A stretch of 64,000 nt of DNA. Source: Myxococcales bacterium (GTDB taxonomy: Bacteria; Myxococcota_A; Polyangia; Haliangiales; Haliangiaceae). The position numbers and the translations under genes were made by a program. Below the pieces are notes generated by a model, which searched no databases, was not told where the DNA came from, and saw only the letters and a program-made list of their open reading frames with translations. The stretch covers positions 58,860-122,859 of the forward strand of contig JAYUVX010000034.1 of the NCBI GenBank assembly GCA_043753855.1, in the 5' to 3' direction. This document shows positions 1 through 64,000 of the stretch, in pieces. The number at the start of each line of letters is the position of its first letter. Within the stretch, counting starts at the first letter, position 1.

Positions 1-1394
1 CGCCGGTGATGAACCCCGACGGCACCAGCGAGGCGGATCAGATGCGCGAGGGCGCGACGCTGGTCTCCTACATCTTTCCGGCGGAGAGCCCGCAGCTGCT
101 CGAGCGGCTCGCGACCAAAAAGCTCACCGTGCTCGCGATGGATCAGGTGCCGCGGATCAGCCGCGCCCAGAAGATGGATGCGCTGTCGTCGATGGCGAAC
201 ATCGCCGGCTATCGCTCGGTGATCGAGGCGGCAAACCGGTTCGGCAGCTTCTTCACCGGGCAGATCACCGCGGCCGGAAAAGTGCGGCCCGCGAAGGTGC
301 TGATCATCGGTGGTGGCGTCGCTGGTCTCGCGGCGCTCGGCTGCGCGAAGGGCCTGGGCGCGATCGTCCGTGCGTTCGACGTGCGGCCGTCGGTCGAGGA
401 TCAGGTCAAGTCGCTCGGCGGCGAGTTCCTCACCATCAAGATCCAGGAGTCGGGCGACGGGCAGGGCGGCTACGCGAAAGAGATGTCGAAGGAGTTCCTC
501 GACGCCGAGTACGCGCTGTTCCGCGAGCAGGCGCGCGAGGTCGACATCGTCATCACCACCGCGCTGATCCCGGGCAAGCCGGCACCGAAGCTGTGGTTCG
601 CCGACATGGTCGAGCTGATGCGGCCGGGCTCGGTGATCGTCGATCTCGCTGCGGAGAAGGGCGGCAACTGCGAGCTCACCATGCCCGGCGAGGTGATCGA
701 GCACAAGGGCGTCACGATCGTCGGCTACACCGACCTCGCGAGCCGGATGCCGAACGTCGCCAGCGACCTCTATGGCACCAATCTGCTGCACTTTCTCGAC
801 GAGATGGGCGGCGCCTCAGGTCACAAGATCGATCACGCGAACGATGCGGTACGCCCGGCCCTCGTGATCGAGAACGGGCTCAAGACCTGGCCGCCACCGC
901 CGGCGAAGAAGGTGGAGCCGCCACCCCGGCCGGCGCCCGCACCGGCGCCGGTCCTGAGGCCGTCCACGCCCCCCGCGAAGTCGCACAGTCATGGTCCCGC
1001 GGCCAAGCCGCCGTCGCGCACGCTCGGTATCGTGATGTCCGTGATCGGCGTGGTCGCCGCGATCGCGTTCGTCGGCCTGCGCTACGGCAACGCCGACGCC
1101 AACCTGGGCCTCGAGACCAAGGACCTGCTGCAGCACTTCACGGTGTTCGTGATGGCGATCTTCGTCGGCTTCCAGGTGGTGTGGAACGTGGCGCCCGCGC
1201 TGCACACACCGCTGATGAGCGTCACCAATGCGATCAGCGGCATCATCGTGGTCGGCGGCTTGCTCGGTACGCGTACCGATGGCGAGCTGCACGGCTCGAC
1301 GATCGTCGCGATCGCCGCCACCTTGTTCGCCACCATCAACATCGCTGGCGGGTTCCTCGTGACTCGCCGCATGCTCGCGATGTTCCGGAAGTAA
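1..1394 (+). CDS. pntA: NAD(P) transhydrogenase alpha subunit (dI plus membrane dII-alpha); 5' end lies outside the window
   Basis: ORF 6..1394 matches PntA from mid-dI ([33 protein letters not shown] Rossmann loop). A Pro-rich linker and TM helices follow. The frame is open to base 1, so the N-terminus is cut by the window edge. Confidence 0.9.
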
Positions 1395-1397
1395 CTG

Positions 1398-2828
1398 ATG
1401 CAGTACTTCCTCCAATCCGAAGCCCTGATCAACGCGTCCTACCTCGTGGCGGGCGTGTTGTTCATCCTCAGCCTGCGCGGCCTGTCGAGCCAGCTGACCG
1501 CACGCCGCGGCAACCTGTACGGCGTGATCGGCATGGCGATCGCGATCGCGGTCACGATCACCACGAACCCCGCGGTCGGCGGCAAGTTCCACCACCTGTG
1601 GATGGTCGCGGTGTTCGGCGGCGGCGTGATCGGCGCCGTGATGGCCGCGCGCGTCGGCATGACCCAGATGCCCGAGCTGGTGGCGCTGCTGCACAGCTTC
1701 GTCGGCCTCGCCGCGGTGCTCGTCGGCTACTCGCTCGACCAGTTCGGCGACGGCAACGGCGGTCCTCCGCACCTCGCGCATCGCGTCGAGATCTTCATCG
1801 ACGTCTGGATCGGCGCGCTGACGCTGACCGGCTCGATCCTCGCGTTCGCGAAGCTGCGCGGCAAGGTGTTCGGCATGAAGGTCAGCGGCACGCCGCTGCT
1901 GCTACCGGCGCGCCACTTCCTGAACCTCGCGATGCTGATCGGCTCGCTGATCGGCGCGTACCTGTACGCGAGGGACGGCACTCAGCTCGGTCTCCACATC
2001 GGCACCGCGATCGCGTGCGTGCTCGGCGTTCATCTGGTGGCTGCGATCGGCGGCGCCGACATGCCGGTCGTGGTCTCGATGCTCAACAGCTACTCGGGAT
2101 GGACCGCTGCGGCCGCCGGCTTCATGCTCGGCAACGATCTCCTGATCATCACCGGCGCGCTCGTCGGTTCGTCAGGCGCGATCCTGTCCTACATCATGTG
2201 CCGGGCGATGAATCGCTCGATCTGGAACGTGATCTTCGGTGGCTTCGGTGCAGCGCCACCGAAGGCCGCGCCGGGTGCGGCCCAGCAGCCCGCCGGTGAG
2301 GTCCAGGAGATCGATGCCGTCGGGCTCGCCGAGGCGCTGAGGGATGCCAGGTCGGTGGTGATCGTGCCCGGCTACGGCATGGCCGTCGGCCGCGCGCAGC
2401 ATGCCGTGCGCGAGATGACCGAGGTGCTGCGCAACCGCGGCGTCAACGTGCGGTTCGCGATCCACCCGGTCGCCGGCCGGCTCCCCGGGCACATGAACGT
2501 GCTGCTCGCCGAGGCGAATGTCCCCTACGACATCGTCATGGAGATGGACGAGATCAACGGCGATCTGCCGAACACCGACGTGGTGATGGTGATCGGCGCC
2601 AACGACATCGTGAACCCGGCGGCCGAGGACGATCCGACCTCGCCGATCGCCGGCATGCCGGTGCTCCAGGTCTGGAAGGCCAAGCTCGTGATCGTCAACA
2701 AGCGCGGCCGCGCTGCGGGATATGCGGGCATCGATAACCCGCTGTTCTACAAGCCCGTGACCCGCATGCTGTTCGGCGACGCCAAGGACGCGGTGGAGAA
2801 GGTCGTCACGGCGCTGAAGGCGCTGTAA
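1398..2828 (+). CDS. pntB: NAD(P) transhydrogenase beta subunit
   Basis: 476 aa. Multi-TM N-terminal half, then a dIII NADP(H) domain ([27 protein letters not shown]). Starts 4 nt after the pntA stop. Confidence 0.92.
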
Positions 2829-2923
2829 CGAACGTTCTGAACCGCGATCAGCGTGAACTGTTCGCAGAGTAGTTCACGGTCCGTCGCGCGACCGCGACGG
2901 AGTCGCCACCTGCACTCACTAGG

Positions 2924-4849
2924 GTGCCGGCTATGGGCAAATCCACGATCGAGAGCCTGCTGGTCGCCACCGCGTTGATCGCGGGAGGCTGCGCCGGAGA
3001 AGACGGCGCCAACGGCAGCAACGGCAGCAACGGCGGCAACGGTACAAACGGCAGCAACGGATCCAACGGATCCAACGGATCCAACGGCACTCCTGGCCAG
3101 GACGCGCCGTCGCGGATCCTGAGCTTCGCGCCCGTGACCGCGCCGGTGACCGACGCGGAGAAGCGCGCGGTGATCGCCTCGGCAGAGGCGCTCGTGAACG
3201 ACCAGGTCGTTTCGCTCCAGTACCGGACCGAGGCGCGCAGCGGTACGGCGTTCGGCACGGCGGTGTTCGGGCGGATGATCGATCAGGCCGGCGCTCCGGT
3301 GAAGGCCGCCGACGGTTCGGACTTCGTGTCACCGTCGAACGACTTCTCCTCGCTGCTCGAGGTCGGCACGTCGCTCTACGAGATCACCCACTTCGAGACC
3401 CAGCCGGGCGGCATGTACATCAGCCAGCTCGCCCAGGACGCCGCGGGCGCACTGACGATGACCAGCACGCGGCCGATCGACTTCTCGTCGGTACACGGGT
3501 TGTGGAACCCGTGTGCAGGCAGCGTCACCCCGTGGAACACGCACCTCGGCTCCGAGGAGTATCCGCAGGACGCGCGGCAGACCGAGACGGCGACCACCCT
3601 CGCGCAGGTCACCGGTAGCTCGAACACCAACATCCTCCGCTACTTCGCGCTCGACCCCGCCACCGCGACGCTCGCGCAGGCGAAAGCCGCATTCAAGCCG
3701 TACTACTACGGGTTTGCCGTCGAGGTCGTGGTCGGCTCCGGCGGTACCACCGCGGTGAAGAAGCACTATGCGATGGGCCGCCGTGCACTCGAGCTCGCGT
3801 ACGCGATGCCCGACCGCAAGACGGTCTACCTCACCGACGACGGGACCAACGATTCGCTGCAGATGTTCGTGGCGAAGACCGCGGGCGATCTCAGCGAGGG
3901 CCGGCTCTACGCGGCCCGCTGGTTCCAGACCAGCCCGACCGGCGCTCCGCACGGCACCGCGGATCTGTTCTGGGTCGAGCTCGGCACCAGCGCGAAGTCC
4001 TCCGATGTCCAGGCACTGGTCGACGGCGGCATCACGTTCTCGCAGATCTTCGACGCCCAGCCGATGGCGGCGGATGGTACGTGCGCGGCCGGCTTCAAGT
4101 CGGTGAATGTCGATGCCGCGATCGCGGGCGAGTGTCTGCAGCTGAAGACCGGGATGGAGCTCGCGGCGTCTCGCCTCGAGAGCCGGCGTTATGCCGCGTA
4201 CGTCGGGGCCACCACCGAGTTCCGCAAGCTCGAGGGCATCACCTACGACCCGACCGGGCACCGGCTGTACATCTCGTTCAGCGAGCTGAACCGGGGCGTT
4301 ACCAACAACAACGCGCGCGACCTCGGCGGCCCGAACCACATGCGGCTCGCCGAGAACACGTGCGGCGCGGTCTACGAGCTCTCGATCTCCAAGAACTCGG
4401 TGATCGGCAGCGACTACACCGCGCAGAGCGCGAAGGCGCTGCTCGAAGGCATCTGGCTGCAGGACCCGGCGAACCCGAATCCCTACCCGGTCGGCAGCCC
4501 GTATGCGGGCAAGAACGAGTGCTCGGTCAACGCGATCGCGAACCCCGACAACCTGACGTTCATCCCCGGCTATCACACGCTGCTCGTCGGTGAAGACTCC
4601 GGTTCGGAGCACCAGAACGATGCGGTGTGGGCGTACAACACCGAGACCGGCGCGCTCGATCGGATCATGACCACGCCGTACGGCGCCGAGACCACGGGCG
4701 TCTATTTCTACCCGAACCTCAAGGGCCACGCGTACATCAAGGCGCAGGTCCAGCACCCGTACGGCGAGTCGGACCAGTCGATGATGATGGATCCGTCCGA
4801 GCTGCGGTCCTACGTGGGCTACATCGGTCCGTTGCCGCGGATGAACTAG
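2924..4849 (+). CDS. PhoX-like (DUF839) secreted phosphatase-family lipoprotein
   Basis: Lipobox LIAGGC, then an (NGS)n linker. The body reads as PhoX/DUF839 type (GSEEYPQD, FRKLEGITYDP, PDNLTFIPGYHTLLVGEDSG). High GC3 frame. Confidence 0.7.
   Translation: MPAMGKSTIESLLVATALIAGGCAGEDGANGSNGSNGGNGTNGSNGSNGSNGSNGTPGQDAPSRILSFAPVTAPVTDAEKRAVIASAEALVNDQVVSLQYRTEARSGTAFGTAVFGRMIDQAGAPVKAADGSDFVSPSNDFSSLLEVGTSLYEITHFETQPGGMYISQLAQDAAGALTMTSTRPIDFSSVHGLWNPCAGSVTPWNTHLGSEEYPQDARQTETATTLAQVTGSSNTNILRYFALDPATATLAQAKAAFKPYYYGFAVEVVVGSGGTTAVKKHYAMGRRALELAYAMPDRKTVYLTDDGTNDSLQMFVAKTAGDLSEGRLYAARWFQTSPTGAPHGTADLFWVELGTSAKSSDVQALVDGGITFSQIFDAQPMAADGTCAAGFKSVNVDAAIAGECLQLKTGMELAASRLESRRYAAYVGATTEFRKLEGITYDPTGHRLYISFSELNRGVTNNNARDLGGPNHMRLAENTCGAVYELSISKNSVIGSDYTAQSAKALLEGIWLQDPANPNPYPVGSPYAGKNECSVNAIANPDNLTFIPGYHTLLVGEDSGSEHQNDAVWAYNTETGALDRIMTTPYGAETTGVYFYPNLKGHAYIKAQVQHPYGESDQSMMMDPSELRSYVGYIGPLPRMN
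3011..3091 (+). repeat. 9-nt tandem repeat (aacggcagc-like, about 9 units) encoding an (N-G-S/T/G)n linker
   Basis: Read directly: aacggcagc aacggcagc aacggcggc aacggtaca aacggcagc aacggatcc x3 aacggcact. It lies inside the PhoX-like CDS just after the lipobox. Confidence 0.9.
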
Positions 4850-4856
4850 AGGACGC

Positions 4857-6518
4857 ATGCGCCGCTGGCCGATCGTTGCCGCTGTCGGGTTGGCGGGCCT
4901 CGCCGTGGCGGCCGCGTTCGCGCGCGGAGACCAGGCTGCGAAGCCGGCCGCGCAACCGACCGCGCAGGCGCCGGCACTGCCGGTCGCCGTTCCCCGCGCG
5001 ACGAGGGCACCGGCGCTCGACAACCTCGCCGCGTACATCCCGGTGCAGTGCTACGCGCGCACCAAGCGGGACGGTCGACCCGCCCGCAACAGCTGCGCGA
5101 CCTGCCATCAGGACTCGCGCGAGCCGAACTACATCGCCGACGCGGCGGTGCAGACCGAGCTGTCGATCCCGCGGTTCGCGGCCACGAACCACTGGTCCAA
5201 CGCGCTGTCGCCTCCACCGCCCGCGATGATCAGCGATGCCGCGCTGCTCGCGTGGGTGCGCACCGATAACCGGCAGCTGCCCACCGGCGCCTCGGGCTCC
5301 GATTGCGCGTTCTCGCCCGACGCCCTTGGCTGGGACCGGGATCCGGGTGGCCGCCGCACTGGCTGGCGCGCCTACGCCTACGCGCCACTGCCGGGCATGT
5401 TCTGGCCGACCAATGGATCGATGGGCGACGCGTTCCTGCGGCTTCCGGTCGAGTACCGGCGAGCTGCATCTGGGGCGGAGAGTGATGCGATCTACGCCCT
5501 GAACCTCGCGATCCTCGAGGCCACGATTCGCCGCGCGGATGTCGTGATCGCGTCGACCGCCGAGGCGCCGCTCGGTGTGGATCTCGATGGAGATGGTCGG
5601 CTCGGCACCGCGAACCGCGTCGCGTTCGTGTGGCCGCCTCGCAAGGATCGCCCGTTCCACTACGTCGGCGATGCGGCCCGGCTCGATCCCGCGACCGCAG
5701 GCTGGCCGGCTGCGGGGCTGTATCCGGTCGGCACCGAGATCGTGCACAGCCTGCGCTACCTTGATGTCGTCGACGGCCGCGTGCGCCCGGCGCCGCGCAT
5801 GAAGGAGCTCCGTTACCAGCGCAAGCTGCGCTGGCTGACCTATGGCGCGCTCGATCTCGCCGCGAAGACCGAGCAGCGCGAGAAGGAGCAGGATCCCGAT
5901 ACGCTGCGCCTGATCCATGGCGATGGCGAACGTGGCGTCGGGACCGGTGGCGGCTGGAGGATGCAGGGCTTCATCGAGGCCGCGGATGGTGCGCTTCGCT
6001 CGCAAACCACCGAGGAGACCGCCGCCTGCATCGGCTGCCACGGTGGGGTAGGGGCGGCGGTGGATGGGACGTTCAGCTTCGCGCGGAAGACGCGGTGGGG
6101 AGCACAGGACGTGGTCGGGATGCGCGAGCCGATCCGCGCGGATGGCCATGGCGAGTACCGCACCTGGCTCGAGGCGGTGGGGGCCGGCGACGACTTCGGC
6201 AGTAACGACGAGGTCACGCGGAGCTGGTTTGCGGCGGATGGCACGCTGGTGGCCTCGAAGGCGACCGCGCTGGTGAGCGATATCTCCACGCTGATCGTTC
6301 CGTCGGCGGAACGTGCACTCGACCTAAATCGCGCATATCTCGCAGTGGTCCGCGGGCAATCGTTCACGCGCGGGCGCGAGGTGTTCGTCGGGACGCCGCA
6401 GCTCGAACAGCGCCTCGAACCGGGTGGCTCGACGGGAGTCACCGAGCTGATCGCGCCGCCGTGGGCTATCTCCACGGGGTCGCGAACGCCGCATCGGTCA
6501 GCAACGAGTCGTCGGTGA
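4857..6518 (+). CDS. Secreted c-type cytochrome family protein (two CXXCH motifs)
   Basis: Signal peptide [22 protein letters not shown]. Heme motifs CATCH and CIGCH. Starts 8 nt after the PhoX-like stop. The 3' end overlaps the convergent remnant by about 50 nt. Confidence 0.65.
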
Positions 6519-6726
6519 GCGCGCCGAGGAACGCGACCAGATCCGCCTGCTGCTCGGCGGTGATCGCGAACGCGGTGATCAGGGGCGAGCGATCCGGGTT
6601 CGCCGCGCGGCCGCCGCGGGCATAGCTCGCGATCACGTCATCGAGCGTCGCCGCGCTGCCATCGTGGAAGTACGGCGCGGTCAGCGCGATGTTGCGAAAC
6701 GTCGGCGCCTTGAACCGGCCACGGTC
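6466..6726 (-). pseudogene. C-terminal remnant (about 86 aa) of a di-haem cytochrome c peroxidase (CCP/MauG family)
   Basis: [35 protein letters not shown] matches the conserved CCP C-terminal block. The 110 codons upstream in ORF 6466..7056 are Arg-rich junk that overlaps the OMP gene. No haem-binding N-terminal part is present. Confidence 0.6.
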
Positions 6727-6731
6727 GGAGG

Positions 6732-7277
6732 TCAGGCGAGGCCCGCGCCGAAGAACCCCTCCGGCATCAGCTTGGAGTCGCGGATCCGCTCCTGCCCGTA
6801 CGGGACCGAGACCTTCGTCAGCTCGACGCCGGCGCCGACCTGGATGTAGCCGCGCAGCCACGATGCGACGCTGGTGCGCGCGCCGATCGCGGCGCTGAGC
6901 AGCCCGCTCGTGCGATCGATCGGGAGATCGGTGGGCTCGGGCCCGATCGGGCCATTCGCCGTGCTGTACATGTCGAGACCGGCCTCGACGAACAGCGGAC
7001 CGCGCAGCGTTCGGCCACCGAACACGCCGAGGCCGTTCATCCGGCACTCGCTCCATCCCTCTCCGGGGCGGCGATCACCCTCTCGGTGAAAGCCGTAGCC
7101 GCCGACCCGGAGACCGAGCTCGTAGGTCGGGGCGGCAGCCGATTTCGTGAGGCTCTCGCCGGGCTCGGCGAGCGCGGCGGCAGGTGCGAGGAGGATCAGG
7201 ACCAGGGCGGGAGGCGCATGTCGGAGGCTCGAGCACGACCCGTTCCAGCGCGATCGAGGCGCGAAGCGTGAACCCAC
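6732..7277 (-). CDS. Small outer-membrane beta-barrel-like protein, possibly 3'-truncated
   Basis: GTG start gives a signal peptide (..[22 protein letters not shown]). Alternating Gly/aromatic beta-strand pattern ([20 protein letters not shown]). It ends abruptly in FFGAGLA without the usual terminal aromatic residue. Confidence 0.5.
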
Positions 7278-7327
7278 GGTTGCACCCGTGTAGGGATTCG
7301 CCACGCCGCTGTGGCAAACGCCCACGA

Positions 7328-7780
7328 TCAGCGCGACAGCGTCTTCACGACCTCGAGCGCCTCGTCGACGTGCTTGCCAAACCGGATCATGGAATCGAAC
7401 TTGTTGCGGACCACCCCGCTCCCATCGAACACGAACGTCACGCGGGGTGGCAGCCCGAGCGCACCGCGTAACCCCCACGCCGCGGCGGCCTTGCCACCGG
7501 GGTCGGAGAGCAGCGTGAACGGCAGCTTGTGCTTGCCGATGAACGCCTCGTGGGACGCCGCGTCGTCGCGCGAGATCCCGATCACTTCGGCGCCGGCCGC
7601 GGTGAAGTCCTCGTACGAATCGCGGAAGCCGCACGCTTCCTTGGTGCAGCCGTAGGTCTCGTCCTTCGGATAGAAATAGACGACCAGGGGCTTGCCGATC
7701 TTGCTCCGCAGATCGATGGGGCCGTCCTTGCCGACGAGCGTTGTGGCAGGCATCGGATCTCCGACCTCGAGCGTGGGCAT
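7328..7780 (-). CDS. bcp: Thiol peroxidase / peroxiredoxin Bcp
   Basis: MPTLEVGDPMP..LVVYFYPKDETYGCTKEACGFRD is the typical Bcp active-site context. Start taken at the internal ATG (7780) of ORF 7328..7828. Confidence 0.88.
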   Translation of the reverse strand: MPTLEVGDPMPATTLVGKDGPIDLRSKIGKPLVVYFYPKDETYGCTKEACGFRDSYEDFTAAGAEVIGISRDDAASHEAFIGKHKLPFTLLSDPGGKAAAAWGLRGALGLPPRVTFVFDGSGVVRNKFDSMIRFGKHVDEALEVVKTLSR

Positions 7781-7787
7781 GACCCGA

Positions 7788-9081
7788 TCATACCAGCGCG
7801 GTCGCTGCGATCCCCGCGCCGCACGCAAACAGAACCAGAATCCCCGTCACCGCGACGCGCTTGCCCAGGGGGGCACCGCCAACCACCGCGGCCATCACCG
7901 TCTTGACCAGGGTGTTGACCGCCACCGCGATCGAGATCGCGATCGTCGCCACACCCGTATCGATGCTGCTGTTCGCGAGCTTCGCGGTGGACACGGTCAC
8001 CGCGTCGACATCCGTCGTGCCGCCGAGCGCGGATGCGAGGTAGAGGCCGCTCGACCCGACGTACTCGATCGCAGCGCGGCTGATCAGCAGCACGGCTGCG
8101 AACACCAGCGTGACCTTCACCGCGCTCCCCAGCTCGAATGGATTCTTGAGGTTCAGCTCGGCAGGCGGCTCGTTGGAGCGGCGGAACGTCATCGCGAGGC
8201 CGAGCAGCGTCGCGCCGAGCATGGCGCCGAGCGGCAGCGCGAGCGTGCGCAGCAGCGTTAGATCGATCAGCGCGACGAGCACGCCCACGCGGCCGAGCAT
8301 GATCATCCAGGCGATCGCGATCGCGCCCGCGGCGACCGGGGCGAGTGCAGCATCCTGCTTCGCGCGCCGCGAGAACGACAGCGTCACCGCCGTCGAGGAC
8401 ACCAGGCCGCCGAGCGCGGCACCGAGCAGCAGACCGCGGCGCGCTCCGAGCAGCCGCATCGCGACATAGCCGAGGAACGACAGGCCGGAGATCGTGACCA
8501 CCATCAACCCGAGCGTGCGCGGGTTGATCGCCGACAGCGGGCCGATGTCTCGATTCGGCAGCAGCGGCAACGCGATCACCGCGACGATCAGGAACTTGAC
8601 GGTGGCGTAGAAGTCCGCGCGCGAGACCTGCGCGGCAAACGTGTGAAACCACAGCTTCGACGACAGCAGGAACGTCAGCGTCACCCCGATCGCCGCAACC
8701 AGCAGCAACCGATCCGCCATCGGTTCGACCACGCCGCGACTCGCTGCGAGCGCACCGAGCAGGTAGGTCCCGATCACCGAGATCTCGGTGGTCATGCCGT
8801 GATCCGAGTCGCGCTTGATGTCGGCGGCGTAGGAGATCGCGACCAGTGCGAACACGCCGAACAGCGCCACCAGCGGGAGCCACATCGAGACCGGCTCGAG
8901 CAGCGTGGCGAGCGCGCCGACCAGCGCGACGAGCGGATAGGTACGAACCCCGCCGATCTGGTTTCCCCCGCGCTCCAGCTTGGACTGCTCGCGCTCGAGC
9001 CCGATCAGTAGCCCCACGCCCAGCGCGGTCGCGAGTGCGAGCTGAGTCTCCACCGAGCGAGTGTGGTACGAATCGCTCGCC

Positions 9082-9083
<2 letters not shown>
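7788..9083 (-). CDS. MgtC/SapB family membrane protein with DUF4010-type C-terminal TM domain
   Basis: N-terminus LALATALGVGLLIGLEREQ is the MgtC signature, followed by about 10 TM helices. The rest of ORF 7788..9587 overlaps the OYE gene. A GTG at 9053 is an alternative start. Confidence 0.75.
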
Positions 9084-10554
<1,471 letters not shown>

Positions 10555-10626
10555 AAATTCTCTGTACGCGATCGGTGGAACGCGCCTTGCTCCCCGTACT
10601 GGACCTGAGCGCCGACGCACGGCGTG

Positions 10627-10884
10627 TCACGGGTGCGCGGTGCCGGCATCCTGCGCGCGGTCTTGCACGTCGTTGACGCCCGCAGCGCGCGCACAGTGAG
10701 CGCAGCAGAAGTACTGCCCGCGGGCCTCCATGCCCTGCCCGATGATCGGCACCTTGCAGTGATTGCACCGGGGAGCGAGCGTCTGGATCGCGCACTGGAA
10801 CGAATCGAAGGTGTGCACGGTCCCTCCGATCGAGATCTCGAACGCCTTGTCGTAGGTGTTCCCGCAGCATTCGCAGTTCTTCAT
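10627..10884 (-). CDS. Small Cys-rich (9 Cys) putative metal-binding protein
   Basis: MKNCECCGNTYDKAFE..FDSFQCAI..PRCNHCK..YFCCAHCA. This is a recurrent small actinobacterial/myxobacterial Cys-motif family. Start taken at the internal ATG of ORF 10627..10950. Confidence 0.6.
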   Translation of the reverse strand: MKNCECCGNTYDKAFEISIGGTVHTFDSFQCAIQTLAPRCNHCKVPIIGQGMEARGQYFCCAHCARAAGVNDVQDRAQDAGTAHP

Positions 10885-10955
10885 GCGCAAGCAGGCTGCA
10901 AGGGATGCGCCGCGGCGATCGCGCATCCGGAATGGCGCTTGCTGCTCCATGACAC

Positions 10956-12062
10956 ATGAGCCGCCCCACCTCGACGCTCCGCATGGCCGTGATCGGGCAG
11001 GGTCACTTCGCGCAGGCCGCGGTCCTGCCGGCGATCGAACAGCTCGAGGACGTGGAGCTGTCAGCGCTGGTATCCGGATCGACGCACAAGCTGACCGAGC
11101 TCGGCGACCGCTACGGAGTGCGTACGCTCTGCGACTACACCCAGCTCGACGAGCTGCTCGCGATGAACAAGATCGATGCGGTCTACATCGCGGTGCCCAA
11201 TGACATGCACGCCGAGATGACGCTGATCTCCGCGCGCCACGGCGTTCACGTGATGTGCGAAAAGCCGATGGCTCCCTCGGAAGCGGAGTGCATGCAGATG
11301 ATCCGCGCGTGCGAGACGCGGCAGGTCAAGCTGATGGTCGCGTACCGGCTCCACTTCGAGGCGGCCAACCTGGTCGCCGTCGAGGTCGCGCGGGGCGGAG
11401 AGATCGGCGAGCCGCGGATCTTCAGCTCGGTGTTCTCCATGCAGGTCCGCGAGGGCAACATCCGCACCCAGCCGCGTCGCGGTTCGGGTCCGCTGTTCGA
11501 CATCGGCATCTACTGCGTGAACGCGGCGCGCTACCTGTTCCGTGCGGAGCCGATCGAGGTCAGCGCCACCCGGCTGTCGGGTCGCGATGCGCGGTTCATG
11601 TGTGTGGACGAGGCGTATGCGGTGACGCTGCGGTTCCCTCAGGAGCGCGTGGCGCAGTTCACCTGCAGCTTCGGCGCGGCGGATCGCGCGAGCTACCAAG
11701 TGGTCGGCACCGAGGGCTTCATGACGCTCGACAACGCGTACGACTATGCGGCCGAGATGAAGCTCCGCATCGAGGGCAAGCACGGCAGCAAGGCGCGGAC
11801 GTTCACCAAGCGCGACCAGATCGCGGCCGAGATCGCGTACTTCGCCAAGTGCATTCGCAACAATATCGACCCCGAGCCGAGCGGCTGGGAAGGGCTCGCC
11901 GATATCCGGATCATCCAGGCGATCCAGTCGGCGGCGCGGTTCGGTCGCGCGGTCCCGATCGATCCGATTCCGCGCCGCCGCCGCCCCGACCTCGGCCAGG
12001 AGATTCGGATCGCCTCGCACGAGATGCCGCCGCTCGTCGACGTCGAGGCGCCGACCAAGTAA
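10956..12062 (+). CDS. Gfo/Idh/MocA family oxidoreductase
   Basis: N-terminal Rossmann MAVIGQGHFAQAAVLPA, then EKPMA catalytic-region motif. 368 aa. Confidence 0.85.
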   Translation: MSRPTSTLRMAVIGQGHFAQAAVLPAIEQLEDVELSALVSGSTHKLTELGDRYGVRTLCDYTQLDELLAMNKIDAVYIAVPNDMHAEMTLISARHGVHVMCEKPMAPSEAECMQMIRACETRQVKLMVAYRLHFEAANLVAVEVARGGEIGEPRIFSSVFSMQVREGNIRTQPRRGSGPLFDIGIYCVNAARYLFRAEPIEVSATRLSGRDARFMCVDEAYAVTLRFPQERVAQFTCSFGAADRASYQVVGTEGFMTLDNAYDYAAEMKLRIEGKHGSKARTFTKRDQIAAEIAYFAKCIRNNIDPEPSGWEGLADIRIIQAIQSAARFGRAVPIDPIPRRRRPDLGQEIRIASHEMPPLVDVEAPTK

Positions 12063-12072
12063 CGTCGTTCGC

Positions 12073-12984
12073 ATGGATGGGCTGACGACGATGACCTATG
12101 CCGTCGAAGGACGGATCGCGCGCATCACGCTCGATCGCCCGGCGCGCGGTAATGGGCTCACGCTGCAAACGCCGCGCGAGCTTACCGCGTGCATCGAGGA
12201 GGCGAACCTCGATCCCGCGATCCACGTGATCGCGCTGGCGGGCAACGGCAAGGGGTTCTGCGGCGGCTATGACCTCGAGGCCGCCGCCGAGAAGGGGATG
12301 GCAGGTCAGCCGGTCGTCGGCCCGCGCGGCTCGCCGCTCGATCCGATGGTCCAGCGCGACAACCACGATCCCGCGGCCACCTGGGACCCGGTCATCGACT
12401 ACCAGATGATGAGTCGCAACGTGCGCGGGTTCATGAGCCTGTTCCACAGCGACAAGCCCGTGGTGTGCAAGGTCCACGGGTTCTGCGTTGCCGGTGGCAC
12501 CGACCTCGCGCTGTGCAGCGATCTGCTCGTGATCGAGGACACCGCGAAGATCGGCTATCCACCGGCGCGCGTATGGGGCGTGCCGACCACGGCGCTGTGG
12601 GTCCATCGCATCGGGCTCGAGAAGGCGAAGCGCCTGCTGTTCACCGGAGACTGTCTGTCGGGCACCGAGGCGGTCGCCTGGGGCCTCGCGATCGAGTGCG
12701 CGCCGCGCGCCGAGCTCGATGCGCGGTTCGAGGTGCTGCTCGGCCGGATCGCGCAGATGCCGGTCAACCAGCTGGTGATGATGAAGCTGATGCTGAACCA
12801 GAGCGTGTACGCGCAGGGGCTCGCCCAGAGCCAGCTGCTCGGCACCGTGTTCGATGGCATCGCGCGCCACACCCCGGAGGGCTTCGGGTTCGCGCGACGC
12901 GCCGCCGAGGCCGGCTTCCGCCAGGCCGTGCGCGACCGCGACGAGCCGTTCGGCGATCGAGGACCGTCGACCCACAAGGGATGA
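12073..12984 (+). CDS. Enoyl-CoA hydratase/isomerase (crotonase) family protein
   Basis: ITLDRPARGNGL..LAGNGKGFCGGYDL and HGFCVAGGTDLAL are crotonase oxyanion-hole motifs. Confidence 0.85.
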   Translation: MDGLTTMTYAVEGRIARITLDRPARGNGLTLQTPRELTACIEEANLDPAIHVIALAGNGKGFCGGYDLEAAAEKGMAGQPVVGPRGSPLDPMVQRDNHDPAATWDPVIDYQMMSRNVRGFMSLFHSDKPVVCKVHGFCVAGGTDLALCSDLLVIEDTAKIGYPPARVWGVPTTALWVHRIGLEKAKRLLFTGDCLSGTEAVAWGLAIECAPRAELDARFEVLLGRIAQMPVNQLVMMKLMLNQSVYAQGLAQSQLLGTVFDGIARHTPEGFGFARRAAEAGFRQAVRDRDEPFGDRGPSTHKG

Positions 12985-13736
12985 TCGACGCCGCGCGCAT
13001 CGCGATGGTCGGCGGCGCCGCGCTGGTCGCCGGGGCGGTCAATGCGATCGCCGGCGGCGGCAGCCTGATCACATTTCCGACCCTGGTCGCCGCGGGCCTG
13101 CCGCCGTTGATCGCGAGCGTCACGAATACGGTCGCGATGTGCCCGGGCTATCTGGGCGCCACGCTCGCGCAGCGCACGGATCTGGCAGGGCAGGGCCGGC
13201 GCGCGGCGATCCTGCTGCCGATCGGCGCGGCCGGCGGCATCGGCGGAGCGATGCTGCTGCTCCACACCAGCAGCCGGATGTTCGACGTGATCGTTCCATT
13301 CCTGATCCTGGTCGCCGCGATCCTCGTAGCTACCCAGGACCGGCTGCGCCGGCGGCTGCTGTCGCGGGTTCCGGCGCATCACGCGGAGGTCTTGGCGGTG
13401 ATCCCGATCAGCCTCGCCGCGGTCTACGGGGGCTACTTCGGCGCGGGCATGGGCGTGATGGTGCTCGCCGCGCTCGGCGTGGTTCTCGATGATTCGCTGG
13501 TCCGGATCAACGCGCTCAAGCAGACGGTGTCGCTCGCGGTCAACGTGGCGGCGGCGCTCGTATTCCTGATCTGGGGCCCGATCGACTGGGCGCTCACGCT
13601 GGTGATGGCGGGAGCGGCACTGGCCGGCGGCGCACTCGGCGGTGTGCTCGCCACCCGGATCCCCCCGGCGGCGCTGCGCTGGACGATCGTGGTCATCGGG
13701 CTCGGAGTCTCGGCCCGGTACTTCGCCAAGCTGTGA
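12981..13736 (+). CDS. TauE/SafE family anion exporter (membrane)
   Basis: MIDAARIAMVGGAALVAGAVNAIAGGGSLITFP.. with 7-8 TM helices. The ATG overlaps the crotonase stop (ATGA). Confidence 0.8.
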   Translation: MIDAARIAMVGGAALVAGAVNAIAGGGSLITFPTLVAAGLPPLIASVTNTVAMCPGYLGATLAQRTDLAGQGRRAAILLPIGAAGGIGGAMLLLHTSSRMFDVIVPFLILVAAILVATQDRLRRRLLSRVPAHHAEVLAVIPISLAAVYGGYFGAGMGVMVLAALGVVLDDSLVRINALKQTVSLAVNVAAALVFLIWGPIDWALTLVMAGAALAGGALGGVLATRIPPAALRWTIVVIGLGVSARYFAKL

Positions 13737-14272
13737 CCCGGGTGATAGCTTTGTCGGCGATGTCGTTCGTCGCGATCGCCCTGGTCATTGCAGCCGCGTG
13801 GTGGCTGATCTCGAAGCTGCGGGTCACGCGGCCATCGATGGCGATGATGACCACGCGGATCGCGTTCCCCGATGGCGGGGTGCGGCTGACCGACGTCGAT
13901 ACCGCGCTCGCGAAGCTCTCGAATCCGGAGGAGATCGTGGTTCCGTTCGAGCACGCCGTGCTGGTGATCACGTATCCGCTGTCGACCCCGGCCTCGATCG
14001 CGATCGATGCCTCGTTCCCGATCGGGTTCACCCGGGCCGAGCTGGTCAAGACCGTGTGCGAGGAGTACGCGAACGTCTACGAGGCCGAGGAGGCCACGGC
14101 GATGACCAAGACGGTCCCTCCCGAGGAGCGCACGGCCCTGAAGAGCCGCAACCGGACCGACGGCGTCTACGGGATCTGGGGCTACGACCTCGACACCCTG
14201 GTGATGCGGGCGGCCCACTGGAGCCGCAGCTCCGACGGGACGATCACGATCGACCTACACATCGACAGCTGA
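13733..14272 (+). CDS. Hypothetical membrane-anchored protein
   Basis: GTGA start/stop overlap with the upstream gene. One N-terminal TM helix. High GC3. No family recognised. Confidence 0.5.
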   Translation: MTRVIALSAMSFVAIALVIAAAWWLISKLRVTRPSMAMMTTRIAFPDGGVRLTDVDTALAKLSNPEEIVVPFEHAVLVITYPLSTPASIAIDASFPIGFTRAELVKTVCEEYANVYEAEEATAMTKTVPPEERTALKSRNRTDGVYGIWGYDLDTLVMRAAHWSRSSDGTITIDLHIDS

Positions 14273-14434
14273 GAGCTCGGCCTCAGATTCTTGAGTCGGC
14301 CGGTCGCGTAAATCAAGGCAATCTCGGGGCGGTCCCGCGGAAGTGACTGTCTTCTCGGGCCGCTGTTCGGGCACGCTGGCTGCAGGGGTGCCGGTTCTTC
14401 GGATCAGCGCTGTTTGCCCTGTTGGAGGTGACTC

Positions 14435-16384
14435 GTGTCGATGAAAACGCTCCTGCCACTGGTTCTGGTTTGTGGATGTAGTGAGCACGGTCAGACGCCC
14501 GAGCCGTTTGGCGTCCCGATCACTGGCGGCACCATGATGGTGACCCGCGATGGCTCTCGCGCCGTGGTCTCCGATCCAGATCGCGATCGGATCGTCCAGG
14601 TCGATCTCGCCAAGGCGACGATCCTCTCCGACACCCCACTCGATCCCGGCGATGAGCCGGGCCGCCTCGTCGAGGACGCCGCGGGTCGCGTTCACGTGGC
14701 GCTTCGCCATGGCGGCGCCCTGCTGACGCTCGATGCCGCGGGTGCGATCAGCTTTCGCCGTGCTGCATGCGCCGAGCCTCGCGGCCTCGCCTACGACGCC
14801 GTCACCGACGTCGTTCACGTCGCCTGCGCGGGCGGCGAGCTCGTCACGTTCCCCGCCGCGGGCGGGGCTGCGGTCCGCGCGCTGCGCCTCGAGCGCGATC
14901 TGCGCGACGTGATCGTGAAGGGCAACCAGCTGCTCGTGACGCGGTTCCGCACCGCGGAGATCCTCACCCTCGATCAGACCGGCGCGGTGACCAACCGCGC
15001 CGTGCCGCCCACGGTTCCCCGGCACGACTTCGGTGGCCCGCTCGCCAGCGGGGGCGGCGGCGGCCTCGGCTCGGGCGAGGCACCCCCTCCGCTCGGTGGT
15101 GGCGGTCAGTTCAACGCACCGGCCTCCACCGCGTGGCGCACGATCGCGCTCGCCGATGGACGGCTCGTGATGTCTCACCAGCGCCGCGTGAAGAGCATGC
15201 TCGACAGCGACCAGCCGGGCGGCTACGGCGGTAACTGCGGCGGCGGCCCCGTCGAGGACGCGGTCAGCGTGGTCGGCGCCGATGGGATCCCCCGGGCCAC
15301 GGCACGGATCGGCCGCGGGGCGCTGCCCGTCGATATCGCGGCGTCGCGCAGCGGCGACAAGATCGCGGTGGTGACCGCTGGTAGCCGGATGGTCACCGTG
15401 GTCCCGACGATCGCGCTCGATGCACCCGACGAGGATCGCTGCGATCCGCCCGACCCGCAGCCGTGCGACGGCAGCGGCAGCGGCAGCGGCACGACCACGA
15501 ATCCGGTTCCGCCGAGCGGGATGGGCGGCGGGGGAGCCGATCCGAAGATGGGCGGCTGCTGCGAGGACAAGGACCGCGACGGTCGGTGCGATGACGACGG
15601 CGGTGATGACGAGGACATGGGCAGCAGCCACCGCCTCGGGCCGCCGACCTCGCTCGGCTGGACGCCGGGTGGGGACCTCGTGATCTTCTATCCCGAAGCT
15701 CCGGCGCTGATCGTGCGTGCCGCGGGCGGCGCGGTGTCTCACCGGATCAACCTTCCGGGCTCGGCCTACAATGATCCGGGTCGCAACGTGTTCCATCAGC
15801 AGACCCGCATCGGTCTCGCCTGCGCCTCGTGTCACCCCGAAGGCCGGGATGACGGCGTGGTGTGGGACTTCGCCCGGGACGGCAAGCGCCGCACCCAGAG
15901 CCTCGCGGGCTCGATCCTCCAGCGCGCGCCTTATCACTGGACGGGCGACGAGAACACGCTGCCCGTGCTGCTCGACGATGTGTTCGCGAAGCGGATGTCG
16001 GGCGGGGTGCTCACCACCGCCCAGAAGGCCGCGCTCGGTCCGTGGCTCGAGCGTGTGCCGGCGCCCGCGCCGGGCTCCGGTGATCCCGCCGCGATTGCTC
16101 GAGGCAACGCGATCTTCGAGACGCCCAGCGTTGGATGCGTGTCGTGCCACAACGGCAAGCTGATGACGAACAACCAGCGGTTCAACGTCGGCACCGGTGG
16201 CTTGTTCAAGGTGCCGAGCCTGCTCGGCGTGGGGGCACGCGCTCCGTTCCTGCACGACGGTTGTGCGGCGACCCTGATGGATCGGTTCGCCACCTGCGCT
16301 GGTGCACCCGGCGTTCATGGCGACACGTCGAAGCTCACGACGGCGCAGCTGAACGATCTCGTCCAGTATCTCGACTCGCTCTGA
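14435..16384 (+). CDS. Lipoprotein: beta-propeller-like N-domain fused to a di-haem cytochrome c peroxidase-like C-domain
   Basis: Lipobox LVLVCGCS. Acidic Cys-rich linker (DPQPCDGSGSGSG..CCEDKDRDGRCDDDGGDDED). CASCH and CVSCH haem motifs, plus FKVPSLLGVGARAPFLHDG (CCP block). Confidence 0.75.
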   Translation: MSMKTLLPLVLVCGCSEHGQTPEPFGVPITGGTMMVTRDGSRAVVSDPDRDRIVQVDLAKATILSDTPLDPGDEPGRLVEDAAGRVHVALRHGGALLTLDAAGAISFRRAACAEPRGLAYDAVTDVVHVACAGGELVTFPAAGGAAVRALRLERDLRDVIVKGNQLLVTRFRTAEILTLDQTGAVTNRAVPPTVPRHDFGGPLASGGGGGLGSGEAPPPLGGGGQFNAPASTAWRTIALADGRLVMSHQRRVKSMLDSDQPGGYGGNCGGGPVEDAVSVVGADGIPRATARIGRGALPVDIAASRSGDKIAVVTAGSRMVTVVPTIALDAPDEDRCDPPDPQPCDGSGSGSGTTTNPVPPSGMGGGGADPKMGGCCEDKDRDGRCDDDGGDDEDMGSSHRLGPPTSLGWTPGGDLVIFYPEAPALIVRAAGGAVSHRINLPGSAYNDPGRNVFHQQTRIGLACASCHPEGRDDGVVWDFARDGKRRTQSLAGSILQRAPYHWTGDENTLPVLLDDVFAKRMSGGVLTTAQKAALGPWLERVPAPAPGSGDPAAIARGNAIFETPSVGCVSCHNGKLMTNNQRFNVGTGGLFKVPSLLGVGARAPFLHDGCAATLMDRFATCAGAPGVHGDTSKLTTAQLNDLVQYLDSL

Positions 16385-16390
16385 TCCGAG

Positions 16391-16693
16391 ATGGTAGGGG
16401 TGATGGGCGTGCACAGGTTGCTCTTCATCGGGCTCGTGGTGCTGGCGTCCGCGTGCGAGACCACACCCGAGGAGCGCGTCACCACCGCGTGCACGCTGCG
16501 CTGCGGATGCACGCAGCCGGCGCTGCCGGCGCTGCAGGATCGCTGCATCGCGAAGTGCACGAGCGATCAGAGCCTCACGAATGCGTGCATCGCGTGCATC
16601 TCGGCGAACAGCGACCGCTGCGCGACGCTCGAGAAGGTCTGCGCGCCGAGCTGCAGCCAGGCGCCACCGACGGGACAGGACGGGGCTCTATGA
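16391..16693 (+). CDS. Small Cys-rich lipoprotein
   Basis: Signal plus lipobox (LVVLASAC). 12 Cys in about 80 mature residues. Lies 7 nt after the upstream stop, and its own stop overlaps the next start. Confidence 0.55.
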   Translation: MVGVMGVHRLLFIGLVVLASACETTPEERVTTACTLRCGCTQPALPALQDRCIAKCTSDQSLTNACIACISANSDRCATLEKVCAPSCSQAPPTGQDGAL

Positions 16694-17448
16694 CGGCTAT
16701 GACGACCATCAGGACATTGATCGCGGCAGCGTGTGTGCTCGCCGGTGGAACCGCGCTCGCGCAGCCGGGCTCGGGAACCGAACCGTCGGTCGAGACCCCC
16801 TCGCCGCCGCCGCCACAGCCACCGCCGTCACAGCCACCGTCGCCACCGCCGCCACCGGAGCCCTTGCACGTGCGCGCGCTGCGGCCCGCCGTGGTCGAGG
16901 TCGCCGAGCCTGCGCCGGATCGCCCGACCGAGTTTTCGATCGGTGTCGGCGTGGGTTATCGGTTTCCGACCTCGCTGCAGACGCCGAACGTCTCCAGTGT
17001 TCGGTTCCGGCTCCCCAGTGGCTTCACGTTCGAGCCAACGCTGGTGTTCGCGACCAGCTCGCACGCGGTCGACAGCGGCACGGCGGCCACCCAGACCGCC
17101 ACCGAGCTCGGCATCGGTGCGCTGCTCCGATTCCCTCTCGTGCGCCACCGGCGCACGGAGCTCCAGCTCCTGGCGGCCGTGGATCTCGACAACCTCAGTC
17201 AGGATCCGAACGACCAGAACACCGATGACGTCACGAGCATCACGACCACGACGCTGCGTTACGGCGTGGCGGTCGGCGCGTGGATCACGCCGCACCTCGA
17301 GGCCAGCCTGTCGGCGACCAGCGGCCTCGTCGGCTACACCAAGAACCGGCAGGAGCAGGGCATCGGTTCGGTGTTGATCACCAGCGACACCACGATCGGC
17401 TTGATCTTCAATCCGACGGTCACGCTGATGATCCATCTCTACAACTGA
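16690..17448 (+). CDS. Outer-membrane beta-barrel protein with Pro-rich N-terminal spacer
   Basis: Signal peptide ..GGTALA/QPG, then PSPPPPQPPPSQPPSPPPPPEP, then alternating beta-strand pattern ending ..TLMIHLYN. ATGA overlap with the previous gene. Confidence 0.65.
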   Translation: MTAMTTIRTLIAAACVLAGGTALAQPGSGTEPSVETPSPPPPQPPPSQPPSPPPPPEPLHVRALRPAVVEVAEPAPDRPTEFSIGVGVGYRFPTSLQTPNVSSVRFRLPSGFTFEPTLVFATSSHAVDSGTAATQTATELGIGALLRFPLVRHRRTELQLLAAVDLDNLSQDPNDQNTDDVTSITTTTLRYGVAVGAWITPHLEASLSATSGLVGYTKNRQEQGIGSVLITSDTTIGLIFNPTVTLMIHLYN

Positions 17449-17471
17449 GACGGTTGCTGCGCGCGCCGATC

Positions 17472-17512
17472 GTCCTGCAGAGCTCGCAGGTCGTCCCTGC
17501 GGAGCTCGCAGG
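17472..17512 (+). terminator. Two tandem short hairpins (CCTGC-N7-GCAGG twice) downstream of the OMP gene
   Basis: Read directly: cctgcAGAGCTCgcagg at 17474-17490 and cctgcGGAGCTCgcagg at 17496-17512. No T-tract, so function is uncertain. Confidence 0.3.
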
Positions 17513-17742
17513 CGTTCCAATCAGGTTGGACGCCAGATCGGCGGCCTGCACGTCGACAGTCCATCGCACGGCGGTTCATCATGTCGCCAAGAACCGTGCA
17601 GCGGAATCCGAAATTCCCGTCGATTTTATCCGGAGCGATTCTCAGCGGTTACGCAGCCGAAATGAGGGGATCCATCAGGGGAGGCTGACCTCAAGCCGGG
17701 TCTACGCCAATCACAACCAAGGTCGGAGGCGAGATTGCGCGC

Positions 17743-17832
17743 GATGTTTGCGGGTTTGAGATCGCGGTGGACGAGCCCCGCCTCGTGCACGCGCAACAGC
17801 GCGCTCATCACCTGCGCGATGACGTGCGCTTC
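17743..17832 (-). pseudogene. Isolated remnant of a Ser/Thr protein kinase catalytic loop
   Basis: EAHVIAQVMSALLRVHEAGLVHRDLKPANI (Hanks subdomains VIa-VIb). No ATP-binding lobe upstream and no DFG/APE downstream in this frame. Confidence 0.55.
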
Positions 17833-17840
17833 GGCGCGGG

Positions 17841-18683
17841 CTACTTCTCGCGGTGCTGCAGCAGATCGATGCGGCGATCGATCTTCGCGGCGAGCGCGGG
17901 AAGTGGACTCATGCTGCGCGCCTTCTGACACGCGGCGATCGCGGTGTCCCACTGCTCCTGCACGCCGAACACGATGCAGATGCTGAACTGGTACTTCGCA
18001 TCGGGCACGATGCTGTTCGCCTTCTCGAACGCGGCGAGCGCGCCGGCGTAGTCGGCGGCGTACAGCTTCTCCTTGCCCTGGTCGTTGCTGGTCTCGGCCT
18101 CGACGCGGCGGGACTCATCCGGCGGCGGCATTGCTGCGCTGCCATCGCCCGGCGGCGGTCTGGTGGTGGGCCCCGGGTCGACGATCTTCGCGATCCGCGG
18201 CCCCGTGCAGCCCGACTTCGCGAACATCTCCGCGATCGACTTCGCCACCGCGCCGGTCGCTTCGTTCTCTGGCGGTGCGTTGTTGATGATGACGCCCGAG
18301 GACGTTCCGTGAATCTTCGCCGCACCGAGCAGCTGACCATCCTGGCCGTCCGTGAGGACTAGCAGCGTGTCCACGTACGCGGTGCTCCCGCTCGACACCC
18401 ATCCGCCGCCGCCCTTGCCGGCGCTGGTGATGTTGAGATCGAGCACCACGTCCGCGGCTCCGCCGCCGGCGTCCACGTGCTCGAAGCCGCACTTCTTTCG
18501 CAGCGCGTCGAGCGTCTGCTGCTCGAGGAACATCGCCTGGCCCTGCGCGGCGAACGCGGATGAATGCACCCGCAGCGCCACCGTGCGATACGAGTTGAGG
18601 CTCGCCACCGGCATCGTCTTCTCGACCGTCGCGGACGGATGGCAGCCAGCGAGCAGGATCAGCAGCCAGGCAGATGGACGCAC
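17841..18683 (-). CDS. Lipoprotein with C-terminal TPR-like helical repeat
   Basis: Lipobox LLILLAGC. C-terminus KLYAADYAGALAAFEKA..WDTAIAACQKA is TPR-like. 280 aa. Confidence 0.65.
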   Translation of the reverse strand: MRPSAWLLILLAGCHPSATVEKTMPVASLNSYRTVALRVHSSAFAAQGQAMFLEQQTLDALRKKCGFEHVDAGGGAADVVLDLNITSAGKGGGGWVSSGSTAYVDTLLVLTDGQDGQLLGAAKIHGTSSGVIINNAPPENEATGAVAKSIAEMFAKSGCTGPRIAKIVDPGPTTRPPPGDGSAAMPPPDESRRVEAETSNDQGKEKLYAADYAGALAAFEKANSIVPDAKYQFSICIVFGVQEQWDTAIAACQKARSMSPLPALAAKIDRRIDLLQHREK

Positions 18684-18715
18684 GCGGGGAGCATATCAGC
18701 GTATGGTCCGCCGCC

Positions 18716-19441
18716 GTGAACCGCATCGCTCCCCTCGGCAGCCGCCTCAAGATCAAGACCTCGGGCCTGACGGCGCGGCTGGCACCGCTGGCCATCGAGT
18801 GCGCCGAGGACCTCGTCCTCACGATCCCGCACACGTTCGACTCGATCTCGGCGACCACCCACACGTCGCGCGACAAGGCCCTCTCGATCTGCGGCGACTG
18901 GCTCGACGCGCTCCCCGGTGATCGGCTCGAGCTGGAGCTTGATGCCAGCACGGTGACCGCGCGCTCCGACGAGGCCGCGCTACCGCCGGGCAGCCCCGAT
19001 CTCGTGCGTGCTCTCGGTGGCGAGCTCGCGGCGCTCGGCTGGGATGGCGTGGTGTGGACCTACGTGACGGAGCACACCAACACGACGGACGCCGAATGCC
19101 AGGCGACCACCGCGCGCATCGACCACGTGGCGCAGGCACTCGGTGTGACCGCTGCGCAGCGCGAGATCGGAGCGGATCTTCACGCCTCGCTGGCACGCTC
19201 GATGCCGAGCCGGGCCTGGCTCCGATCGCGCGGAGATTCCGTCGAGCCGGTCGTCGGCCTCGCGTGGGATCGCGTCGAGTGGCGCCCGATCCAGAGCATG
19301 CTCGGTGGCTTCTATCCGGCGCTCGATGGCGTGGAGCAGGTCGGCAAGCTCGCCCGGGCGTGCGAGGCGCAGTACGCCACCGTCGAGCTGATCCTCGGAA
19401 CCGGCACTGCTCCCGCGATGCGCGTCTCCGTCCGCCTCTGA
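18716..19441 (+). CDS. Hypothetical protein
   Basis: High-GC3 ORF 18674..19441. ATG 18674 overlaps the divergent lipoprotein start, so the in-frame GTG at 18716 is preferred. No family recognised. Confidence 0.45.
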   Translation: MNRIAPLGSRLKIKTSGLTARLAPLAIECAEDLVLTIPHTFDSISATTHTSRDKALSICGDWLDALPGDRLELELDASTVTARSDEAALPPGSPDLVRALGGELAALGWDGVVWTYVTEHTNTTDAECQATTARIDHVAQALGVTAAQREIGADLHASLARSMPSRAWLRSRGDSVEPVVGLAWDRVEWRPIQSMLGGFYPALDGVEQVGKLARACEAQYATVELILGTGTAPAMRVSVRL

Positions 19442-19462
19442 CGCGGCGATTCGATATCCTGG

Positions 19463-20312
19463 TTGCCAATGGCAACCGCAAACAGGCGCCCCGCAAGGTC
19501 CAAGAACAAGAAGGCGCCGAACAAGAAGCGGTCCGCGCCGAACAAGAAGCCGGCCGCGCCGAACAAGAAGCAGGCCACAGCGAAGAAGCAAAGGACGGCG
19601 CTGAACAACCAGCAGGCCGAGTTCCAGCAGCAGACCGCGTCGAACCAGCAGCAGGCCGCGCCGAACAAGAGGAACGCTGCGGTGAAGTAGCAGACCACGT
19701 CGAGCAAGCAGCAGGCCGCGCCGAACAACAAGAACGCCGCGCCGAAGCAGGCCGCGCCAAACAAGCCCGCGCCGGCGAAGTCAGCTGCAGCGCGCACCGC
19801 GAAGCTGGCGCCGGCACCGTCGGTGCTCGACGACTGGCGCGAGACGCTGCGTGCGGAGGTGGCGGCGACCGGAGGTAGCTTCGGCGATTACCTGCGGGGC
19901 CTCGACGCCGTCGGCTGGGAGCACGCCGATACGCCGGAGCTCGCCGGCCTCGAGCGCTGGGGCATCGAGGTGACCAAGCGCGATCGACGCCGCTGCGTGG
20001 CTGGACTCACCCGATGCGGCACACCGCAACGCCGTGGCGGAGGGTAACGATCCGTCGCGGCAGCTGCAGGTGTGGGACGACGATCTGCGGCCGAGCGATG
20101 ACAGCGCACACTGGTGGTACCTCGACGTCGGTCAGTGCTGCGGCCACGCGATCACGCGGACCACGGGGGATCCGCGCAAGCACAGCTACTACGACTGGGA
20201 TCCCGAGGCGTGCGTCGGCCGCGGCCTGGTGCTGGCGGTGCGAGGCCTGCGTGCCAAGGGCGCGGACATCGATGCGATCCTCGACGACGTCCGCGCTGCG
20301 CTGGTGGCCTGA
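19463..20312 (+). pseudogene. Disrupted gene: Lys/Ala/Pro/Asn/Gln-repeat (histone-H1-like) N-terminus plus unknown C-domain, with an in-frame TAG and a frameshift
   Basis: ORFs 19463..19690 and 19823..20047 share one frame, separated by TAG 19688-19690, and the repeat continues after the stop. Coding signal moves to the frame of ORF 20034..20312 near 19975. Confidence 0.6.
19496..19780 (+). repeat. Degenerate 18-nt (6-aa, xAAPNKK-like) tandem repeats, including a longer roughly 60-nt duplication
   Basis: gcgccgaacaagaag recurs at least 6 times. ..cagcagaccgcgtcgaaccagcagcaggccgcgccgaacaag.. is duplicated as ..tagcagaccacgtcgagcaagcagcaggccgcgccgaacaac.. Confidence 0.85.
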
Positions 20313-20321
20313 GCAACGCGG

Positions 20322-21164
20322 CTACTTCAGGATCTCGATCTTCGTCAGTGCGCGCAGATCACCGCTCGGCGTCCAGCCATCGCCTTGCTGCTTGAACACC
20401 CGGAACCGCAGCGAGCCCTGACGGTTGAGCTTCACGAACGGGACGGTCTTGTCGTCGATCTCGCTGCGGTCCATCGTGAGCGTCAGGCCGGCAGCATCGG
20501 TCAGCAGGATCTTCTCGAACGTCTTGATGCCCGCGTGATCGAGGAGGGTCAGCAGCTTCCAGCCCTTCGCATCGCCGCCTCCGCCCGGCATGCTCTCGCG
20601 CGGCATCGCGAGCAGCTGGTCGCCGGTGAGCACCTGCTCGCCCTTGGCGGTCTTGATCGTCAGCTCGAGCTTCGTCGGATCCTGCGCGCTGCCGCCGCCG
20701 TGATCGTTCTCGCCGCGGCCGGAGTCGCCCGCGAGCTTGACGCGGAGCTCGAGCACGCCGTCCTCCTGGAGCGCGGGCTTGCCCTTCTTGCCGAGCTCGA
20801 CGGGATCGAACATGCCGAACGAGATCGTGCCGTTCGCGCCGGGGAACAGCACCGGCACGTAATCGCGATAGGTCTCGAACGGCTTGTTGAGCTCGGAGAC
20901 CTTCGGCTTCGTCCCCTTGATGTAGATCGCCTGCCACTTGCCGAGCCGGCGCGCGGCCTCGGGCACCAGCGAGTCGACGCGCGGCCAGCTCGCGACCTGC
21001 GCGGGCTGGACCGTGGCCACATCGACATCGTCGACGAACAGGTGCGTGGTCGTGGCGGCGGGCGGTGGCTGCGCGCTGCCGCCACTGCCCGCGGATGGCG
21101 GCTCGGTGCTCTTACTCCCGCAGCCGAGCATCATAGCAATGACCAGTGACAACCCTGTGCGCAT
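20322..21164 (-). CDS. Hypothetical lipoprotein
   Basis: MRTGLSLVIAMMLGCGS lipobox. The remaining 5' part of ORF 20322..21800 overlaps the MFS gene in another frame. No family recognised. Confidence 0.6.
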   Translation of the reverse strand: MRTGLSLVIAMMLGCGSKSTEPPSAGSGGSAQPPPAATTTHLFVDDVDVATVQPAQVASWPRVDSLVPEAARRLGKWQAIYIKGTKPKVSELNKPFETYRDYVPVLFPGANGTISFGMFDPVELGKKGKPALQEDGVLELRVKLAGDSGRGENDHGGGSAQDPTKLELTIKTAKGEQVLTGDQLLAMPRESMPGGGGDAKGWKLLTLLDHAGIKTFEKILLTDAAGLTLTMDRSEIDDKTVPFVKLNRQGSLRFRVFKQQGDGWTPSGDLRALTKIEILK

Positions 21165-21193
21165 CGGCAGAGAGCGTAGCACGCAGCCATTGA

Positions 21194-22807
21194 TCAGCTC
21201 GATCTGGGACGGGCGCGCGCGTTCCACACCCGCAGCGCGAGGAGGGCACCGACGATCGCCACCGGGATCATCGCGTACGGCCAGATCATCCAGTTCTCGA
21301 TCTGACGCGCGGCCGGGTTGGGCCGGGTGCTCTTGTCCGCACACACGATCAGCTTCTCCGGCAGGTAGGCGCCGTAGAGGAACGACTGGATCATCGAGCC
21401 CGCGTAGACGAAGCCATCGATGATGCCCACGGCGACGCCGGTGTTCTTGCGTCCGCCGAAGTCGGCGCTCGCAGTCCCCGACAGCATGCCGTGCACGCCG
21501 ATGATCGCCATCGACAGGAACGCGATCACCCACGGGACCGGGCCCGGGCTCGAGAGCAACAGGAGCGGAACGATCAGCACCGTGCCGGCGAGCATCAGGG
21601 CGTAGAGCACCGTCGCCACCGGCCCGCGGCGCGACTGGAACAGGTGGTCCGAGATCGCACCCGCGAACATACCGCCGGTGATCCCAGCGATGCACGAGAC
21701 CACGCCCCAGTTCTCGATCACGAACGAGTTGCCGAGGCCGATGCCCGAGCTGAAGTCGCGTCCCCATTGCAGGATCGCCTGGCGCAGGAACCCCGAGCAC
21801 AACTCGATCAGCGCGATCGTGATGATGATCGGATGCTTGAGCAGCCGGATGATCACGCGGACGGCGGGCTCCTTGGTGCCATCGTCGGGCGTGCTCGCGT
21901 CACCGAGGTCGAAGTCGGTCAGCCCCGCCTTCGACGGCGTGTCGCGCACGAACACGATGCACAGCACGAAGAACACCAGCAGGATCCCGGCCGGGATGAA
22001 GAACAGCCACTCGAGCTGCTTCGGCAGCGCGTCGGTGATCATCTTGCCGCCGTCGTAGGCAAAGAACAGGCCGAGGGAGATCAGGATGCCGAAGATGCCG
22101 CCGAACGTTCCGCGCTCCCGGAGGTGGAACCACGAGCCGTTCACCTTGACGATCGAGACGGCGCCAAAGCTCTGGAAGTACATGTTGCCGCAGTAGAGGA
22201 CGAGCATCGTCGAAAACTGGGTCCCGAACAGCGCGCTCTTGGTGTAGACCGCGTAGCCCATCAGGATGTTCGTGATCGCACCGCCACCGGCCGCGAGCAG
22301 GATCGTGGTGCGGCCGCCCCAGCGGTCTGTCAATGGGCCGTTGAGCAGGAACGCCACGCCGTAGACCGCGGAGCCCCAGCCGAAGATCGTGCCGAACTCG
22401 GACTCGGTCAACCCACCCACGTACTTGTACTGGTTAAGGTTGTACCGGGCCATGTACAGGAACGAGTAGGTCAGGCCAAGCACGAGCCAGTTGAGTAGGC
22501 GTCGTTTGCGGAATGCGTCGGTGTGCCCGAGCTCCACCTTCGGCAGCCGCGCGAGCACGACGAAGATGACGACGAGCAACAGGCCGATCGGCATCAGCTT
22601 CTCGTAGAGCGGCTTCTCCGGCTTCGGCGCTGTCTTGACCTTCGGGGCCGCGCACGCCGCCGTCGCTGCGTCGGCGGCACTCATCTCCGCGACGGGCGCG
22701 GCTGGTGCCGGGGCGGACTGTGCGATCCCGGGCACCAGCAGCGCGAACAACGTGACCACGGTCAGCGTGGTCACGATCCAGTAGCGCGCGAAATGGCGGG
22801 ACAGCAT
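21194..22807 (-). CDS. MFS transporter, organophosphate:phosphate antiporter (GlpT/UhpC-like) family
   Basis: 12-TM MFS with RRLLNWLVLGLTYSFLYMARYNL and GPLTDRWGGR motifs. About 70-aa Ala/Pro-rich N-terminal extension with its own hydrophobic segment. Confidence 0.75.
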   Translation of the reverse strand: MLSRHFARYWIVTTLTVVTLFALLVPGIAQSAPAPAAPVAEMSAADAATAACAAPKVKTAPKPEKPLYEKLMPIGLLLVVIFVVLARLPKVELGHTDAFRKRRLLNWLVLGLTYSFLYMARYNLNQYKYVGGLTESEFGTIFGWGSAVYGVAFLLNGPLTDRWGGRTTILLAAGGGAITNILMGYAVYTKSALFGTQFSTMLVLYCGNMYFQSFGAVSIVKVNGSWFHLRERGTFGGIFGILISLGLFFAYDGGKMITDALPKQLEWLFFIPAGILLVFFVLCIVFVRDTPSKAGLTDFDLGDASTPDDGTKEPAVRVIIRLLKHPIIITIALIELCSGFLRQAILQWGRDFSSGIGLGNSFVIENWGVVSCIAGITGGMFAGAISDHLFQSRRGPVATVLYALMLAGTVLIVPLLLLSSPGPVPWVIAFLSMAIIGVHGMLSGTASADFGGRKNTGVAVGIIDGFVYAGSMIQSFLYGAYLPEKLIVCADKSTRPNPAARQIENWMIWPYAMIPVAIVGALLALRVWNARARPRSS

Positions 22808-22887
22808 GACGACGGTGGCGTCTGGTTATAGTTGTCGCATCCACACGCTGTCTCGCGGGCAGGCCGGGTTATTCTGACCGTCGCAGC

Positions 22888-23715
22888 ATGACGCCGAAGT
22901 CCCGGTCCGGGCGGTCCACGCTGCAGGGCGGGCGGCGCGAGCTGCTCGATGCGGTGGGCCTGCTGCTGATCCAGGCCGGCAGCGCGCTGTTCATCACCGG
23001 CCCGGGCGTGTCGCAGGAATCGGGGCTCTCGCATTATCGCGGGATCGCCGGGCTCCGTCACAAGAAGCCCGAGGATGGCCGCGTGTTCGAGGCGGCGCTG
23101 TCGATCGAGATGCTGCAGCGCAAGCCCGAGATGACCTGGAAGTACCTGCTGCGGATGGAGGAGCAGATCCGCGCGGCCGCTCCCAACCGCACGCACGAGG
23201 TGCTGGTCAAGCTCGAGCGCGAGATCCCGCGCACCACCATCATGACGACCAACGTGGACCGGCTCCATCAGCGAGCGGGCTCGCGCAATGTCATCGAGCT
23301 GCATGGCGCGATCTTCGATCTGATGTGCTCCGCCTGCGAGCTGTCGACGCGTCACGAGACGTTCGATGCGCTCGACATCCCGCCGACGTGCAAGGCGTGC
23401 GGCGCGCAGCTGCGTCCCGACATGCCGCTGTTCGGAGAGGCGTTGCCGACCGATCCGTTCACGCGGCTCGAGCTCGAGCTCGAGCAGGGCTTCGACATCG
23501 TGTTCGCGATCGGAACGCCTACGATGTTTCCTTATCTCGCGCGGCCGATCCTGCTGGCGCGCGCCGCGGGGATTCCAACCGTCGAGGTGGGATCGCAGCA
23601 ATCCGAGATCTCGGAGCTCGTCGACTTCCGGTTCAAGGCGTCGGCGGAGAGCGTCATGGGCGCGATCTGGGACGTCTACTCGGCGCTGGGGCTACGACCC
23701 AGACGGTCCAAATAG
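22888..23715 (+). CDS. Sir2-family NAD-dependent protein deacylase
   Basis: ITGPGVSQESGL..YRG, TTNVDRLHQRAGSRNVIELHG, and a Zn ribbon CSAC..CKACG followed by RPDMPLFGE. Confidence 0.85.
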   Translation: MTPKSRSGRSTLQGGRRELLDAVGLLLIQAGSALFITGPGVSQESGLSHYRGIAGLRHKKPEDGRVFEAALSIEMLQRKPEMTWKYLLRMEEQIRAAAPNRTHEVLVKLEREIPRTTIMTTNVDRLHQRAGSRNVIELHGAIFDLMCSACELSTRHETFDALDIPPTCKACGAQLRPDMPLFGEALPTDPFTRLELELEQGFDIVFAIGTPTMFPYLARPILLARAAGIPTVEVGSQQSEISELVDFRFKASAESVMGAIWDVYSALGLRPRRSK

Positions 23716-23963
23716 CGCGTACCTACAAGAAAACCTCGCACGAGCGCACACGGCCAAACTTCGCAGAATGGCATTCGGGCGGAAACTTATTCCACGGGTA
23801 ATCGCGATATAAAACCGTGAGGAAGATCGCTGTTATGAGGTCCGATTTGTGACTCTCCCGACGATGGCGTGCACTCAGAAATCGGATTACGCTGCAACCT
23901 CGCCAACTTGTGGGACAAGTCTTACTTCGCGGGCACCGTGCGGATTTGTTACTCAGAGCGCCA

Positions 23964-25982
23964 ATGGGACGTAAAAACAACACGGCGTCGTTGCTACTCC
24001 TGACTCTGGTGGTGGGTGCGTGCGGGACGTCGGATTCGAGTCAGGGCGGCAACGGCGAGGGCAGTGGGTTCTCTGGCCCCAACGGTGGCGGTGGCGTGGG
24101 GGATCCGAGCGGGCCCGACCCGGATGACGACGGCGTGCTCCCGGTCTACCCGGTGCAACACCCGCGGATCTATCTCGGTGCCAACAAGGCGCGGCTCCAG
24201 GCCGCGCTGACCGCGAACACCGCGCCCTCGGCGAGGTTCAAGGCCAAGACCCAACAGTGGATCGCGGGCTCTGACATCTGGGGCTTTCAGGCGTGGAATG
24301 GCGCACTGCTGTCGCAACTCACTGGCAACGCCGCGGGCTGCACGAAGGCGATCGGCGTGGTGGAGACCCAGGTCGTTGCCGCGGAGGCGAAGATCGCGGC
24401 GAACCAGGCGCCCGAGGTTGCCGGCGACAGCTACCTGCATGTCGGCGAGATGATCGGCGATCTCGCGCTGGTCTATGACTGGTGCTTCGAGCAGGTCACC
24501 CCGGCGCAGCGGACTCGCTGGATCGACTATGCGAACACCACGATCGGCAACGTGTGGAACCACACGGGCGCGAAGTGGGGCAGCGCCACGATCGCGTGGA
24601 GTGGCTGGTCGACCAACGATCCGTCGGACAACTACTACTACTCGTTCCTCCGCGGCACGATGCTGCTCGGCCTCGCGACCAAGGGCGAGAGCGCGCAGGC
24701 CGATGCGTGGATCCAGCAGTTCCGCGACACCAAGATCCTCGGCCAGCTGGTGCCCACCTTCGAGACGGACCTCAAGGGCGGTGGCTCGCGCGAGGGCACC
24801 GGCTACGGCGTCGCGATGCGCAACCTGTGGGAGCTGTACGATCTGTGGCACGCGACCACGGGCGAGAAGCTGCACACCAAGACCAAGCACGCGCGGACGT
24901 CGATGATGTCGTTCATCCACCAGACGCTGCCGACGCTCGATCGCGTCGCGCCCACCGGCGACCAGTCGCGCGACTCGACCGCATCGTTCTTCGACTACCA
25001 CCGCGCGTACCTGCAGGAGCTGGTCGCGCTGTTCCCCAACGATGTGATGGCGCAGAAGGCCAAGCAGCTGCTCTCGAGCTCGACGGTGCCGGCGATGACG
25101 CAGTCGTTCATGGTCGCCTACGACTTCCTCTACGACATGGATGACGTGACCGCTGCGCCGCTCGACGGCATGAACACCGCGTACTACGCGCCGGGCATCG
25201 GCGAGCTCTATGCGCGCTCGAGCTGGGACAAGCACGCGACGTGGGTCAACTTGATCGCGGGGCCGTACACGCAGTCCCACGCCCACCAGGACCAGGGCTC
25301 GCTGATGATCTACAAGGATGGCTGGCTCGCGTACGACCCGGTCGTCGACTCGCACTCCGGCCTCGATCAGCAGGTCACCACGCACGGCCTCGTCCGCATC
25401 GATCAGGGCGGCACTGCCGTGCGCCAGATCGCCGATACGCTCTCGAGCATGAAGGCGCTGCACAAGGGTACCGGCTGGATCTATGCGTCGGCTGATCTGA
25501 CGCCGGCGTACAAGGGTGCCGTGCAGAAGGTCCAGCGCGAGATCGTCTACCTGCAGCCCGATGTCGTCGTGGTCTACGACCGCGTGCAGGGTGGCTCGTC
25601 GCAGACCTGGCAGCTCGCGGTGCCGACGGCGCCGTCGATCAGCGGCAACACGGCGACGATCTCGAACGCCGGCCACCAGCTCCAGGTGACGAAGCTCGGT
25701 GCGGGGACGATGGGCGTCCACGACTATCGCAGCAGCGACTTCTCCGGCGGCTATCGCCTCGATCAGACCGCGTCGGGGGGGGATCAGCGGTTCCTCAACG
25801 TGCTTTCGGTCGACGGTGCGGCCGCCACGGTCGCTGCCTCCGGTGACGCGGGTGTCTCGATCCACCTCGCGGATGGCCGCGATGTCACCGTCGCTTTCAA
25901 CCCGGCCGACGTCGGTGCCACGCTGACGATCAACGGCACGGCCACCGCACTCGGCGTCGGGGTCGACGACATTTCTCAGTAA
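23964..25982 (+). CDS. Heparinase II/III-like polysaccharide lyase lipoprotein
   Basis: Lipobox LVVGACG and a Gly-rich linker. DSYLHVGEMIGDLALVYDW and YTQSHAHQDQGSLMIYKDGWLAYD match heparinase II/III-family motifs. Preceded by a roughly 250-bp lower-GC leader. Confidence 0.7.
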   Translation: MGRKNNTASLLLLTLVVGACGTSDSSQGGNGEGSGFSGPNGGGGVGDPSGPDPDDDGVLPVYPVQHPRIYLGANKARLQAALTANTAPSARFKAKTQQWIAGSDIWGFQAWNGALLSQLTGNAAGCTKAIGVVETQVVAAEAKIAANQAPEVAGDSYLHVGEMIGDLALVYDWCFEQVTPAQRTRWIDYANTTIGNVWNHTGAKWGSATIAWSGWSTNDPSDNYYYSFLRGTMLLGLATKGESAQADAWIQQFRDTKILGQLVPTFETDLKGGGSREGTGYGVAMRNLWELYDLWHATTGEKLHTKTKHARTSMMSFIHQTLPTLDRVAPTGDQSRDSTASFFDYHRAYLQELVALFPNDVMAQKAKQLLSSSTVPAMTQSFMVAYDFLYDMDDVTAAPLDGMNTAYYAPGIGELYARSSWDKHATWVNLIAGPYTQSHAHQDQGSLMIYKDGWLAYDPVVDSHSGLDQQVTTHGLVRIDQGGTAVRQIADTLSSMKALHKGTGWIYASADLTPAYKGAVQKVQREIVYLQPDVVVVYDRVQGGSSQTWQLAVPTAPSISGNTATISNAGHQLQVTKLGAGTMGVHDYRSSDFSGGYRLDQTASGGDQRFLNVLSVDGAAATVAASGDAGVSIHLADGRDVTVAFNPADVGATLTINGTATALGVGVDDISQ

Positions 25983-26001
25983 GGTGTAGGGTCGCGAACG
26001 A

Positions 26002-26820
26002 ATGTCGCGCTGGCTGATCACGACCCTTCGACTCTCGGCGATCGTCGCTGGTGCATCGATGGTCAGCGTGATCGGCCTGTTGCTGTTTCGGGCAGTGGCC
26101 CCGATCGAGACGCTACGCCCGGCCTCCGGCGAGCTCGGGAACTACCTGCAGACGGTCGGCGGCATCTACGCGGTGCTGCTCGCTTTCGTCGTGTTCGTGG
26201 TGTGGAACCAGTATGACCAGGCACGCGGTCACATCGATCGCGAGTCGACGGCGCTGATCGATCTGCACCGCACGGCGAGCGGCCTGCCGGTCGCCACACG
26301 AAATGCGATCCAGGCCGGGCTCCGCGCGTACGTCAACGCCGTGGTCCACGACGAGTGGACGGCGATGCGATCCCGCGACGAGACGACGATCAGCCGGGTC
26401 GGCGAGCGGCTCGATCAGGTGTGGCTCGCGATCCACCGCTGCACCCCGGCGAACGCGTGCCAGTACACGATCTACAGCGAGGTGCTCTCGCGGTTCAACG
26501 ACCTCACCGATGTCCGCACCAGCCGGCTGACCTCGTCACGCCAGCGGATCCCGCCGCCCATGAAGATCCTGCTGTATGCCGGTGCAGCGATCATGGTCGG
26601 CTCGATCTACCTGATGGTGTTCGATCCGTTGTGGGTTCATCTCACCGCCACCGCCGCGCTCGCGGGTGCGATCGCGCATATCCTGTTCCTGATCAACGAT
26701 CTCGACGACCCGTTCGCCGGTCGCTACACGATGGCCTCCGAGCCGTACCAGCGCGCGCTCCGGGCGTTCGATCGCGATACGCATCTGGTCGACGCGCTCG
26801 AGCCGATCAGGGCCGCGTAG
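26002..26820 (+). CDS. DUF4239 (bestrophin-like) membrane protein
   Basis: Architecture is TM, helical segment, two TM, and a C-terminus LINDLDDPFAGRY typical of DUF4239. Confidence 0.6.
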   Translation: MSRWLITTLRLSAIVAGASMVSVIGLLLFRAVAPIETLRPASGELGNYLQTVGGIYAVLLAFVVFVVWNQYDQARGHIDRESTALIDLHRTASGLPVATRNAIQAGLRAYVNAVVHDEWTAMRSRDETTISRVGERLDQVWLAIHRCTPANACQYTIYSEVLSRFNDLTDVRTSRLTSSRQRIPPPMKILLYAGAAIMVGSIYLMVFDPLWVHLTATAALAGAIAHILFLINDLDDPFAGRYTMASEPYQRALRAFDRDTHLVDALEPIRAA

Positions 26821-26848
26821 GCGTCCAGACGCTGCACGGCGTGCCGGT

Positions 26849-27604
26849 TCATCGCCGCGAGCTCGTGGCCGCCAGCCGCTCGCACAGCTTCCGCGCGATC
26901 AGATACGCATCGCCGGGCCACCGCGCCGAGACGTAGCGGCCATCCTCGACGACGAACGCGTGCGTGTCATCCCCGCGCGTGCCCCGCTTCGACAGCTCTT
27001 TCGGACCGCGCTCGAAGTGCTCGGGTGCTGCGAGCGCCGCGCGAACCTCGTCCTCGACGTACGCCGGATAGGTGCGGTAGTAGCGGCCGCGCAACCAGAA
27101 CGTGGCGAGATACGCGCTGCGCTCCATGTACTTCGGCAGGCACGTGGTGCGCAGGCCGTGCAGCACGGAGTGCCCATCGGGGCGCTTCGATCGCGCGGCC
27201 ACGAGCACGCCGTGACAGATCGCAGCGATCGGCTTCTCGGTCGCGAACCACGCGGCGGTGAGCTGCTGCACGGTCTCGCTGCCGAGGTACTGCTTCATCC
27301 CGGGGGCATGACCACCGGCGAGGAACAGCGCATCGAACTGCGAAGCATCACAGCTGGCCCAGGTCCGCGGTGCGACGAACGCGGGCGCGGTCTCGAGCTC
27401 GCGGTAGAACGCGATCGGCTCGGACCGCGCTCCGAGCTTGCCGAACACGACGCCGGTGAGCAGAAGTGCATCGCACGCGGGCGTCGTAGCGGTCTCGGTG
27501 GCGAACACGACCTCGTGGCCGGCGTCGACGAGGATCTTCCACGGAACCGCCACCTCGGTGAGATCGAAGTCGCGGTCCGGCAACGGGAACAGCACCTTCG
27601 CCAT
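26849..27604 (-). CDS. DJ-1/PfpI (class I glutamine amidotransferase-like) family protein
   Basis: FDALFLAGGHA..KPIAAICHG nucleophile-elbow motif. Start at the internal ATG MAKVLFPL. Confidence 0.75.
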   Translation of the reverse strand: MAKVLFPLPDRDFDLTEVAVPWKILVDAGHEVVFATETATTPACDALLLTGVVFGKLGARSEPIAFYRELETAPAFVAPRTWASCDASQFDALFLAGGHAPGMKQYLGSETVQQLTAAWFATEKPIAAICHGVLVAARSKRPDGHSVLHGLRTTCLPKYMERSAYLATFWLRGRYYRTYPAYVEDEVRAALAAPEHFERGPKELSKRGTRGDDTHAFVVEDGRYVSARWPGDAYLIARKLCERLAATSSRR

Positions 27605-27657
27605 ACCCCAGCATCCCACGTTCCTGCCGGGGGGCGGTAGGCGTATGGTCCACGCGC

Positions 27658-28944
27658 GTGAGGCTGTGCGGGATCGTTGTCATCGCGGGAGGCTGTGGCT
27701 TCCAGGTCGGCGCAGGTGCGGCCGACGTGATCGATGACGCGCACCCCGATGTCGCGCACGTCGATCCGGACGCTCGAGAGCCCGATGCCCCCGATGCTCC
27801 CGCCGCGTGTTCGCTGTGGCATCCGCAGCACTTCCAGCCGTGCATGCTGGGCACGCCGAAGCCGGCGTTGACGATCACGCAGAGCGGCAGCCCGTGGACG
27901 TACACCACGACGAGCCAGGGTGGCGTGCTGAGCGACCATGCTGGCGTCGTGCTGATGTCGACGGTGGTCGCCACCCAGGCCGACAATTCGATGGTCGCCG
28001 TGCTGAACGTCGAGTCGCTGATCGTTCAGGCCGGTGCAACGCTGCTCGTCACGGGAGACAAGCCACTGGTGATCGCGAGCTGGGACACGATCACGGTCAA
28101 CGGTCGGATCGATACCGGCAGCATCACGAGCGAGATCACCAACACCGCGAGCGCTCACATTGATGGGCCGTCGCGCATCGGTGCCGGCGCGAATGCACCC
28201 GGCCGCTGCACTGGATTCACCGGCTCGCCGGGCACCAACGCACAGAGCGGCGGCGGATCCGGTGGTGGTGGTGGTGGCGGATTCCGCGGAACCGGGGGCA
28301 GCGGCACCACCGGGGACACCGTGATGGTCGCGGGCGGGGCGGGCGGAGCACGGGTGTCGACCGCGCCGACGGTGATCCGCGGTGGCTGCAACGGAGGTCC
28401 GAGTGGAACCGCGGGGACCTCGTCGGGCCTGTTGCCTCCTGCGACGGCGGCATCGGTCTCGCTAGGCGGCGCCAGCGGCGGGGCCATCGAGCTCGCGGCG
28501 AAGACGTCGATCACGGTGACCGGTTCGATCAACGCCGGCGGCGGCGGTGGTGCTGGCGCTCCACAGGGCTCGGCGGTGGGTGGCGGTGGTGGCGGCAGCG
28601 GCGGTTACATTGGCCTCGATGCCCCGGCGATCACGATCACGGGTGGCACGCTCTCCGCGAACGGAGGCGGTGGAGGTGGCGCGGCGCCCTACGCCGGCAA
28701 CGGGAACCAGGGTGCGAACGCGGATGGTGTGAATCAGGCCCAGGGCGGACCGATCTTCGGCGGCGGCAACTGTGGGCTCGCGGGAGCACCCGGATCGATC
28801 GGGGGCACGTTCGACGCGCCATCCGCCACCGGTAGCGATTCGTGTGGTGGTGGTGGTGGCGGCGGTGGTGCTGGCTTCATCTTCATGGTCGCGCCGTCGC
28901 TCACGCTGACCAGTCCTGCGATCTCGCCGACCCAGCTTCCGTAG
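27658..28944 (+). CDS. Gly-rich secreted lipoprotein (beta-helix-like repeats)
   Basis: Lipobox VIAGGCG. Repeated GGGGGGxG runs alternate with short beta segments (ITVTGSINAGGGGGAG, ITITGGTLSANGGGGGG). Confidence 0.55.
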   Translation: MRLCGIVVIAGGCGFQVGAGAADVIDDAHPDVAHVDPDAREPDAPDAPAACSLWHPQHFQPCMLGTPKPALTITQSGSPWTYTTTSQGGVLSDHAGVVLMSTVVATQADNSMVAVLNVESLIVQAGATLLVTGDKPLVIASWDTITVNGRIDTGSITSEITNTASAHIDGPSRIGAGANAPGRCTGFTGSPGTNAQSGGGSGGGGGGGFRGTGGSGTTGDTVMVAGGAGGARVSTAPTVIRGGCNGGPSGTAGTSSGLLPPATAASVSLGGASGGAIELAAKTSITVTGSINAGGGGGAGAPQGSAVGGGGGGSGGYIGLDAPAITITGGTLSANGGGGGGAAPYAGNGNQGANADGVNQAQGGPIFGGGNCGLAGAPGSIGGTFDAPSATGSDSCGGGGGGGGAGFIFMVAPSLTLTSPAISPTQLP

Positions 28945-29008
28945 CTCCGCAAGACCGCTCTTGCGACGCGTGCACGGGATTTGCTGTGAGGTGAGGTCGG
29001 AGGAGACG

Positions 29009-29173
29009 ATGCCGCGCAAGCAACGGTTCAAGCCATCACGCAAGCCCAAGCCGACTGACGCACCAGAGGGGGATCAGCAGCACCCACGGAGCGAGACGGG
29101 CCACAGCGAACACGGAAGCCCGCCGCCCGACGAGGAGCGAGGCGTGATCGAGCACGTCAGCGGACCTATCTGA
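29009..29173 (+). CDS. Possible small basic/acidic hypothetical protein
   Basis: MPRKQRFKPSRKPKP.. 54 aa. Only moderate GC3 and no homology recognised. Confidence 0.25.
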   Translation: MPRKQRFKPSRKPKPTDAPEGDQQHPRSETGHSEHGSPPPDEERGVIEHVSGPI

Positions 29174-29238
29174 TCGCGAGCGCTGGTGTCGCGCCGGGCG
29201 TTCGCGCCCGCGCACGACAGAATTACTGACTGCGTATT

Positions 29239-29315
29239 ACTACGTAGTGGTGTAAACGACTGGGGCGCTGCAGATCCACGATCGTGTGTGGCGTCCGAGC
29301 ACTGCAGTCGTTTAC
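29239..29315. other. AT-rich palindromic element between convergent genes
   Basis: Perfect 10-bp palindrome ACTACGTAGT (29239-29248). 11-bp inverted repeat GTAAACGACTG (29252-29262) / CAGTCGTTTAC (29305-29315). Confidence 0.6.
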
Positions 29316-29345
29316 GTACGCACCGATGAACGACGGCGAGGTCGC

Positions 29346-31148
29346 TCAGGTCGGGCGCTCGGGCTCGACGCGTTCGATGTGGATGTTCTTGTCCTTGGCG
29401 TCCGGTTTGCGCGCAGCCTCCGCGAACCGCTCGGCATCGCCACCGGCGATCTCGACCCGAGTCTCGCGCGCGAGGATCTGGATCTTGCCGATCGACTGCT
29501 TGGTGATGCCACCACGGCGGCACAACAGCGGGATGATCCACTTCGGATCGGCGTTCTTCGAGCGGCCGACGTTCACCGTGAACCACACCGCATCGCCGTG
29601 CGTCGCGCTGGGTTCGTCATTGACGTCGCGGCGCGGGCGGCGCTCCGGCGGCGCAGACGGCCGCTCGCGCTCGGCGGCGCGGCGATCCGGAGGCGGGTTG
29701 CGGCGCTCCTGATCGATCGGCTCGCTGCGCGATCGGCGATCGTCCCCGCCATCGCGGCGCTCGCTGCGTGCTGCGGGCTGTGGACGGGGCGCCGGGCGCG
29801 GCGGCGGCGCGCCGGGACCGCGCGGGCGCAGCGACGACGGTACCGTGAGCTCCTCGGGAGCCGGGCGAGCCTGGCGGCGCTGATTGACGAGCGCGGCGAC
29901 CAGGTCCTCGGGGCTGCGATCGGCGAGCAGGGTGCGCGCGACCTCGCGATCGTCGTCGGTCGGGCTCTCGATCAAGCCGCGGATCTCGAGCACGAGCTGA
30001 TCCTGATCGCGGATCCGGATGTCCTCGGCATTCGGCGGGAGCTTCCACACCGGATCGATGTGCGCGGCGTGGAACATCCGCTCGACGAACCGGCGCGCCT
30101 GCTCGGTGGCGACCACGATCGCCACACCCTTGCGCCCCGCGCGCCCGGTGCGGCCACTGCGATGGACGAGGACCTCGCGGTTCTGCGGGAGATCCGCGTG
30201 AATCACGACACCGAGGTCCGGCAGGTCGAGGCCACGCGCGGCGACATCGGTGGCGACACACACGCGCGCACGACCATCGCGCAGCGCCTGCAGTGCCTGG
30301 TTGCGCTCGCGTTGCGACAGCTCGCCCGATAGCGAGGCCACCGAGAAGCCGCGCTCGCTAAGGTTGGCCGCGAGCCGGGTGACGCCATCGCGCGTGTTGC
30401 AGAACACCAGCGAACCAGGCGCATCGTGGTAGCGGAGCAGATTGACGACGGCGAGGTCGCGCTCGCGCGAGATGATCGTGACGCCGACGTACTCGATGTC
30501 GCGGTGGCGGTCACCCTCGGCCGCGGTGGCGAGGCGCAGCGCATTCTTCTGAAACCGCTTCGCGAGCGTCGCGATCTCCTTGGGGATCGTCGCCGAGAAC
30601 ATCAGCGTGCGGCGATCCGCGGGCGCTGCGGAGAGCAGCCGTTCGAGATCCTCGCGGAAGCCCATGTCGAGCATCTCGTCGGCTTCGTCGAGCACGACTG
30701 CCTCGACGCTCGAGAGCTTCAGGGCGGTGCGCTCGAGGTGGTCGCACAGCCGGCCCGGGGTGCCGACCACGATGTGGACGCCCCGCGAGAGGAACTCGCG
30801 CTCGCGCCGCGGATCCATGCCGCCGACGCAGGTGGTGATCCGCGCGCCGGTCTCGGCGTACAGCCACGATAGCTCGCGGTGGACCTGGATCGCGAGCTCG
30901 CGAGTCGGCGCGACGATCAGCGCACGCGGCGCGCCTGCCGGACCGATCCGCTCGGTGTCCCCGAGCAGCCGCTTCGCGAGCGCGAGCCCGAACGCAACCG
31001 TCTTGCCCGAGCCGGTCTGCGCGGAGACCAGCAGGTCGCGATCCTCGGCCTCGGGTGCCATCACCGCTGCCTGAACGGGGGTGGGCTCGGCGTAGGACTT
31101 GGCGGCCAGGGCGCGGCGGAGACTCGGGTGCGCGAACGAAAACGACAT
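29346..31148 (-). CDS. DEAD-box ATP-dependent RNA helicase with Arg/Pro-rich linker and DbpA-like C-terminal RNA-binding domain
   Basis: Q motif PTPVQ, AQTGSGKT, VLDEADEMLDMGF, SAT, HRSGRTGRAG. C-terminus WFTVNVGRSKNADPKWIIPLLCRRGGI. Confidence 0.9.
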   Translation of the reverse strand: MSFSFAHPSLRRALAAKSYAEPTPVQAAVMAPEAEDRDLLVSAQTGSGKTVAFGLALAKRLLGDTERIGPAGAPRALIVAPTRELAIQVHRELSWLYAETGARITTCVGGMDPRREREFLSRGVHIVVGTPGRLCDHLERTALKLSSVEAVVLDEADEMLDMGFREDLERLLSAAPADRRTLMFSATIPKEIATLAKRFQKNALRLATAAEGDRHRDIEYVGVTIISRERDLAVVNLLRYHDAPGSLVFCNTRDGVTRLAANLSERGFSVASLSGELSQRERNQALQALRDGRARVCVATDVAARGLDLPDLGVVIHADLPQNREVLVHRSGRTGRAGRKGVAIVVATEQARRFVERMFHAAHIDPVWKLPPNAEDIRIRDQDQLVLEIRGLIESPTDDDREVARTLLADRSPEDLVAALVNQRRQARPAPEELTVPSSLRPRGPGAPPPRPAPRPQPAARSERRDGGDDRRSRSEPIDQERRNPPPDRRAAERERPSAPPERRPRRDVNDEPSATHGDAVWFTVNVGRSKNADPKWIIPLLCRRGGITKQSIGKIQILARETRVEIAGGDAERFAEAARKPDAKDKNIHIERVEPERPT

Positions 31149-31204
31149 CGGTTTGGGTCGCGGACCCTAGTCGGTTCGGCCCGGATCCGCAATGAATCAA
31201 TGAT

Positions 31205-32986
31205 TCAGGCGGTTGTCGCCGGTAGCAGCTGTCGCAGATGCCATGCCTGGGTGACCAGGGCGAGCTGGGCGCGCCGGTTGGTGCGTGCCAGCGAGGACGC
31301 ATGGAAGCCCGCGACCACCACGGTGGCGAGCGTGGCACCGACCACCAGCGCGAACGTGCGGGTCTGCGAGATCACGAGGGCACCGGCATGACTGAACAGG
31401 CCTCCATCGCGCAGCTCCCACGTCATGCTGAGCAGACCGCGGGCTTCGAGCGCTAGCGGGATGATGAAGCTCGCGACCATCAGCAGGATCAGCACCCACG
31501 ATCGCTGGATGAACGCCGGATACGACATCGCTGACATCGTCACCACGCAGGTCAGCGCGGGCACGAAGGTGAAGGATCCCGCCATCCGCCCCAGCAACGC
31601 GAGCAGCACGCCGTTGGCGATCGCGTAGAGCACCATCTCGACGAACGAGCGCTGCGGCTGTTTGCGAATCGCCCACGCCGCGCCCGCCAGTACCAGCGCG
31701 GCGACGAACACGGCGAGCACCTCCGGCCACTTGCGGATCCCGTTCCACGCGGCGAGCGGCAGGAACGATGCGATCGCGAGGTACGCAACGATCGCGGTGC
31801 GCGCGTGCTTGCGCACCCCGTCGAGATCCGCCTCGCGCAAGGCGGCGAGCAGCTGCGGAGGTGGATCTTTGGGCGGCTCGAGCACGAGGGACGAGATCAG
31901 CGCCGCCGCACCATCGAGCTCGGGATCGAGGGCCAGCGCACGCCCTGCCGCGTGCATTGCCTCCGCGCGGTCCGCGCGGTCGTGAGCGCCGCGCGCGCGG
32001 AGCAGCTGCTCTCGCGCGACGTCCTTGCGGCGCGCGAGGTCGCGATCTCCGTCGAGGTAGGCCTGGATCCGCTCGGCGATCTGCCGTGCACTCGGTCGTG
32101 CGCTGCCATCCATCGCGAGCGCGGATGCGCACAACAGGTCGAGCTCGGGAGGGATCGCGAGGTCGGGAAACCGCGCGGCCGGGGACACCACCGTGGTGAC
32201 GCTCAGCGTGCTCGCGATCGCCGCCTGCGACCGCCGCGGATGCACGGGTTGCTTGGTCAAGATCTCGAACAGCAACGAACCGAGCGCATAGACGTCGACC
32301 GGGCGGCCGACCTCGCCCGCGGAGTGCAGCTGTTCGGGGGCGATGTAGCCCGGAGTCCCGAGCAGCTGGCTCGGCTCGCCGGTGCCGTCGAGGCTGTCGA
32401 GATCCGTGGTGACGACCTCGGTGACACCATCGCCGAGCACGCGCGCGAGGCCCCAGTCGAGCACGTAGACCTCGCCAAAATCGCCGAGCATGATGTTCGA
32501 GGGCTTCAGGTCGCGGTGGACCACGCCGCGCATGTGCGCGAACTCGACGGCGAGGCACACCTCCGCGAACGCGCGCAGCAGGCGCTGACTGGTCGGCGGC
32601 TCGGCGGGGAGCTGATCGCGAAGCGTCTGCCCGCTCAGCCGCTTCATCGTGAAGTACGGGCGACCGAGCGGATCCTTGCCGAGCTCGTGGACCGGCACGA
32701 TCGCGGGATGATCGAGCCGTGCCTGGATCCGTGCCTCTCGCACGAACCGGCTGACCTCCGTTGCCGTCGGCTGATCCGCGTTGAGGCGCTTGAGCGCGAC
32801 ATCGCGGCCGATCCGCAGGTCGTGCGCCTTCACCACCTCGCCCATCCCGCCGCGTCCGATCACCTCGCCGAGCACGTACGCGGAGAGCGGCGTCTGCGGG
32901 GGATCGAACGCAGGATCCGCGGCGACGCTGTCCGCTCGCCCGGGCCTGACGACCGTGTAGGGGTCATCGCCATCCGTCACTGCCAT
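31205..32986 (-). CDS. Ser/Thr protein kinase with C-terminal multi-TM domain
   Basis: GRGGMGEVVKA, VALKRL, HRDLKPSNIML, DWGLA, GTPGYIAPEQ, then about 6 TM helices. Start at the internal ATG MAVTDGDDP of ORF 31205..33304. Confidence 0.88.
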   Translation of the reverse strand: MAVTDGDDPYTVVRPGRADSVAADPAFDPPQTPLSAYVLGEVIGRGGMGEVVKAHDLRIGRDVALKRLNADQPTATEVSRFVREARIQARLDHPAIVPVHELGKDPLGRPYFTMKRLSGQTLRDQLPAEPPTSQRLLRAFAEVCLAVEFAHMRGVVHRDLKPSNIMLGDFGEVYVLDWGLARVLGDGVTEVVTTDLDSLDGTGEPSQLLGTPGYIAPEQLHSAGEVGRPVDVYALGSLLFEILTKQPVHPRRSQAAIASTLSVTTVVSPAARFPDLAIPPELDLLCASALAMDGSARPSARQIAERIQAYLDGDRDLARRKDVAREQLLRARGAHDRADRAEAMHAAGRALALDPELDGAAALISSLVLEPPKDPPPQLLAALREADLDGVRKHARTAIVAYLAIASFLPLAAWNGIRKWPEVLAVFVAALVLAGAAWAIRKQPQRSFVEMVLYAIANGVLLALLGRMAGSFTFVPALTCVVTMSAMSYPAFIQRSWVLILLMVASFIIPLALEARGLLSMTWELRDGGLFSHAGALVISQTRTFALVVGATLATVVVAGFHASSLARTNRRAQLALVTQAWHLRQLLPATTA

Positions 32987-33182
32987 CCCGATATCGTACG
33001 GGAATCCGGGGCTTCGCGATCCGGCGGACTGGTATCTGATCGGACGGATCCAGGAGCAGCTCGGGTTTCGCGACGACGCGATCGCTGCGTACAAGCGCGT
33101 GAAGCCGACGCCCGATCGCACCTTTCCGACCGCCGGTGGATTCGCGATGCGTCGGCTGAAGCTGCTCGGCGTCGCCAGATAG
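32961..33182 (+). pseudogene. Start-less C-terminal fragment of a TPR-like protein
   Basis: Hand translation: ..GNPGLRDPADWYLIGRIQEQLGFRDDAIAAYKRVKPTPDRTFPTAGGFAMRRLKLLGVAR*. Bounded upstream by TAG 32958-32960 with no start codon before the motif. Confidence 0.4.
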
Positions 33183-33207
33183 TGATAGATAGTGCTACCA
33201 CCCGTCC

Positions 33208-33777
33208 GTGGCGCCGCCGCTCGTCCAGAAGTCGGTCTCGATTCCTCTGACGTCCGATGGAACGGCGCGGATCGTGGCGGTGGCGGACAGCCACTCGCAG
33301 CCACACGCGCGCACGGTGGAGCATCTGAAGGCGCTCGCGCCCGATGCGATCCTGCACGCCGGTGACATCGGCGATCTTGCCGTGCTCGAGGAGCTGCGCG
33401 CGATCGCTCCGCTCCACGCCGTGCGCGGCAACATCGATACGCGCGCGAACGAGCTGCCGGATGTCCTCACGCTCGAGCTCTCCGGCGGTGGCCGTATGCT
33501 GCGCATGCTGATGACGCACATCGCGGTGTACGGACCGAAGATCCGCGCCGATGTCGCGAAGCTCGCGCGAGCCGCGCAGGCATCGCTGATCGTATGTGGC
33601 CACTCGCATGTGCCGTTCATCGGCCAGGACCGCGGCCTGACGGTGTTCAATCCCGGATCGATCGGGCCCCGGAGATTTCACCTTCCGATCGTGTTCGGCA
33701 CCATCCACATCACCTCCACCGGTGTACGGCTCGCTCACGTCGACTGCGAGACCGGCGCCGCGTGGTCTCCGCCCTGA
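33208..33777 (+). CDS. YfcE/MJ0936-type metallophosphoesterase
   Basis: [32 protein letters not shown] are the calcineurin-like phosphoesterase motif series. Confidence 0.85.
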
Positions 33778-33832
33778 GCGAGGCCCGCATTTTGGCCCTT
33801 GCTCCGGACGTGAGGATGCTTACGTCTGGGAT

Positions 33833-34336
33833 GTGACGGACGACGAATCATTTCCGATTCCCGACGAGGGCGTCGCCTCTGCCGAGGCGCAACCCGATCG
33901 AGCCGCCGCGCTCCGAGCGCTTCGTAGTCTCGAGGCCGCGGAGGCGCGCGTTCAGAAAAATGCGCAGCGCGAGACCGACGAGGCCAAGGGCAAGCTCGTC
34001 ACGGAGCTGTTGCCCGTGCTCGATAACCTCGAGCGCACGATCCATGCGCTGAGCTCGCGTTCGGATCCATCGCTGCTCGAGGGCGTGCGGATGGTCCGTG
34101 GCCAGCTCGAGGGCGTGCTGCTGCGGTACGGCGTCGAGCGGATCGACGCCACCGGGCAGCGCTTCGATCCGGCCATCCACGAGGCGATCGGGATGGCGCC
34201 GGTCACCGATCCGCGGACCCACGGCTACGTCGTGCAGCAGCACGAGACTGGCTATCAGTACGCGGGACGGCTGCTGCGCCCGGCCAAGGTGCTGGTCGGC
34301 AAGTACACGCAGCCGCCGCGCTCGCTCTGGCAGTGA
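33833..34336 (+). CDS. grpE: Nucleotide exchange factor GrpE
   Basis: ELLPVLDNLERT, GVRMV..QL, GQRFDPAIHEAI and the C-terminal beta domain. Start uncertain: in-frame GTG 33833, or ATG 33722 which overlaps the upstream gene. Confidence 0.85.
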   Translation: MTDDESFPIPDEGVASAEAQPDRAAALRALRSLEAAEARVQKNAQRETDEAKGKLVTELLPVLDNLERTIHALSSRSDPSLLEGVRMVRGQLEGVLLRYGVERIDATGQRFDPAIHEAIGMAPVTDPRTHGYVVQQHETGYQYAGRLLRPAKVLVGKYTQPPRSLWQ

Positions 34337-34996
34337 TCACCGCGGGGCGCCGAGCAGCAGCCGGTTCTTCGGCGTGATCTCCGGATCGATGGTCTGCGCG
34401 AGCACGTCGTAGCCCGCGGCGATCAGGCGCTGTGCGCGCGCGACATCCACGCCGAGCGGCCCATCGAGCCACGCGTCCAGTGGTGCTCGCGAGACCTCGT
34501 GGCAGCACGGAAGCACTGCCACGCGAGCACGAGCGGCGAGCGCTGCAGCCAGCACGTCGTCGGTCAGCGATCCGCAGGCGTGAACCGAGACCACGAGGTC
34601 GCCACGGGCGAGGGCGACGTCGGCGAGTCGTACGCGCTGGAACGTGACCCGGCCGTCGAGGCGTGGCCAGGTCGTGACGAGCTCGGCGGCGAGCTTGGCG
34701 GCACTGTCGGGGATCGCGGGATCGATCGCGATCGCCGCAGCCGAGCTGTCATCGAGCAGCAGCAGGAGGTGAGCGACCAGGCCGTGTCCGCACGCGACGT
34801 CGATCACGCGTCCGCCGCGGTAGCGACGGCGAGCGCGGCGCGCGACCTCCCACGCCTCGTAGAGCTCCTTGCGCGGCAGGCACTCGGCGCGGCAGACCGC
34901 ACGCGCGATGCGATCGAACAGCGACTCGCTCGGGAACCGCGGCAGATCGCGCGGGGTCAGGCGATTGCGGCTGCCCGGCGAGAACGTGCGCGTCAC
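34337..34996 (-). CDS. SAM-dependent methyltransferase-like protein
   Basis: Motif I-like VIDVACGHGLVAHLL and a later VSVHACGSLTD. 219 aa. Its stop abuts the grpE stop. Confidence 0.6.
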   Translation of the reverse strand: MTRTFSPGSRNRLTPRDLPRFPSESLFDRIARAVCRAECLPRKELYEAWEVARRARRRYRGGRVIDVACGHGLVAHLLLLLDDSSAAAIAIDPAIPDSAAKLAAELVTTWPRLDGRVTFQRVRLADVALARGDLVVSVHACGSLTDDVLAAALAARARVAVLPCCHEVSRAPLDAWLDGPLGVDVARAQRLIAAGYDVLAQTIDPEITPKNRLLLGAPR

Positions 34997-35034
34997 GGAC
35001 TCCGTGTTACATGCTCGCGGCAGTGCCGACCACG

Positions 35035-35319
35035 CTAGCTGCCGTTGCGACGGTGGCTGAGGCCCTGCAGGCGATCACTCGAGCGGGGCCGACCGACGAC
35101 ATCCCGGCCTCCCTTGTTGACGATCAACACGGCGGGCCTGGGCGCCGTCTCCTTGACGAGCACCGGCGCGGCGAGCTCGCAGACGACCTTGCGATCGAGA
35201 CCGCGGCCCACGATCACCCGCTTGCATCCGCTCGCTCGCGCGGTGGTGGCTTCGGGCTTGGGATCCGCCGAGGCAACACCGGCAGCAGTGACCAGGGCGA
35301 GGGTGAGGAGCGTCCGCAT
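35035..35319 (-). CDS. Small secreted hypothetical protein
   Basis: Signal peptide MRTLLTLALVTAAGVASA/DP. High GC3. Confidence 0.45.
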   Translation of the reverse strand: MRTLLTLALVTAAGVASADPKPEATTARASGCKRVIVGRGLDRKVVCELAAPVLVKETAPRPAVLIVNKGGRDVVGRPRSSDRLQGLSHRRNGS

Positions 35320-35435
35320 CCCGCGAGTATGCGCGAGGCCGCCTTCGATGCCCAAGAAACAGCCAGGTCGGTCCGTTGCCAGCCGCCTTGCTGGGGATCA
35401 CAGCCTCCGCGATCCGCTGTCCAGACCCGCCGGAG

Positions 35436-36176
35436 ATGGTGTACGCACGGTGGGTGCTGCTCCGGATCCTCGGGCTCCTCGCGCTGCTCGGGGCGGGTTG
35501 CCACGACGCGGACTGGTTGATGTACGGCTGGGACGACCGGCGGGTGCTGTGCAGCGACTCCGTGGATAACCTGCACGGCGGCGTCGATCGGAGCTTTATC
35601 GAACAGGCGTTCACCCACGCCGAGCACGAGAACCAGGTCGCGCTGTTTCACGCGCACGCTCCGGGCAAGACGGTCACTCGCGAGATGGTGAACTGGATGT
35701 TCGACACCGCCGAGGCTCACCACCTCGAGTTCATCCGGTACGACGAGCTCGATCGGGACCATGCGCCGCGCGCCGGGTTCGCGTTCGCGTTCGATGACGC
35801 GGACGTCGAGAGCTGGCTGTCGGTGCGCGATGTGTTCGCGGCTCACGGCGCCCGGGTCACGTTCTTCGTCACCCGGTTCTACCAGCTCGGCCCGGAGCTG
35901 AGGTCCGAGCTGGCGGAGCTCGCCGCAGACGGCCATGACATCGAGGCGCACACCGTGGACCATCTGCACTCCGGGGCCTACGTTGCGGACCACGGGCTCG
36001 ATGCCTACATCGCCGACGAGGTCCAGCCCTCGATCGACGTGCTGCGGACCGCCGGCTACGCGCCGACCTCGTTCGCGTTTCCGTTCGGCGAAGCGTCGGA
36101 GACCACGGCGAACCGCGTGCTCGCGCTCGACGGGATCGGGCGGGTCCGGGTCTCGCCGGGCTCGTGTCCGTACTGA
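35436..36176 (+). CDS. Polysaccharide deacetylase (NodB-homology) family lipoprotein
   Basis: Lipobox LLALLGAGC. FAFDDADVESW, GARVTFFV, HTVDH, FAFPFGE are NodB-type motifs. Confidence 0.7.
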   Translation: MVYARWVLLRILGLLALLGAGCHDADWLMYGWDDRRVLCSDSVDNLHGGVDRSFIEQAFTHAEHENQVALFHAHAPGKTVTREMVNWMFDTAEAHHLEFIRYDELDRDHAPRAGFAFAFDDADVESWLSVRDVFAAHGARVTFFVTRFYQLGPELRSELAELAADGHDIEAHTVDHLHSGAYVADHGLDAYIADEVQPSIDVLRTAGYAPTSFAFPFGEASETTANRVLALDGIGRVRVSPGSCPY

Positions 36177-36740
36177 CTACCGCTGATACGTACCGATCAG
36201 CACGCCGCACCCGATCACGTGACCGCGCATCGCGCTGATCAAGCCCGTGCGACCGGGATGGCCCGCGAACTCGTGCTCGTGATCGAGCGCGAACAGCTGG
36301 AACGCATAGCGATGCGGCCCGTGTCCCGGCGGCGGATCCGGAGGCAGCCAGCGGGTCTGGAAGTAAGAATTCACCCCGAGGATCCGCTGGTCGCCGTGGG
36401 GACCCAGCTCGCCTTCGACGAGCTCGTCGAGCACGGGTGGCAGGTCGAACACGAGCGCGTGGACGAGCGGCTGGAGGGTCGGGCTGTCCGCATCCTCGAC
36501 GATCAACGCTACCGACCGCGCTCCATCCGGAACACCCCACCAGCGGAGCGGGGGCGAGATGCCCTCGCCATCCGCGGTGTAGCGCATCGGAATCGGACGC
36601 CCGTGCCCGAACGCGTCGCTCTCCAGCTTCATCACCGAAGGCGCCACCGAGACCCTGCGGTTCTCGCTGACGATTCGTGCGAGCCCAGGACGGACGCCTC
36701 GCAGCGAGCGCCCGACAAAGGCGGGGAGTTTTTCCAGCAT
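36177..36740 (-). CDS. YbhB/YbcL (PEBP/Raf-kinase-inhibitor-like) family protein
   Basis: SPPLRWWGVP, ALIVEDADSP, GHGPHRYAFQLFALD are diagnostic bacterial PEBP motifs. Confidence 0.85.
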   Translation of the reverse strand: MLEKLPAFVGRSLRGVRPGLARIVSENRRVSVAPSVMKLESDAFGHGRPIPMRYTADGEGISPPLRWWGVPDGARSVALIVEDADSPTLQPLVHALVFDLPPVLDELVEGELGPHGDQRILGVNSYFQTRWLPPDPPPGHGPHRYAFQLFALDHEHEFAGHPGRTGLISAMRGHVIGCGVLIGTYQR

Positions 36741-36838
36741 GATCGATTGATGCCGCCGGGCGCCGGGGCCGCAACGATCATGAGCGGGACATCACCCGTG
36801 CGCCGACGCGCGCCGTGTAGCGGCTCGCCGGGCGTGCC

Positions 36839-37327
36839 TCAGGCCTCGCCGGTGCGTACGAAGCGCGCGGCGGTGGTCGCCGTCAGCTTGAACGCCGGGC
36901 TCGTGCGCCCGGTGCGGATCAGCTCGCTGGTCCGCTCGTCGTAGGCCGCGACGATCGCGTGCGGGTCGTCGTCGTCGGGAACGATGTCGAGGTCGATGCG
37001 GATCCGCTGGCCATCCTCGCCCGCGTACGAGAACGTCGAGTGCAGGCGTGCGCGGGCCGACTGCTCGTGGCGGCGCAGCACCTCGGTGGTGGTCTTCACC
37101 AGTGTATGGAACGCCGCGTGATCGAGCGGCTTGGGATTCCTCTTGTCGCGGCCCATCGTCCACGGCGAGACCAGCGCGGGTTCGGAGTCCCCCTTGCGGG
37201 TCATCTCCACCGCCCAGCCATCGTCATCCTCGTTCTTGATGATGCGGGCGATCCAGCCGTCCTTCTTCCAGAGCCGGGGATCGGAGATCTCGTCGGTGGG
37301 CGCATCGATCATCGGCGGAGCATGCAC
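36839..37327 (-). CDS. Hypothetical protein
   Basis: 162-aa high-GC3 ORF with balanced composition. No family recognised. Confidence 0.5.
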   Translation of the reverse strand: MHAPPMIDAPTDEISDPRLWKKDGWIARIIKNEDDDGWAVEMTRKGDSEPALVSPWTMGRDKRNPKPLDHAAFHTLVKTTTEVLRRHEQSARARLHSTFSYAGEDGQRIRIDLDIVPDDDDPHAIVAAYDERTSELIRTGRTSPAFKLTATTAARFVRTGEA

Positions 37328-37399
37328 TCCCCGCCTGACATCCGCGCCCGGTAGCGCTGTGCCGGTCGTGAGGGCGCGCAGCCTGGTATGGTGCTGCCG

Positions 37400-38293
37400 A
37401 TGGCCGAGTCGTTATACGACCTCCTAGGCGTAAAGCAGGGCGCCGCGAGCGGCGAGATCCGCAAGGCGTATCGCAAGCTCGCGCGCAAGCATCATCCCGA
37501 CGTCAACCCCGACAACGCGGCGTCCGAGGATGCGTTCAAGAAGATCTCGAGCGCCTACGAGGTGCTCTCGGATGACAAGCGGCGGGCGGCGTACGACGAG
37601 TTTGGCGAGGAGTCCCTGCAGGGCGGATTCGATGCGGCGAAGGCGCGCGACTACAAGCAGTGGCAGGGCCGGCGACAGCAGCGCAGCAGCCGGTTCGAGG
37701 ACGCGCAGGGACCGATCGACTTCGACTTCGGTGAGATGTTCGGGCGTCGCCGCGGGCCGCAGCGAGGTGGCGACATGCAGGCCACAGTACAGATCGATCT
37801 GCGCCAGGCGATCGAGGGCGCCGAGTTCGCCGCCGAGATCCCGGGCCAGGGCACGGTGCGCGTGCGGTTGCCGAAGGGCGCCGACACCGGCTCGACGATG
37901 CGGATCCCCGGCAAGGGCGGCCCCGGCATCCAAGGTGGGCCACCCGGCGACCTCGTGATCACCACCGAGCTGCGCCCGCATCCGCACCTGCGGCGCGACG
38001 GGCTCGATCTGCACCTCACGCTGCCGGTCACGATCGACGAGGCGTACAACGGTGCGAGCATCGAGGTGCCGACGTTCGAAGGTCCGGTCACGCTCAAGAT
38101 CCCGGCGAACACGCAGAACCACGCGAAGCTGCGGATGCGCGGCAAGGGCGTTCCGCGCAAGGACACGCGCGGCGATCTGATCGTGGAGGTCGAGGTGCGG
38201 ATGCCCGACCGCCACGACGATGCGCTCGCCGAGGCCTTGCGCGCGTCCGCTGCGCTCTACTCGAGACCCGTGCGCGAGGAGCTCCGGCTATGA
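37400..38293 (+). CDS. cbpA: DnaJ-class co-chaperone lacking the zinc finger (CbpA-like)
   Basis: J domain [23 protein letters not shown], a G/F-poor linker, then two DnaJ C-terminal beta domains. No CXXCXGXG repeats. Confidence 0.85.
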
Positions 38294-38562
38294 GCACGAC
38301 GCGGTTCACCTACCAGCACCTCGTCGAGCTCGTCGACGGGGACGACGAGCTGATCGTGAGACTCGTCGAGGAAGGACTGATCGAACACGGCGAGAGCGAC
38401 ATGGTGCGCGTCGATCTCGATCTCGTGCTCGCCGCGCGCACGCTGTGGCGCGATCTCGACGTCGAATGGCCGGGGATCGAGGTGATCCTGCGGCTGCGCA
38501 ACGAGCTGGCGCTGGCGCGGCGGCGGATCGCGGAGCTCGAGCAGCAGCTCGGCGAGCGCTGA
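38290..38562 (+). CDS. cbpM: Chaperone-modulatory protein CbpM-like (MerR-type fold)
   Basis: 90 aa, start overlaps the cbpA stop (ATGA). The pattern ..LVEEGLIE.. plus a C-terminal coiled coil is as in CbpM. Confidence 0.7.
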
Positions 38563-38597
38563 GTCACTGCGCCGGGGGCACCCCTTCCGACGATGCC

Positions 38598-39536
38598 TCA
38601 ACTCGGGAGCGCGCGGGACTTGCGCACACCATTGACGATCACCAGCGCGAGCAGCACGCCGGCGCCGATGTAGAACCGCGCGTGCAGCGGCTCCTCGGCG
38701 CGGAACAGCACGGCGGCCAGCACCAGCGCGTACACGGGCTCGAGGTTGACGCTGACCGCGACGGTGAACGGAGACAGCGTACGGAGCACGTGGATGATCC
38801 AGACCTGCGGGATCACCGTGCACAACACCGCGAGTACGAGGAGCCAGCCGATGTCGGCCGTCGAGAGCAGCGACGGCGGGACGAACTGCGCGGGCACCAC
38901 CAGGAAGCAGGCCGAGACCGTGAGCCACGCCGCGACCAGCTCGTACAGCATCAGCCGCTCGGGCCGTTCGGGCATGGCATCCCGGTCGGGGCGCGCGAGC
39001 CGGCCGTTGAGCACGCCGAACATCGCGGCGAACAGCGCCGAACCGAGGCCGAGCACGAGACCCAGCGTGTCGCCGCGAAGCTCGGCGTTGATCAGCAGCG
39101 CGACGCCGAGGACAACCACGGCGCCGATCACGAGCTCGCCGAGGTTCAGCGCGCGGCGGAACACCAGCGGCTCGAACATGGCGGTGAAGAACGTCACGGT
39201 GGACAGCGTCAGCACCGCGGTCGCGATGCCGGCCTGCTTGATCGCGCCGTAGAACATCAGCCAGTGGATGCCGATCAGCACGCCGACACCGGCGTAGCGA
39301 ACCACGAGGCGTCCGGGAATCCGCATCGGGATCCCGCGCAGTGGCACCACCGCGGCGAGGACCACGATCACGACGAGCAGCCGGTACCACACCAGTGGGA
39401 TCGCCTGGATCGTGATCTGACGGCCGAGGATCGCGGTGCAGCCCCAGAGCAGCACGATCGCGTGAAGCAGTGCGTGCGCGGCCGGTCGCGAGAGCCCCCG
39501 GTCCGGTCTTGGGCCCGTGGGCGTCACCGCCGCCAA
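38598..39536 (-). CDS. EamA/DMT superfamily transporter
   Basis: 10 TM helices in two EamA repeats. The ATG of ORF 38598..39626 would overlap the upstream gene, so TTG 39536 or GTG 39527 is preferred. Confidence 0.75.
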   Translation of the reverse strand: MAAVTPTGPRPDRGLSRPAAHALLHAIVLLWGCTAILGRQITIQAIPLVWYRLLVVIVVLAAVVPLRGIPMRIPGRLVVRYAGVGVLIGIHWLMFYGAIKQAGIATAVLTLSTVTFFTAMFEPLVFRRALNLGELVIGAVVVLGVALLINAELRGDTLGLVLGLGSALFAAMFGVLNGRLARPDRDAMPERPERLMLYELVAAWLTVSACFLVVPAQFVPPSLLSTADIGWLLVLAVLCTVIPQVWIIHVLRTLSPFTVAVSVNLEPVYALVLAAVLFRAEEPLHARFYIGAGVLLALVIVNGVRKSRALPS

Positions 39537-39547
39537 CCTAGCAGTGT

Positions 39548-40924
39548 TCAGGTCTGCTCGACGAGCTGCGCCGTGATCGACTGGGACGTGCGGCGATACA
39601 CCACCTGCACGTGATCGAGGTACCACGCGATCTCGTCGACGACGCGCAGCAGCTCGGTCCGATTGGCATCCTTCGCCGAGTGCTCGAGCCGGTCACCGAG
39701 GACCGACACGGCGTCGAATCCAAACGTGCCGCCGGAGCCCTTGAGCTTGTGGCCGAACGCCTTGACGGTCGCGAGATCGCCGACGCGCGCGGCCTCGCGA
39801 ACCGGGACGAGCTCGGCCCGGCGATTCTCGAGGAACCGTGGAATGTGCTGGGCCATGTACGGATCGGCGCGGACCACCGGGCAGACCGGCCACGGGCGCC
39901 GGGAGACGACGACCTTGCCGGCAATGTCGGCATCCGAGCACCAGCGATTGCGCCCGCTGTCCTTGGCCCGAAACAGCGCCGCATCAGCGGCGGACACCAG
40001 CGTGGTGGCGGGGCGATCGAGCGAGGGAGCCATCGTGGCAACGCCGGCGCTGATCGTCACGACCGTCGCGCACCGCGAGCGCTCGTGCTCGATCCCGAGC
40101 TCCTCGACCGCGGCTCGCAGCCGCTCGGCGACCGCACACGCACCCGCAGCATCGGTATCCGGAAGCAGCGCGACGAACTCTTCGCCGCCGTACCGCGCCA
40201 GGACGTCCGACGGACGCCGCAGGCAATTGGCCATGGCGGCGGTGACATCCTTCAAGCAGGTGTCGCCACCGAGGTGACTGTAATGCTCGTTGAAGGCGTG
40301 GAAGTCATCGACGTCGACGAGCACCAGCGACAGCGGTGACCCGGGTCGCGAGGCGCGATTCCATTCGCTGCGCAGGAGCTCGTCGAAGTGGCCGCGGTTG
40401 GCAACGCCGGTCAGCGCGTCGATGCAGACCATGCGCTCGAGCTCGCGCGTGGTCTCCTCGAGGCGGTGCGCCTGTGCAGCGAGCTCCGACTCGCGACGGC
40501 TACGGAGCAAGCGCTCGGCCCGCAGGTTGAGCGCCGATCGTGCGCGCGCTCCCAGCTCACCGAGGCGAAATGGCTTGGCGACGTAGTCCTGTGCGCCCGC
40601 CTCGAACGCCACCTGGATCACGGAGTCGTCGCTGCGCGCAGTGATGATGACGACCGGGACCGTCGGCAATAGCTTCGAGAGCTGGCGACAGACCTCGAGC
40701 CCGTCCATGTCCGGGAGCCCGAGATCGAGGAGCACGAGGTCGGGGCCGAGTGCCTGTGCGATCCTGAGGGCTTCGCCGCCCGAGGCGATGAAGCGCACAT
40801 CGTCACACCCCACGTTGTTCAACACATCGCGCACCAGCCCGGACAGCGACGCATCGTCTTCGATCACCAGCGCACGGAACGACGGTGTATCAATCGAGCG
40901 GAGGGGGTTGAGCTGGGCAACCAA
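39548..40924 (-). CDS. Response regulator receiver - GGDEF diguanylate cyclase - HPt fusion protein
   Basis: REC (LVIEDD..LLDLGLPDMDG..KPF), coiled coil, GGDEF (DALTGVANR..RYGGEEF with RxxD-like site), C-terminal HPt (AFGHKLKGSGGTFG). Confidence 0.85.
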   Translation of the reverse strand: MVAQLNPLRSIDTPSFRALVIEDDASLSGLVRDVLNNVGCDDVRFIASGGEALRIAQALGPDLVLLDLGLPDMDGLEVCRQLSKLLPTVPVVIITARSDDSVIQVAFEAGAQDYVAKPFRLGELGARARSALNLRAERLLRSRRESELAAQAHRLEETTRELERMVCIDALTGVANRGHFDELLRSEWNRASRPGSPLSLVLVDVDDFHAFNEHYSHLGGDTCLKDVTAAMANCLRRPSDVLARYGGEEFVALLPDTDAAGACAVAERLRAAVEELGIEHERSRCATVVTISAGVATMAPSLDRPATTLVSAADAALFRAKDSGRNRWCSDADIAGKVVVSRRPWPVCPVVRADPYMAQHIPRFLENRRAELVPVREAARVGDLATVKAFGHKLKGSGGTFGFDAVSVLGDRLEHSAKDANRTELLRVVDEIAWYLDHVQVVYRRTSQSITAQLVEQT

Positions 40925-41054
40925 GGGTGAGTCCGATCCGCTCGCCGGGCGTGTCGCGCTCGGTCCACCACGGACGAGAGGGCGACGGATGCAGGGACAA
41001 GCGACGAATCATTCAGCGCTGCATGCATCGCACCAAGGGACTGCGATCAGAGAT

Positions 41055-41318
41055 TTACGCACGACCGGTCGCCTTGGTCCGCCGCCCGTTCGAGTAGGTG
41101 AACCGAACGCCAGGACCGGCGGGGTCGACCCAGCCCATGGGACCAGCGGCCGGGATAGATGCCCGGTGCCCGGAGTTCATGGTGCCCGACGACACGCGCG
41201 CTGACGAGGTCGGATCACCGCGGCGCGGCTGGACTCGGCGCGCGGGCGCGAGCGTCACCGGCTCGCTGGGCAGTACGAACGCGGTGAGCAGCGTATTCGC
41301 GAGCGAGGGATCGGTCAC
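41055..41318 (-). CDS. Uncertain ORF, possibly the 3' part of a decayed gene
   Basis: High-GC3 frame, GTG start. The same frame stays open upstream to 41570 apart from one TGA (41388-41390), with no canonical start there. The antisense frame shares third positions, so GC3 is not decisive. Confidence 0.25.
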   Translation of the reverse strand: MTDPSLANTLLTAFVLPSEPVTLAPARRVQPRRGDPTSSARVSSGTMNSGHRASIPAAGPMGWVDPAGPGVRFTYSNGRRTKATGRA

Positions 41319-41486
41319 GACGGCGATGACGCTGCGACGCTCACCGGCCTTACACCACGTCGTCTGCGAACACGCGGCGCAGCAGGGTCAGCCCACGGCA
41401 GCCGGCGCGAACGTGACGACGGCGCGGCCGACCTCGTGGTCGACGCACCTGAACCGGCACCCGGCAGCGCTCGGTGCGGCATCGAT

Positions 41487-41525
41487 CTCGGCGCTCGTCC
41501 TCGGCGCTCGTCCTCGGCGCTCGTC
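41487..41525. repeat. Perfect 13-bp x 3 tandem repeat (ctcggcgctcgtc)
   Basis: Read directly at 41487-41499, 41500-41512 and 41513-41525. Lies 111 bp upstream of the STAND-kinase start codon. Confidence 0.95.
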
Positions 41526-41635
41526 GCCTAAGTTTACAGCGGGGGTGTACAGACGGACCTCGTCAAAGATCTACGGCGCCGTGCGGCTCACAGGGGAATG
41601 TCCCGCCGGCGCCCGTGCGCCTATAGTCGTATCCG

Positions 41636-45448
<3,813 letters not shown>

Positions 45449-45450
45449 GA

Positions 45451-46449
45451 TCAGCGAGCCCCTAGCGTCAGTGGCTCACCGGGCGGGCCAACGAATATCG
45501 CCCCCCCGTCGCCGACCGCGACAATCGAGTACGCCGAACTCGCCACCGCATGCAGCACCGTGTGCACCCCAAGATCTTCGACCGTGTAGTTGTGAGCGTC
45601 GTCGATTCGCACGAGCTGCGCTTGACCGTCCGGATCCTTGCCGAGTCCGATGTTGAAACTCACATCGGTGAGATCCGGGACGCGGGTGCCCTCAGTTGCG
45701 CCCCAGCTTACTACGAAGCCCTCCGCAACTCGCCACATGATAACGCCATCCCCGACTACGACGAGCGAGGCGGCGCCGTCCTCTACGGCACGAAGGTCCA
45801 CGGCCGTGGGTGCGTTCCCTGCCGTATGCCAGGTAACCGCACTGTCGTCGCTCTCGAGCAAGAGTCCATCGGCGCCCACAACCCAGCCCTGCTCGAACGT
45901 GAACGCAACGGCATTGAGCTTTGCGTTCGCCTTCACAACACGGCGCTGCCACGTCTCCATGTGGTCGGTGCTGACGAGCACGATACCGTCGGGGCCATCG
46001 TTGCCGGCAGCGATGAAGATCTCGTTGCTGTCCGTGTTCGAGACCGCAATCGACCGCAGTGACTCGGTACCAGTATGTTTTACTTTCCAGGTGAGGCCGC
46101 CGTCCTTGCTGAGGACGATGGTTCCGGAATCACCGACGGCATATTGAAAATCGATGTTCTGGCTTCCGCCAAAAATAATACTGCCGTACGCGAAAAGGTT
46201 TGCGGCGGTAGGCAGTGCGACCTTGGTCCAGGTCTTTCCGTCGTCGGTGGTGTGAAGTAGCGTCCCTTTATCACCGCACGCCCAGCCGTCACTGGCTGAC
46301 ATCGCCACGTCGCGGAGCGTCGCGTCCGCCGGGGAAGTGATCGAGGTCCATGCAGGATCGAGGTGGTCCGGCTTTGAGTCGTCACTGCAGCCCGCAGCCG
46401 CCATAAAACCTAAACTGGTGAGGAGAACTTTCGCCGACGCGTATTTCAT
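45451..46449 (-). CDS. BNR/Ycf48-like beta-propeller lipoprotein
   Basis: Lipobox FMAAAGCS. Repeated S/T-x-D-x-G-x-T-W motifs (TTDDGKTW, SKDGGLTW, STDHMETW, SDDSAVTW). Visibly lower GC than its neighbours. Confidence 0.75.
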   Translation of the reverse strand: MKYASAKVLLTSLGFMAAAGCSDDSKPDHLDPAWTSITSPADATLRDVAMSASDGWACGDKGTLLHTTDDGKTWTKVALPTAANLFAYGSIIFGGSQNIDFQYAVGDSGTIVLSKDGGLTWKVKHTGTESLRSIAVSNTDSNEIFIAAGNDGPDGIVLVSTDHMETWQRRVVKANAKLNAVAFTFEQGWVVGADGLLLESDDSAVTWHTAGNAPTAVDLRAVEDGAASLVVVGDGVIMWRVAEGFVVSWGATEGTRVPDLTDVSFNIGLGKDPDGQAQLVRIDDAHNYTVEDLGVHTVLHAVASSAYSIVAVGDGGAIFVGPPGEPLTLGAR

Positions 46450-46841
46450 CACGGGCCCGGGTGCAAGGAACATGCGCGATGCGCCAGTGGCCTCGTTTGC
46501 TCGTGCGGCGCGTGTGACCGGCCGAAACGCTGGGCATCGTTCACGCACGTTCACGCTGACTACTGTTCACGACACGGTGCGCTCAGCATAAAAGAGAGTG
46601 GTCAAAGGGCAGGTACGCGTTCGACGTCGGTCAGGCGGTGCATTGTGTCGGGGCTTCATGTGGAACCGATCGCGTGGAGCTGGGGGGGACGAATCTTCCT
46701 TGCGCTGCTCGCTTCGGACGATCCCAGGAGGAAGCTCAACCAGCTGATGTTCGCGGCGGGGCGCGGTGGCGGCGATCGGCGGCTGAGGCAAGCAGGCAAC
46801 GGTGGACCGCCGCGCCGGCCTCTGGCGTAAGCTCGTCGCGC

Positions 46842-48551
46842 GTGCAATCCGAGATCAGGCCAGCGACCGACGCGACGATCGCCGAGCCCACGGCAGGCAA
46901 CGAGGTGACGCGCGACGGGGTGAATCACCTCTCGCACGACAGGCCACCCGCGGTCGCCGCGGCGCTGCACGTCGAGGAGACCTCGCGGACGCACGGATTC
47001 TCGACGGCGGTCGCGGTGATGAGCGCCATCGCGCTCGGGTTCGTGCCGGCGTTCGGCGGCCGGGTCGTCGACGAGGCAGCCTTCATCGCTGCGCTCGTCC
47101 TGGCGCTCGTGACCTCGCTCATCGTTCGCCATCGATGTGCTGATCCGCGACGATACACGAAGCGGGTGTTTCGAATCTTCGGCTTCGTTCTCACAACGAT
47201 CTCGTTCGAGGTCATCTATCGCGTCGGGGTGCTATCGCCGGCGCCGATCGTTCTCACCCTCGGCGTCACCGCGCTCGGTCTCGGACTCGACCGCCGGTTC
47301 GCGCTCGCGATCACGGTGTACGGCATTGCTGGGTATGCGACGCTCGCGTCCCTCGTCGTCGGCGGCACGATCCCGGACGCCGGCTTGATCCGCACCGACG
47401 AGCTGTCCACGGTCGCCAAGATCTTCGGCGTCGTGGTGCCGCCGGTCGTGTTGCTGATCACGCTCGGGCTGGCGCGTCTGTCGCGTCGGACCCTCGAGAG
47501 GGCGGCGACGGACTGTCACGCGGCGCTGCGGCTCGCAAGTCAACAGGAAGCGCTGCTCGCCGAAGCTCACCAGAACCTCGATGACGCACTTCATGTCGGG
47601 GTTCGACGTCGTGGCCCGTGGACGGGGCAGCTAGCCGGTTCGTGGAAGCTGCTCGAGGTCGTCGGCAGCGGAGCCATGGGCGATGTCTACGCAGGGCGGC
47701 ACACCGACACCAACGAGCCAGCGGCCGTGAAGATCTTGCATCACGCGGCTGCGCTCAGCGAGATCTCGATCGAACGCTTCGAACGTGAGGGAAAGATCAC
47801 CAGCGCGCTGCAATCTCCAAACGTCGTGACGGTGTACGAGACCGGACGGATCTCTGCGCTGATCCCGTACCTCGCGATGGAGCTCCTCCAGGGCGAAGAC
47901 CTCGCCCGACTGTTCAGGCGAATCCGGATCCTGCCGCCGGCGGAGGTCCAGGAGCTCGCGCGGCAAGTCGCCTGCGGGCTCGACGCGGCGCACGCGCAGG
48001 GGATCATTCATCGCGATCTCAAGCCGCAGAATCTGTTCCGGGTTGGCGTCGATCGCTGGAAGATCCTCGACTTCGGTGTGTCCACGCTCGCCGGGTCACG
48101 AGGCACGCTGACGCAGGCCGCGCTGGTCGGGACGCCCAGCTACATGGCGCCCGAACAGGCGCGCGCGGAGCGGGTCGATGCGCGATGTGACGTGTTCGCG
48201 CTGGGCGCGGTGCTGTACCGAGCCATCGTTGGTCGGCAAGCCTTCGGCGCGCCCAACACGCCGCAGGTCCTGTTCAACGTTGTCTACCGGATGCCACCCC
48301 GCCCTGGAGAGCTCGTCGATCGGATTCCACCGGATGTCGACTCGGTCCTCGCGCTCGCGCTTGCCAAGCGGCGCGACGACCGCTTCGCGACCGCCGGTGA
48401 GCTATCCCGGTCGTTGGCCGCGGCATATCGCCACGCGATCGCCCCCGAGCTTCGCGTGCGTGCAGAGCTGGTGTTGCGCAAGCATCCGTGGGGACAAGCG
48501 ATCTCACTCGACCACGAACACCGCACCAACCGGCTCCCTCATCCGCGCTGA
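46842..48551 (+). CDS. Ser/Thr protein kinase with N-terminal multi-TM domain
   Basis: About 6 TM helices and a coiled coil, then the kinase (GSGAMGDVYAG, AVKIL, HRDLKPQNLF, DFGVS, GTPSYMAPEQ). Start uncertain: GTG 46842 or ATG 46638. Confidence 0.85.
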   Translation: MQSEIRPATDATIAEPTAGNEVTRDGVNHLSHDRPPAVAAALHVEETSRTHGFSTAVAVMSAIALGFVPAFGGRVVDEAAFIAALVLALVTSLIVRHRCADPRRYTKRVFRIFGFVLTTISFEVIYRVGVLSPAPIVLTLGVTALGLGLDRRFALAITVYGIAGYATLASLVVGGTIPDAGLIRTDELSTVAKIFGVVVPPVVLLITLGLARLSRRTLERAATDCHAALRLASQQEALLAEAHQNLDDALHVGVRRRGPWTGQLAGSWKLLEVVGSGAMGDVYAGRHTDTNEPAAVKILHHAAALSEISIERFEREGKITSALQSPNVVTVYETGRISALIPYLAMELLQGEDLARLFRRIRILPPAEVQELARQVACGLDAAHAQGIIHRDLKPQNLFRVGVDRWKILDFGVSTLAGSRGTLTQAALVGTPSYMAPEQARAERVDARCDVFALGAVLYRAIVGRQAFGAPNTPQVLFNVVYRMPPRPGELVDRIPPDVDSVLALALAKRRDDRFATAGELSRSLAAAYRHAIAPELRVRAELVLRKHPWGQAISLDHEHRTNRLPHPR

Positions 48552-49271
48552 CCCGAGGGTGCGTGCATAGGCACGCTCGGTCGCGTCTCGCAGCGACGAA
48601 CAGCTCCCGAACAGGCCGTGGAGAATCATGTGATAGCGGGTCTGGCGACTCTCGTTGACGACGTGATGAACATGACTGAGGTCGAGGAGGAACGCCGCGC
48701 CCGTGCGCATCGGGAGGACGCCATCGCCCAACGTGAAGCGGCAACCGTCGGGCATGTTCAGCACGACGTTGAGGCCGATCATGCTCGGGAGCTTCCAGTC
48801 CGTATGTGGCGCGACGTATCCGCCCGGATCGAGAGCCATGTAGCGCGTCCGAAACAACGTCGCGCCCGCGAACCTGGCTGCACACCAGCGCTGCGTCTGC
48901 GGCGCACGCTCCGCGACCTCGTCGCACCAGCGGTACGGGGCCGCCAGGTCCGATGCGTAGCCATACGTGCGAGCGCCTTGCGTGTGGCTCGCTGATAGAC
49001 CGCGAAGACACAGCGCTCTCCATCCGCGGTGTTCATACTCGCCGTCGCGGTGGGGGACGAAGCGCTCGTCGAGCGCGATGGCCTCCTCGATCAACTCCGG
49101 CGGAACCGCGAGGTCGATCTCGAGGTACGGCAGTCCGCCGCGGAAGATGATCCAATAGTACGAACCGGGCGTCGCGAGGTCGTCTCGCAGGATCGCGAGC
49201 TCCCGATGCTGGGCGGGCAAGCCAAATGCTCGCTGGAAGTGGGCGATCAGGTCGGCGTCGGTCATTTGCAT
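48504..49271 (-). CDS. Aspartyl/asparaginyl beta-hydroxylase-like Fe(II)/2-oxoglutarate oxygenase (cupin)
   Basis: GGYVAPHTDW..LNVVLNMP..FLLDLSHVHHVVNESRQTRYHMIL matches the AspH/LpxO-type pattern PH.D..H.V.N.S..R. GAGGAA SD precedes the start, 1 nt after the upstream stop. Confidence 0.7.
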   Translation of the reverse strand: MQMTDADLIAHFQRAFGLPAQHRELAILRDDLATPGSYYWIIFRGGLPYLEIDLAVPPELIEEAIALDERFVPHRDGEYEHRGWRALCLRGLSASHTQGARTYGYASDLAAPYRWCDEVAERAPQTQRWCAARFAGATLFRTRYMALDPGGYVAPHTDWKLPSMIGLNVVLNMPDGCRFTLGDGVLPMRTGAAFLLDLSHVHHVVNESRQTRYHMILHGLFGSCSSLRDATERAYARTLGSARMREPVGAVFVVE

Positions 49272-49272
49272 C

Positions 49273-50769
49273 TCAGGTTCCTCGTGTGGAGAACAGCGCG
49301 GCCGCGGCCAAGCCAAGCCGCAGCAGCAAGAGGCGAGCCTCGAGCTGGTCGACGGCGGGCAGCGCTCGCACGAACGCGGGACGGAAGTGTGCCAGGATCC
49401 GCCGCTCGCCCAGCACGAGCTCGACGAGCTGCTGTTGCAACCGGGGGTCGCCGAGCGCGGCGACGTAGTCAACCGTGACGCCATAGGACCTCGCGGGTGG
49501 CTCTTCGGGGCGGTCAGGGTTCGCGGCCAGGTGGGCGCGTCGCTCGGCGCGCCACTCGACCGGCAAGCGGCGGTGCAACTCGACGAGGTCGACGTCGTGG
49601 AACGGCGTGACGACGCTGCGCACGCTCGCCATCAGCGCGCGGTTGATGTTCCACAGCACGAAGCGGTTCTCGAGCGAGACCCGTTCGAGGCACGCACCCA
49701 GCGACTCGTCGCCGCGTGGGGCTGCGACCGCGAGGATCTCCTCGACGGCCTGCGTCGCCGGTCCGCGCAGATCATCGAGCATGTTCGCCTTCAGCAGCGG
49801 GGTCAGGGACACGATCTTGTTCGCGACCACGCGCTGCGCGATCCACCACGGTAGCGATTCGACATCATCTGGAGCGGCCGCGACGACGTGAGGCTCCCAG
49901 CCGTGGGTCCCCAGCCACAGCCCGCCCGCCGGGAGGTCCTGCAGAGGCCGCGGGCCCATCGGCAAGGTCGCGAACGTGTTCTCGCTTGGATCTGCCACGA
50001 CGTTCGCCCACTCGACCATCGCGGTGACGGCATCGCGAAAGTCGACGCCGATGACGTGGTGCTTGACCGCTGCTCCGGAAGTCAACCTGCGCGCGGCGAT
50101 CACATCACCCGCCGTGTCGGGGCCAAACGTGACCGCCTCGAGCGGAACCCCTCGCTCGCGCGCGCGTCTCCACATCGCACGTGAATCGACACCGCCCGAG
50201 AGCAAGAGCAGGATCGGCGTCCGCGCGTTCGAGATGGCACGCTCGACCGCCACATCCTCCGCGCCGGCGAGATCGCGGGGATCAGCATCGGCCGGTTCGT
50301 CGTCGGGGAACTGCCAGTATCGGGAGCTCGCTCCGGTGGCGAGGTCGAACCAGGTGCCGGGCGGAAGCCGCTGCACGCCCTCGAACAAGGTGCGTGTGCT
50401 CGGGATGTGGCCGAACGTGAGGAGGGAGCAGAGGGCTGTCGGATCCATCGGATGTCCGCGCTCGACGAGCCGCGCTGGGTTGGACGCCACGGCTCCTCCA
50501 CGGCGATAGGCGAGTCGGGATCCGAGGCGGTCTGTGGCGACCTTTGTGCCGTGCGTTACGACGAACGAGCCGTCGTACGCGGACAGCCGGTCGTCACGGT
50601 CGAACCTCGGCTTGGGGCCCGTGCGGTGAGTGACCGGACCGGAGAACGTCAAGGCGTTGACTGGCGTGGGACTGGCCTTCGCCGACGTCTCCTCCGCTCT
50701 GTTGACCTGCGCAACGCTCGCGTTGCTGCGCGCCCCATGTTCTTGGGGCTTACCATTGAGGAAGCTCAT
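49273..50769 (-). CDS. Asparagine synthetase B-like ATP-dependent (PP-loop) enzyme without glutaminase nucleophile
   Basis: LLLSGGVDS PP-loop and AsnB-type linker LLTFGHIPSTRTLFEGVQRLPPGTWF. The N-terminus is MSFLNGK.. (no Cys2), and only about 100 aa precede the synthetase domain. Confidence 0.75.
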   Translation of the reverse strand: MSFLNGKPQEHGARSNASVAQVNRAEETSAKASPTPVNALTFSGPVTHRTGPKPRFDRDDRLSAYDGSFVVTHGTKVATDRLGSRLAYRRGGAVASNPARLVERGHPMDPTALCSLLTFGHIPSTRTLFEGVQRLPPGTWFDLATGASSRYWQFPDDEPADADPRDLAGAEDVAVERAISNARTPILLLLSGGVDSRAMWRRARERGVPLEAVTFGPDTAGDVIAARRLTSGAAVKHHVIGVDFRDAVTAMVEWANVVADPSENTFATLPMGPRPLQDLPAGGLWLGTHGWEPHVVAAAPDDVESLPWWIAQRVVANKIVSLTPLLKANMLDDLRGPATQAVEEILAVAAPRGDESLGACLERVSLENRFVLWNINRALMASVRSVVTPFHDVDLVELHRRLPVEWRAERRAHLAANPDRPEEPPARSYGVTVDYVAALGDPRLQQQLVELVLGERRILAHFRPAFVRALPAVDQLEARLLLLRLGLAAAALFSTRGT

Positions 50770-50911
50770 GGGTGCTCACTTTTCTCGGGCCTCGCCGAGC
50801 TTGTTGGTGCACGCACCTGCGGATGACATGCCGGCCCGGTCGTCACATGGCACGGTCCGACGACCCGTGTTTGACCCCCGGGTTGATCGTCGAGGTCACG
50901 CCCTGAACGTC

Positions 50912-50941
50912 ATGTAAAGCAGCCGCTGCTGACCTTTACAT
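50912..50941. promoter_or_regulatory. AT-rich inverted repeat ATGTAAAG-N14-CTTTACAT, candidate activator binding site
   Basis: Read directly. Centred about 65 bp upstream of the -24 element, in the 253-bp divergent intergenic region, which is lower in GC (59/100 by hand count for 50881-50980). Confidence 0.45.
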
Positions 50942-50990
50942 CGCGGCAACCAGACGGACGTTTGGTGGCGCGTTTCGAGGCTCGAAGCAG

Positions 50991-51006
50991 TGGCGCGGCG
51001 CTTGCT
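50991..51006 (+). promoter_or_regulatory. Sigma-54-type -24/-12 promoter candidate (TGGCGC-N5-TTGCT)
   Basis: 10 of 11 consensus positions of TGGCAC-N5-TTGCW, with the GG and GC doublets correctly spaced. 17 nt upstream of the precursor ATG. A sigma-54 activator gene is in the same array. Confidence 0.45.
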
Positions 51007-51022
51007 CCTTCTCCGGTTCACA

Positions 51023-51199
51023 ATGAACAAGAACATTGCATCGAACCCCATCAACCAGTCCGAAGTCACCTCCACCAACGAGGAGCTGCCGGTCGCCGCT
51101 GAGTCTGCCGAGGAGCTCTCGGCCGAGGATCTGCGCAAGGCACTCGGCGGCGCGGGCCCGTCGAGGAACGTCGCGACCTGCGGCGACTACAACCTCTAG
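51023..51199 (+). CDS. Candidate RiPP precursor peptide (58 aa) with double-glycine leader
   Basis: MNKNIASNPINQSEVTSTNEELPVAAESAEELSAEDLRKALGG/AGPSRNVATCGDYNL. The leader matches LSxxELxxIxGG. High GC3. Sits directly upstream of the modifying-enzyme genes. Confidence 0.65.
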   Translation: MNKNIASNPINQSEVTSTNEELPVAAESAEELSAEDLRKALGGAGPSRNVATCGDYNL

Positions 51200-51236
51200 C
51201 CAGCTCTCGCCAACTGTAGGCAACCTGATCGCGCCC

Positions 51237-51272
51237 CCCTCGTAGGCCTCTTCTCAGCCGGACCTGCGAGGG
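51237..51272 (+). terminator. Stem-loop after the precursor gene (10-bp stem, 16-nt loop), candidate partial terminator or attenuator
   Basis: ccctcgtagg (51237-51246) pairs with cctgcgaggg (51263-51272), with one G-U pair. No T-tract. Confidence 0.35.
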
Positions 51273-51327
51273 CGGGCATCTCACCGGCTCTAGCCCGCGC
51301 GCGAAGGCGATACTTCGCACCCATTTT

Positions 51328-51828
51328 ATGATCCGCCCAATCACCGACCATGACGCCGCCTCGTTCGTAGCGCTTTCGATCGCGCTTGATAGCGAGACCG
51401 AATACATGCTGTTCGAGCCAGGAGAGCGCACGCTCACCGTCGAAGACCAGCGCCGGCGAATCGCGACGATCCAGGCGGGGACCACGCAGGTCGTGCTTGT
51501 TGCCGACGACGATTCCAGCATCGTGGGATTTGTCGGCGCCTCGCGGGGCGCTGCACGCCGGAACAAACACTCCGCGAGCTTCGTGATCGGTGTCCTCGCG
51601 GCACACGCTCGCCGCGGCATCGGAACGGCGCTCCTCGTCGAGCTCGAGGCGTGGGCGCGCCGCACGGACGTGCACCGACTCGAGTTGACCGTGATCGAGC
51701 AGAACGAGCGCGCCCGCGCTCTGTACGTGAAGCAGGGATTTCAGGTCGAGGGGCGAAAACGGCACTCGCTGCAGATCGCCGGCCGCTGGGTCGACGAGGT
51801 CGCGATGGCCAAACTACTCGCGGAGTGA
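51328..51828 (+). CDS. GNAT family N-acetyltransferase
   Basis: Acetyl-CoA-binding motif A region ARRGIGTALLVELEAWA and ELTVIEQNERARALYVKQGF. 166 aa. Confidence 0.85.
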   Translation: MIRPITDHDAASFVALSIALDSETEYMLFEPGERTLTVEDQRRRIATIQAGTTQVVLVADDDSSIVGFVGASRGAARRNKHSASFVIGVLAAHARRGIGTALLVELEAWARRTDVHRLELTVIEQNERARALYVKQGFQVEGRKRHSLQIAGRWVDEVAMAKLLAE

Positions 51829-51832
51829 CTTC

Positions 51833-52924
51833 ATGCAACTCGGCATCGGCTTCAATCCACGTTACTTGACAGGCGAGCTGACGTGTCCAAGCAACGCGTC
51901 GTACCTGGAAGCCGGGGCGAGCTTGCTGCTCGCGTCGCCTACCTTGCCGGCGGTCTTCTCGGCGATCCGGGAGACTTCACTCCACCTCTCGCGCGCACCC
52001 TTCTGCGAGGCGCCTGCTGTCCAGGAGCGCTTCGCGGCGAAGCTCGCGGCCCGCCTGCCGGCCACGGTGTCGTCGGTCGGACTCCACCTCGGAGGCCCCT
52101 ACGCGACGGACCTCGGCTTCTTCGGGCTGGGGACCGCCTATCTCCCGACCCCCGACAACGAGCGCCGCGCGCGGCATCTGCTCGAGCTGTTGATCGACGC
52201 GACCGGACGCCGCGTGCTGATCGAGAACGCGAACTACTACGATCAGACGCTGGGGCAGGCCGCGGCCACCTTGGCGACCCAGAATCGCCTGTGCGAATGC
52301 CCCGGGGTCGGGCTGATCCTCGACCTCTCGCACCTCACGATGGGAGCGCACAACCTCGGCGTCGCGCCCGACTTCTTGCTCGGGATGATCGACCTCGAGA
52401 AGGTAGCCGTGATCCACTTGTCGGGAATCTCGGAAGGCCGAGATGGCGCCTATCATGACGGGCATCAGCTGCCGGTCCATCCTCGCGTGTGGGAGCTGCT
52501 GGATCGTACGCTCGCGGTCATCGGCCGGCCGGTGACGCTGGTGCTCGAGCACTCGGATCCACGCTGGACGAACGCCAACGCTGGCTTCGCGCGAGACTGG
52601 GATCAGCTCCGCGCGGCGTCGGTAGCGCCAGCGCCACGCCTGCCGGCGTTCCCGATCGATCCGGACCAGGTCGCGATCGGATACATGGCGAACGTGGTCC
52701 TTCCACAACGCTTGCCTGCCGTGCATGCCGAGCTCGGTCGGCCGGCATTCGATGCGCTCGTGCGCGCCTGGGCTCCGGCGTACCTCCACCGCGTTCGCAG
52801 CCAACCGCAAGCGACCGTGGTGTTGCGCGAGGACGAGCGAGATTTCTACGGTGGCATGCTCCACGACCCCGTGGCGGACTTCGTCGGCGAGTTGCAGCGC
52901 CGAGCGGGGGTGGAGACATGCTGA
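51833..52924 (+). CDS. DUF692 / MNIO (multinuclear non-haem iron oxidase) family enzyme with about 100-aa C-terminal extension
   Basis: Motif series SLHLS, GLHLGG, VLIENANYY, LILDLSHL, VIHLSG, YHDGHQLPV, LVLEHSD parallels the MbnB/TglH ligands. The extension ..LPQRLPAVHAELGRPAFDALVRAWAPAY.. resembles a DUF2063 partner N-domain. Confidence 0.75.
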   Translation: MQLGIGFNPRYLTGELTCPSNASYLEAGASLLLASPTLPAVFSAIRETSLHLSRAPFCEAPAVQERFAAKLAARLPATVSSVGLHLGGPYATDLGFFGLGTAYLPTPDNERRARHLLELLIDATGRRVLIENANYYDQTLGQAAATLATQNRLCECPGVGLILDLSHLTMGAHNLGVAPDFLLGMIDLEKVAVIHLSGISEGRDGAYHDGHQLPVHPRVWELLDRTLAVIGRPVTLVLEHSDPRWTNANAGFARDWDQLRAASVAPAPRLPAFPIDPDQVAIGYMANVVLPQRLPAVHAELGRPAFDALVRAWAPAYLHRVRSQPQATVVLREDERDFYGGMLHDPVADFVGELQRRAGVETC

Positions 52925-53715
52925 CGATGAGCGTGAACAACCTCAGCGAGTTCGGGCTGGCCAAGGCCGTGCTCGCGGAGGCTGGACTGTCCCGACTCGA
53001 TTGCGTGGAGATCCTCTGGGACAACTACTGCCACCTCGACCCGGGCGCGCTGGCGGCGATGGTCGCGCGGTTCAGTGATCGCGTCTCGATGCACGTGATG
53101 TGGTCACAGTTCCTCGAGCGCGACGCGGAGTCCTGGAAGGCGTATCTCGCGCAGCTGCGCGCTCACGTTCGCGTGCTGCGTCCGATCGCGGTCTCCGACC
53201 ACCTGTGTCGATTCCGGTCCGAAGCGCTGCGCCTGCTCATTCCGCAGGAGCATGACTATCGCGCCCTCGACCACGTCTGCGAGCGGGTCTCCGAGTATCA
53301 GGAGGCGCTCCAGCAGCCGCTGGCGCTCGAAAACTTCGCATCCACCGAGATCCACGCGACCCGCCAGATCGAATTCCTCGACGCGGTGAGCGCGCGGACA
53401 GGTTGCGGCATCTTGTTCGATGTCTCGAACGCCGTCGTCGGCGAGCTCAACGGGCTCGGCCCGGTCGACCTCTGGCTCCAGTGGCTCGCCGGCCGCACGA
53501 TCCAGCTTCACGTCGGTAGCTACGCGTTCAACGAAGGCAGTGGTCTCTATCACGATACGCACAACTCCGACGTCTCGACGGAGACGACACGACGACTTAC
53601 CGAAGCGATGCAGGTGATGCGGGTGACGAGCGTGTGCTACGAACGTGACTATCAGAAGACGGTCGCCTCGATGGCCGGCGACCTTCGCAGCATTCACGCG
53701 GCGGTGCTCGCGTGA
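52918..53715 (+). CDS. Second DUF692 / MNIO family enzyme (paralogue)
   Basis: DCVEILWDNY, SMHVMW, SDHLCRF, PLALENFAS, ILFDVSNAVV, IQLHVGSY, YHDTHNSDV, VCYERDY closely follow the UPF0276/DUF692 consensus. The ATG overlaps the upstream stop (ATGCTGA). Confidence 0.8.
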   Translation: MLTMSVNNLSEFGLAKAVLAEAGLSRLDCVEILWDNYCHLDPGALAAMVARFSDRVSMHVMWSQFLERDAESWKAYLAQLRAHVRVLRPIAVSDHLCRFRSEALRLLIPQEHDYRALDHVCERVSEYQEALQQPLALENFASTEIHATRQIEFLDAVSARTGCGILFDVSNAVVGELNGLGPVDLWLQWLAGRTIQLHVGSYAFNEGSGLYHDTHNSDVSTETTRRLTEAMQVMRVTSVCYERDYQKTVASMAGDLRSIHAAVLA

Positions 53716-54110
53716 CCCTCGAAGAGCGCGTCCGGCGGTTGACGCTCAAGCAGATCTACCAGCGACAAGAGGAGCCCTCCGCGCTACCGACCCACCTGCT
53801 GTGGCAAGCGCCGCTCGCGGCGGCAGCACCCAATGATCCGGTCGGCGTCCTCAGCGCTCGGATGGAGCTCGCCGGCCGGTTGTGGTTGCGCAACCTGGAT
53901 CTGCGCTTCTCGAGGCGGCTCATCATCTCGCACTGCGAGGAGCCGCTGAGCTACGTGTTCCAGCGTGCGAACCTACCGGACGAGACGAACCTCGTCGCCG
54001 GACCGTCTCGGGTGTCGTTGCTGCGGCATGGTCCGACGATGTTTCACCTGCCCATCCGGTTTTTCGAATCCCTCGAGACCTACGACCGAACGCTGTTTGC
54101 CAGCTTCTGA
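53712..54110 (+). CDS. Hypothetical 132-aa protein translationally coupled to the MNIO pair
   Basis: GTGA start/stop overlap with the second MNIO gene. High GC3. No family recognised by eye. Confidence 0.5.
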   Translation: MTLEERVRRLTLKQIYQRQEEPSALPTHLLWQAPLAAAAPNDPVGVLSARMELAGRLWLRNLDLRFSRRLIISHCEEPLSYVFQRANLPDETNLVAGPSRVSLLRHGPTMFHLPIRFFESLETYDRTLFASF

Positions 54111-54160
54111 TCAAACGCGCAGCGGCGCGCGGCGGAGATCAGGCTATCATTCGCGCCTGC

Positions 54161-55890
<1,730 letters not shown>

Positions 55891-55894
<4 letters not shown>

Positions 55895-57057
55895 GCTGCT
55901 TTCTCGACGATGTATTCCGATACGTCAGCATGACCGGTGGGGATCTGGCTCGACTCTCGGAGCTGCATCACGTGCTGGAGCCCGAGTTCCCGGCGATCGC
56001 CGAGCAGTTCTACCAGGCCGTCCTCGAGGACCCACGGACCGCGGCGATCCTGTCGGGTCCCGACCAGGTCCAGCGGCTTCGCATGTCGCTGATCGACTGG
56101 ATGTCGACGGGATTGCTCGGCCCCCACGACGAGAAGTTTTACGACAAGCGGTCGCGGATCGGCCGCCGCCACGTCCAGATCGGACTCGCACAGGAGTACA
56201 TGTTCACCGGCATGACGGTGGTCCGGCTCGCCTACCAGGAGCGCATCTTCGCCGCGTTTCCAGGCGCTGCCGCCGCGGCTCCACTCGCCGCCGTCAACAA
56301 GCTGCTCGATGTCGAGCTCGCGATCATGGTGCGCCACTACCAGCTCGATACCGAATCCCGGCTGGTCCACCGCGAGCGCCATGCGCTCTCCGATCGGCTC
56401 CTCGCGATGCAGACGCTGACCGCGGGGCTCGCACACGAGGTCAGAAACCCGCTCAACGCGGCGAAGCTTCAGCTCGAGCTCCTCGATCGCCGGCTGCGCC
56501 GCGAGCACGATGATCCGAGGTTCACCGAGCCAAGCTCGCTCGCGAGTCAGGAGATGGAGCGGCTCACCAGGCTGCTCAACGACTTCCTCGCCTTCGCCCG
56601 TCCACCCGAGCTCAACCTCGAGGAGCGCGACATTGCGGAGCTCGTACGTCATGTCTACGAGGTGGAGCGGCCCGGTGCGGAGAAGCACGGTGCGGCTTTC
56701 GAGCTCGTGGTCAGTCCGGCTCATCTGACGGCGAAGGTCGACGCGCCGAAACTCCACCAGATCGTCGCCAACATCATCCGCAACGCGATCGAAGCCGTGC
56801 CTCCGGGCGGGCATGTCACCGTCGAGCTCGAGGGCTCGCACGAGTCGTTCACGCTCCGGGTCCACGACGATGGTCCGGGAATCAGCGAAGCGGTGAAGAC
56901 GCGGATCTACGAGCCGTTCTTCTCCACGAAGGAGAGCGGCACCGGGCTCGGGATGTCGATCGTATATTCGCTGGTCACCCTGCACGGCGGAGCGATCGCG
57001 ATCGACACCAACGACCGCGGCACGCGGTTCGACGTCACGATCCCGCGCCGTCAGTGA
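55891..57057 (+). CDS. Globin-coupled sensor histidine kinase
   Basis: N-terminal protoglobin-type sensor (EQFYQAVLEDP with distal Tyr, IGRRHVQIGL with proximal His), HisKA H-box LAHEVRNPLN, HATPase N/G boxes (NAIEA, DDGPGI, GTGLGM). GTGA overlap with the activator gene. Confidence 0.8.
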
Positions 57058-57839
57058 GCTTCGACGGTGGCGTTCTCGAGCATCACCGCGTACGCGTAGC
57101 CCGCGCCAAAGTCCTTGTTGCGCGCCACGGTGCCCCGCATCGCGACCACCTGCCCGAGCGTCAACGTAGCCTCGGTCGTCAGCGTCAAATCGCCGCTGCC
57201 GTCCTGTAGATGGACCCAGTTGTGGCCGAGGATGCCGTTGTTCACCTTGACGACCTTGCCGCGCACGAGCACGGCGGTGCCCGCCGCACTGCCCTTGTCG
57301 CTGGCGAGGGACGCGATGGTCAGGCCGCCGGCCGGTGGTGCGATGGGCTGGACCTTCGCGGCCATCGCCGGGACGCTCGGAGGAGCTGGAGCCGGTGCAG
57401 CGCCGTCGATCGGAAATGACGAGATGAAGTAGATCTCGTCGAACGTGCGCTTCAGCGTGGTGCTCTGGAAGCTCGTCATCAGCGAGCCGGTGACGCTCCC
57501 GATCCGCGTCCCCACGGCGAGCTTGGTCTCCGGCCCGGCGACCCACACCATGGTCCCGCCGTGGTCGAGCTTGGCGTAGGTGTAGCCCCCCGAGTCCATG
57601 GTCTCGACGACGGTGCCGGAGACGCCCTGGCCCCCGGGCGCAGCCGCGGCAGGAGATTCCATCGGATCGATCGGACCCGGCGCGCTCGGCGTTGCGGTGC
57701 GCATCGGTGGCGGCGCGGACCCCGGCGATGCCTGCAGGGCCGTGAGCTCGCCGGTGGCAGGTGCGGGGGCGCCGGCGGTTCGTGAGTCGCGCGTGCAGGC
57801 GGCGAGTGCGAGTGCGAGCAGTACGTGGCGGATCAGCAT
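57051..57839 (-). CDS. Lipoprotein with two OB-fold-like domains, last gene of the cbb3 maturation operon
   Basis: Lipobox LALAACT and a Pro/Ala linker. GTVVETMDSGGYTYAKLD.. and GKVVKVNNGILGHNWVHLQDGSG. Starts 13 nt after the ccoS stop. Confidence 0.6.
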   Translation of the reverse strand: MLIRHVLLALALAACTRDSRTAGAPAPATGELTALQASPGSAPPPMRTATPSAPGPIDPMESPAAAAPGGQGVSGTVVETMDSGGYTYAKLDHGGTMVWVAGPETKLAVGTRIGSVTGSLMTSFQSTTLKRTFDEIYFISSFPIDGAAPAPAPPSVPAMAAKVQPIAPPAGGLTIASLASDKGSAAGTAVLVRGKVVKVNNGILGHNWVHLQDGSGDLTLTTEATLTLGQVVAMRGTVARNKDFGAGYAYAVMLENATVEAH

Positions 57840-57851
57840 GAGTCAAAGGTA

Positions 57852-58031
57852 CTAGGAGGAAGGCGGAAGACGAGGGTCCCGCGCAGGAACAGGTGGGTCG
57901 TCGAACAGGATACGCCGAGGAGGCGTATCGACGTCGTCGAGCTGACCGGAACGCACCGTCCAGATGAAGGCTGCAACTGCCGCGCCAGCGACGAGCAGGG
58001 CGAGCGGCAACACGATGTAGAGCGAGATCAC
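57852..58031 (-). CDS. ccoS: cbb3-type cytochrome oxidase assembly protein CcoS
   Basis: Not in the ORF track (59 aa). Hand translation: [45 protein letters not shown]... The GTG overlaps the ccoI stop (GTGA). Confidence 0.8.
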
Positions 58032-60424
58032 GAGGTCCTCCGGAACGCTCGCGACCGCAGCGAGCTGGCGAGCACCGTCAGCGAGCTGAGCGGCATCACG
58101 AGTGCGGCGATCAACGGATGAATAACTCCGACCACCGCGAGCGTCCCGGCGGTCAGGTTGTAGATCAAGGACAGGCGCAGGTTGCGGCGAATTGTCGCGA
58201 GCGTCGCGCGTGCGCCGGCAACCGTCGCGGCGATGTCACCGATCGCCGGCGAGCGCAGGTAGACGTCCGCGGTCTCGATCGCGATCTCGGCCGAGCCAGC
58301 GACCGCGATCCCGGCGGTGGCTGCTGCCATCGCCGCCGCATCGTTGACACCATCGCCCACCATCACCACCGGGCCCGCGAGCCGTCGCTCGACGACCCGG
58401 GCCACCTTGTCCTCGGGGCTCGCTCCGCCGTGACAGCGATCGGCGGGGATCCCGAGCGCAGCTCCTATGCGCCGCGCCACCCGCGCGTCGTCGCCGGACA
58501 GCAGCTCGAGCTGCCAGCCCGCCGCGGTGAGCTCGTCGAGCGCGGCTTTTGCGTCGGGACGGATCGGATCCGCCAGCCCCGCAACGGCGACCGCGCGCTG
58601 ATCGACGGCGATCACGATCGGAGTCTCGCCGCGCTCGGCGACCTCTGCGATCCATGCCTCGATCCCGGGATGACACGACGTTCGCGCGCGCACCCACGGC
58701 GGCGCACCGACGATCACCTCGTGACCCCCGACCAGACCGGCGATGCCGCGACCGAGCTCCTCCTCGATCTGGAGGGCCACGAGTGGTGAGGTCGCGTGAG
58801 CTCGCAACGCGCGCGCGATCGGATGATCACTCCCCGCCTCGACGGCCACCGCGAGCCCGACCGCATCGACATCGCCGCGCCAGGAGACCACGGCGAGCTT
58901 GCCGGCGGTCAGCGTGCCGGTCTTGTCGACGAACATCGTGCCCGGGGTCGCGAGCCGCTCGAGCGCATCGGCACCCTTGATCAGCACGCCCCGTTTCGCC
59001 GCACGGCCGAGGGCCACGGTGACGGCGAGCGGCGTGGCGAGTGCGAGTGCGCACGGACACGTGACGATCAGCAGGGCCATCGCATTCTCGGCGCCGACCT
59101 CGAGCGACACCGCCGCCGTCCACGCCAGCAACGTGATCAAGGCCGCGAACGTCACGATCTTCACGAACTGGCCGGCGATCTGATCGACCAGCCGCTCGAT
59201 CGGCGCCTTGCGTGCGGACATCGCCTCGATCGCGGCCACCAGCCGACCGATCCGCGTGGTCTCGCCGATCGCGGTCGCACGGATGATCAACGGTGCCGCC
59301 AGGTTCGCGGTGCCGGCGTTCACCGGATCTCCAGCGGAGACCTCGATCGGCCGCGACTCGCCGGTCAGCAGCCCGACATCGAGCGCCGAACGACCCTCGA
59401 CGATCACGCCATCGACCGGGATGACGTCGCCGACGAGGACCTTGACGAGATCGCCGGGCACGATCGCTTCGATCGGCACCTCGACGACGACGACGCCATC
59501 GATCCGTCGCGCGCGACCCGGCGTCAGGGCGAGCAGCAGCTCGGCGGAGGTCGACGCGCGTCGCTGGTGACGCAGCACGACCCAGCGGGCGACCAGCAGC
59601 AGGAACACCAGCATCGCGAGGCTGTCGAAGTAGATCTCGCCGGTGCCGCGCAGCACGTTTGCCGAGCCCCAGCCGAGACCGGCGAGGATCCCGATCGAGA
59701 GCGGCAGGTCGAGGTGGAGCCGGCGCGCGCGGAGTGCACCGATCGCGGTGCGGAACATCGGGGTCGCCGCGTAGCCGAGCCCGGGCACCGCGACCAGCAT
59801 CGAGTACCAGCGGAACAACGTCGCATCGGCGCGCGCCATCCCGCCGAACAGTCCGCAGTACAGCGCGATCGAGAGCAGCATGAGGTTGCCCATCGCGGCC
59901 CCCGCCACGCCGAGCTTCGCGAGCAGCGCGCGATCCTCCTTGCGTCGCGCCCCATCGCGGTCGAGCCCACGGTACGGATGCGGCGGATGGCCGACGCCGT
60001 CGAGGAACCGGGCGATCGTCGACAGCGACACCGCGCGCGGATCCCACGTCACATCTGCCCGGCTCCGCCCCAGATCGACGCGGACCTCCAGCGTGCCGGG
60101 CACGCACCGCGGCGCACTCTCGACCAGCCAGATGCAGGCGGTGCATCTCAGATCCTCGAGGTAGAGCGCCGCGTGTGCCATGCCGCTCGCGGCGAGCTGG
60201 ACATGCACGCGCTGAAACGCCGGATCATCGAGCTCGGAGTACGCGCGCCCGGTCGCGTTCGCGGGTGCGGCGTCCTCGCGGAGCGCATAGAACTGCTCGA
60301 GCCCGTTGGCCCTGATCGCGGTGTAGACCACCTCGCAGCCGCTGCAGCAGAACTCCGCACGGCCCACGGGCACCGGGAGGCCGCAGTGGATACACGGAGC
60401 GAGCTGCGCCAGCGCCGCCGTCAC
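58028..60424 (-). CDS. ccoI: Heavy-metal (copper) translocating P1B-type ATPase CcoI/FixI
   Basis: N-terminal [30 protein letters not shown], phosphorylation site [20 protein letters not shown]. The GTG start overlaps the upstream stop. Confidence 0.9.
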
Positions 60425-61110
60425 GTACCGGCCTTGGCATGGCAATGCGGAGCCGTCACACCGCCGGGGCCCGCGTCGCGCCACCGGCTCGCGAGCGTGA
60501 CGAGGCCGAGCGCGATCAGCACGCACGCCGTGATCACCGGCAGCCGGCCGCGCAGCCGAGCGAGCAGCGGTCCTGCGATCGCGAGCACGCCGGTCATCGC
60601 CGGCACGGTACCGAGCCAGAACACCAGCATCACCAGCGCACCCGACGCCGCGTGGCCGGTCCCCGCAGCGGTGACGACGAATGCCCATAGCCATCCGCAT
60701 GGCAACAGGCCCGTGAGCACGCCGATCAAGGCTGCGCGGGTCACCGCACGTCGACCACGCAGCTGGACGAGCCCGCGCTGAAACAGCACGCCGCTCTGCG
60801 CGGGTCCACGTAGCCAGCCGCGCGCCACCGCGATCGCATGGACACCCCAGCCGACGATCATCAGTCCCGAGACGATGGTGGCGACGTGCTGCACGCTCGC
60901 GAGGTCACCCGCCAGATCGACGGCGCCACCGACGAGGCCTGCGATCGTGCCGAGCACCACGTAGGTCGCCAGCCGCCCGAGCGAATGAACGAGCGCGAGC
61001 CGGATCGATCGCGCGCCGCCGTGCATGCCGACCAGCGGACCGCACATCGCCACGCAGTGCACGCTGCCGATCAAGCTCGATACGAAGATCGTGGCAGCGA
61101 GCGCGCTCAT
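60421..61110 (-). CDS. TauE/SafE-like (DsbD_2-type) membrane protein of cbb3 clusters
   Basis: N-terminal GSVHCVAMCGPL motif, 6 TM helices, second Cys pair LLPCGW. Start/stop overlaps on both sides. Confidence 0.65.
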   Translation of the reverse strand: MSALAATIFVSSLIGSVHCVAMCGPLVGMHGGARSIRLALVHSLGRLATYVVLGTIAGLVGGAVDLAGDLASVQHVATIVSGLMIVGWGVHAIAVARGWLRGPAQSGVLFQRGLVQLRGRRAVTRAALIGVLTGLLPCGWLWAFVVTAAGTGHAASGALVMLVFWLGTVPAMTGVLAIAGPLLARLRGRLPVITACVLIALGLVTLASRWRDAGPGGVTAPHCHAKAGT

Positions 61111-61556
61111 CGTGCATCCACCTGCAGCCGGCGGACATAGCGCTTGCCCGCGCGGTCGACTGCAATCACGAGATCGTGCACGCCCGGTGTGCGATCGCCT
61201 TGGCCGCGGTATGCGCCCGCGCCTGCAGCGACCAGCTGCACGTCGAGCCGCTCGTGCGCCCGTGCACGCGGATAGCCGGTCACCCGCACCTGCGCCTCCG
61301 AGAGTGGCGCACCCGTTGCATCGCGTGCCGAGATCACGAGCTCGCCATCGACCAGGGTCGCATCCACGCGCCAGCCAAGCGCGCGGCTCGCCGTGGCCTC
61401 CGCCAGTGTGTCGTCATAGTGCGCTGCCTGCTGGTAATAGTCGGGGATCACCTCCGAGGATCCGACGCTCGCCACGGTCGCAAGGATCACCATCGCGGTC
61501 ACGTTGCCGGCGAGCAGCACGACGATCGCGAGGACCCAGCGGCGAGCCGGCGTCAT
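61107..61556 (-). CDS. ccoH: FixH/CcoH family protein
   Basis: Single N-terminal TM, then IPDYYQQAAHYD.. and a beta-rich periplasmic domain. Located between ccoG and ccoI. Confidence 0.75.
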   Translation of the reverse strand: MTPARRWVLAIVVLLAGNVTAMVILATVASVGSSEVIPDYYQQAAHYDDTLAEATASRALGWRVDATLVDGELVISARDATGAPLSEAQVRVTGYPRARAHERLDVQLVAAGAGAYRGQGDRTPGVHDLVIAVDRAGKRYVRRLQVDAR

Positions 61557-62938
61557 GGCGTCCCCCGCTCCGGACCGAGCAGCGTGACCGAGACGATCCG
61601 CTCGAACCCGGAGCTGTCGTTGATCCGGAGCTGGACAGAGCGCTTGCCCTTCACGAACGAGCTCGGCGCCGCGTCCACGAACAGCGGCACGTCGATCGAG
61701 TGGCGCGACTTAACCTGCCAGCTCGGCTGTACCGAGCGCAGCGTCGCGTCGGGCGCTCCGACCAGCGAGATCGAGTAGCCACGGGACTCGTCGGTCTCGT
61801 TCTCGATCTTGAGCTGCACGCGCGCGGCGATCCGGCCATCTGACAGCTCGACGAAGCTCGGACCACTCAGCCGCTCGACCCAGACCTCGGCGAGCGGCTT
61901 GGTGCCGACCGACCAGATGAACAGGCCCGACACCGTCGCGAGCAGCAGCGGATAGATCACGGTGCGCAGGCGCAGCACCTTGCGAGGCTTGCCCGCGAGC
62001 TGATCACTCGACGTGTAGCCGATCAGATGACGCGCCTGCCCGGTCTTGTCCATGACAGTGTCGCAGGCGTCGGCACACTGCGCGCAACCGATGCACTCCA
62101 TCTGCAGACCCTTCCGGATATCGATGCCGGTCGGGCACACGTCGACACAGGCGCCGCAATCGACGCACGCCCCGCGCTCGGTCACGACCGGCAGCTTGTG
62201 CTTCGGCTTGGACCGCGGCTCGCCGCGCGTCACGTCGTACGCGATGATCAGCGATTGCTTGTCGAGTAGCACCGTCTGCAGGCGCCCGTACGGGCACGCC
62301 ACGATGCACATCTGCTCGCGGAAATAGGCGAAGTCGAACAGCATGAGCGCGGACACGCCGAACACCACCGCGAAGCCACCGAGGTGGTCGAGCGGTGAGC
62401 CCCACACCCAGCGTTCGAGTCGTTCCGTACCGACGAAGTACGCCAGGAACACGTTGGCGAGTACGAACGACAAGGCCGCGTAGATCATCCACTTGATCAT
62501 CCGGCGCCAGTGGAACCGCGGCAGCTTGGCCTGCTGTGCCGCATTGCCCTCGATCCAGCGCTCGATCGGGCGGAACACCAGCTCCAGATAGACGGTCTGC
62601 GGGCACCCCCAGCCGCACCACACGCGGCCGAACAGCGCGGTGACCAGGAACACCAGCAGGACGATGGTCAACCCGAGCAGCATCAGCACGAAACCATCGG
62701 ACGGTCGGAACACGGCGCCGAACGCGGAGACCTCGCGCGAGATCAGATCGATCAGTAGCGCGGGGCGACCGCCGATCCGGATCCGCGGCAGCAGCACGAA
62801 CAGGATGATCAGCGCCACACCGACGATCCGTCGGCCGCGCAGGAACCTGCCGCGGGCGAGCCGCGGGCTCAGCCAGTGCCGCGTGCCATCGGCGTTGAGA
62901 GTCGACAGCACCCGCGCGCCCGCGATCGGAGGAGTCAT
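61553..62938 (-). CDS. ccoG: Cytochrome c oxidase accessory protein CcoG/FixG (2x[4Fe-4S])
   Basis: WCGWGCPQTV, CIVACPYGR, CVDCGACVDVCP, CIGCAQCADAC. Start at the internal ATG, overlapping the ccoP stop (ATGA). Confidence 0.9.
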   Translation of the reverse strand: MTPPIAGARVLSTLNADGTRHWLSPRLARGRFLRGRRIVGVALIILFVLLPRIRIGGRPALLIDLISREVSAFGAVFRPSDGFVLMLLGLTIVLLVFLVTALFGRVWCGWGCPQTVYLELVFRPIERWIEGNAAQQAKLPRFHWRRMIKWMIYAALSFVLANVFLAYFVGTERLERWVWGSPLDHLGGFAVVFGVSALMLFDFAYFREQMCIVACPYGRLQTVLLDKQSLIIAYDVTRGEPRSKPKHKLPVVTERGACVDCGACVDVCPTGIDIRKGLQMECIGCAQCADACDTVMDKTGQARHLIGYTSSDQLAGKPRKVLRLRTVIYPLLLATVSGLFIWSVGTKPLAEVWVERLSGPSFVELSDGRIAARVQLKIENETDESRGYSISLVGAPDATLRSVQPSWQVKSRHSIDVPLFVDAAPSSFVKGKRSVQLRINDSSGFERIVSVTLLGPERGTP

Positions 62939-63564
62939 GGCGCGAACGCCTCGACGGGCTCTCCCTGCGACGCCTTCCCACCATCGAGGTTCGTGCCACG
63001 CAGCGTGGTGACATATGCGACGACGTCGAGGATGTCGGCGGCGGGGAGCTGCTCGCCCCACGCGATCATCGCAGTGCCGCTCACGCCGTCGTGCACCGTG
63101 TGGAACATGTCCATCCGGGTCGTGCCGTGCAGCTGGAAGTTATCGGTGAGGTTGGGCCCGATCAGGCCGCGACCTCCCGCCGCGTGGCAGGCGATGCACT
63201 TGGTCGCGAACACGGCGGCTCCGTGCTCGACCAGCTTGCCGTCCTGCGCGTTGCGGGCGAGCGCGGCCTCGGTGACGTGAGCAGCCTCCGCCTGATCACG
63301 CATGCTCTTCTTGTCGTTGAACTCCGCGAGCTCGGAGACATAGCGCTGCTGCGGCGTAGTGCCCCAGTTGGCGATGTGGAAATAGAAGCCGTACATCGCG
63401 GCGAACACGATCGAACCGATGAAGATCGCCGACCACCAACCGGGTAGCGGGTTGTCGTACTCGTGGATTCCGTCGTAGGAGTGATCCATGAGGCGCGGCT
63501 CGGCCGGCTCGGTGGTGTCCTGCGGTGCCTCGACCGCCGAGGGAGTTGCATGCGCGACGCTCAT
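62935..63564 (-). CDS. ccoP: cbb3-type cytochrome c oxidase subunit III (CcoP), mono-haem form
   Basis: N-terminal DGIHEYDNPLPGWW motif and TM helix. Only one CXXCH (CIACH) in 209 aa. Confidence 0.85.
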   Translation of the reverse strand: MSVAHATPSAVEAPQDTTEPAEPRLMDHSYDGIHEYDNPLPGWWSAIFIGSIVFAAMYGFYFHIANWGTTPQQRYVSELAEFNDKKSMRDQAEAAHVTEAALARNAQDGKLVEHGAAVFATKCIACHAAGGRGLIGPNLTDNFQLHGTTRMDMFHTVHDGVSGTAMIAWGEQLPAADILDVVAYVTTLRGTNLDGGKASQGEPVEAFAP

Positions 63565-63743
63565 CGCCGACCTCCTTCGTCGTCGAACAGCGGCAGCAGC
63601 GCGGCTTCGGCGTGCTCCGTGGCGCGGCGCTTGCCGCCATGACGGATCGCCACGCCGACGAACACCATGAGGAACAACACGAGCGCGAGCTCGGCATACT
63701 GGGTCGGCGACAGCGCCGACACGAGATCGGAGAACCGGATCAC
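63561..63743 (-). CDS. ccoQ: cbb3 oxidase small subunit CcoQ-like
   Basis: 60 aa with a single TM (YAELALVLFLMVFVGVAI). Positioned between ccoO and ccoP with ATGA-type overlaps. Confidence 0.65.
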   Translation of the reverse strand: MIRFSDLVSALSPTQYAELALVLFLMVFVGVAIRHGGKRRATEHAEAALLPLFDDEGGRR

Positions 63744-64000
63744 TGGGTACCTCCCGTCACGGGCGCCTGACGGATATCGACACCGAGGCGCTCGATGTAC
63801 GCGATCAACGCGATCACGTCCTTGGACTCCATCCCACTCGGACCGCCGAGCTTCACGAGCTTCGCCGCGACCTCGGCGGCTTGCTTGCGCGCCACGGCTC
63901 CGGCGTCGTCGAGAATCGCCGCACCGTAGGGCACGCCGAGCATCGCCATCGCATCGACGCGCGACTGGATATCCCCGAACGGAATGTCATCGGAGAGCAG
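63740..64000 (-). CDS. ccoO: cbb3-type cytochrome c oxidase subunit II (CcoO, or CcoNO fusion); C-terminal end only
   Basis: The frame is open to the window edge (..LLSDDIPFGDIQSRVDAMAMLGVPYGAAILDD..IALIAYIERLG..), typical of a CcoO C-terminus. Confidence 0.7.
   Translation of the reverse strand: MLSDDIPFGDIQSRVDAMAMLGVPYGAAILDDAGAVARKQAAEVAAKLVKLGGPSGMESKDVIALIAYIERLGVDIRQAPVTGGTQ

Follow-up and report, generated by a model that had tools for sequence, protein, structure and literature searches.

The window analysed here is the whole stretch of 64,000 nucleotides. In the preliminary description seven of its open reading frames had been proposed to form a RiPP biosynthetic locus, and all seven were found where they had been placed. 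Together with two putative regulatory features they are as follows.

48504..49271, minus strand: AspH-like Asp/Asn beta-hydroxylase-family 2OG oxygenase, 255 aa (PF05118, E 9e-13)
49273..50769, minus strand: AsnB-family PP-loop (adenylating) enzyme, 498 aa (PF00733, E 1.4e-6, 28.7 bits)
50991..51006, plus strand: sigma-54-type -24/-12 promoter-like element TGGCGCGGCGCTTGCT, a consensus match only, with one mismatch
51023..51199, plus strand: precursor peptide, 58 aa; leader aa 1-43, with the double-glycine motif LRKALGG at the leader end
51328..51828, plus strand: GNAT acetyltransferase, 166 aa (PF00583, E 2e-16)
51833..52924, plus strand: MNIO-1, 363 aa (PF05114, E 1.1e-17)
52918..53715 (alternative start 52927), plus strand: MNIO-2, 265 aa (PF05114, E 6.9e-32)
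53712..54110, plus strand: candidate partner protein, 132 aa, translationally coupled to MNIO-2 by a GTGA overlap
54161..55894, plus strand: FHA-domain sigma-54 enhancer-binding protein (PF00158, E 7.9e-70; FHA, 2.7e-13; HTH_8); the start is that of the public gene call

The family assignments made earlier for the AspH-like, AsnB-like, GNAT and both MNIO proteins were each borne out by a Pfam match, and in the HMM search that had been suggested as a test both MNIO reading frames fell in PF05114. The GTGA overlap is likewise as described, and so is the single nucleotide that separates the AsnB-like stop codon from the start of the AspH-like gene. The ATGCTGA overlap of MNIO-1 and MNIO-2 exists at the start that had been chosen, but its length of 7 nt depends on that choice, since public gene calls begin MNIO-2 at 52927, three codons later. 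The two MNIOs had been called paralogues; both do belong to DUF692 but, sharing 27% identity over 111 aa (E 0.007), they are not close to one another, and each is far nearer to its own counterpart in mov-type operons. The order short reading frame, GNAT, MNIO-1, MNIO-2, small protein was found in 8 other distinct loci (9 with the window), and because of this recurrence the arrangement is not a chance one. The sources of these loci are soil metagenomes and MAGs of Nannocystales and of the cyanobacterium Halothece. The short reading frame is kept in the homologous loci, and the assignment as a RiPP locus was thus upheld: its short precursor is conserved, both of its MNIOs are genuine DUF692 enzymes, and it has a GNAT.

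The precursor is the sole reading frame of such kind in the window. Its GG lies at nt 51146-51151, and since the peptide has a double-glycine leader the predicted core is AGPSRNVATCGDYNL (nt 51152-51196). The peptide ends in ATCGDYNL, with the conserved target motif TCGDYNL at nt 51176-51196, and residues T52, C53, G54, Y56 and N57 were invariant among five aligned homologues. The motif TCG[D/S]YN is common to the precursor ends of three mov-type loci, in which the peptides are of 22-30 aa: MIDIQDIEVMAEALTCGSYNKG in Streptomyces (L015), HSTCGSYNL in Thiodiazotropha (L017) and EATCGDYNR in Colwellia (L018). In the GNAT-bearing subfamily the precursors are of 50-115 aa and a double-glycine leader was seen in 5 of the 7 that could be read, while that of the Halothece relative carries a Sec signal peptide. 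Tyr is followed by Asn in 9 of 10 distinct precursors, and in 7, the window included, this Asn is penultimate, as Chioti et al. reportedly found for MovA. The exception is the Nannocystales precursor (L012), with TCGDYIITVA and no Asn; therefore either Asn cleavage is not universal or the target of MNIO-1 may differ.

MNIO-1 consists of a TIM-barrel catalytic domain that is extended at the C-terminus by a conserved segment of about 100 aa, and its metal site is complete (H51, H85, E131, D164, H167, H195, D209, H211, E239). The AF2 model has a pLDDT of 91, with TglH and MbnB as the top PDB fold matches. Identity to the long MNIOs of the three mov-type loci is 29-36% (E 1e-42 to 1e-52); the extension could not be aligned with the Streptomyces one. 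An exhaustive profile search retrieved 86 representatives at E<1e-30 and grouped MNIO-1 with MNIOs of 360-387 aa from Streptomyces, Kitasatospora, Chitinimonas, Moraxella, Colwellia and Thiodiazotropha at 190-300 bits, while generic MNIOs reached at most 88 bits. At the position of MbnB Asn166 the long MNIOs, both the MNIO-1 relatives and the mov-type ones, have His, and all MbnB-type sequences have Asn.

MNIO-2 matches the sequence of the M. trichosporium MbnB structure 7TCR (E 7e-33) and agrees with it at all nine metal-site residues. Against the MbnB model TIGR04159 it scored 158 bits, under the cut-off of 325, and it stayed far under the cut-offs of BufB (104 vs 310 bits) and HvfB (74 vs 360 bits). 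The gene of the 132-aa protein follows MNIO-2-like genes in 10 loci and sits at the MbnC/MovC position. Within the subfamily the protein is of 121-156 aa, with Y16, W31, P34, R50, W58, N61 and D63 invariant; it had no match in Pfam, NCBIfam or PDB, and no similarity to the PF27805 MbnC-like proteins was detected (hhalign probability 0.1). It presumably binds the precursor.

The GNAT gene is part of the cassette at all nine distinct loci of the subfamily. Orthologues of 38-70% identity were found in seven loci, and L011 has a different GNAT at the same position. The typical mov-type operons of L015, L017 and L018 do not contain it, and the gene marks the rare subfamily. As had been noted before, the locus has no leader peptidase or exporter of its own; no C39 peptidase, PCAT or MATE exporter was found anywhere in the 64-kb window. 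In two relatives (L003, L005) C39-peptidase ABC transporters and HlyD-type proteins adjoin the cassette, and accessory genes of relatives code for GT2 glycosyltransferases, or for a TauD-family enzyme with a 309-aa protein of unknown function. The sigma-54-type element ends 17 nt upstream of the precursor ATG; the window contains 4 such sites against 1.27 expected, and in L008 and L010 similar elements precede the precursors by 49-50 nt. The enhancer-binding protein gene begins 50 nt past the partner gene, and this adjacency together with the promoter-like element suggests that its product possibly regulates the operon.

The AsnB-like and AspH-like genes are parted from the divergent precursor gene by a 253-bp gap. 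The PF00733 match of the AsnB-like protein covers no more than aa 174-254, the PP-loop region, in which SGGVDS lies at aa 191. The protein starts with MSFLNG, thus without the Cys2 glutaminase nucleophile, and has a shortened N-terminal domain. NCBIfam gave partial Asn-synthase matches, no PDB sequence match was found, a metagenome scan returned no close relatives, and in plasmids no more than weak AsnB matches were seen. In the AspH-like protein, for which close relatives were not found either, the motifs HTD (aa 156-158) and HHVVN (aa 202) are present. Both genes are absent from the 8 other subfamily loci and the 3 mov-type loci, so that, being confined to this genome, their membership in the pathway is unproven.

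The preliminary description had taken a cluster with two DUF692 enzymes to be unprecedented, which did not hold. Group V methanobactin-like operons with MbnA, then a DUF692-like reading frame, then MbnB, and with a single-Cys precursor, were described in 2013 (Kenney & Rosenzweig; PMC3621798). Three later publications (PMC12452194, PMC11252979, PMC12912966) present MovX as the second MNIO of the mov clusters, with an extra C-terminal domain and no need of a partner, and ascribe to it, citing Chioti et al. 2024, the cleavage of an Asn N-Calpha bond that gives a C-terminal amide. The two-MNIO design is thus already known from the mov clusters of Vibrio and Streptomyces. The operons of L015, L017 and L018 run precursor, long MNIO, MbnB-like MNIO, PF27805 MbnC-like protein, MATE exporter. 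With the mov/Group V systems, known in Vibrio, Photorhabdus, Streptomyces and others, the locus shares a single-Cys precursor ending in TCG[D/S]YN-x, the order of precursor, long MNIO, MbnB-type MNIO and small protein, homologous MNIOs of both types with full metal sites, and the C-terminal extension on the long one. It differs from them in the longer, mostly double-glycine-type precursors, the GNAT gene that follows the precursor, the small protein without detectable PF27805 similarity, the lack of a MATE exporter (with C39-ABC/HlyD exporters in two relatives), the hosts of its subfamily, which include Myxococcota and Cyanobacteria, and the AsnB-like and AspH-like genes, found in the window alone.

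We consider, with a probability of roughly 0.7, that the same-strand five-gene block is a mov/Group V methanobactin-like RiPP operon of a rare, uncharacterised subfamily that follows the pathway outlined below. From the observed homology, conserved metal sites, core motif and gene order we infer each of its chemical steps. MNIO-2 with the 132-aa partner would oxidise Cys53 by four electrons, and is predicted to form an oxazolone ring and a thioamide from this residue and the Thr52 carbonyl; an MbnB homologue reportedly makes the same pair at the Thr-Cys dyad of mov, according to the abstract of Chioti et al. MNIO-1, predicted to be of the MovX type, would cleave the N-Calpha bond at the penultimate Asn57, by which the Asn-Leu tail would be lost and Tyr56 left as a C-terminal amide; its link to MovX is drawn through operons of the same architecture in genera other than Vibrio. 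Removal of the leader after GG and export of the peptide would fall to a C39-peptidase ABC exporter from another part of the genome. The GNAT may acetylate the peptide at an amine or hydroxyl, or may protect the producer. The AsnB-like/AspH-like pair, if it belongs, would perform lineage-specific tailoring, most likely beta-hydroxylation of Asp55 and an ATP-dependent change of a carboxylate or amide.

The resemblance to methanobactin MbnABC (Groups I-IV) lies in MNIO-2, with its match to MbnB and identical metal-site residues, and in the C-G-[S/D]-Y context of the precursor, which resembles that of the first modified Cys of M. trichosporium OB3b MbnA (LCGSCY). However, the cluster has no MbnC homologue, and neither MbnM (MATE exporter) nor MbnN was found in the window; since the precursor has one modifiable Cys, a classic two-oxazolone/two-thioamide copper site cannot form. 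The sole trace of MbnT, MbnP or MbnH that was noticed is a weak, sub-threshold MauG-family match 37 kb from the cluster. In bufferins and oxazolins (BufBC, HvfBC) an MNIO and its partner also turn Cys into a copper-binding heterocycle, and the precursor has a Sec signal peptide as in the Halothece relative, but there a lone MNIO is paired with DUF2063 proteins. The AsnB-like enzyme shares with lasso peptide cyclases, as a family-level likeness only, the synthetase/PP-loop domain without the N-terminal Cys nucleophile; however, the core has no N-terminal residue paired with an Asp/Glu at position 7-9, and no transglutaminase-like leader peptidase or PqqD-like RRE was found in the Pfam-scanned reading frames of the window. 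The nitrilobacillin (pes) cluster of Peribacillus (PMC13060819), as described, resembles the locus in that a small partner, a separate hydroxylase and an asparagine-synthetase-like enzyme accompany an MNIO and a further protein of MNIO fold; the modifications centre on an Asp adjacent to the C-terminus. It differs in that PesX has no iron ligands, that Asp is hydroxylated by PesH while here an AspH-family enzyme is the candidate, that PesC uses glutamine while the AsnB-like enzyme lacks the glutaminase nucleophile, and that the precursor ends in R(V/T)DN.

That the AsnB-like/AspH-like pair is an unrelated neighbour, serving e.g. lipid or exopolysaccharide modification, with the cluster reduced to the five same-strand genes, has nearly an even chance. 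At no other locus is the pair conserved alongside the cassette, its other flank consists of unrelated Ser/Thr kinases, in NCBIfam the AsnB-like protein best matches an amidotransferase of the XrtA/PEP-CTERM exopolysaccharide system (E 6e-9, far under the cut-off), and the AspH/LpxO family also hydroxylates lipids. However, the pair directly adjoins the precursor promoter region, divergent from it, Asp55 and the Asn residues of the core would suit an Asp/Asn hydroxylase, and the nitrilobacillins are a RiPP precedent for an AS-like enzyme together with Asp beta-hydroxylation. The opposite view, that all seven genes form an undescribed class in which the MNIOs, the AsnB-like and AspH-like enzymes and the GNAT jointly build a new scaffold, appears improbable. 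The divergent, tightly spaced two-gene operon speaks for it, as does the lack of close relatives, which specialised tailoring enzymes might show; both families are known from RiPP tailoring, where AS-like enzymes are responsible for lasso lactams, C-terminal amides and nitriles (PMC13060819). Against it, the core of the cluster agrees with mov/Group V in the precursor motif, the gene order and the two types of MNIO, the pair is missing from all the other loci, and relatives bear other accessory genes instead.

MNIO-1 might also perform another oxidation on the conserved G-[D/S]-Y segment, such as a Tyr/Asp modification or a cross-link, instead of N-Calpha cleavage. We regard this as unlikely, though somewhat less so than the seven-gene class. 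Its modest identity to the mov-type long MNIOs, the unalignable extension and the missing Asn of L012 are consistent with such a reaction, and MNIOs of similar fold differ widely in what they catalyse, e.g. Asp hydroxylation or Phe ortho-hydroxylation; nevertheless, Asn follows Tyr in nearly all the precursors and is mostly penultimate, and the gene position and the His at the MbnB Asn166 site tie MNIO-1 to the long MNIOs. The reading of one MNIO as a dead decoy that regulates its counterpart through competition for the partner protein, as is proposed for PesX, is disfavoured and hardly credible: a non-catalytic MNIO-like paralogue is known from the AS-like-bearing nitrilobacillin cluster (PMC13060819), but PesX lacks the iron ligands, and both window MNIOs keep every metal-site residue, invariant or nearly so across their families.

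Thus, with the five-gene block read as a mov/Group V methanobactin-like operon, what is new here is a rare subfamily characterised by a GNAT, in most precursors a double-glycine leader, in two relatives a C39-peptidase ABC exporter, and a partner protein without detectable MbnC-like similarity.

ORF coordinates and Pfam searches bore out the seven genes of the preliminary description, and the ATGCTGA and GTGA overlaps were present in the sequence, as was the spacing of 1 nt that separates the AsnB-like from the AspH-like gene. Both oxidases, described there as DUF692 enzymes, were placed in PF05114 by the HMMs. The genes were the following:

48504-49271, minus strand: AspH-like protein (PF05118, E 9e-13)
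49273-50769, minus strand: AsnB-like protein (PF00733, E 1.4e-6, match confined to the PP-loop region, aa 174-254)
51023-51199, plus strand: precursor, 58 aa (no Pfam family)
51328-51828, plus strand: GNAT (PF00583, E 2e-16)
51833-52924, plus strand: MNIO-1 (PF05114, E 1.1e-17)
52918-53715, plus strand: MNIO-2 (PF05114, E 6.9e-32)
53712-54110, plus strand: 132-aa partner protein (0 matches in Pfam and NCBIfam)

In NCBIfam the 58-aa reading frame gave a chance-level match to the plantaricin C family (E 0.034, 14.6 bits, cut-off 29). The start of MNIO-2 in public gene calls is 52927, three codons downstream of 52918. The 3' end of a membrane Ser/Thr kinase ORF (46638-48551, plus strand) overlaps the 3' end of the convergent AspH-like gene by 48 nt (48504-48551). 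The G+C content of the window is about 67%, Ser/Thr kinases are abundant in it, together with an FHA-containing sigma-54 activator, and its proteins have their closest named relatives in the Kofleriaceae and Nannocystales, which makes descent from Myxococcota likely.

Judged by sequence comparison, the design of the cluster is that of the known mov, or Group V methanobactin-like, type. The two-DUF692 arrangement had been put forward as unprecedented, which does not hold, since the same design is already known under these names. The unusual peptide chemistry known from MNIO enzymes is growing fast; the Group V type was later renamed mov, and to our knowledge it is the sole characterised two-MNIO pathway. 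Chioti et al. are said to have found in 2024 that the mov MbnB homologue turns a Thr-Cys dyad into an oxazolone/thioamide; the Asn cleaved in mov is reportedly the penultimate residue. The Group V architecture was described in 2013 as a single-Cys MbnA and a DUF692-like ORF lying between it and MbnB, with MbnC not clearly present (PMC3621798). According to three papers (PMC12452194, PMC11252979, PMC12912966), MovX is the second MNIO of the mov clusters, carries an additional C-terminal RRE-like domain, requires no partner and cuts the N-Calpha bond of Asn, leaving a C-terminal amide.

The comparison was made with mov-type loci of Streptomyces sp. NPDC058157 (L015), Thiodiazotropha (L017) and Colwellia (L018), each containing a short precursor, a long MNIO, an MbnB-like MNIO, a PF27805 MbnC-like protein and a MATE exporter. 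In Streptomyces the 22-aa precursor gene, MIDIQDIEVMAEALTCGSYNKG, is present in two identical tandem copies (about 5700-5990), the Thiodiazotropha precursor is MEKKQLIEIDDIEVTTDYHSTCGSYNL and that of Colwellia ends in KISDKEATCGDYNR. The window precursor, the leader of which is longer than the mov leader, ends in ATCGDYNL; as in mov, its single Cys forms a Thr-Cys dyad and an Asn, here the penultimate residue, lies near the C-terminus. The TCG[DS]YN motif is common to these mov-type precursors and to those of the subfamily to which the window belongs.

MNIO-2 is the MbnB homologue with a complete iron site that a mov cluster contains. It matched the sequence of the M. trichosporium MbnB structure 7TCR at E 7e-33, and nine of its nine metal-site residues are kept, matching H54, H90, E133, D163, N166, H192, D208, H210 and E239 of MbnB. 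Its score against the MbnB equivalog TIGR04159 was 158 bits, below the cut-off of 325, and its identity with the MbnB-like enzymes of the three mov-type loci was 28-34%. MNIO-1, encoded between the precursor and the MbnB homologue, corresponds to the second, longer MNIO; it has 363 aa, and the C-terminal extension, about 100 aa long, is conserved. Its AF2 model (pLDDT 91) consists of a TIM barrel followed by the mainly helical extension, and the top PDB fold matches of the model were TglH and MbnB. The two MNIOs of the window are barely alike (27% identity over 111 aa, E 0.007). In an exhaustive search the MNIO-1 family profile found 86 representatives at E<1e-30; the second tier consisted of 360-387-aa proteins scoring 190-300 bits, with named members from Streptomyces, Kitasatospora, Chitinimonas, Moraxella, Colwellia and Thiodiazotropha, while generic MNIOs reached at most 88 bits. 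MNIO-1 was compared with MovX by way of the long MNIOs standing in the same position in the three mov-type loci, with which it shares 29-36% identity (E 1e-42 to 1e-52). Where MbnB has Asn166, all long MNIOs have His (His167 in MNIO-1), whereas all MbnB-type enzymes have Asn.

Other known systems share some of these features. A nitrilobacillin (pes) cluster combines the active MNIO PesH and PesI with PesX, an MNIO-fold protein without iron ligands, and a glutamine-using AS-like enzyme, PesC; its precursor ends in R(V/T)DN (PMC13060819). The MNIO-1 family keeps every metal-site position (H51, H85, E131, D164, H167, H195, D209, H211 and E239), so MNIO-1 is not a dead paralogue of the PesX kind, and the idea of a decoy MNIO was rejected, the iron ligands being intact in both enzymes. 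The AsnB-like protein of the window moreover has no Cys2 and the precursor ends in GDYNL; in these points the window differs from the pes type as published. A canonical methanobactin locus (Groups I-IV, MbnABC) was likewise rejected, because the precursor has one Cys, and neither an MbnC-like protein nor MATE or MbnM is present in the window. A 649-aa ORF 37 kb away (14435-16384, plus strand) resembled di-haem cytochrome c peroxidase/MauG weakly, at a sub-threshold E of 3.7e-5; the MbnH of methanobactin operons is a member of the MauG family. In a lasso peptide cluster the AsnB-like cyclase would be accompanied by a B1 RRE, a B2 transglutaminase-like peptidase and a core with Asp/Glu at position 7-9. 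PqqD-like and transglutaminase-core domains were absent from the Pfam-scanned ORFs of the window, and the sole acidic residue of the predicted core, AGPSRNVATCGDYNL, is at position 12; this reading was therefore rejected as well.

Within the mov type the window represents a rare subfamily. A word-index search of 5.8 billion protein clusters returned 11 close MNIO-1 relatives including the window's own, 10 without it. The order short ORF, GNAT, MNIO-1, MNIO-2 and a 121-156-aa protein recurs on the contigs of the relatives and in two genome matches, one from a Halothece MAG (L011) and the other from a Nannocystales MAG (L012). With the window counted there are nine distinct loci, each of which has GNAT, and the small partner protein is clearly homologous in 10 loci. 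In the metagenome scan the MNIO-1 profile returned nothing but one irrelevant weak locus, the plasmid search with MNIO-1 gave zero matches, and no description of the subfamily was found in the literature on MovB/MovC and on MNIO in Myxococcus. The short ORFs of the homologous loci could be aligned as a precursor family with a variable middle and a conserved C-terminus, [A/M/T]-T-C-G-[D/S]-Y-N-[L/V/I]. Together with the MNIO cassette this family confirms the RiPP assignment of the preliminary description.

Two precursors deviate from the pattern. The Halothece precursor (115 aa, 8686-9033) carries a Sec signal peptide in place of the double-glycine leader and ends in ATCGSYNIL, and that of the Nannocystales MAG ends in ATCGDYIITVA, without the otherwise conserved Asn; a universal N-Calpha cleavage at Asn does not fit the latter. 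The Nannocystales precursor (about 9690-9891) sits between GNAT and MNIO-1. In the window a GC-rich hairpin of about 16 bp without a U-tract occurs at about 51232-51278 (plus strand), in the 128-nt gap between the precursor and GNAT; the fold of the whole region was not significantly better than that of shuffled sequences (z = -1.5).

The subfamily differs from mov in several respects. Its precursors are longer, and five of the seven readable ones have a double-glycine leader (e.g. ...LRKALGG, ...REIVGG, ...EEVVGG). In two relatives (L003 and L005) PCAT-type export genes, for a C39-peptidase ABC transporter and an HlyD-type protein, adjoin the cassette, which fits leader cleavage after GG. The absence of an exporter or leader peptidase from the cluster was upheld and extends to the entire 64-kb window, where neither a C39-type nor a MATE exporter was found, so that the adjacent MATE gene of mov is lacking. 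GNAT is always present in the subfamily. Its best NCBIfam matches were amino-acid/peptide N-acetyltransferases, all far below the cut-offs, and the Halothece GNAT (320 aa, 9009-9971) is not orthologous to the myxobacterial one.

The 132-aa partner occupies the slot after MNIO-2 where mov-type operons have the PF27805 MbnC-like protein. Profile searches of PDB, Pfam and NCBIfam gave no match, and a homologue search returned the query alone. In hhalign comparisons with MbnC-like proteins and with the C-terminal extension of MNIO-1 the probabilities were 0.1-0.2, the value for the three mov-type loci being 0.1, which leaves this position without a recognisable MbnC-like/RRE protein; the single-sequence AF2 model had a pLDDT of 38. 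By these comparisons the partner belongs to a family of its own, for which no similarity to MbnC-like proteins could be detected, and in this the subfamily differs from mov. The partner is also encoded together with an MNIO-2-type enzyme in loci that lack MNIO-1 and GNAT. On a 150-kb metagenome contig (L013, 7771-9187; MNIO named Kofleriaceae) the pair comes after a Cys-rich precursor of 77 aa that has a GG leader; in Planktothrix agardhii (L014, 108 contigs; 8001-9220) its neighbours are dynamin-like, DUF87 and GmrSD genes, and a precursor is not obvious.

The AsnB-like and AspH-like enzymes are a further difference from mov, one present in this genome only among the loci compared. The AsnB-like protein has the PP-loop SGGVDS at aa 191 and lacks the N-terminal Cys nucleophile (Cys2); a longer N-terminus is ruled out by an in-frame stop just upstream. 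Since the PP-loop is kept and the nucleophile is missing, the enzyme would be able to adenylate a substrate but not to hydrolyse glutamine. The AspH-like protein carries the expected HxD...H motifs. For both proteins no significant PDB sequence match was obtained and the metagenome scan gave zero close relatives, while the plasmid search with the AsnB-like protein gave weak generic AsnB matches and nothing closer. The odds that the pair serves the peptide are about even.

In the pathway that we propose, MNIO-2 with the 132-aa partner would convert Thr52-Cys53 to an oxazolone/thioamide, MNIO-1 would cleave at Asn57 to give a Tyr56-amide, and a PCAT encoded elsewhere would remove the leader after Gly43 and export the peptide. 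N-terminal acetylation, side-chain acetylation or immunity are possible roles of GNAT. In nitrilobacillin biosynthesis PesC turns the C-terminal carboxylate first into an amide, then into a nitrile, and needs a beta-hydroxy-Asp beside the C-terminus (PMC13060819). A speculative parallel is that in the window Asp55 would adjoin the Tyr56-amide made by MNIO-1. By this analogy the AspH-like enzyme might beta-hydroxylate Asp55 and the AsnB-like enzyme adenylate the Tyr56-amide and dehydrate it to a C-terminal nitrile, as PesC does in its second half-reaction. We consider this unlikely, and just as improbable is the corollary that the Asn of the peptide itself, and not glutamine, would supply the amide nitrogen via an MNIO.

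A sigma-54-type -24/-12 element, TGGCGCGGCGCTTGCT, was recognised as a consensus match with one mismatch at 50991-51006 (plus strand). It ends 17 nt before the precursor ATG, so a very short 5' UTR would result. The two closest relatives (L008 and L010) have similar elements about 50 nt ahead of their precursors. The next genes downstream of the cluster, also on the plus strand (54161-57057), encode an FHA-domain sigma-54 enhancer-binding protein, followed by a protoglobin-coupled histidine kinase, and on the upstream side there are two Ser/Thr kinases, at 41636-45448 and 46638-48551; a kinase-to-FHA regulatory route could be formed by these neighbours. Genes for cbb3-type cytochrome oxidase maturation and subunits (CcoI-like copper P-type ATPase, DsbD_2, CcoG/FixG and FixP) were observed at 58028-63564 on the minus strand. 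Copper-handling neighbours of a methanobactin-like cluster may be a coincidence.

The locus is thus a rare branch of the mov pathway, the hosts of which, in distinction from mov, include Myxococcota and Cyanobacteria. What is new here is a rare subfamily that has GNAT, a distinct partner and another export logic, and in addition two accessory enzymes specific to this genome; the subfamily with GNAT and the novel partner might, with low probability, make a scaffold so far unseen among MNIO RiPPs. The locus offers a test case for MNIO substrate recognition with a non-canonical partner, for the question whether MovX-type amidation generalises, and for the purpose of a peptide with a single oxazolone/thioamide, on which the cbb3 copper-delivery neighbours may or may not bear. 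If the AS-like/AspH-like pair is not involved, the cluster is a useful but incremental genome-mining entry; if it does modify MNIO products, new late-stage chemistry would be added.

Follow-up and report, generated by a model that had tools for sequence, protein, structure and literature searches.

A probable mov-type (Group V methanobactin-like) precursor peptide with a double-glycine leader, encoded beside two MNIO genes

The open reading frame at positions 51023–51199 of the window (the whole 64-kb stretch of DNA that was analysed) probably encodes a mov-type (Group V methanobactin-like) RiPP precursor, which would be processed by two MNIOs and lose its leader by a cut after a double glycine. 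It is the first gene of an operon with the order precursor, GNAT, 363-aa MNIO, 262-aa MbnB-like MNIO and 132-aa protein. Throughout the family to which it belongs, genes for a MovX-like MNIO, an MbnB-like MNIO and a small third protein invariably come after that of the precursor. The C-terminal motif TCG[DS]YN(x) shows little or no variation among 13 precursors, which stem from very different bacteria, and about half of the family has a double-glycine leader. An earlier note on this DNA described the precursor and its neighbors but did not name the Group V methanobactin-like (mov) family.

The window DNA has 68% G+C and is rich in Ser/Thr kinases and sigma54 activators. The features around the precursor are as follows.

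48504–49271, minus strand: Asp/Asn beta-hydroxylase-like protein (Asp_Arg_Hydrox-like, here AspH-like), coupled to the next gene
49273–50769, minus strand: asparagine-synthase-like (AS-like) adenylating enzyme, divergent from the precursor, with the PP-loop LSGGVDS
50991–51006, plus strand: sigma54-type promoter match TGGCGCGGCGCTTGCT (-24 GG / -12 GC), ending 17 nt before the precursor ATG
51023–51199, plus strand: precursor open reading frame, 58 aa, with the ATG at 51023 and the stop codon at 51197–51199
51023–51151, plus strand: predicted leader peptide, 43 aa, of double-glycine type, with the C-terminal end LSAEDLRKALGG
51152–51199, plus strand: predicted core peptide AGPSRNVATCGDYNL and stop codon, with the TCGDYNL motif at 51176–51196
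51233–51277, plus strand: imperfect stem-loop between precursor and GNAT (z-score -1.81)
51328–51828, plus strand: GNAT N-acetyltransferase, 166 aa
51833–52924, plus strand: MNIO 1, 363 aa, PF05114, MovX-like; a TIM barrel with all metal ligands and a conserved ~90-aa C-terminal domain
52927–53715, plus strand: MNIO 2, 262 aa, PF05114, MbnB-like
53712–54110, plus strand: 132-aa protein, overlapping and translationally coupled to MNIO 2, at the MbnC position of related operons
54161–55894, plus strand: FHA-domain sigma54-dependent activator, candidate regulator of the promoter at 50991

The precursor product is MNKNIASNPINQSEVTSTNEELPVAAESAEELSAEDLRKALGG / AGPSRNVATCGDYNL (leader / core), where the slash is the predicted cut. 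The core contains one Cys, one Asp, two Asn and one Tyr, and its C-terminus is ...VATCGDYNL, with Asn57 as the penultimate of the 58 residues. The GC content by codon position is 0.58/0.46/0.88; the neighboring downstream genes have a GC3 of 0.81–0.84. The earlier note had given the same open reading frame, a high GC3 and a core with a single Cys, one Asp, two Asn and a Tyr; the ATG and stop codon are found exactly there, and the GC3 of 0.88 and the residue counts agree as well. The automatic gene call (P0001, 69 aa) begins instead at GTG 50990, which adjoins the sigma54 promoter match on its upstream side. This start was rejected and ATG 51023 is preferred, because homologues begin with MN[KED] and because the GTG precedes the inferred transcription start. 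There is no Shine-Dalgarno sequence before ATG 51023. No Pfam or NCBIfam model matches the precursor, and a word-indexed protein search with the 58-aa peptide returned the peptide itself as sole match; family members were therefore recovered by way of the neighboring 363-aa MNIO.

This MNIO has about 16 close relatives (38%–66% identity), nearly all of them metagenomic, whose contigs share the order small open reading frame, GNAT, MNIO, MNIO and ~120–156-aa protein. A scan of species-representative genomes added further loci, from a Halothece MAG and a Nannocystales MAG. Equivalent small open reading frames are present in 12 related loci, upstream of homologues of the 363-aa MNIO (27%–66% identity), and the loci span Myxococcota, Cyanobacteria, Betaproteobacteria and Gammaproteobacteria. 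The check proposed in the earlier note, a comparison of syntenic loci for the GG motif and the C-terminal core, was run and came out in favor of the precursor: 11 of the 12 end in TCG[DS]YN plus one or two residues and six have a GG leader, so that the lack of conservation named there as a refutation is not seen. The C-terminal parts of the related precursors are listed below, again with a slash at the predicted cut after GG; for the last three operons the genes that follow are also given.

L009: ...ISAEELREVIGG / YAVHEQAMTCGDYNI
L012: ...ISAEELREVTGG / YQSHQQAMTCGDYNI
L006: ...IDIETLREIVGG / GGGAVLLPSTATTCGSYNV
L004: ...ISVEQLEEVVGG / ASYS...VKMTCGSYNI
L017 (Nannocystales MAG): ...LDTAVLQAVVGG / ARAAAPAVPVSAPATCGDYIITVA
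L013: ...RRHDFMTCGDYNL (no GG cut marked)
L014: ...GSEASTCGDYNLH (no GG cut marked)
L016: ...NQPATCGSYNIL (no GG cut marked)
L018 (Chitinimonas, operon of MNIO P0035): ...LQETELLEVNGG / NRKLPQEIIRFIDDATCGSYNL; then MbnB-like, MbnC-like, GNAT
L019 (marine metagenome, operon of MNIO P0056): MDKSKKVVVEVNDREMTCGSYNK, 23 aa, uncalled; then MbnB-like, PF27805 MbnC-like, MatE
L021 (Ca. Thiodiazotropha, operon of MNIO P0044): MEKKQLIEIDDIEVTTDYHSTCGSYNL; then MbnB-like, PF27805 MbnC-like, MatE

None of the 13 precursors departs from the residues T, C and G, which also occur in VcMbnA, the precursor of Vibrio caribbenthicus. The Y is also invariant in the precursor of the window and in those of L004, L006, L009, L012, L013, L014, L016 and L017. 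The near-terminal Asn is kept in 12 of the 13, the exception being L017, which ends in TCGDYIITVA. Conservation of this kind marks residues that are under selection and thus likely to be recognized by the enzymes. On the basis of this conservation the gene at 51023–51199 is taken to be real and to be a RiPP precursor.

The eight metal ligands of MNIO 1 (H51, H85, E131, D164, H195, D209, H211 and E239) are invariant. When 1.84 billion representative sequences were searched by HMMER with the profile of MNIO 1, 86 of them came out at E ≤ 1e-30 as a discrete clade, about 350–385 aa in length and matched end to end; below it there is a sharp drop to generic MNIOs at ~1e-19. A tblastn search of plasmids with MNIO 1 yielded generic DUF692 matches only. 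The clade includes P0056, P0044 and P0035, whose operons have TCGSYN precursors of 23–50 aa together with PF27805 MbnC-like genes, and MatE in two of the three. The MbnB and MbnC of L019 match the crystal-structure chains of V. caribbenthicus, VcMbnB and VcMbnC (2.5e-91 and 9.5e-31). L019 is thus a close relative of the characterized operon, and P0056 stands in for MovX in what follows; the orthology of MNIO 1 and MovX is shown through this proxy. MNIO 1 and P0056 display 32% identity (BLASTP, 6e-47), and P0056 matches the MNIO 1 profile at 6e-61. Both the profile and the MAFFT alignment are full length and include the C-terminal domain, where Y284, W313 and F350 are conserved. The AlphaFold (AF2) model of MNIO 1 has a pLDDT of 91.7, and its best structural matches are TglH and MbnB. 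The C-terminal domain consists in this model of helices at 277–322 and a small beta/alpha unit at 327–357; Foldseek with the whole chain, this domain within it, gave TIM-barrel matches only. On these alignments MNIO 1 is homologous to the MovX-type MNIO of the Vibrio-type operons.

MNIO 2 has TIGR04159 (MbnB) as its best family match, with 158 bits, which is under the equivalog cut-off of 325. Against PDB it matches 7tcr (7e-33) and 7dz9 (2.6e-21) and is aligned to MbnB over the whole length, with the iron ligands H54/H90/E133/D163/H192/D208/H210/E239 all identical. With the MbnB encoded in the Vibrio-type operon L019 it shares 32% identity. The single Cys of the core had been proposed as the MNIO target, and homology favors this: the MbnB match at 7e-33, the retained ligands and the modification of Cys18 in the Vibrio peptide all point in that direction.

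The 132-aa protein is conserved in eight related loci. It has no match in Pfam (PF27805 included) or NCBIfam, and none in PDB, whether by single sequence or by family profile; hhalign of its family with the MbnC-like proteins of L018, L019 and L022 gave a probability of 0.05%, and a single-sequence structure model is unusable (pLDDT 38). From its position it is a putative partner of MNIO 2 or leader-binding protein, and as such is a candidate for a new family of MNIO partners.

The GNAT gene has counterparts with 38%–70% identity in L004, L006, L008, L009, L012, L015 and L017. A GNAT gene is found beside every GG-leader precursor detected, PF00583 GNAT genes also occur in L014 and L018, and the short-leader operons with MatE are missing it. 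Its role is possibly N-acetylation of the product or self-protection. The stem-loop that precedes it is a weak candidate for an attenuator.

The promoter match belongs to a pattern (TGGCRC-N5-TTGCW) with three exact matches in the window, where 0.18 would be expected. In L009 and L012, the two closest relatives, a similar TGG-N9-TGC element lies about 33 nt ahead of the start codon of the precursor, and a Shine-Dalgarno sequence comes after it. For the precursor of the window the inferred 5′ UTR is about 6 nt, which is a caveat with respect to translation efficiency. Downstream of the operon the FHA-domain sigma54 activator is followed by a protoglobin histidine kinase. Expression of the precursor is probably driven by the sigma54 promoter together with the adjacent FHA-type activator; the link to the activator is one that we infer.

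In the leader, LSAEDLRKALGG agrees exactly with the double-glycine consensus LSxxELxxIxGG at five of the seven specified positions; at the other two, -8 and -4, it has Asp in place of Glu and Ala in place of Ile. Leu occupies -7 and -12, Ser occupies -11, and the residues at -8/-9 are acidic. The strict consensus has no match in any of the six frames, and a loosened pattern, [LIVM][SD]xx[EDQT]Lxx[IVLA]xGG, has one match over the six frames, the precursor leader itself, where codon shuffles lead one to expect 0.04. The leader had been described as a textbook, position-by-position fit; this was too strong, and near-consensus is the better term. A GG leader of the form ...ExLxE[VI]xGG is shared by the precursor of the window and by L004, L006, L009, L012, L017 and L018. 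The distance from GG to TCG among family precursors ranges from 8 to ~40 residues. In L004 and L006 the operon is immediately adjoined by genes for a PF03412 C39-peptidase ABC exporter and a HlyD-type adaptor. With five proteins of related loci as tblastn queries (two C39-ABC exporters, an ABC protein and two HlyD adaptors), the 64-kb window gave no match at E ≤ 1, in line with the statement of the earlier note that the window has no C39-peptidase ABC exporter. Pfam scans of the larger open reading frames of the window showed no MATE exporter and no obvious protease; the single transporter found is of the MFS type and lies ~30 kb off.

The AS-like and AspH-like genes upstream have a different distribution. 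The AS-like gene is without the glutaminase N-terminus and its N-terminal nucleophile. Neither gene is present in any of the related loci (the upstream neighbors in L009 and L012 are unrelated to the pair), PDB has no relatives of either, and a metagenome scan yielded just two fragments of 28% identity. The neighboring genes listed in the earlier note, i.e. a DUF692 pair (the two PF05114 MNIOs), an AspH-like and an AsnB-like gene, were all recovered, as was the GNAT; its suggestion that the Asp and Asn residues of the core are possible substrates of the AspH-like and AsnB-like enzymes finds no support, both genes being absent from the related loci. Cleavage by the first, MovX-like MNIO accounts better for the conserved penultimate Asn than does an AsnB-like enzyme. 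The pair may represent locus-specific tailoring or unrelated neighbors.

Three other readings of the locus have to be weighed. If the open reading frame were an untranslated chance frame in GC-rich intergenic DNA, the missing Shine-Dalgarno sequence, the lack of a Pfam or NCBIfam match and the word-indexed search that found only the precursor itself would all be as expected. The GC3 of 0.88 argues against this, and so do 12 independent loci in which DNA and leaders have diverged while a small open reading frame with this C-terminal motif is retained at this place. Conservation in the loci compared thus effectively refutes a chance frame, to which a next to negligible probability is assigned. 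A different question is whether the precursor belongs to this family but its GG is not a C39/PCAT site, the double glycine being a linker or an enzyme-recognition element and the peptide depending on another protease or export route. In keeping with this are the lack of a C39, ABC or HlyD gene within the window, the Ala at -4 of the leader, the use of MatE by family members that have no GG, and the Chitinimonas locus L018, which has a GG leader and no ABC exporter nearby and has PmbA/TldD upstream. The sequence before GG, however, fits the double-glycine pattern in seven loci (hydrophobic residues at -7/-12, acidic residues at -8/-9), an exporter and adaptor adjoin the operon in two loci, and a variable GG–TCG distance is to be expected of a leader/core junction and not of a recognition spacer. 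A GG with no role in C39 cleavage is therefore regarded as rather unlikely.

The remaining reading is that the two MNIOs and the AS-like and AspH-like enzymes carry out chemistry other than that of mov, such as a nitrilobacillin-type beta-hydroxy-Asp and C-terminal nitrile, a macrolactam formed by the AS-like enzyme, or an oxidation of Tyr or Asp by the MNIOs. Nitrilobacillin clusters encode an MNIO together with a second, MNIO-like protein, a partner and an AS-like nitrile synthetase, and act on a C-terminal ...DN motif (PMC13060819); the core of the window has D-Y-N close to its C-terminus, the AS-like gene retains its PP-loop, and hydroxylation of Asp and Phe by MNIOs is known. Yet the pes precursors have R(V/T)DN at the C-terminus and not TCGxYN, PesX is without iron ligands whereas both MNIOs here retain theirs, and the homologues of MNIO 1 and MNIO 2 in Vibrio-type operons are MovX and MbnB proteins. 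Since the AS-like and AspH-like genes occur in no related locus, they would at most add tailoring on top of mov chemistry. Chemistry of the nitrilobacillin or lactam kind as the principal pathway is thought improbable, more so than a GG without a C39 function.

Under the preferred, mov-type reading, MNIO 2, probably together with the 132-aa protein, would oxidize Thr52-Cys53 by four electrons (-4 Da) to an oxazolone/thioamide or a 5-thiooxazole. MNIO 1 would then cleave the N-Cα bond of Asn57, so that the last residue or residues are lost and a C-terminal Tyr56-NH2 is left. The 43-aa leader would be cut off after Gly43 by a C39-peptidase ABC exporter whose gene lies outside the window. The predicted product is AGPSRNVA-(Thr/Cys heterocycle)-Gly-Asp-Tyr-NH2. 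Its acetylation by the conserved GNAT is possible, and the mature peptide, like modified VcMbnA, may be a ligand of a metal (Cu). We infer the steps of MNIO 2, of MNIO 1 and of leader removal from the characterized Vibrio system. L017 has no Asn in this position, and the Asn cleavage would thus not be universal in the clade.

A wider proposal can be put forward more tentatively. The operons with GG leader, GNAT and 132-aa protein may form a distinct, PCAT-exported branch of mov in Myxococcota and some other phyla, and the third protein of this branch would then represent an MNIO partner of a new type, with no relation to MbnC; the AS-like and AspH-like enzymes might add tailoring (beta-hydroxylation of Asp55, conversion of the MovX-made amide to a nitrile, or a lactam), and the whole might be under control of sigma54 and the FHA activator and kinase. 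This combination of proposals is speculative and on balance doubtful; if true, it would give an unprecedented metal-binding or bioactive peptide.

To our knowledge the mov system is the sole known case of an MNIO backbone cut at Asn that gives a C-terminal amide. Its chemistry has so far been described for 23-residue precursors in Vibrio-type operons. In other phyla the two-MNIO module and the TCGxYN core are found here coupled to a long double-glycine leader, a GNAT and a third protein that is not MbnC, and to a PCAT in two loci. The signature TCG[DSA][YF]N-x at the C-terminus can be used for mining unannotated precursors. The substrates with longer leaders should be convenient for work on MovX-type amidation and on the disputed oxazolone/thiooxazole assignment.

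With PCAT-processed double-glycine leaders (class II bacteriocin, lanthipeptide and cyanobactin-like, e.g. LahT; PMC6363468), the leader of the window shares the GG end, Leu at -7 and -12, Ser at -11 and the acidic residues at -8/-9, and two syntenic loci encode PF03412 C39-ABC exporters. It differs from these systems in its Ala at -4 and Asp at -8 and in that no such exporter is encoded in the window. The cargo also differs, being a predicted MNIO-modified peptide, and a pairing of this kind is not described in the MNIO surveys consulted. The same surveys describe no PCAT-linked or myxobacterial members of mov, which the original mov paper or its similarity network may include.

The canonical methanobactins (Groups I–IV, MbnABC) resemble the present system in having an MbnB-type MNIO and a Cys before a small residue, and the modified peptide of their Group V relative binds Cu2+. 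The core of the window has one Cys, whereas theirs have two or more; an extra MovX-type MNIO is present here, and the operon is without TIGR04160 MbnC, MbnM/MbnT/MbnPH and a TonB-dependent importer. Assignment to Groups I–IV was rejected on the single Cys, the lack of an MbnC match and the TIGR04159 score of 158 bits, below 325.

The nitrilobacillins (pes; PMC13060819) share with the window an MNIO, a second protein of MNIO fold, a small partner and an asparagine-synthetase-like enzyme, and in both a C-terminal motif containing Asp/Asn is the focus of the modifications. The pes precursors, in contrast, contain no Cys and have R(V/T)DN ends, PesX is without metal ligands, and M16 proteases are present; the AS-like gene of the window is not conserved with the MNIO operon. 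A pes assignment was rejected because the core ends in TCGDYNL, both MNIOs have their ligands and the AS-like gene is missing from the related loci.

In the MNIO literature the single system that combines two MNIOs with a single-Cys precursor is the Group V/mov operon of Vibrio. The work on the mov operon of V. caribbenthicus and Photorhabdus reportedly also includes that of Chioti et al. in 2024 (doi 10.1021/jacs.3c11740). The heterocycle of MovA is disputed, an oxazolone/thioamide or an isomeric 5-thiooxazole having been assigned. Group V operons have the order MbnA, DUF692-like open reading frame, MbnB and a divergent third protein (Kenney and Rosenzweig 2013, PMC3621798). The V. caribbenthicus precursor VcMbnA is MKNDKKVVVKVKDKEMTCGAFNK; VcMbnBC modifies its Cys18, and the modified peptide binds Cu2+ (Dou et al. 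2022, PMC8888699). As summed up in two later papers (PMC12452194, Table 1; PMC12257519), MovX cleaves the N-Cα bond of Asn to leave a C-terminal amide, acts with no separate partner and carries an additional winged-helix domain.

Compared with mov, the precursor of the window has 58 aa with a 43-aa double-glycine leader, whereas the mov precursor is 23 aa long and its leader is short and Lys-rich. The operon also contains an inserted GNAT gene, and the third protein is not recognizably MbnC-like (PF27805). No MatE exporter is present in the window; its relatives use C39-ABC/HlyD, and L019 and L021 have a short precursor with MatE. The host is not a Vibrio but, from its G+C content and its many kinases and sigma54 activators, probably a myxobacterium, and the AS-like/AspH-like pair lies alongside the operon. 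Going by these sequence features, the system departs from the described mov in type and length of leader, in export logic, in the GNAT and in the identity of the third protein. It shares with the mov/Group V operons (V. caribbenthicus, Photorhabdus) the order precursor, MovX-type MNIO, MbnB-type MNIO and small third protein. Each of the two MNIOs has a homologous counterpart in the Vibrio-type operons and a complete set of iron ligands. The single Cys lies in Thr-Cys-Gly followed by x-aromatic-Asn-x, and TCGDYNL of the window aligns residue for residue with TCGAFNK of VcMbnA. By four defining features, as read from the sequence comparisons, the precursor is a member of the mov/Group V methanobactin-like lineage.

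A motif scan of the 64-kb window with the sigma54 consensus TGGCRC-N5-TTGCW gave three exact matches, versus 0.18 expected:

50991-51006 (+), exact sigma54 promoter match; the ATG of the double-glycine (GG) leader precursor is 17 nt downstream
57972-57987 (-), exact sigma54 promoter match, upstream of a 262-aa open reading frame at 57051-57839 (-)
61305-61320 (+), exact sigma54 promoter match

A Pfam search with the 262-aa open reading frame at 57051-57839 gave no match. Three regulatory genes are found around the cluster:

54161-55894 (+), FHA-domain sigma54-dependent activator, directly 3′ of the RiPP operon
55891-57057 (+), protoglobin-HisKA-HATPase sensor kinase, which overlaps and follows the activator
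46638-48551, Ser/Thr kinase, on the opposite flank of the cluster from the activator

The three genes might make up a regulatory module. The window also encodes the two proteins below, which, taken with several more Ser/Thr kinases and a G+C content of 68%, point to a myxobacterium as the source:

39548-40924 (-), response-regulator-GGDEF-Hpt protein
41636-45448 (+), 1270-aa Ser/Thr kinase with an AAA_16 domain

A GC-rich imperfect stem-loop (51233-51277, +; folding z-score only -1.8) lies between the precursor stop codon and the GNAT start, which is where attenuators are typically sited in RiPP operons.

About 4 kb from the methanobactin-like cluster is a copper-enzyme assembly locus, the cbb3-type cytochrome oxidase maturation genes:

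58028-63564 (-), includes a CcoI-like P-type ATPase with an ATPase-cat_bd domain, DsbD_2, FixG/CcoG and FixP/CcoP

This proximity may be coincidental.

The divergent gene pair upstream of the precursor consists of:

49273-50769 (-), highly divergent asparagine-synthase-like protein, with the PP-loop present and the glutaminase domain absent
48504-49271 (-), AspH-like hydroxylase, translationally coupled to the asparagine-synthase-like gene

A PDB sequence search shows no relative of either protein at E ≤ 0.1, and a metagenome scan shows no close relative of either.

Observations from related loci are as follows:

L017:9717-9893 (Nannocystales MAG), GG-leader precursor, core end TCGDYIITVA
L018:1-1302 (Chitinimonas sp. 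BJB300), PmbA/TldD-family protease gene, with a GG-leader mov-like operon a few kb downstream of it
L019:7871-7939 (marine metagenome), mov-type precursor of 23 aa, MDKSKKVVVEVNDREMTCGSYNK; no gene call in public annotations
L021:7838-7921 (Ca. Thiodiazotropha), mov-type precursor of 27 aa, MEKKQLIEIDDIEVTTDYHSTCGSYNL; no gene call in public annotations

The last two were both recovered by the motif TCG[DSA][YF]N located close to a stop. The Nannocystales precursor has other residues in place of the conserved Asn and an extended tail, yet a MovX-like MNIO (35% identity) is present in the locus; this enzyme may catalyze a different reaction there. No ABC exporter was found near the Chitinimonas operon, and the protease could provide an alternative route of leader removal.

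In long-leader operons, the MbnB-like gene is always followed by a member of a conserved ~120-156 aa protein family:

53712-54110 (+) in the window, 132 aa
L004:11871-12272; L006:2867-3307; L008:2038-2403
L012:2844-3218; L015:2294-2692; L017:11920-12390

Conserved positions include Y16, W31, P34-L35, L57-W58 and G97-P98. Since Pfam and PDB searches show no similarity, and hhalign shows none to MbnC-like proteins, the family is a candidate for a new type of MNIO partner.

What the first reader, a model, noticed from the sequence alone, without database searches (positions are those of the whole stretch)
51833..53715. Two adjacent MNIO paralogues that both keep the putative iron ligands; the first carries a DUF2063-like tail
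Both proteins show the ordered His/Glu/Asp motifs expected for the di- or tri-iron site. MNIO-1 has SLHLS, GLHLGG, IENANYY, LDLSH, IHLSG, HDGH and LEHSD. MNIO-2 has MHV, SDHLC, LENF, FDVSN, LHVGS, HDTH and YERD. So neither looks like a dead scaffold. MNIO-1 also has about 100 extra C-terminal residues (..LPQRLPAVHAELGRPAFDALVRAWAPAY..) that resemble the N-domain of DUF2063 partner proteins such as BufC/HvfC, suggesting an enzyme-partner fusion. The pair could be a heteromer or could perform two successive oxidations.
Basis: inference. Interest (0 to 1): 0.8.

Follow-up and report, generated by a model that had tools for sequence, protein, structure and literature searches.

The report
Mov-type methanobactin-like peptide gene cluster
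The two adjacent iron enzymes are the MovX-like and MbnB-like pair of a "mov"-type methanobactin-like peptide cluster, a known two-step pathway found here in a new host with a different leader peptide and a different helper protein.

Summary
Window 51833-52924 and 52918-53715 encode two MNIO (PF05114) enzymes, and both keep every iron-ligand position. MNIO-1 has about 95 extra C-terminal residues, conserved in all 25 relatives.

The pair is not a new kind of duo. It is a mov / Group V methanobactin-like cassette.
- The precursor (51023-51199) ends in TCGDYNL. Vibrio MovA/VcMbnA ends in TCG[SA][YF]NK, with the same spacing.
- The gene order is that of Vibrio: precursor, X, B, then a small gene.
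- MNIO-1 is 32% identical to Vibrio fluvialis MovX (E 1e-47). It scores 232 bits on a MovX-only HMM, against 61 or less for BufB and 34 or less for MbnB.
- MNIO-2 is MbnB-like (7TCR, E 7e-33).

The tail is homologous to the MovX C-terminal domain (hhalign 87%, P 4e-6). Its likeness to DUF2063 is marginal (14%, P 0.002; Pfam E 0.07; no Foldseek match). The Vibrio-type tails show no such likeness.

Most likely there are two successive oxidations. MNIO-2 plus the 132-aa protein modify the Thr-Cys. MNIO-1 then cuts the Asn N-Cα bond and leaves Tyr-NH2.

The differences from Vibrio are a double-glycine leader, a helper protein with no MbnC similarity, an in-cassette GNAT, and the host taxa. This is a new variant of a known kind, of moderate interest.

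The parts
50991..51005 (+). Possible sigma-54 type -24/-12 promoter element (TGGCGCGGCGCTTGC), 18 nt upstream of the precursor ATG. Tentative.
   Evidence: Pattern search: 7 loose matches in the window against 1.66 expected. No equivalent element was seen upstream of the precursors in L003 and L005.
51023..51199 (+). Precursor peptide, 58 aa: MNKNIASNPINQSEVTSTNEELPVAAESAEELSAEDLRKALGG|AGPSRNVATCGDYNL. It has a double-glycine leader. The core ends in the MovA-type motif T-C-G-x-Y-N-x.
   Evidence: ORF. The C-terminal TCG[SD]Y motif is conserved in the precursors of L003, L005, L007 and L008. It has the same spacing as V. caribbenthicus VcMbnA (MKNDKKVVVKVKDKEMTCGAFNK, PMC8888699) and as the V. 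fluvialis, Paludibacterium, Photorhabdus and Achromobacter MovA peptides.
51328..51828 (+). GNAT N-acetyltransferase (166 aa), a conserved member of the cassette.
   Evidence: PF00583/PF13302. Present next to MNIO-1 in L003, L005, L007 and L008. It is 36% identical (E 2e-36) to the GNAT in the Photorhabdus kleinii mov locus.
51833..52630 (+). MNIO-1 catalytic TIM-barrel domain (aa 1-266), of the MovX type. Ligand positions are H51, H85, E131, D164, H167, H195, D209, H211 and E239.
   Evidence: PF05114. BLASTP to V. fluvialis MovX gives 32% identity, E 1e-47. A MovX-family HMM scores it at 232 bits, against 61 or less for BufB and 34 or less for MbnB-like proteins. Foldseek best hits are TglH and MbnB.
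52631..52924 (+). MNIO-1 C-terminal extra domain (aa 267-363): three helices, then strand-helix-strand-helix. It is homologous to the MovX C-terminal domain.
   Evidence: AF2 pLDDT 91 for the full protein and 90.6 for the tail alone. Conserved in 25 of 25 relatives. hhalign against the MovX tails gives Prob 87%, P 3.8e-6. The DUF2063 signal is marginal only. No PDB fold match.
52918..53715 (+). MNIO-2, an MbnB-like MNIO (265 aa). Ligand positions are H59, H95, E138, D168, N171, H198, D213, H215 and E242, plus the MbnB general-base position D244.
   Evidence: phmmer to MbnB 7TCR gives E 7e-33, to 7FC0 7e-28, and to VcMbnB 7DZ9 2.6e-21. TIGR04159 scores 157.7 bits, below its cut-off of 325. Ligand table.
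53712..54110 (+). Conserved 132-aa protein, translationally coupled to MNIO-2 (GTGA overlap). It sits where MbnC/MovC sits and is the presumed partner of MNIO-2.
   Evidence: It follows the MNIO-2-type gene in 7 of 7 loci, including two cyanobacterial plasmids that lack MNIO-1. It has no Pfam or NCBIfam hit and no PF27805 on record. It shows no significant similarity to MbnC or MovC.
54161..55894 (+). FHA-domain sigma-54 enhancer-binding protein directly downstream. A possible regulator; whether it belongs to the cluster is not established.
   Evidence: PF00498, PF00158 and PF02954. Gene start taken from the call in L001.

Best explanation
The locus is a mov-type (Group V methanobactin-like) RiPP cassette in a high-GC genome. 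The genome is probably from Myxococcota, which is an inference.

Proposed pathway:
1. The 58-aa precursor carries a double-glycine leader and a core ending in ...A-T-C-G-D-Y-N-L.
2. MNIO-2 is an MbnB-like multi-iron oxidase. Together with the co-translated 132-aa protein, which occupies the MbnC/MovC position, it carries out the four-electron oxidation of the single Cys in the Thr-Cys dyad. The product is an oxazolone/thioamide, or possibly the isomeric 5-thiooxazole.
3. MNIO-1 is a MovX-clade MNIO. Its own C-terminal domain stands in for a separate partner protein. It then oxidatively cleaves the N-Cα bond of the Asn that follows Tyr. This releases the last two residues and leaves a C-terminal Tyr-amide.
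4. The conserved GNAT probably acetylates the peptide. In related loci a C39-peptidase ABC transporter removes the leader and exports the product.

Shown here: the homologies, ligand conservation, precursor motif, gene order and co-occurrence. Inferred by homology to the published Mov pathway: the chemistry and the order of steps.
For: - Precursor. The C-terminal T-C-G-x-[Y/F]-N-x motif has the same spacing as VcMbnA (PMC8888699) and as MovA in four proteobacterial loci.
- Gene order. Precursor, weakly DUF692-like ORF, MbnB, extra ORF is the order described for Group V operons (PMC3621798) and seen in V. fluvialis L022.
- MNIO-1. BLASTP to MovX gives E 1e-47. A MovX-only HMM scores all 25 MNIO-1 relatives at 200-267 bits, with a clean gap to BufB (51-61) and MbnB/MovB/MNIO-2 (7-34). 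Both groups share the clade signature D-x-x-H in place of D-x-x-N: 61 of 61 MovX and 25 of 25 MNIO-1 relatives. The tails are homologous.
- MNIO-2. It is MbnB-like with all ligands and the ERD base.
- Small protein. It always follows the MNIO-2-type gene. The pair also occurs on its own in Anabaena and Planktothrix plasmids.
- GNAT. It is orthologous to the GNAT of the Photorhabdus mov locus.
- Literature. MovX makes a C-terminal amide at Asn and needs no partner (PMC12452194 Table 1; PMC11252979; PMC13056109). The Mov XBC product carries the Cys-derived heterocycle (PMC12538549).
Against: - No experiment exists on this cluster.
- The primary MovX paper (Chioti et al., JACS 2024, PMC11062405) could not be read here. 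The step order and the 'Thr-Cys dyad / penultimate Asn' details rest on my memory of its abstract and on citing papers.
- MNIO-1 is only 32% identical to MovX.
- The small protein has no detectable similarity to MbnC or MovC. Its partner role is inferred from position alone.
- One relative (L008) has TCGDYIITVA with no Asn, and L007 has ...YNIL. The cleavage rule may therefore differ in this subfamily.
- No exporter lies next to the cassette in this window.
- The identity of the MovBC-type Cys modification is itself disputed (10.64898/2026.06.05.730506).
Confidence: 0.75

Rival explanations
1. The two MNIOs form an obligate heteromer that acts together on the single Cys. MNIO-1 supplies the substrate-binding tail and MNIO-2 supplies the chemistry, or the reverse.
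For: The genes overlap by 7 nt. They co-occur in all five full cassettes. Both keep complete metal sites.
Against: MNIO-2-type genes with the small protein occur without any MNIO-1 on the Anabaena and Planktothrix plasmids. MbnB-type enzymes pair with MbnC (PMC8888699). MovX is reported to act without a partner (PMC11252979, PMC13056109). The precursor conserves a second, non-Cys target, Y-N-x.
Confidence: 0.07
2. MNIO-1 is a fusion of an MNIO with a DUF2063-type (BufC/HvfC N-domain) partner. On this view the MovX tail is a very remote derivative of DUF2063.
For: DUF2063 is the only family that gives any signal. Pfam PF09836 appears in 2 of 12 tails at E 0.07. hhalign gives P 0.002 and aligns GY.AN...LP.R.P.L...LG..F to the core VYRNN...L...YP...G..F motif. 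Column-shuffle nulls never reach the score: 0 of 200 and 0 of 100. Four other partner profiles give nothing.
Against: hhalign probability is only 14%. A block-shuffle null reaches 27.7 against the observed 25.8. The tail HMM finds no DUF2063 protein among 1.84 billion sequences. Foldseek on a pLDDT-90 tail model finds neither 3DEE nor anything else. The larger MovX tail profile has no DUF2063 signal (P 0.69).
Confidence: 0.2
3. MNIO-1 performs a reaction different from MovX in this subfamily, for example cleavage after Tyr whatever the next residue is, or oxidation of Tyr or Asp.
For: The follower is variable: NL, NI, NV, NIL, and IITVA with no Asn. Identity to Vibrio MovX is only 32%. The tail is diverged beyond HMMER detection.
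Against: Four of five precursors keep Y-N. All ligand positions and clade-specific motifs (ENANFY, DLSHL, HLSGI, DGxxHDGH, EHSD) are shared with MovX.
Confidence: 0.12

Closest known systems
mov cluster / Group V methanobactin-like operon (Vibrio caribbenthicus, V. fluvialis, Photorhabdus): MovA, MovX, MovB, MovC. Sources: Chioti et al. JACS 2024; Kenney & Rosenzweig 2013, PMC3621798; Dou et al. 2022, PMC8888699.
   Same: - Precursor C-terminus T-C-G-x-[Y/F]-N-x with a single Cys.
- Gene order: precursor, X, B, small ORF.
- MovX-clade MNIO of about 360 aa with a homologous C-terminal domain and the D-x-x-H ligand signature.
- MbnB-like second MNIO with overlapping genes.
- An orthologous GNAT in the Photorhabdus locus.
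   Different: - The precursor is 53-115 aa with a double-glycine leader (Sec-like in one case), not a 22-23-aa K/V-rich peptide.
- The protein after the MbnB-like gene is 129-156 aa with no PF27805/MbnC similarity.
- The last residue is hydrophobic (L/I/V) or a longer follower, not Lys.
- Relatives carry C39-ABC exporters rather than MATE.
- The GNAT sits between the precursor and MNIO-1.
- Hosts are a high-GC, probably myxobacterial genome, Nannocystales and cyanobacterial MAGs, and metagenomes.
Canonical methanobactin MbnB/MbnC (Methylosinus trichosporium OB3b, PDB 7TCR; Rugamonas 7FC0)
   Same: MNIO-2 aligns end to end with MbnB (E 7e-33). It keeps all nine ligand positions and the general-base Asp. 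A small partner gene overlaps its 3' end.
   Different: It scores below the TIGR04159 equivalog cut-off (157.7 against 325). There is one Cys instead of two or more. The cluster has no MbnC homologue, no MbnM/MbnT/MbnPH genes, and an extra MovX-type enzyme.
Bufferin BufB/BufC and oxazolin HvfB/HvfC (MNIO plus a DUF2063-RRE partner)
   Same: An MNIO works with a substrate-recognition module. The MNIO-1 tail has a marginal local resemblance to the core DUF2063 motif.
   Different: In those systems the partner is a separate protein of about 260 aa with a full DUF2063 domain and an RRE domain. Their precursors are Sec-exported and Cys-rich. The BufB model scores MNIO-1 at only 56 bits against a cut-off of 310.
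ApyH/ApyI and TglH/TglI (MNIOs that act at a peptide C-terminus)
   Same: These are also MNIOs that do C-terminal chemistry on a scaffold peptide. TglH is the best solved-structure match to MNIO-1 (Foldseek E 2.5e-12).
   Different: They use separate partner proteins and different substrates (C-terminal Asp or Cys). Sequence similarity is weak: ApyH model 52 bits against a cut-off of 400, and TglH phmmer E 7.5e-6.

Membership tests
MNIO superfamily (PF05114, formerly DUF692) | TIM-barrel fold with a significant PF05114 match | tested here: met
   MNIO-1 scores 64.7 bits and MNIO-2 109.3 bits; the cut-off is 25. The top Foldseek hits for the MNIO-1 model are TglH, MbnB and 3BWW.
MNIO superfamily (PF05114, formerly DUF692) | Complete set of di-/tri-iron ligand positions (H, H, E, D, N, H, D, H, E) | tested here: met
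   MNIO-2 keeps all nine unchanged. MNIO-1 keeps eight and has His at the Asn position. The columns were aligned by hhalign and HMMER to TglH and MbnB. Metal binding itself cannot be tested here.
MovX clade (N-Cα-cleaving, amidating MNIO) | Sequence membership: scores with MovX homologues well above other MNIO subfamilies | tested here: met
   BLASTP to V. fluvialis MovX gives E 1e-47 at 32% identity. A MovX-only HMM gives 232 bits, against 61 or less for BufB and 34 or less for MbnB/MovB.
MovX clade (N-Cα-cleaving, amidating MNIO) | Extra C-terminal domain of about 95 aa fused to the barrel, with no separate partner | tested here: met
   The lengths match (363 against 361 aa). The tail profiles are homologous: hhalign Prob 87%, P 3.8e-6, 84 columns. 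Independence from a partner was not tested.
MovX clade (N-Cα-cleaving, amidating MNIO) | Substrate with Asn near the C-terminus, downstream of the Thr-Cys dyad | tested here: met
   The window precursor ends ...TCGDYNL. Four of five family precursors keep Y-N; L008 does not.
MovX clade (N-Cα-cleaving, amidating MNIO) | Catalysis of N-Cα cleavage that gives a C-terminal amide | not testable with these tools
   This needs expression and MS. The expected change is loss of Asn-Leu with amidation, about -228.11 Da.
mov / Group V Mbn-like gene cluster | MbnB homologue adjacent to MovX | tested here: met
   MNIO-2 against 7TCR gives E 7e-33 and against VcMbnB 7DZ9 gives 2.6e-21. The genes overlap.
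mov / Group V Mbn-like gene cluster | MbnC-like (PF27805) RRE partner after the MbnB homologue | tested here: not met
   A gene is present at that position in 7 of 7 loci. It has no PF27805 on record, whereas MovC in L022, L024, L025 and L026 does. BLASTP finds nothing, hhalign gives P 0.3-0.8, and an HMM against the PDB finds no MbnC.
mov / Group V Mbn-like gene cluster | Short (22-23 aa) leader-core precursor and a MATE exporter | tested here: not met
   The precursor is 58 aa with a GG motif. No exporter is adjacent in the window. C39-ABC transporters are present in L003 and L005.
DUF2063 (PF09836) partner domain, as claimed for the tail | Significant sequence-profile match to PF09836 or BufC N-domains | tested here: inconclusive
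   Pfam best E is 0.071, in 2 of 12 tails. hhalign gives Prob 14%, P 0.002; column-shuffle nulls are exceeded but the block-shuffle null is not. No DUF2063 proteins were found by the tail HMM in 1.84 billion sequences. MovX tails give P 0.69.
DUF2063 (PF09836) partner domain, as claimed for the tail | Structural similarity to NGO1945 (PDB 3DEE) or related partners | tested here: not met
   Foldseek of the tail-only model (pLDDT 90.6) against the PDB gives a best E of 5.3 and no partner protein among the hits.
Methanobactin MbnB equivalog (TIGR04159) | Score above the curated equivalog cut-off | tested here: not met
   MNIO-2 scores 157.7 bits against a cut-off of 325. It is MbnB-like but not a canonical MbnB.

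The most novel reading that the evidence does not exclude
This subfamily may be a functionally distinct branch of the Mov pathway in three ways. First, the MbnB-like enzyme may use a previously unrecognised partner family of about 130 aa, unrelated in sequence to MbnC, DUF2063 or TglI. That partner also works with MbnB-like enzymes alone on cyanobacterial plasmids. Second, the MovX-like enzyme may trim followers of variable length and sequence after a TCGxY motif, including one without Asn, which would make it a more general C-terminal amidating enzyme. Third, the MovX tail may be a cryptic remnant of a DUF2063 partner, which would link fused and separate partner architectures in evolution.
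Probability: 0.3. Interest if true: 0.55.

Novelty: new variant of a known kind. Interest (0 to 1): 0.38.

Why it matters
It extends the mov-type methanobactin-like pathway to new hosts: a high-GC, probably myxobacterial genome, Nannocystales and cyanobacterial MAGs, and metagenomes. MovX is the only MNIO system known to amidate a peptide C-terminus by N-Cα cleavage.

It shows that the TCGx[Y/F]N core, the MovX/MbnB-like enzyme pair and a GNAT travel together across very different leader and export systems.

It gives a 25-member sister group to MovX with an invariant His-for-Asn ligand swap. That is useful for working out what sets the reaction outcome in MNIOs.

It flags a new candidate partner family for MbnB-like enzymes.

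The predicted product, a small peptide with a Cys-derived heterocycle and a Tyr-amide, is a plausible metal-binding natural product and worth expressing. As a discovery it is incremental rather than a new kind of system.

Tried and rejected
- Single-sequence Pfam and NCBIfam scans of the tail, the small protein and the precursor gave no hits. The local Pfam copy lacks PF27805, because V. fluvialis MovC also gets no hit. The negative result for MbnC-like therefore rests on the precomputed annotations.
- HMM searches of the MNIO-1 family, the tail and the small protein against PDB sequences found only the barrel. There was no 3DEE and no MbnC.
- Foldseek on the full MNIO-1 model is dominated by TIM barrels. 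The tail-only model gives no significant hit.
- The tail HMM against 1.84 billion representatives found only 23 hits. They are essentially all MNIOs with the same tail, plus two repetitive oddities, P0026 and P0028. It did not reach Vibrio MovX; only profile-profile comparison connected the two tails.
- hhalign of the tails against MbnC, MovC and the small protein found nothing.
- hhalign of the small protein against MbnC/MovC repeatedly picked the same A..W...D...hhh segment, but never significantly.
- tblastn of MNIO-1 against plasmids found no full-length relative.
- The genome-contig scan found only two further loci.
- The primary MovX paper and the 2024 MNIO review are not held.
- I considered that the Asn-synthase-like and Asp/Asn-hydroxylase-like genes upstream belong to the cluster. 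I set this aside because they are absent from all related loci.
- I considered sigma-54 control. A good motif exists in this window, but it is not conserved in L003 or L005.
Full report
**Observation.** Window 51833-53715 holds two overlapping + strand genes. MNIO-1 is 51833-52924 (363 aa). MNIO-2 is 52918-53715 (265 aa), and its ATG overlaps the MNIO-1 stop as ATGCTGA. Both match PF05114 MbnB_TglH_ChrH.

MNIO-2 aligns end to end with solved MbnB structures: 7TCR E 7e-33, 7FC0 7e-28, and Vibrio caribbenthicus 7DZ9 2.6e-21. MNIO-1 is much more divergent. Its best solved relative is TglH, at E 7.5e-6 with the single sequence and 9e-13 with a family profile.

**Iron ligands.** The published ligands are these.
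- TglH: H71, H107, E151, D184, N187, H216, D229, H231, E258 (PMC10880893).
- VcMbnB: H55, H91, E135, D165, N168, H194, D209, H211, E238, plus the general base D240 (PMC8888699).

A profile-profile alignment of the MNIO-1 family against the MNIO-2/MbnB family (hhalign Prob 98%, E 8e-14) puts the following residues in the same columns.

| MNIO-1 | H51 | H85 | E131 | D164 | H167 | H195 | D209 | H211 | E239 |
|---|---|---|---|---|---|---|---|---|---|
| MNIO-2 | H59 | H95 | E138 | D168 | N171 | H198 | D213 | H215 | E242 |

All nine positions are invariant in 25 of 25 MNIO-1 relatives that share only 34-65% identity with it. They are also invariant in 10 of 10 MNIO-2/MbnB sequences. MNIO-2 keeps the MbnB general-base Asp (ERD). 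So neither enzyme is a dead scaffold. The only change is that MNIO-1 has His where MbnB and TglH have the Asn ligand.

**What the locus is.** MNIO-1 has few close relatives: 11 in a 5.8-billion-protein search. The genome-representative scan added two loci. In every locus with enough flank the same cassette recurs:
- a small precursor ORF;
- a GNAT;
- MNIO-1;
- MNIO-2;
- an unannotated protein of 129-156 aa that overlaps the MNIO-2 stop.

The precursors all end in TCG[SD]Y plus a short follower.

| Locus | Precursor C-terminus |
|---|---|
| window | ...LGG/AGPSRNVATCGDYNL |
| L003 | ...MTCGSYNI |
| L005 | ...TTCGSYNV |
| L007 | ...ATCGSYNIL |
| L008 | ...ATCGDYIITVA |

This is the core of the Group V methanobactin-like precursor. 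VcMbnA is MKNDKKVVVKVKDKEMTCGAFNK (PMC8888699). Group V operons were described as precursor, then an ORF with weak DUF692 similarity, then MbnB, then in Vibrio a further unknown ORF (PMC3621798). That is the same order as here.

**Direct comparison with Vibrio.** I reconstructed VcMbnB residues 25-255 from the PDB alignment. With that I found its homologues and fetched the Vibrio fluvialis locus (L022). Its genes are:
- MovA, MKNEKKVVVKVKDKEMTCGSYNK;
- a 361-aa MNIO, MovX;
- a 262-aa MbnB homologue;
- a PF27805 MbnC-like protein;
- a MATE pump.

The evidence that MNIO-1 belongs to the MovX clade is as follows.
- MNIO-1 against this MovX gives 32% identity over 281 residues, E 1e-47.
- An HMM built only from 61 Vibrio-type MovX homologues scores all 25 MNIO-1 relatives at 200-267 bits. 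The window protein scores 232.
- The same HMM gives 51-61 bits for eight BufB proteins and 7-34 bits for MbnB, MovB and MNIO-2 proteins.
- The His-for-Asn ligand swap is invariant in 61 of 61 MovX homologues too, so it is a clade signature.

The GNAT is 36% identical (E 2e-36) to a GNAT in the Photorhabdus kleinii mov locus.

**The tail.** The last 95 or so residues are conserved in every relative. They are modelled confidently: pLDDT 91 in the full protein and 90.6 alone. The fold is three helices followed by strand-helix-strand-helix.

Tests of the DUF2063 idea gave the following.
- Pfam PF09836 appears in 2 of 12 tails, with best E 0.071. It is the only family to appear at all.
- A tail HMM against 1.84 billion representatives finds 23 proteins. 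These are essentially all 350-380-aa MNIOs with the same tail, and none is a DUF2063 protein.
- Foldseek of the tail model against the PDB finds nothing; the best E is 5.3.
- hhalign against eight BufC/DUF2063 partners taken from plasmid bufferin operons gives Prob 14%, P 0.002, score 25.8. It aligns GY.AN..LP.R.P.L...LG...F with the core VYRNN...L...YP...G...F motif.
- Column-shuffled nulls never reach that score: 0 of 200 and 0 of 100. A block-shuffled null does, with a maximum of 27.7.

By contrast, the MNIO-1 tail profile against the Vibrio-type MovX tail profile gives Prob 87%, P 3.8e-6 and score 34.7 over 84 columns end to end. That is above both nulls, whose maxima are 13.8 and 23.7. 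The MovX tail profile has no DUF2063 signal (P 0.69). Neither tail profile matches MbnC, MovC or the small protein.

The tail is therefore the MovX C-terminal domain. The literature describes that domain as an additional RRE-like or winged-helix domain that lets MovX work without a partner (PMC11252979, PMC12452194, PMC13056109). A very remote DUF2063 origin is not excluded, but it is not demonstrated.

**The small protein.** It follows the MNIO-2-type gene in 7 of 7 loci, with overlapping or abutting coding regions. On the Anabaena cylindrica and Planktothrix agardhii plasmids the pair occurs without any MovX-like gene. This argues that it is the partner of MNIO-2 and that MNIO-1 is a self-contained add-on.

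Homology to MbnC or MovC is not detectable.
- No PF27805 is on record for it, unlike MovC.
- BLASTP finds nothing.
- hhalign gives P 0.3-0.8.
- A profile search of the PDB finds no MbnC.

**Mechanism.** This part is inferred by homology. MNIO-2 and its partner oxidise the Cys of the Thr-Cys dyad by four electrons. Whether the product is an oxazolone/thioamide or a 5-thiooxazole is currently debated for MovA (10.64898/2026.06.05.730506; PMC12538549). MNIO-1 then cleaves the N-Cα bond of the Asn after Tyr, which gives Tyr-NH2 (PMC12452194 Table 1). The step order and the 'Thr-Cys dyad / penultimate Asn' wording come from my memory of Chioti et al., JACS 2024, which I could not open.

The double-glycine leader, and the C39-peptidase ABC transporters in L003 and L005, point to leader removal at export. 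No exporter is adjacent in this window.

**Verdict.** The DUF2063 assignment is unsupported, and the system is a variant of the known mov pathway rather than something new in kind.

The differences from Vibrio are:
- a long GG-type leader (Sec-like in one locus);
- a non-MbnC partner;
- the GNAT inside the cassette;
- variable followers, including one without Asn;
- different exporters;
- new host taxa.

Noticed in passing
window 50991-51005 (+) and 54161-55894 (+): A near-consensus sigma-54 -24/-12 element (TGGCGCGGCGCTTGC) lies 18 nt before the precursor ATG. An FHA-domain sigma-54 enhancer-binding protein is encoded right after the cassette. The loose pattern occurs 7 times in the window against 1.66 expected. 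No equivalent was seen upstream of the L003 or L005 precursors.
   Followed up: partly
window 48504-49484 (-) and 49273-50769 (-): An Asp/Asn beta-hydroxylase-like gene and an asparagine-synthase-like gene are transcribed divergently from the precursor. They are absent from all related cassettes, so it is unknown whether they tailor this peptide.
   Followed up: partly
L009 3824-7194 (Anabaena cylindrica pANACY.04); L011 (Planktothrix agardhii plasmid p1): An MNIO-2-like gene plus the small partner occur as a pair without any MovX-like gene. The 238-aa HEXXH protein at L009 3824-4540, two genes upstream of the MNIO-2-like gene, ends in a Cys-rich tail (FCCDCSSYCSYDPNGCSP) and might be the substrate.
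   Followed up: no
L008 5717-5893; L007 4686-5033: The Nannocystales precursor ends TCGDYIITVA, with no Asn after Tyr. The Halothece precursor is 115 aa with a Sec-signal-like N-terminus and ends TCGSYNIL. The follower and leader rules of this subfamily are therefore looser than in Vibrio.
   Followed up: partly
MNIO-1 H167 (window 52331-52333); MovX family alignments: The Asn iron ligand of MbnB and TglH (N168 / N187) is an invariant His in 61 of 61 MovX homologues and 25 of 25 MNIO-1 relatives (D-x-x-H). This is a clade signature that may bear on the different chemistry.
   Followed up: yes
L026 2796-3997 and 6420-6962 (Photorhabdus kleinii): MovX is split into two ORFs (183 and 200 aa), which suggests a frameshift or pseudogene. 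The locus also carries a GNAT orthologous to the window's GNAT.
   Followed up: partly
L024 5857-7393 (Pendulispora albinea CP089984.1): A myxobacterial MbnB plus PF27805 MbnC-like pair sits with a 47-aa precursor ending ...GAARCAGICAALKL, next to MacB-type ABC genes and an S28/S37 peptidase. This is a different, more canonical Mbn-like cluster.
   Followed up: no
window 58028-60700 (-): A P-type heavy-metal ATPase with a cation-ATPase metal-binding domain lies about 4 kb downstream of the cassette. Any link to a metal-binding peptide is speculative.
   Followed up: no
window 31205-33304 (-), 41636-45448 (+), 46638-48551 (+): There are several Ser/Thr protein kinases, one fused to an AAA/NACHT-type ATPase. 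Together with 64-71% GC across the window (about 68% on average) and the sigma-54/FHA regulator, this fits a myxobacterial genome. The organism was not identified.
   Followed up: no
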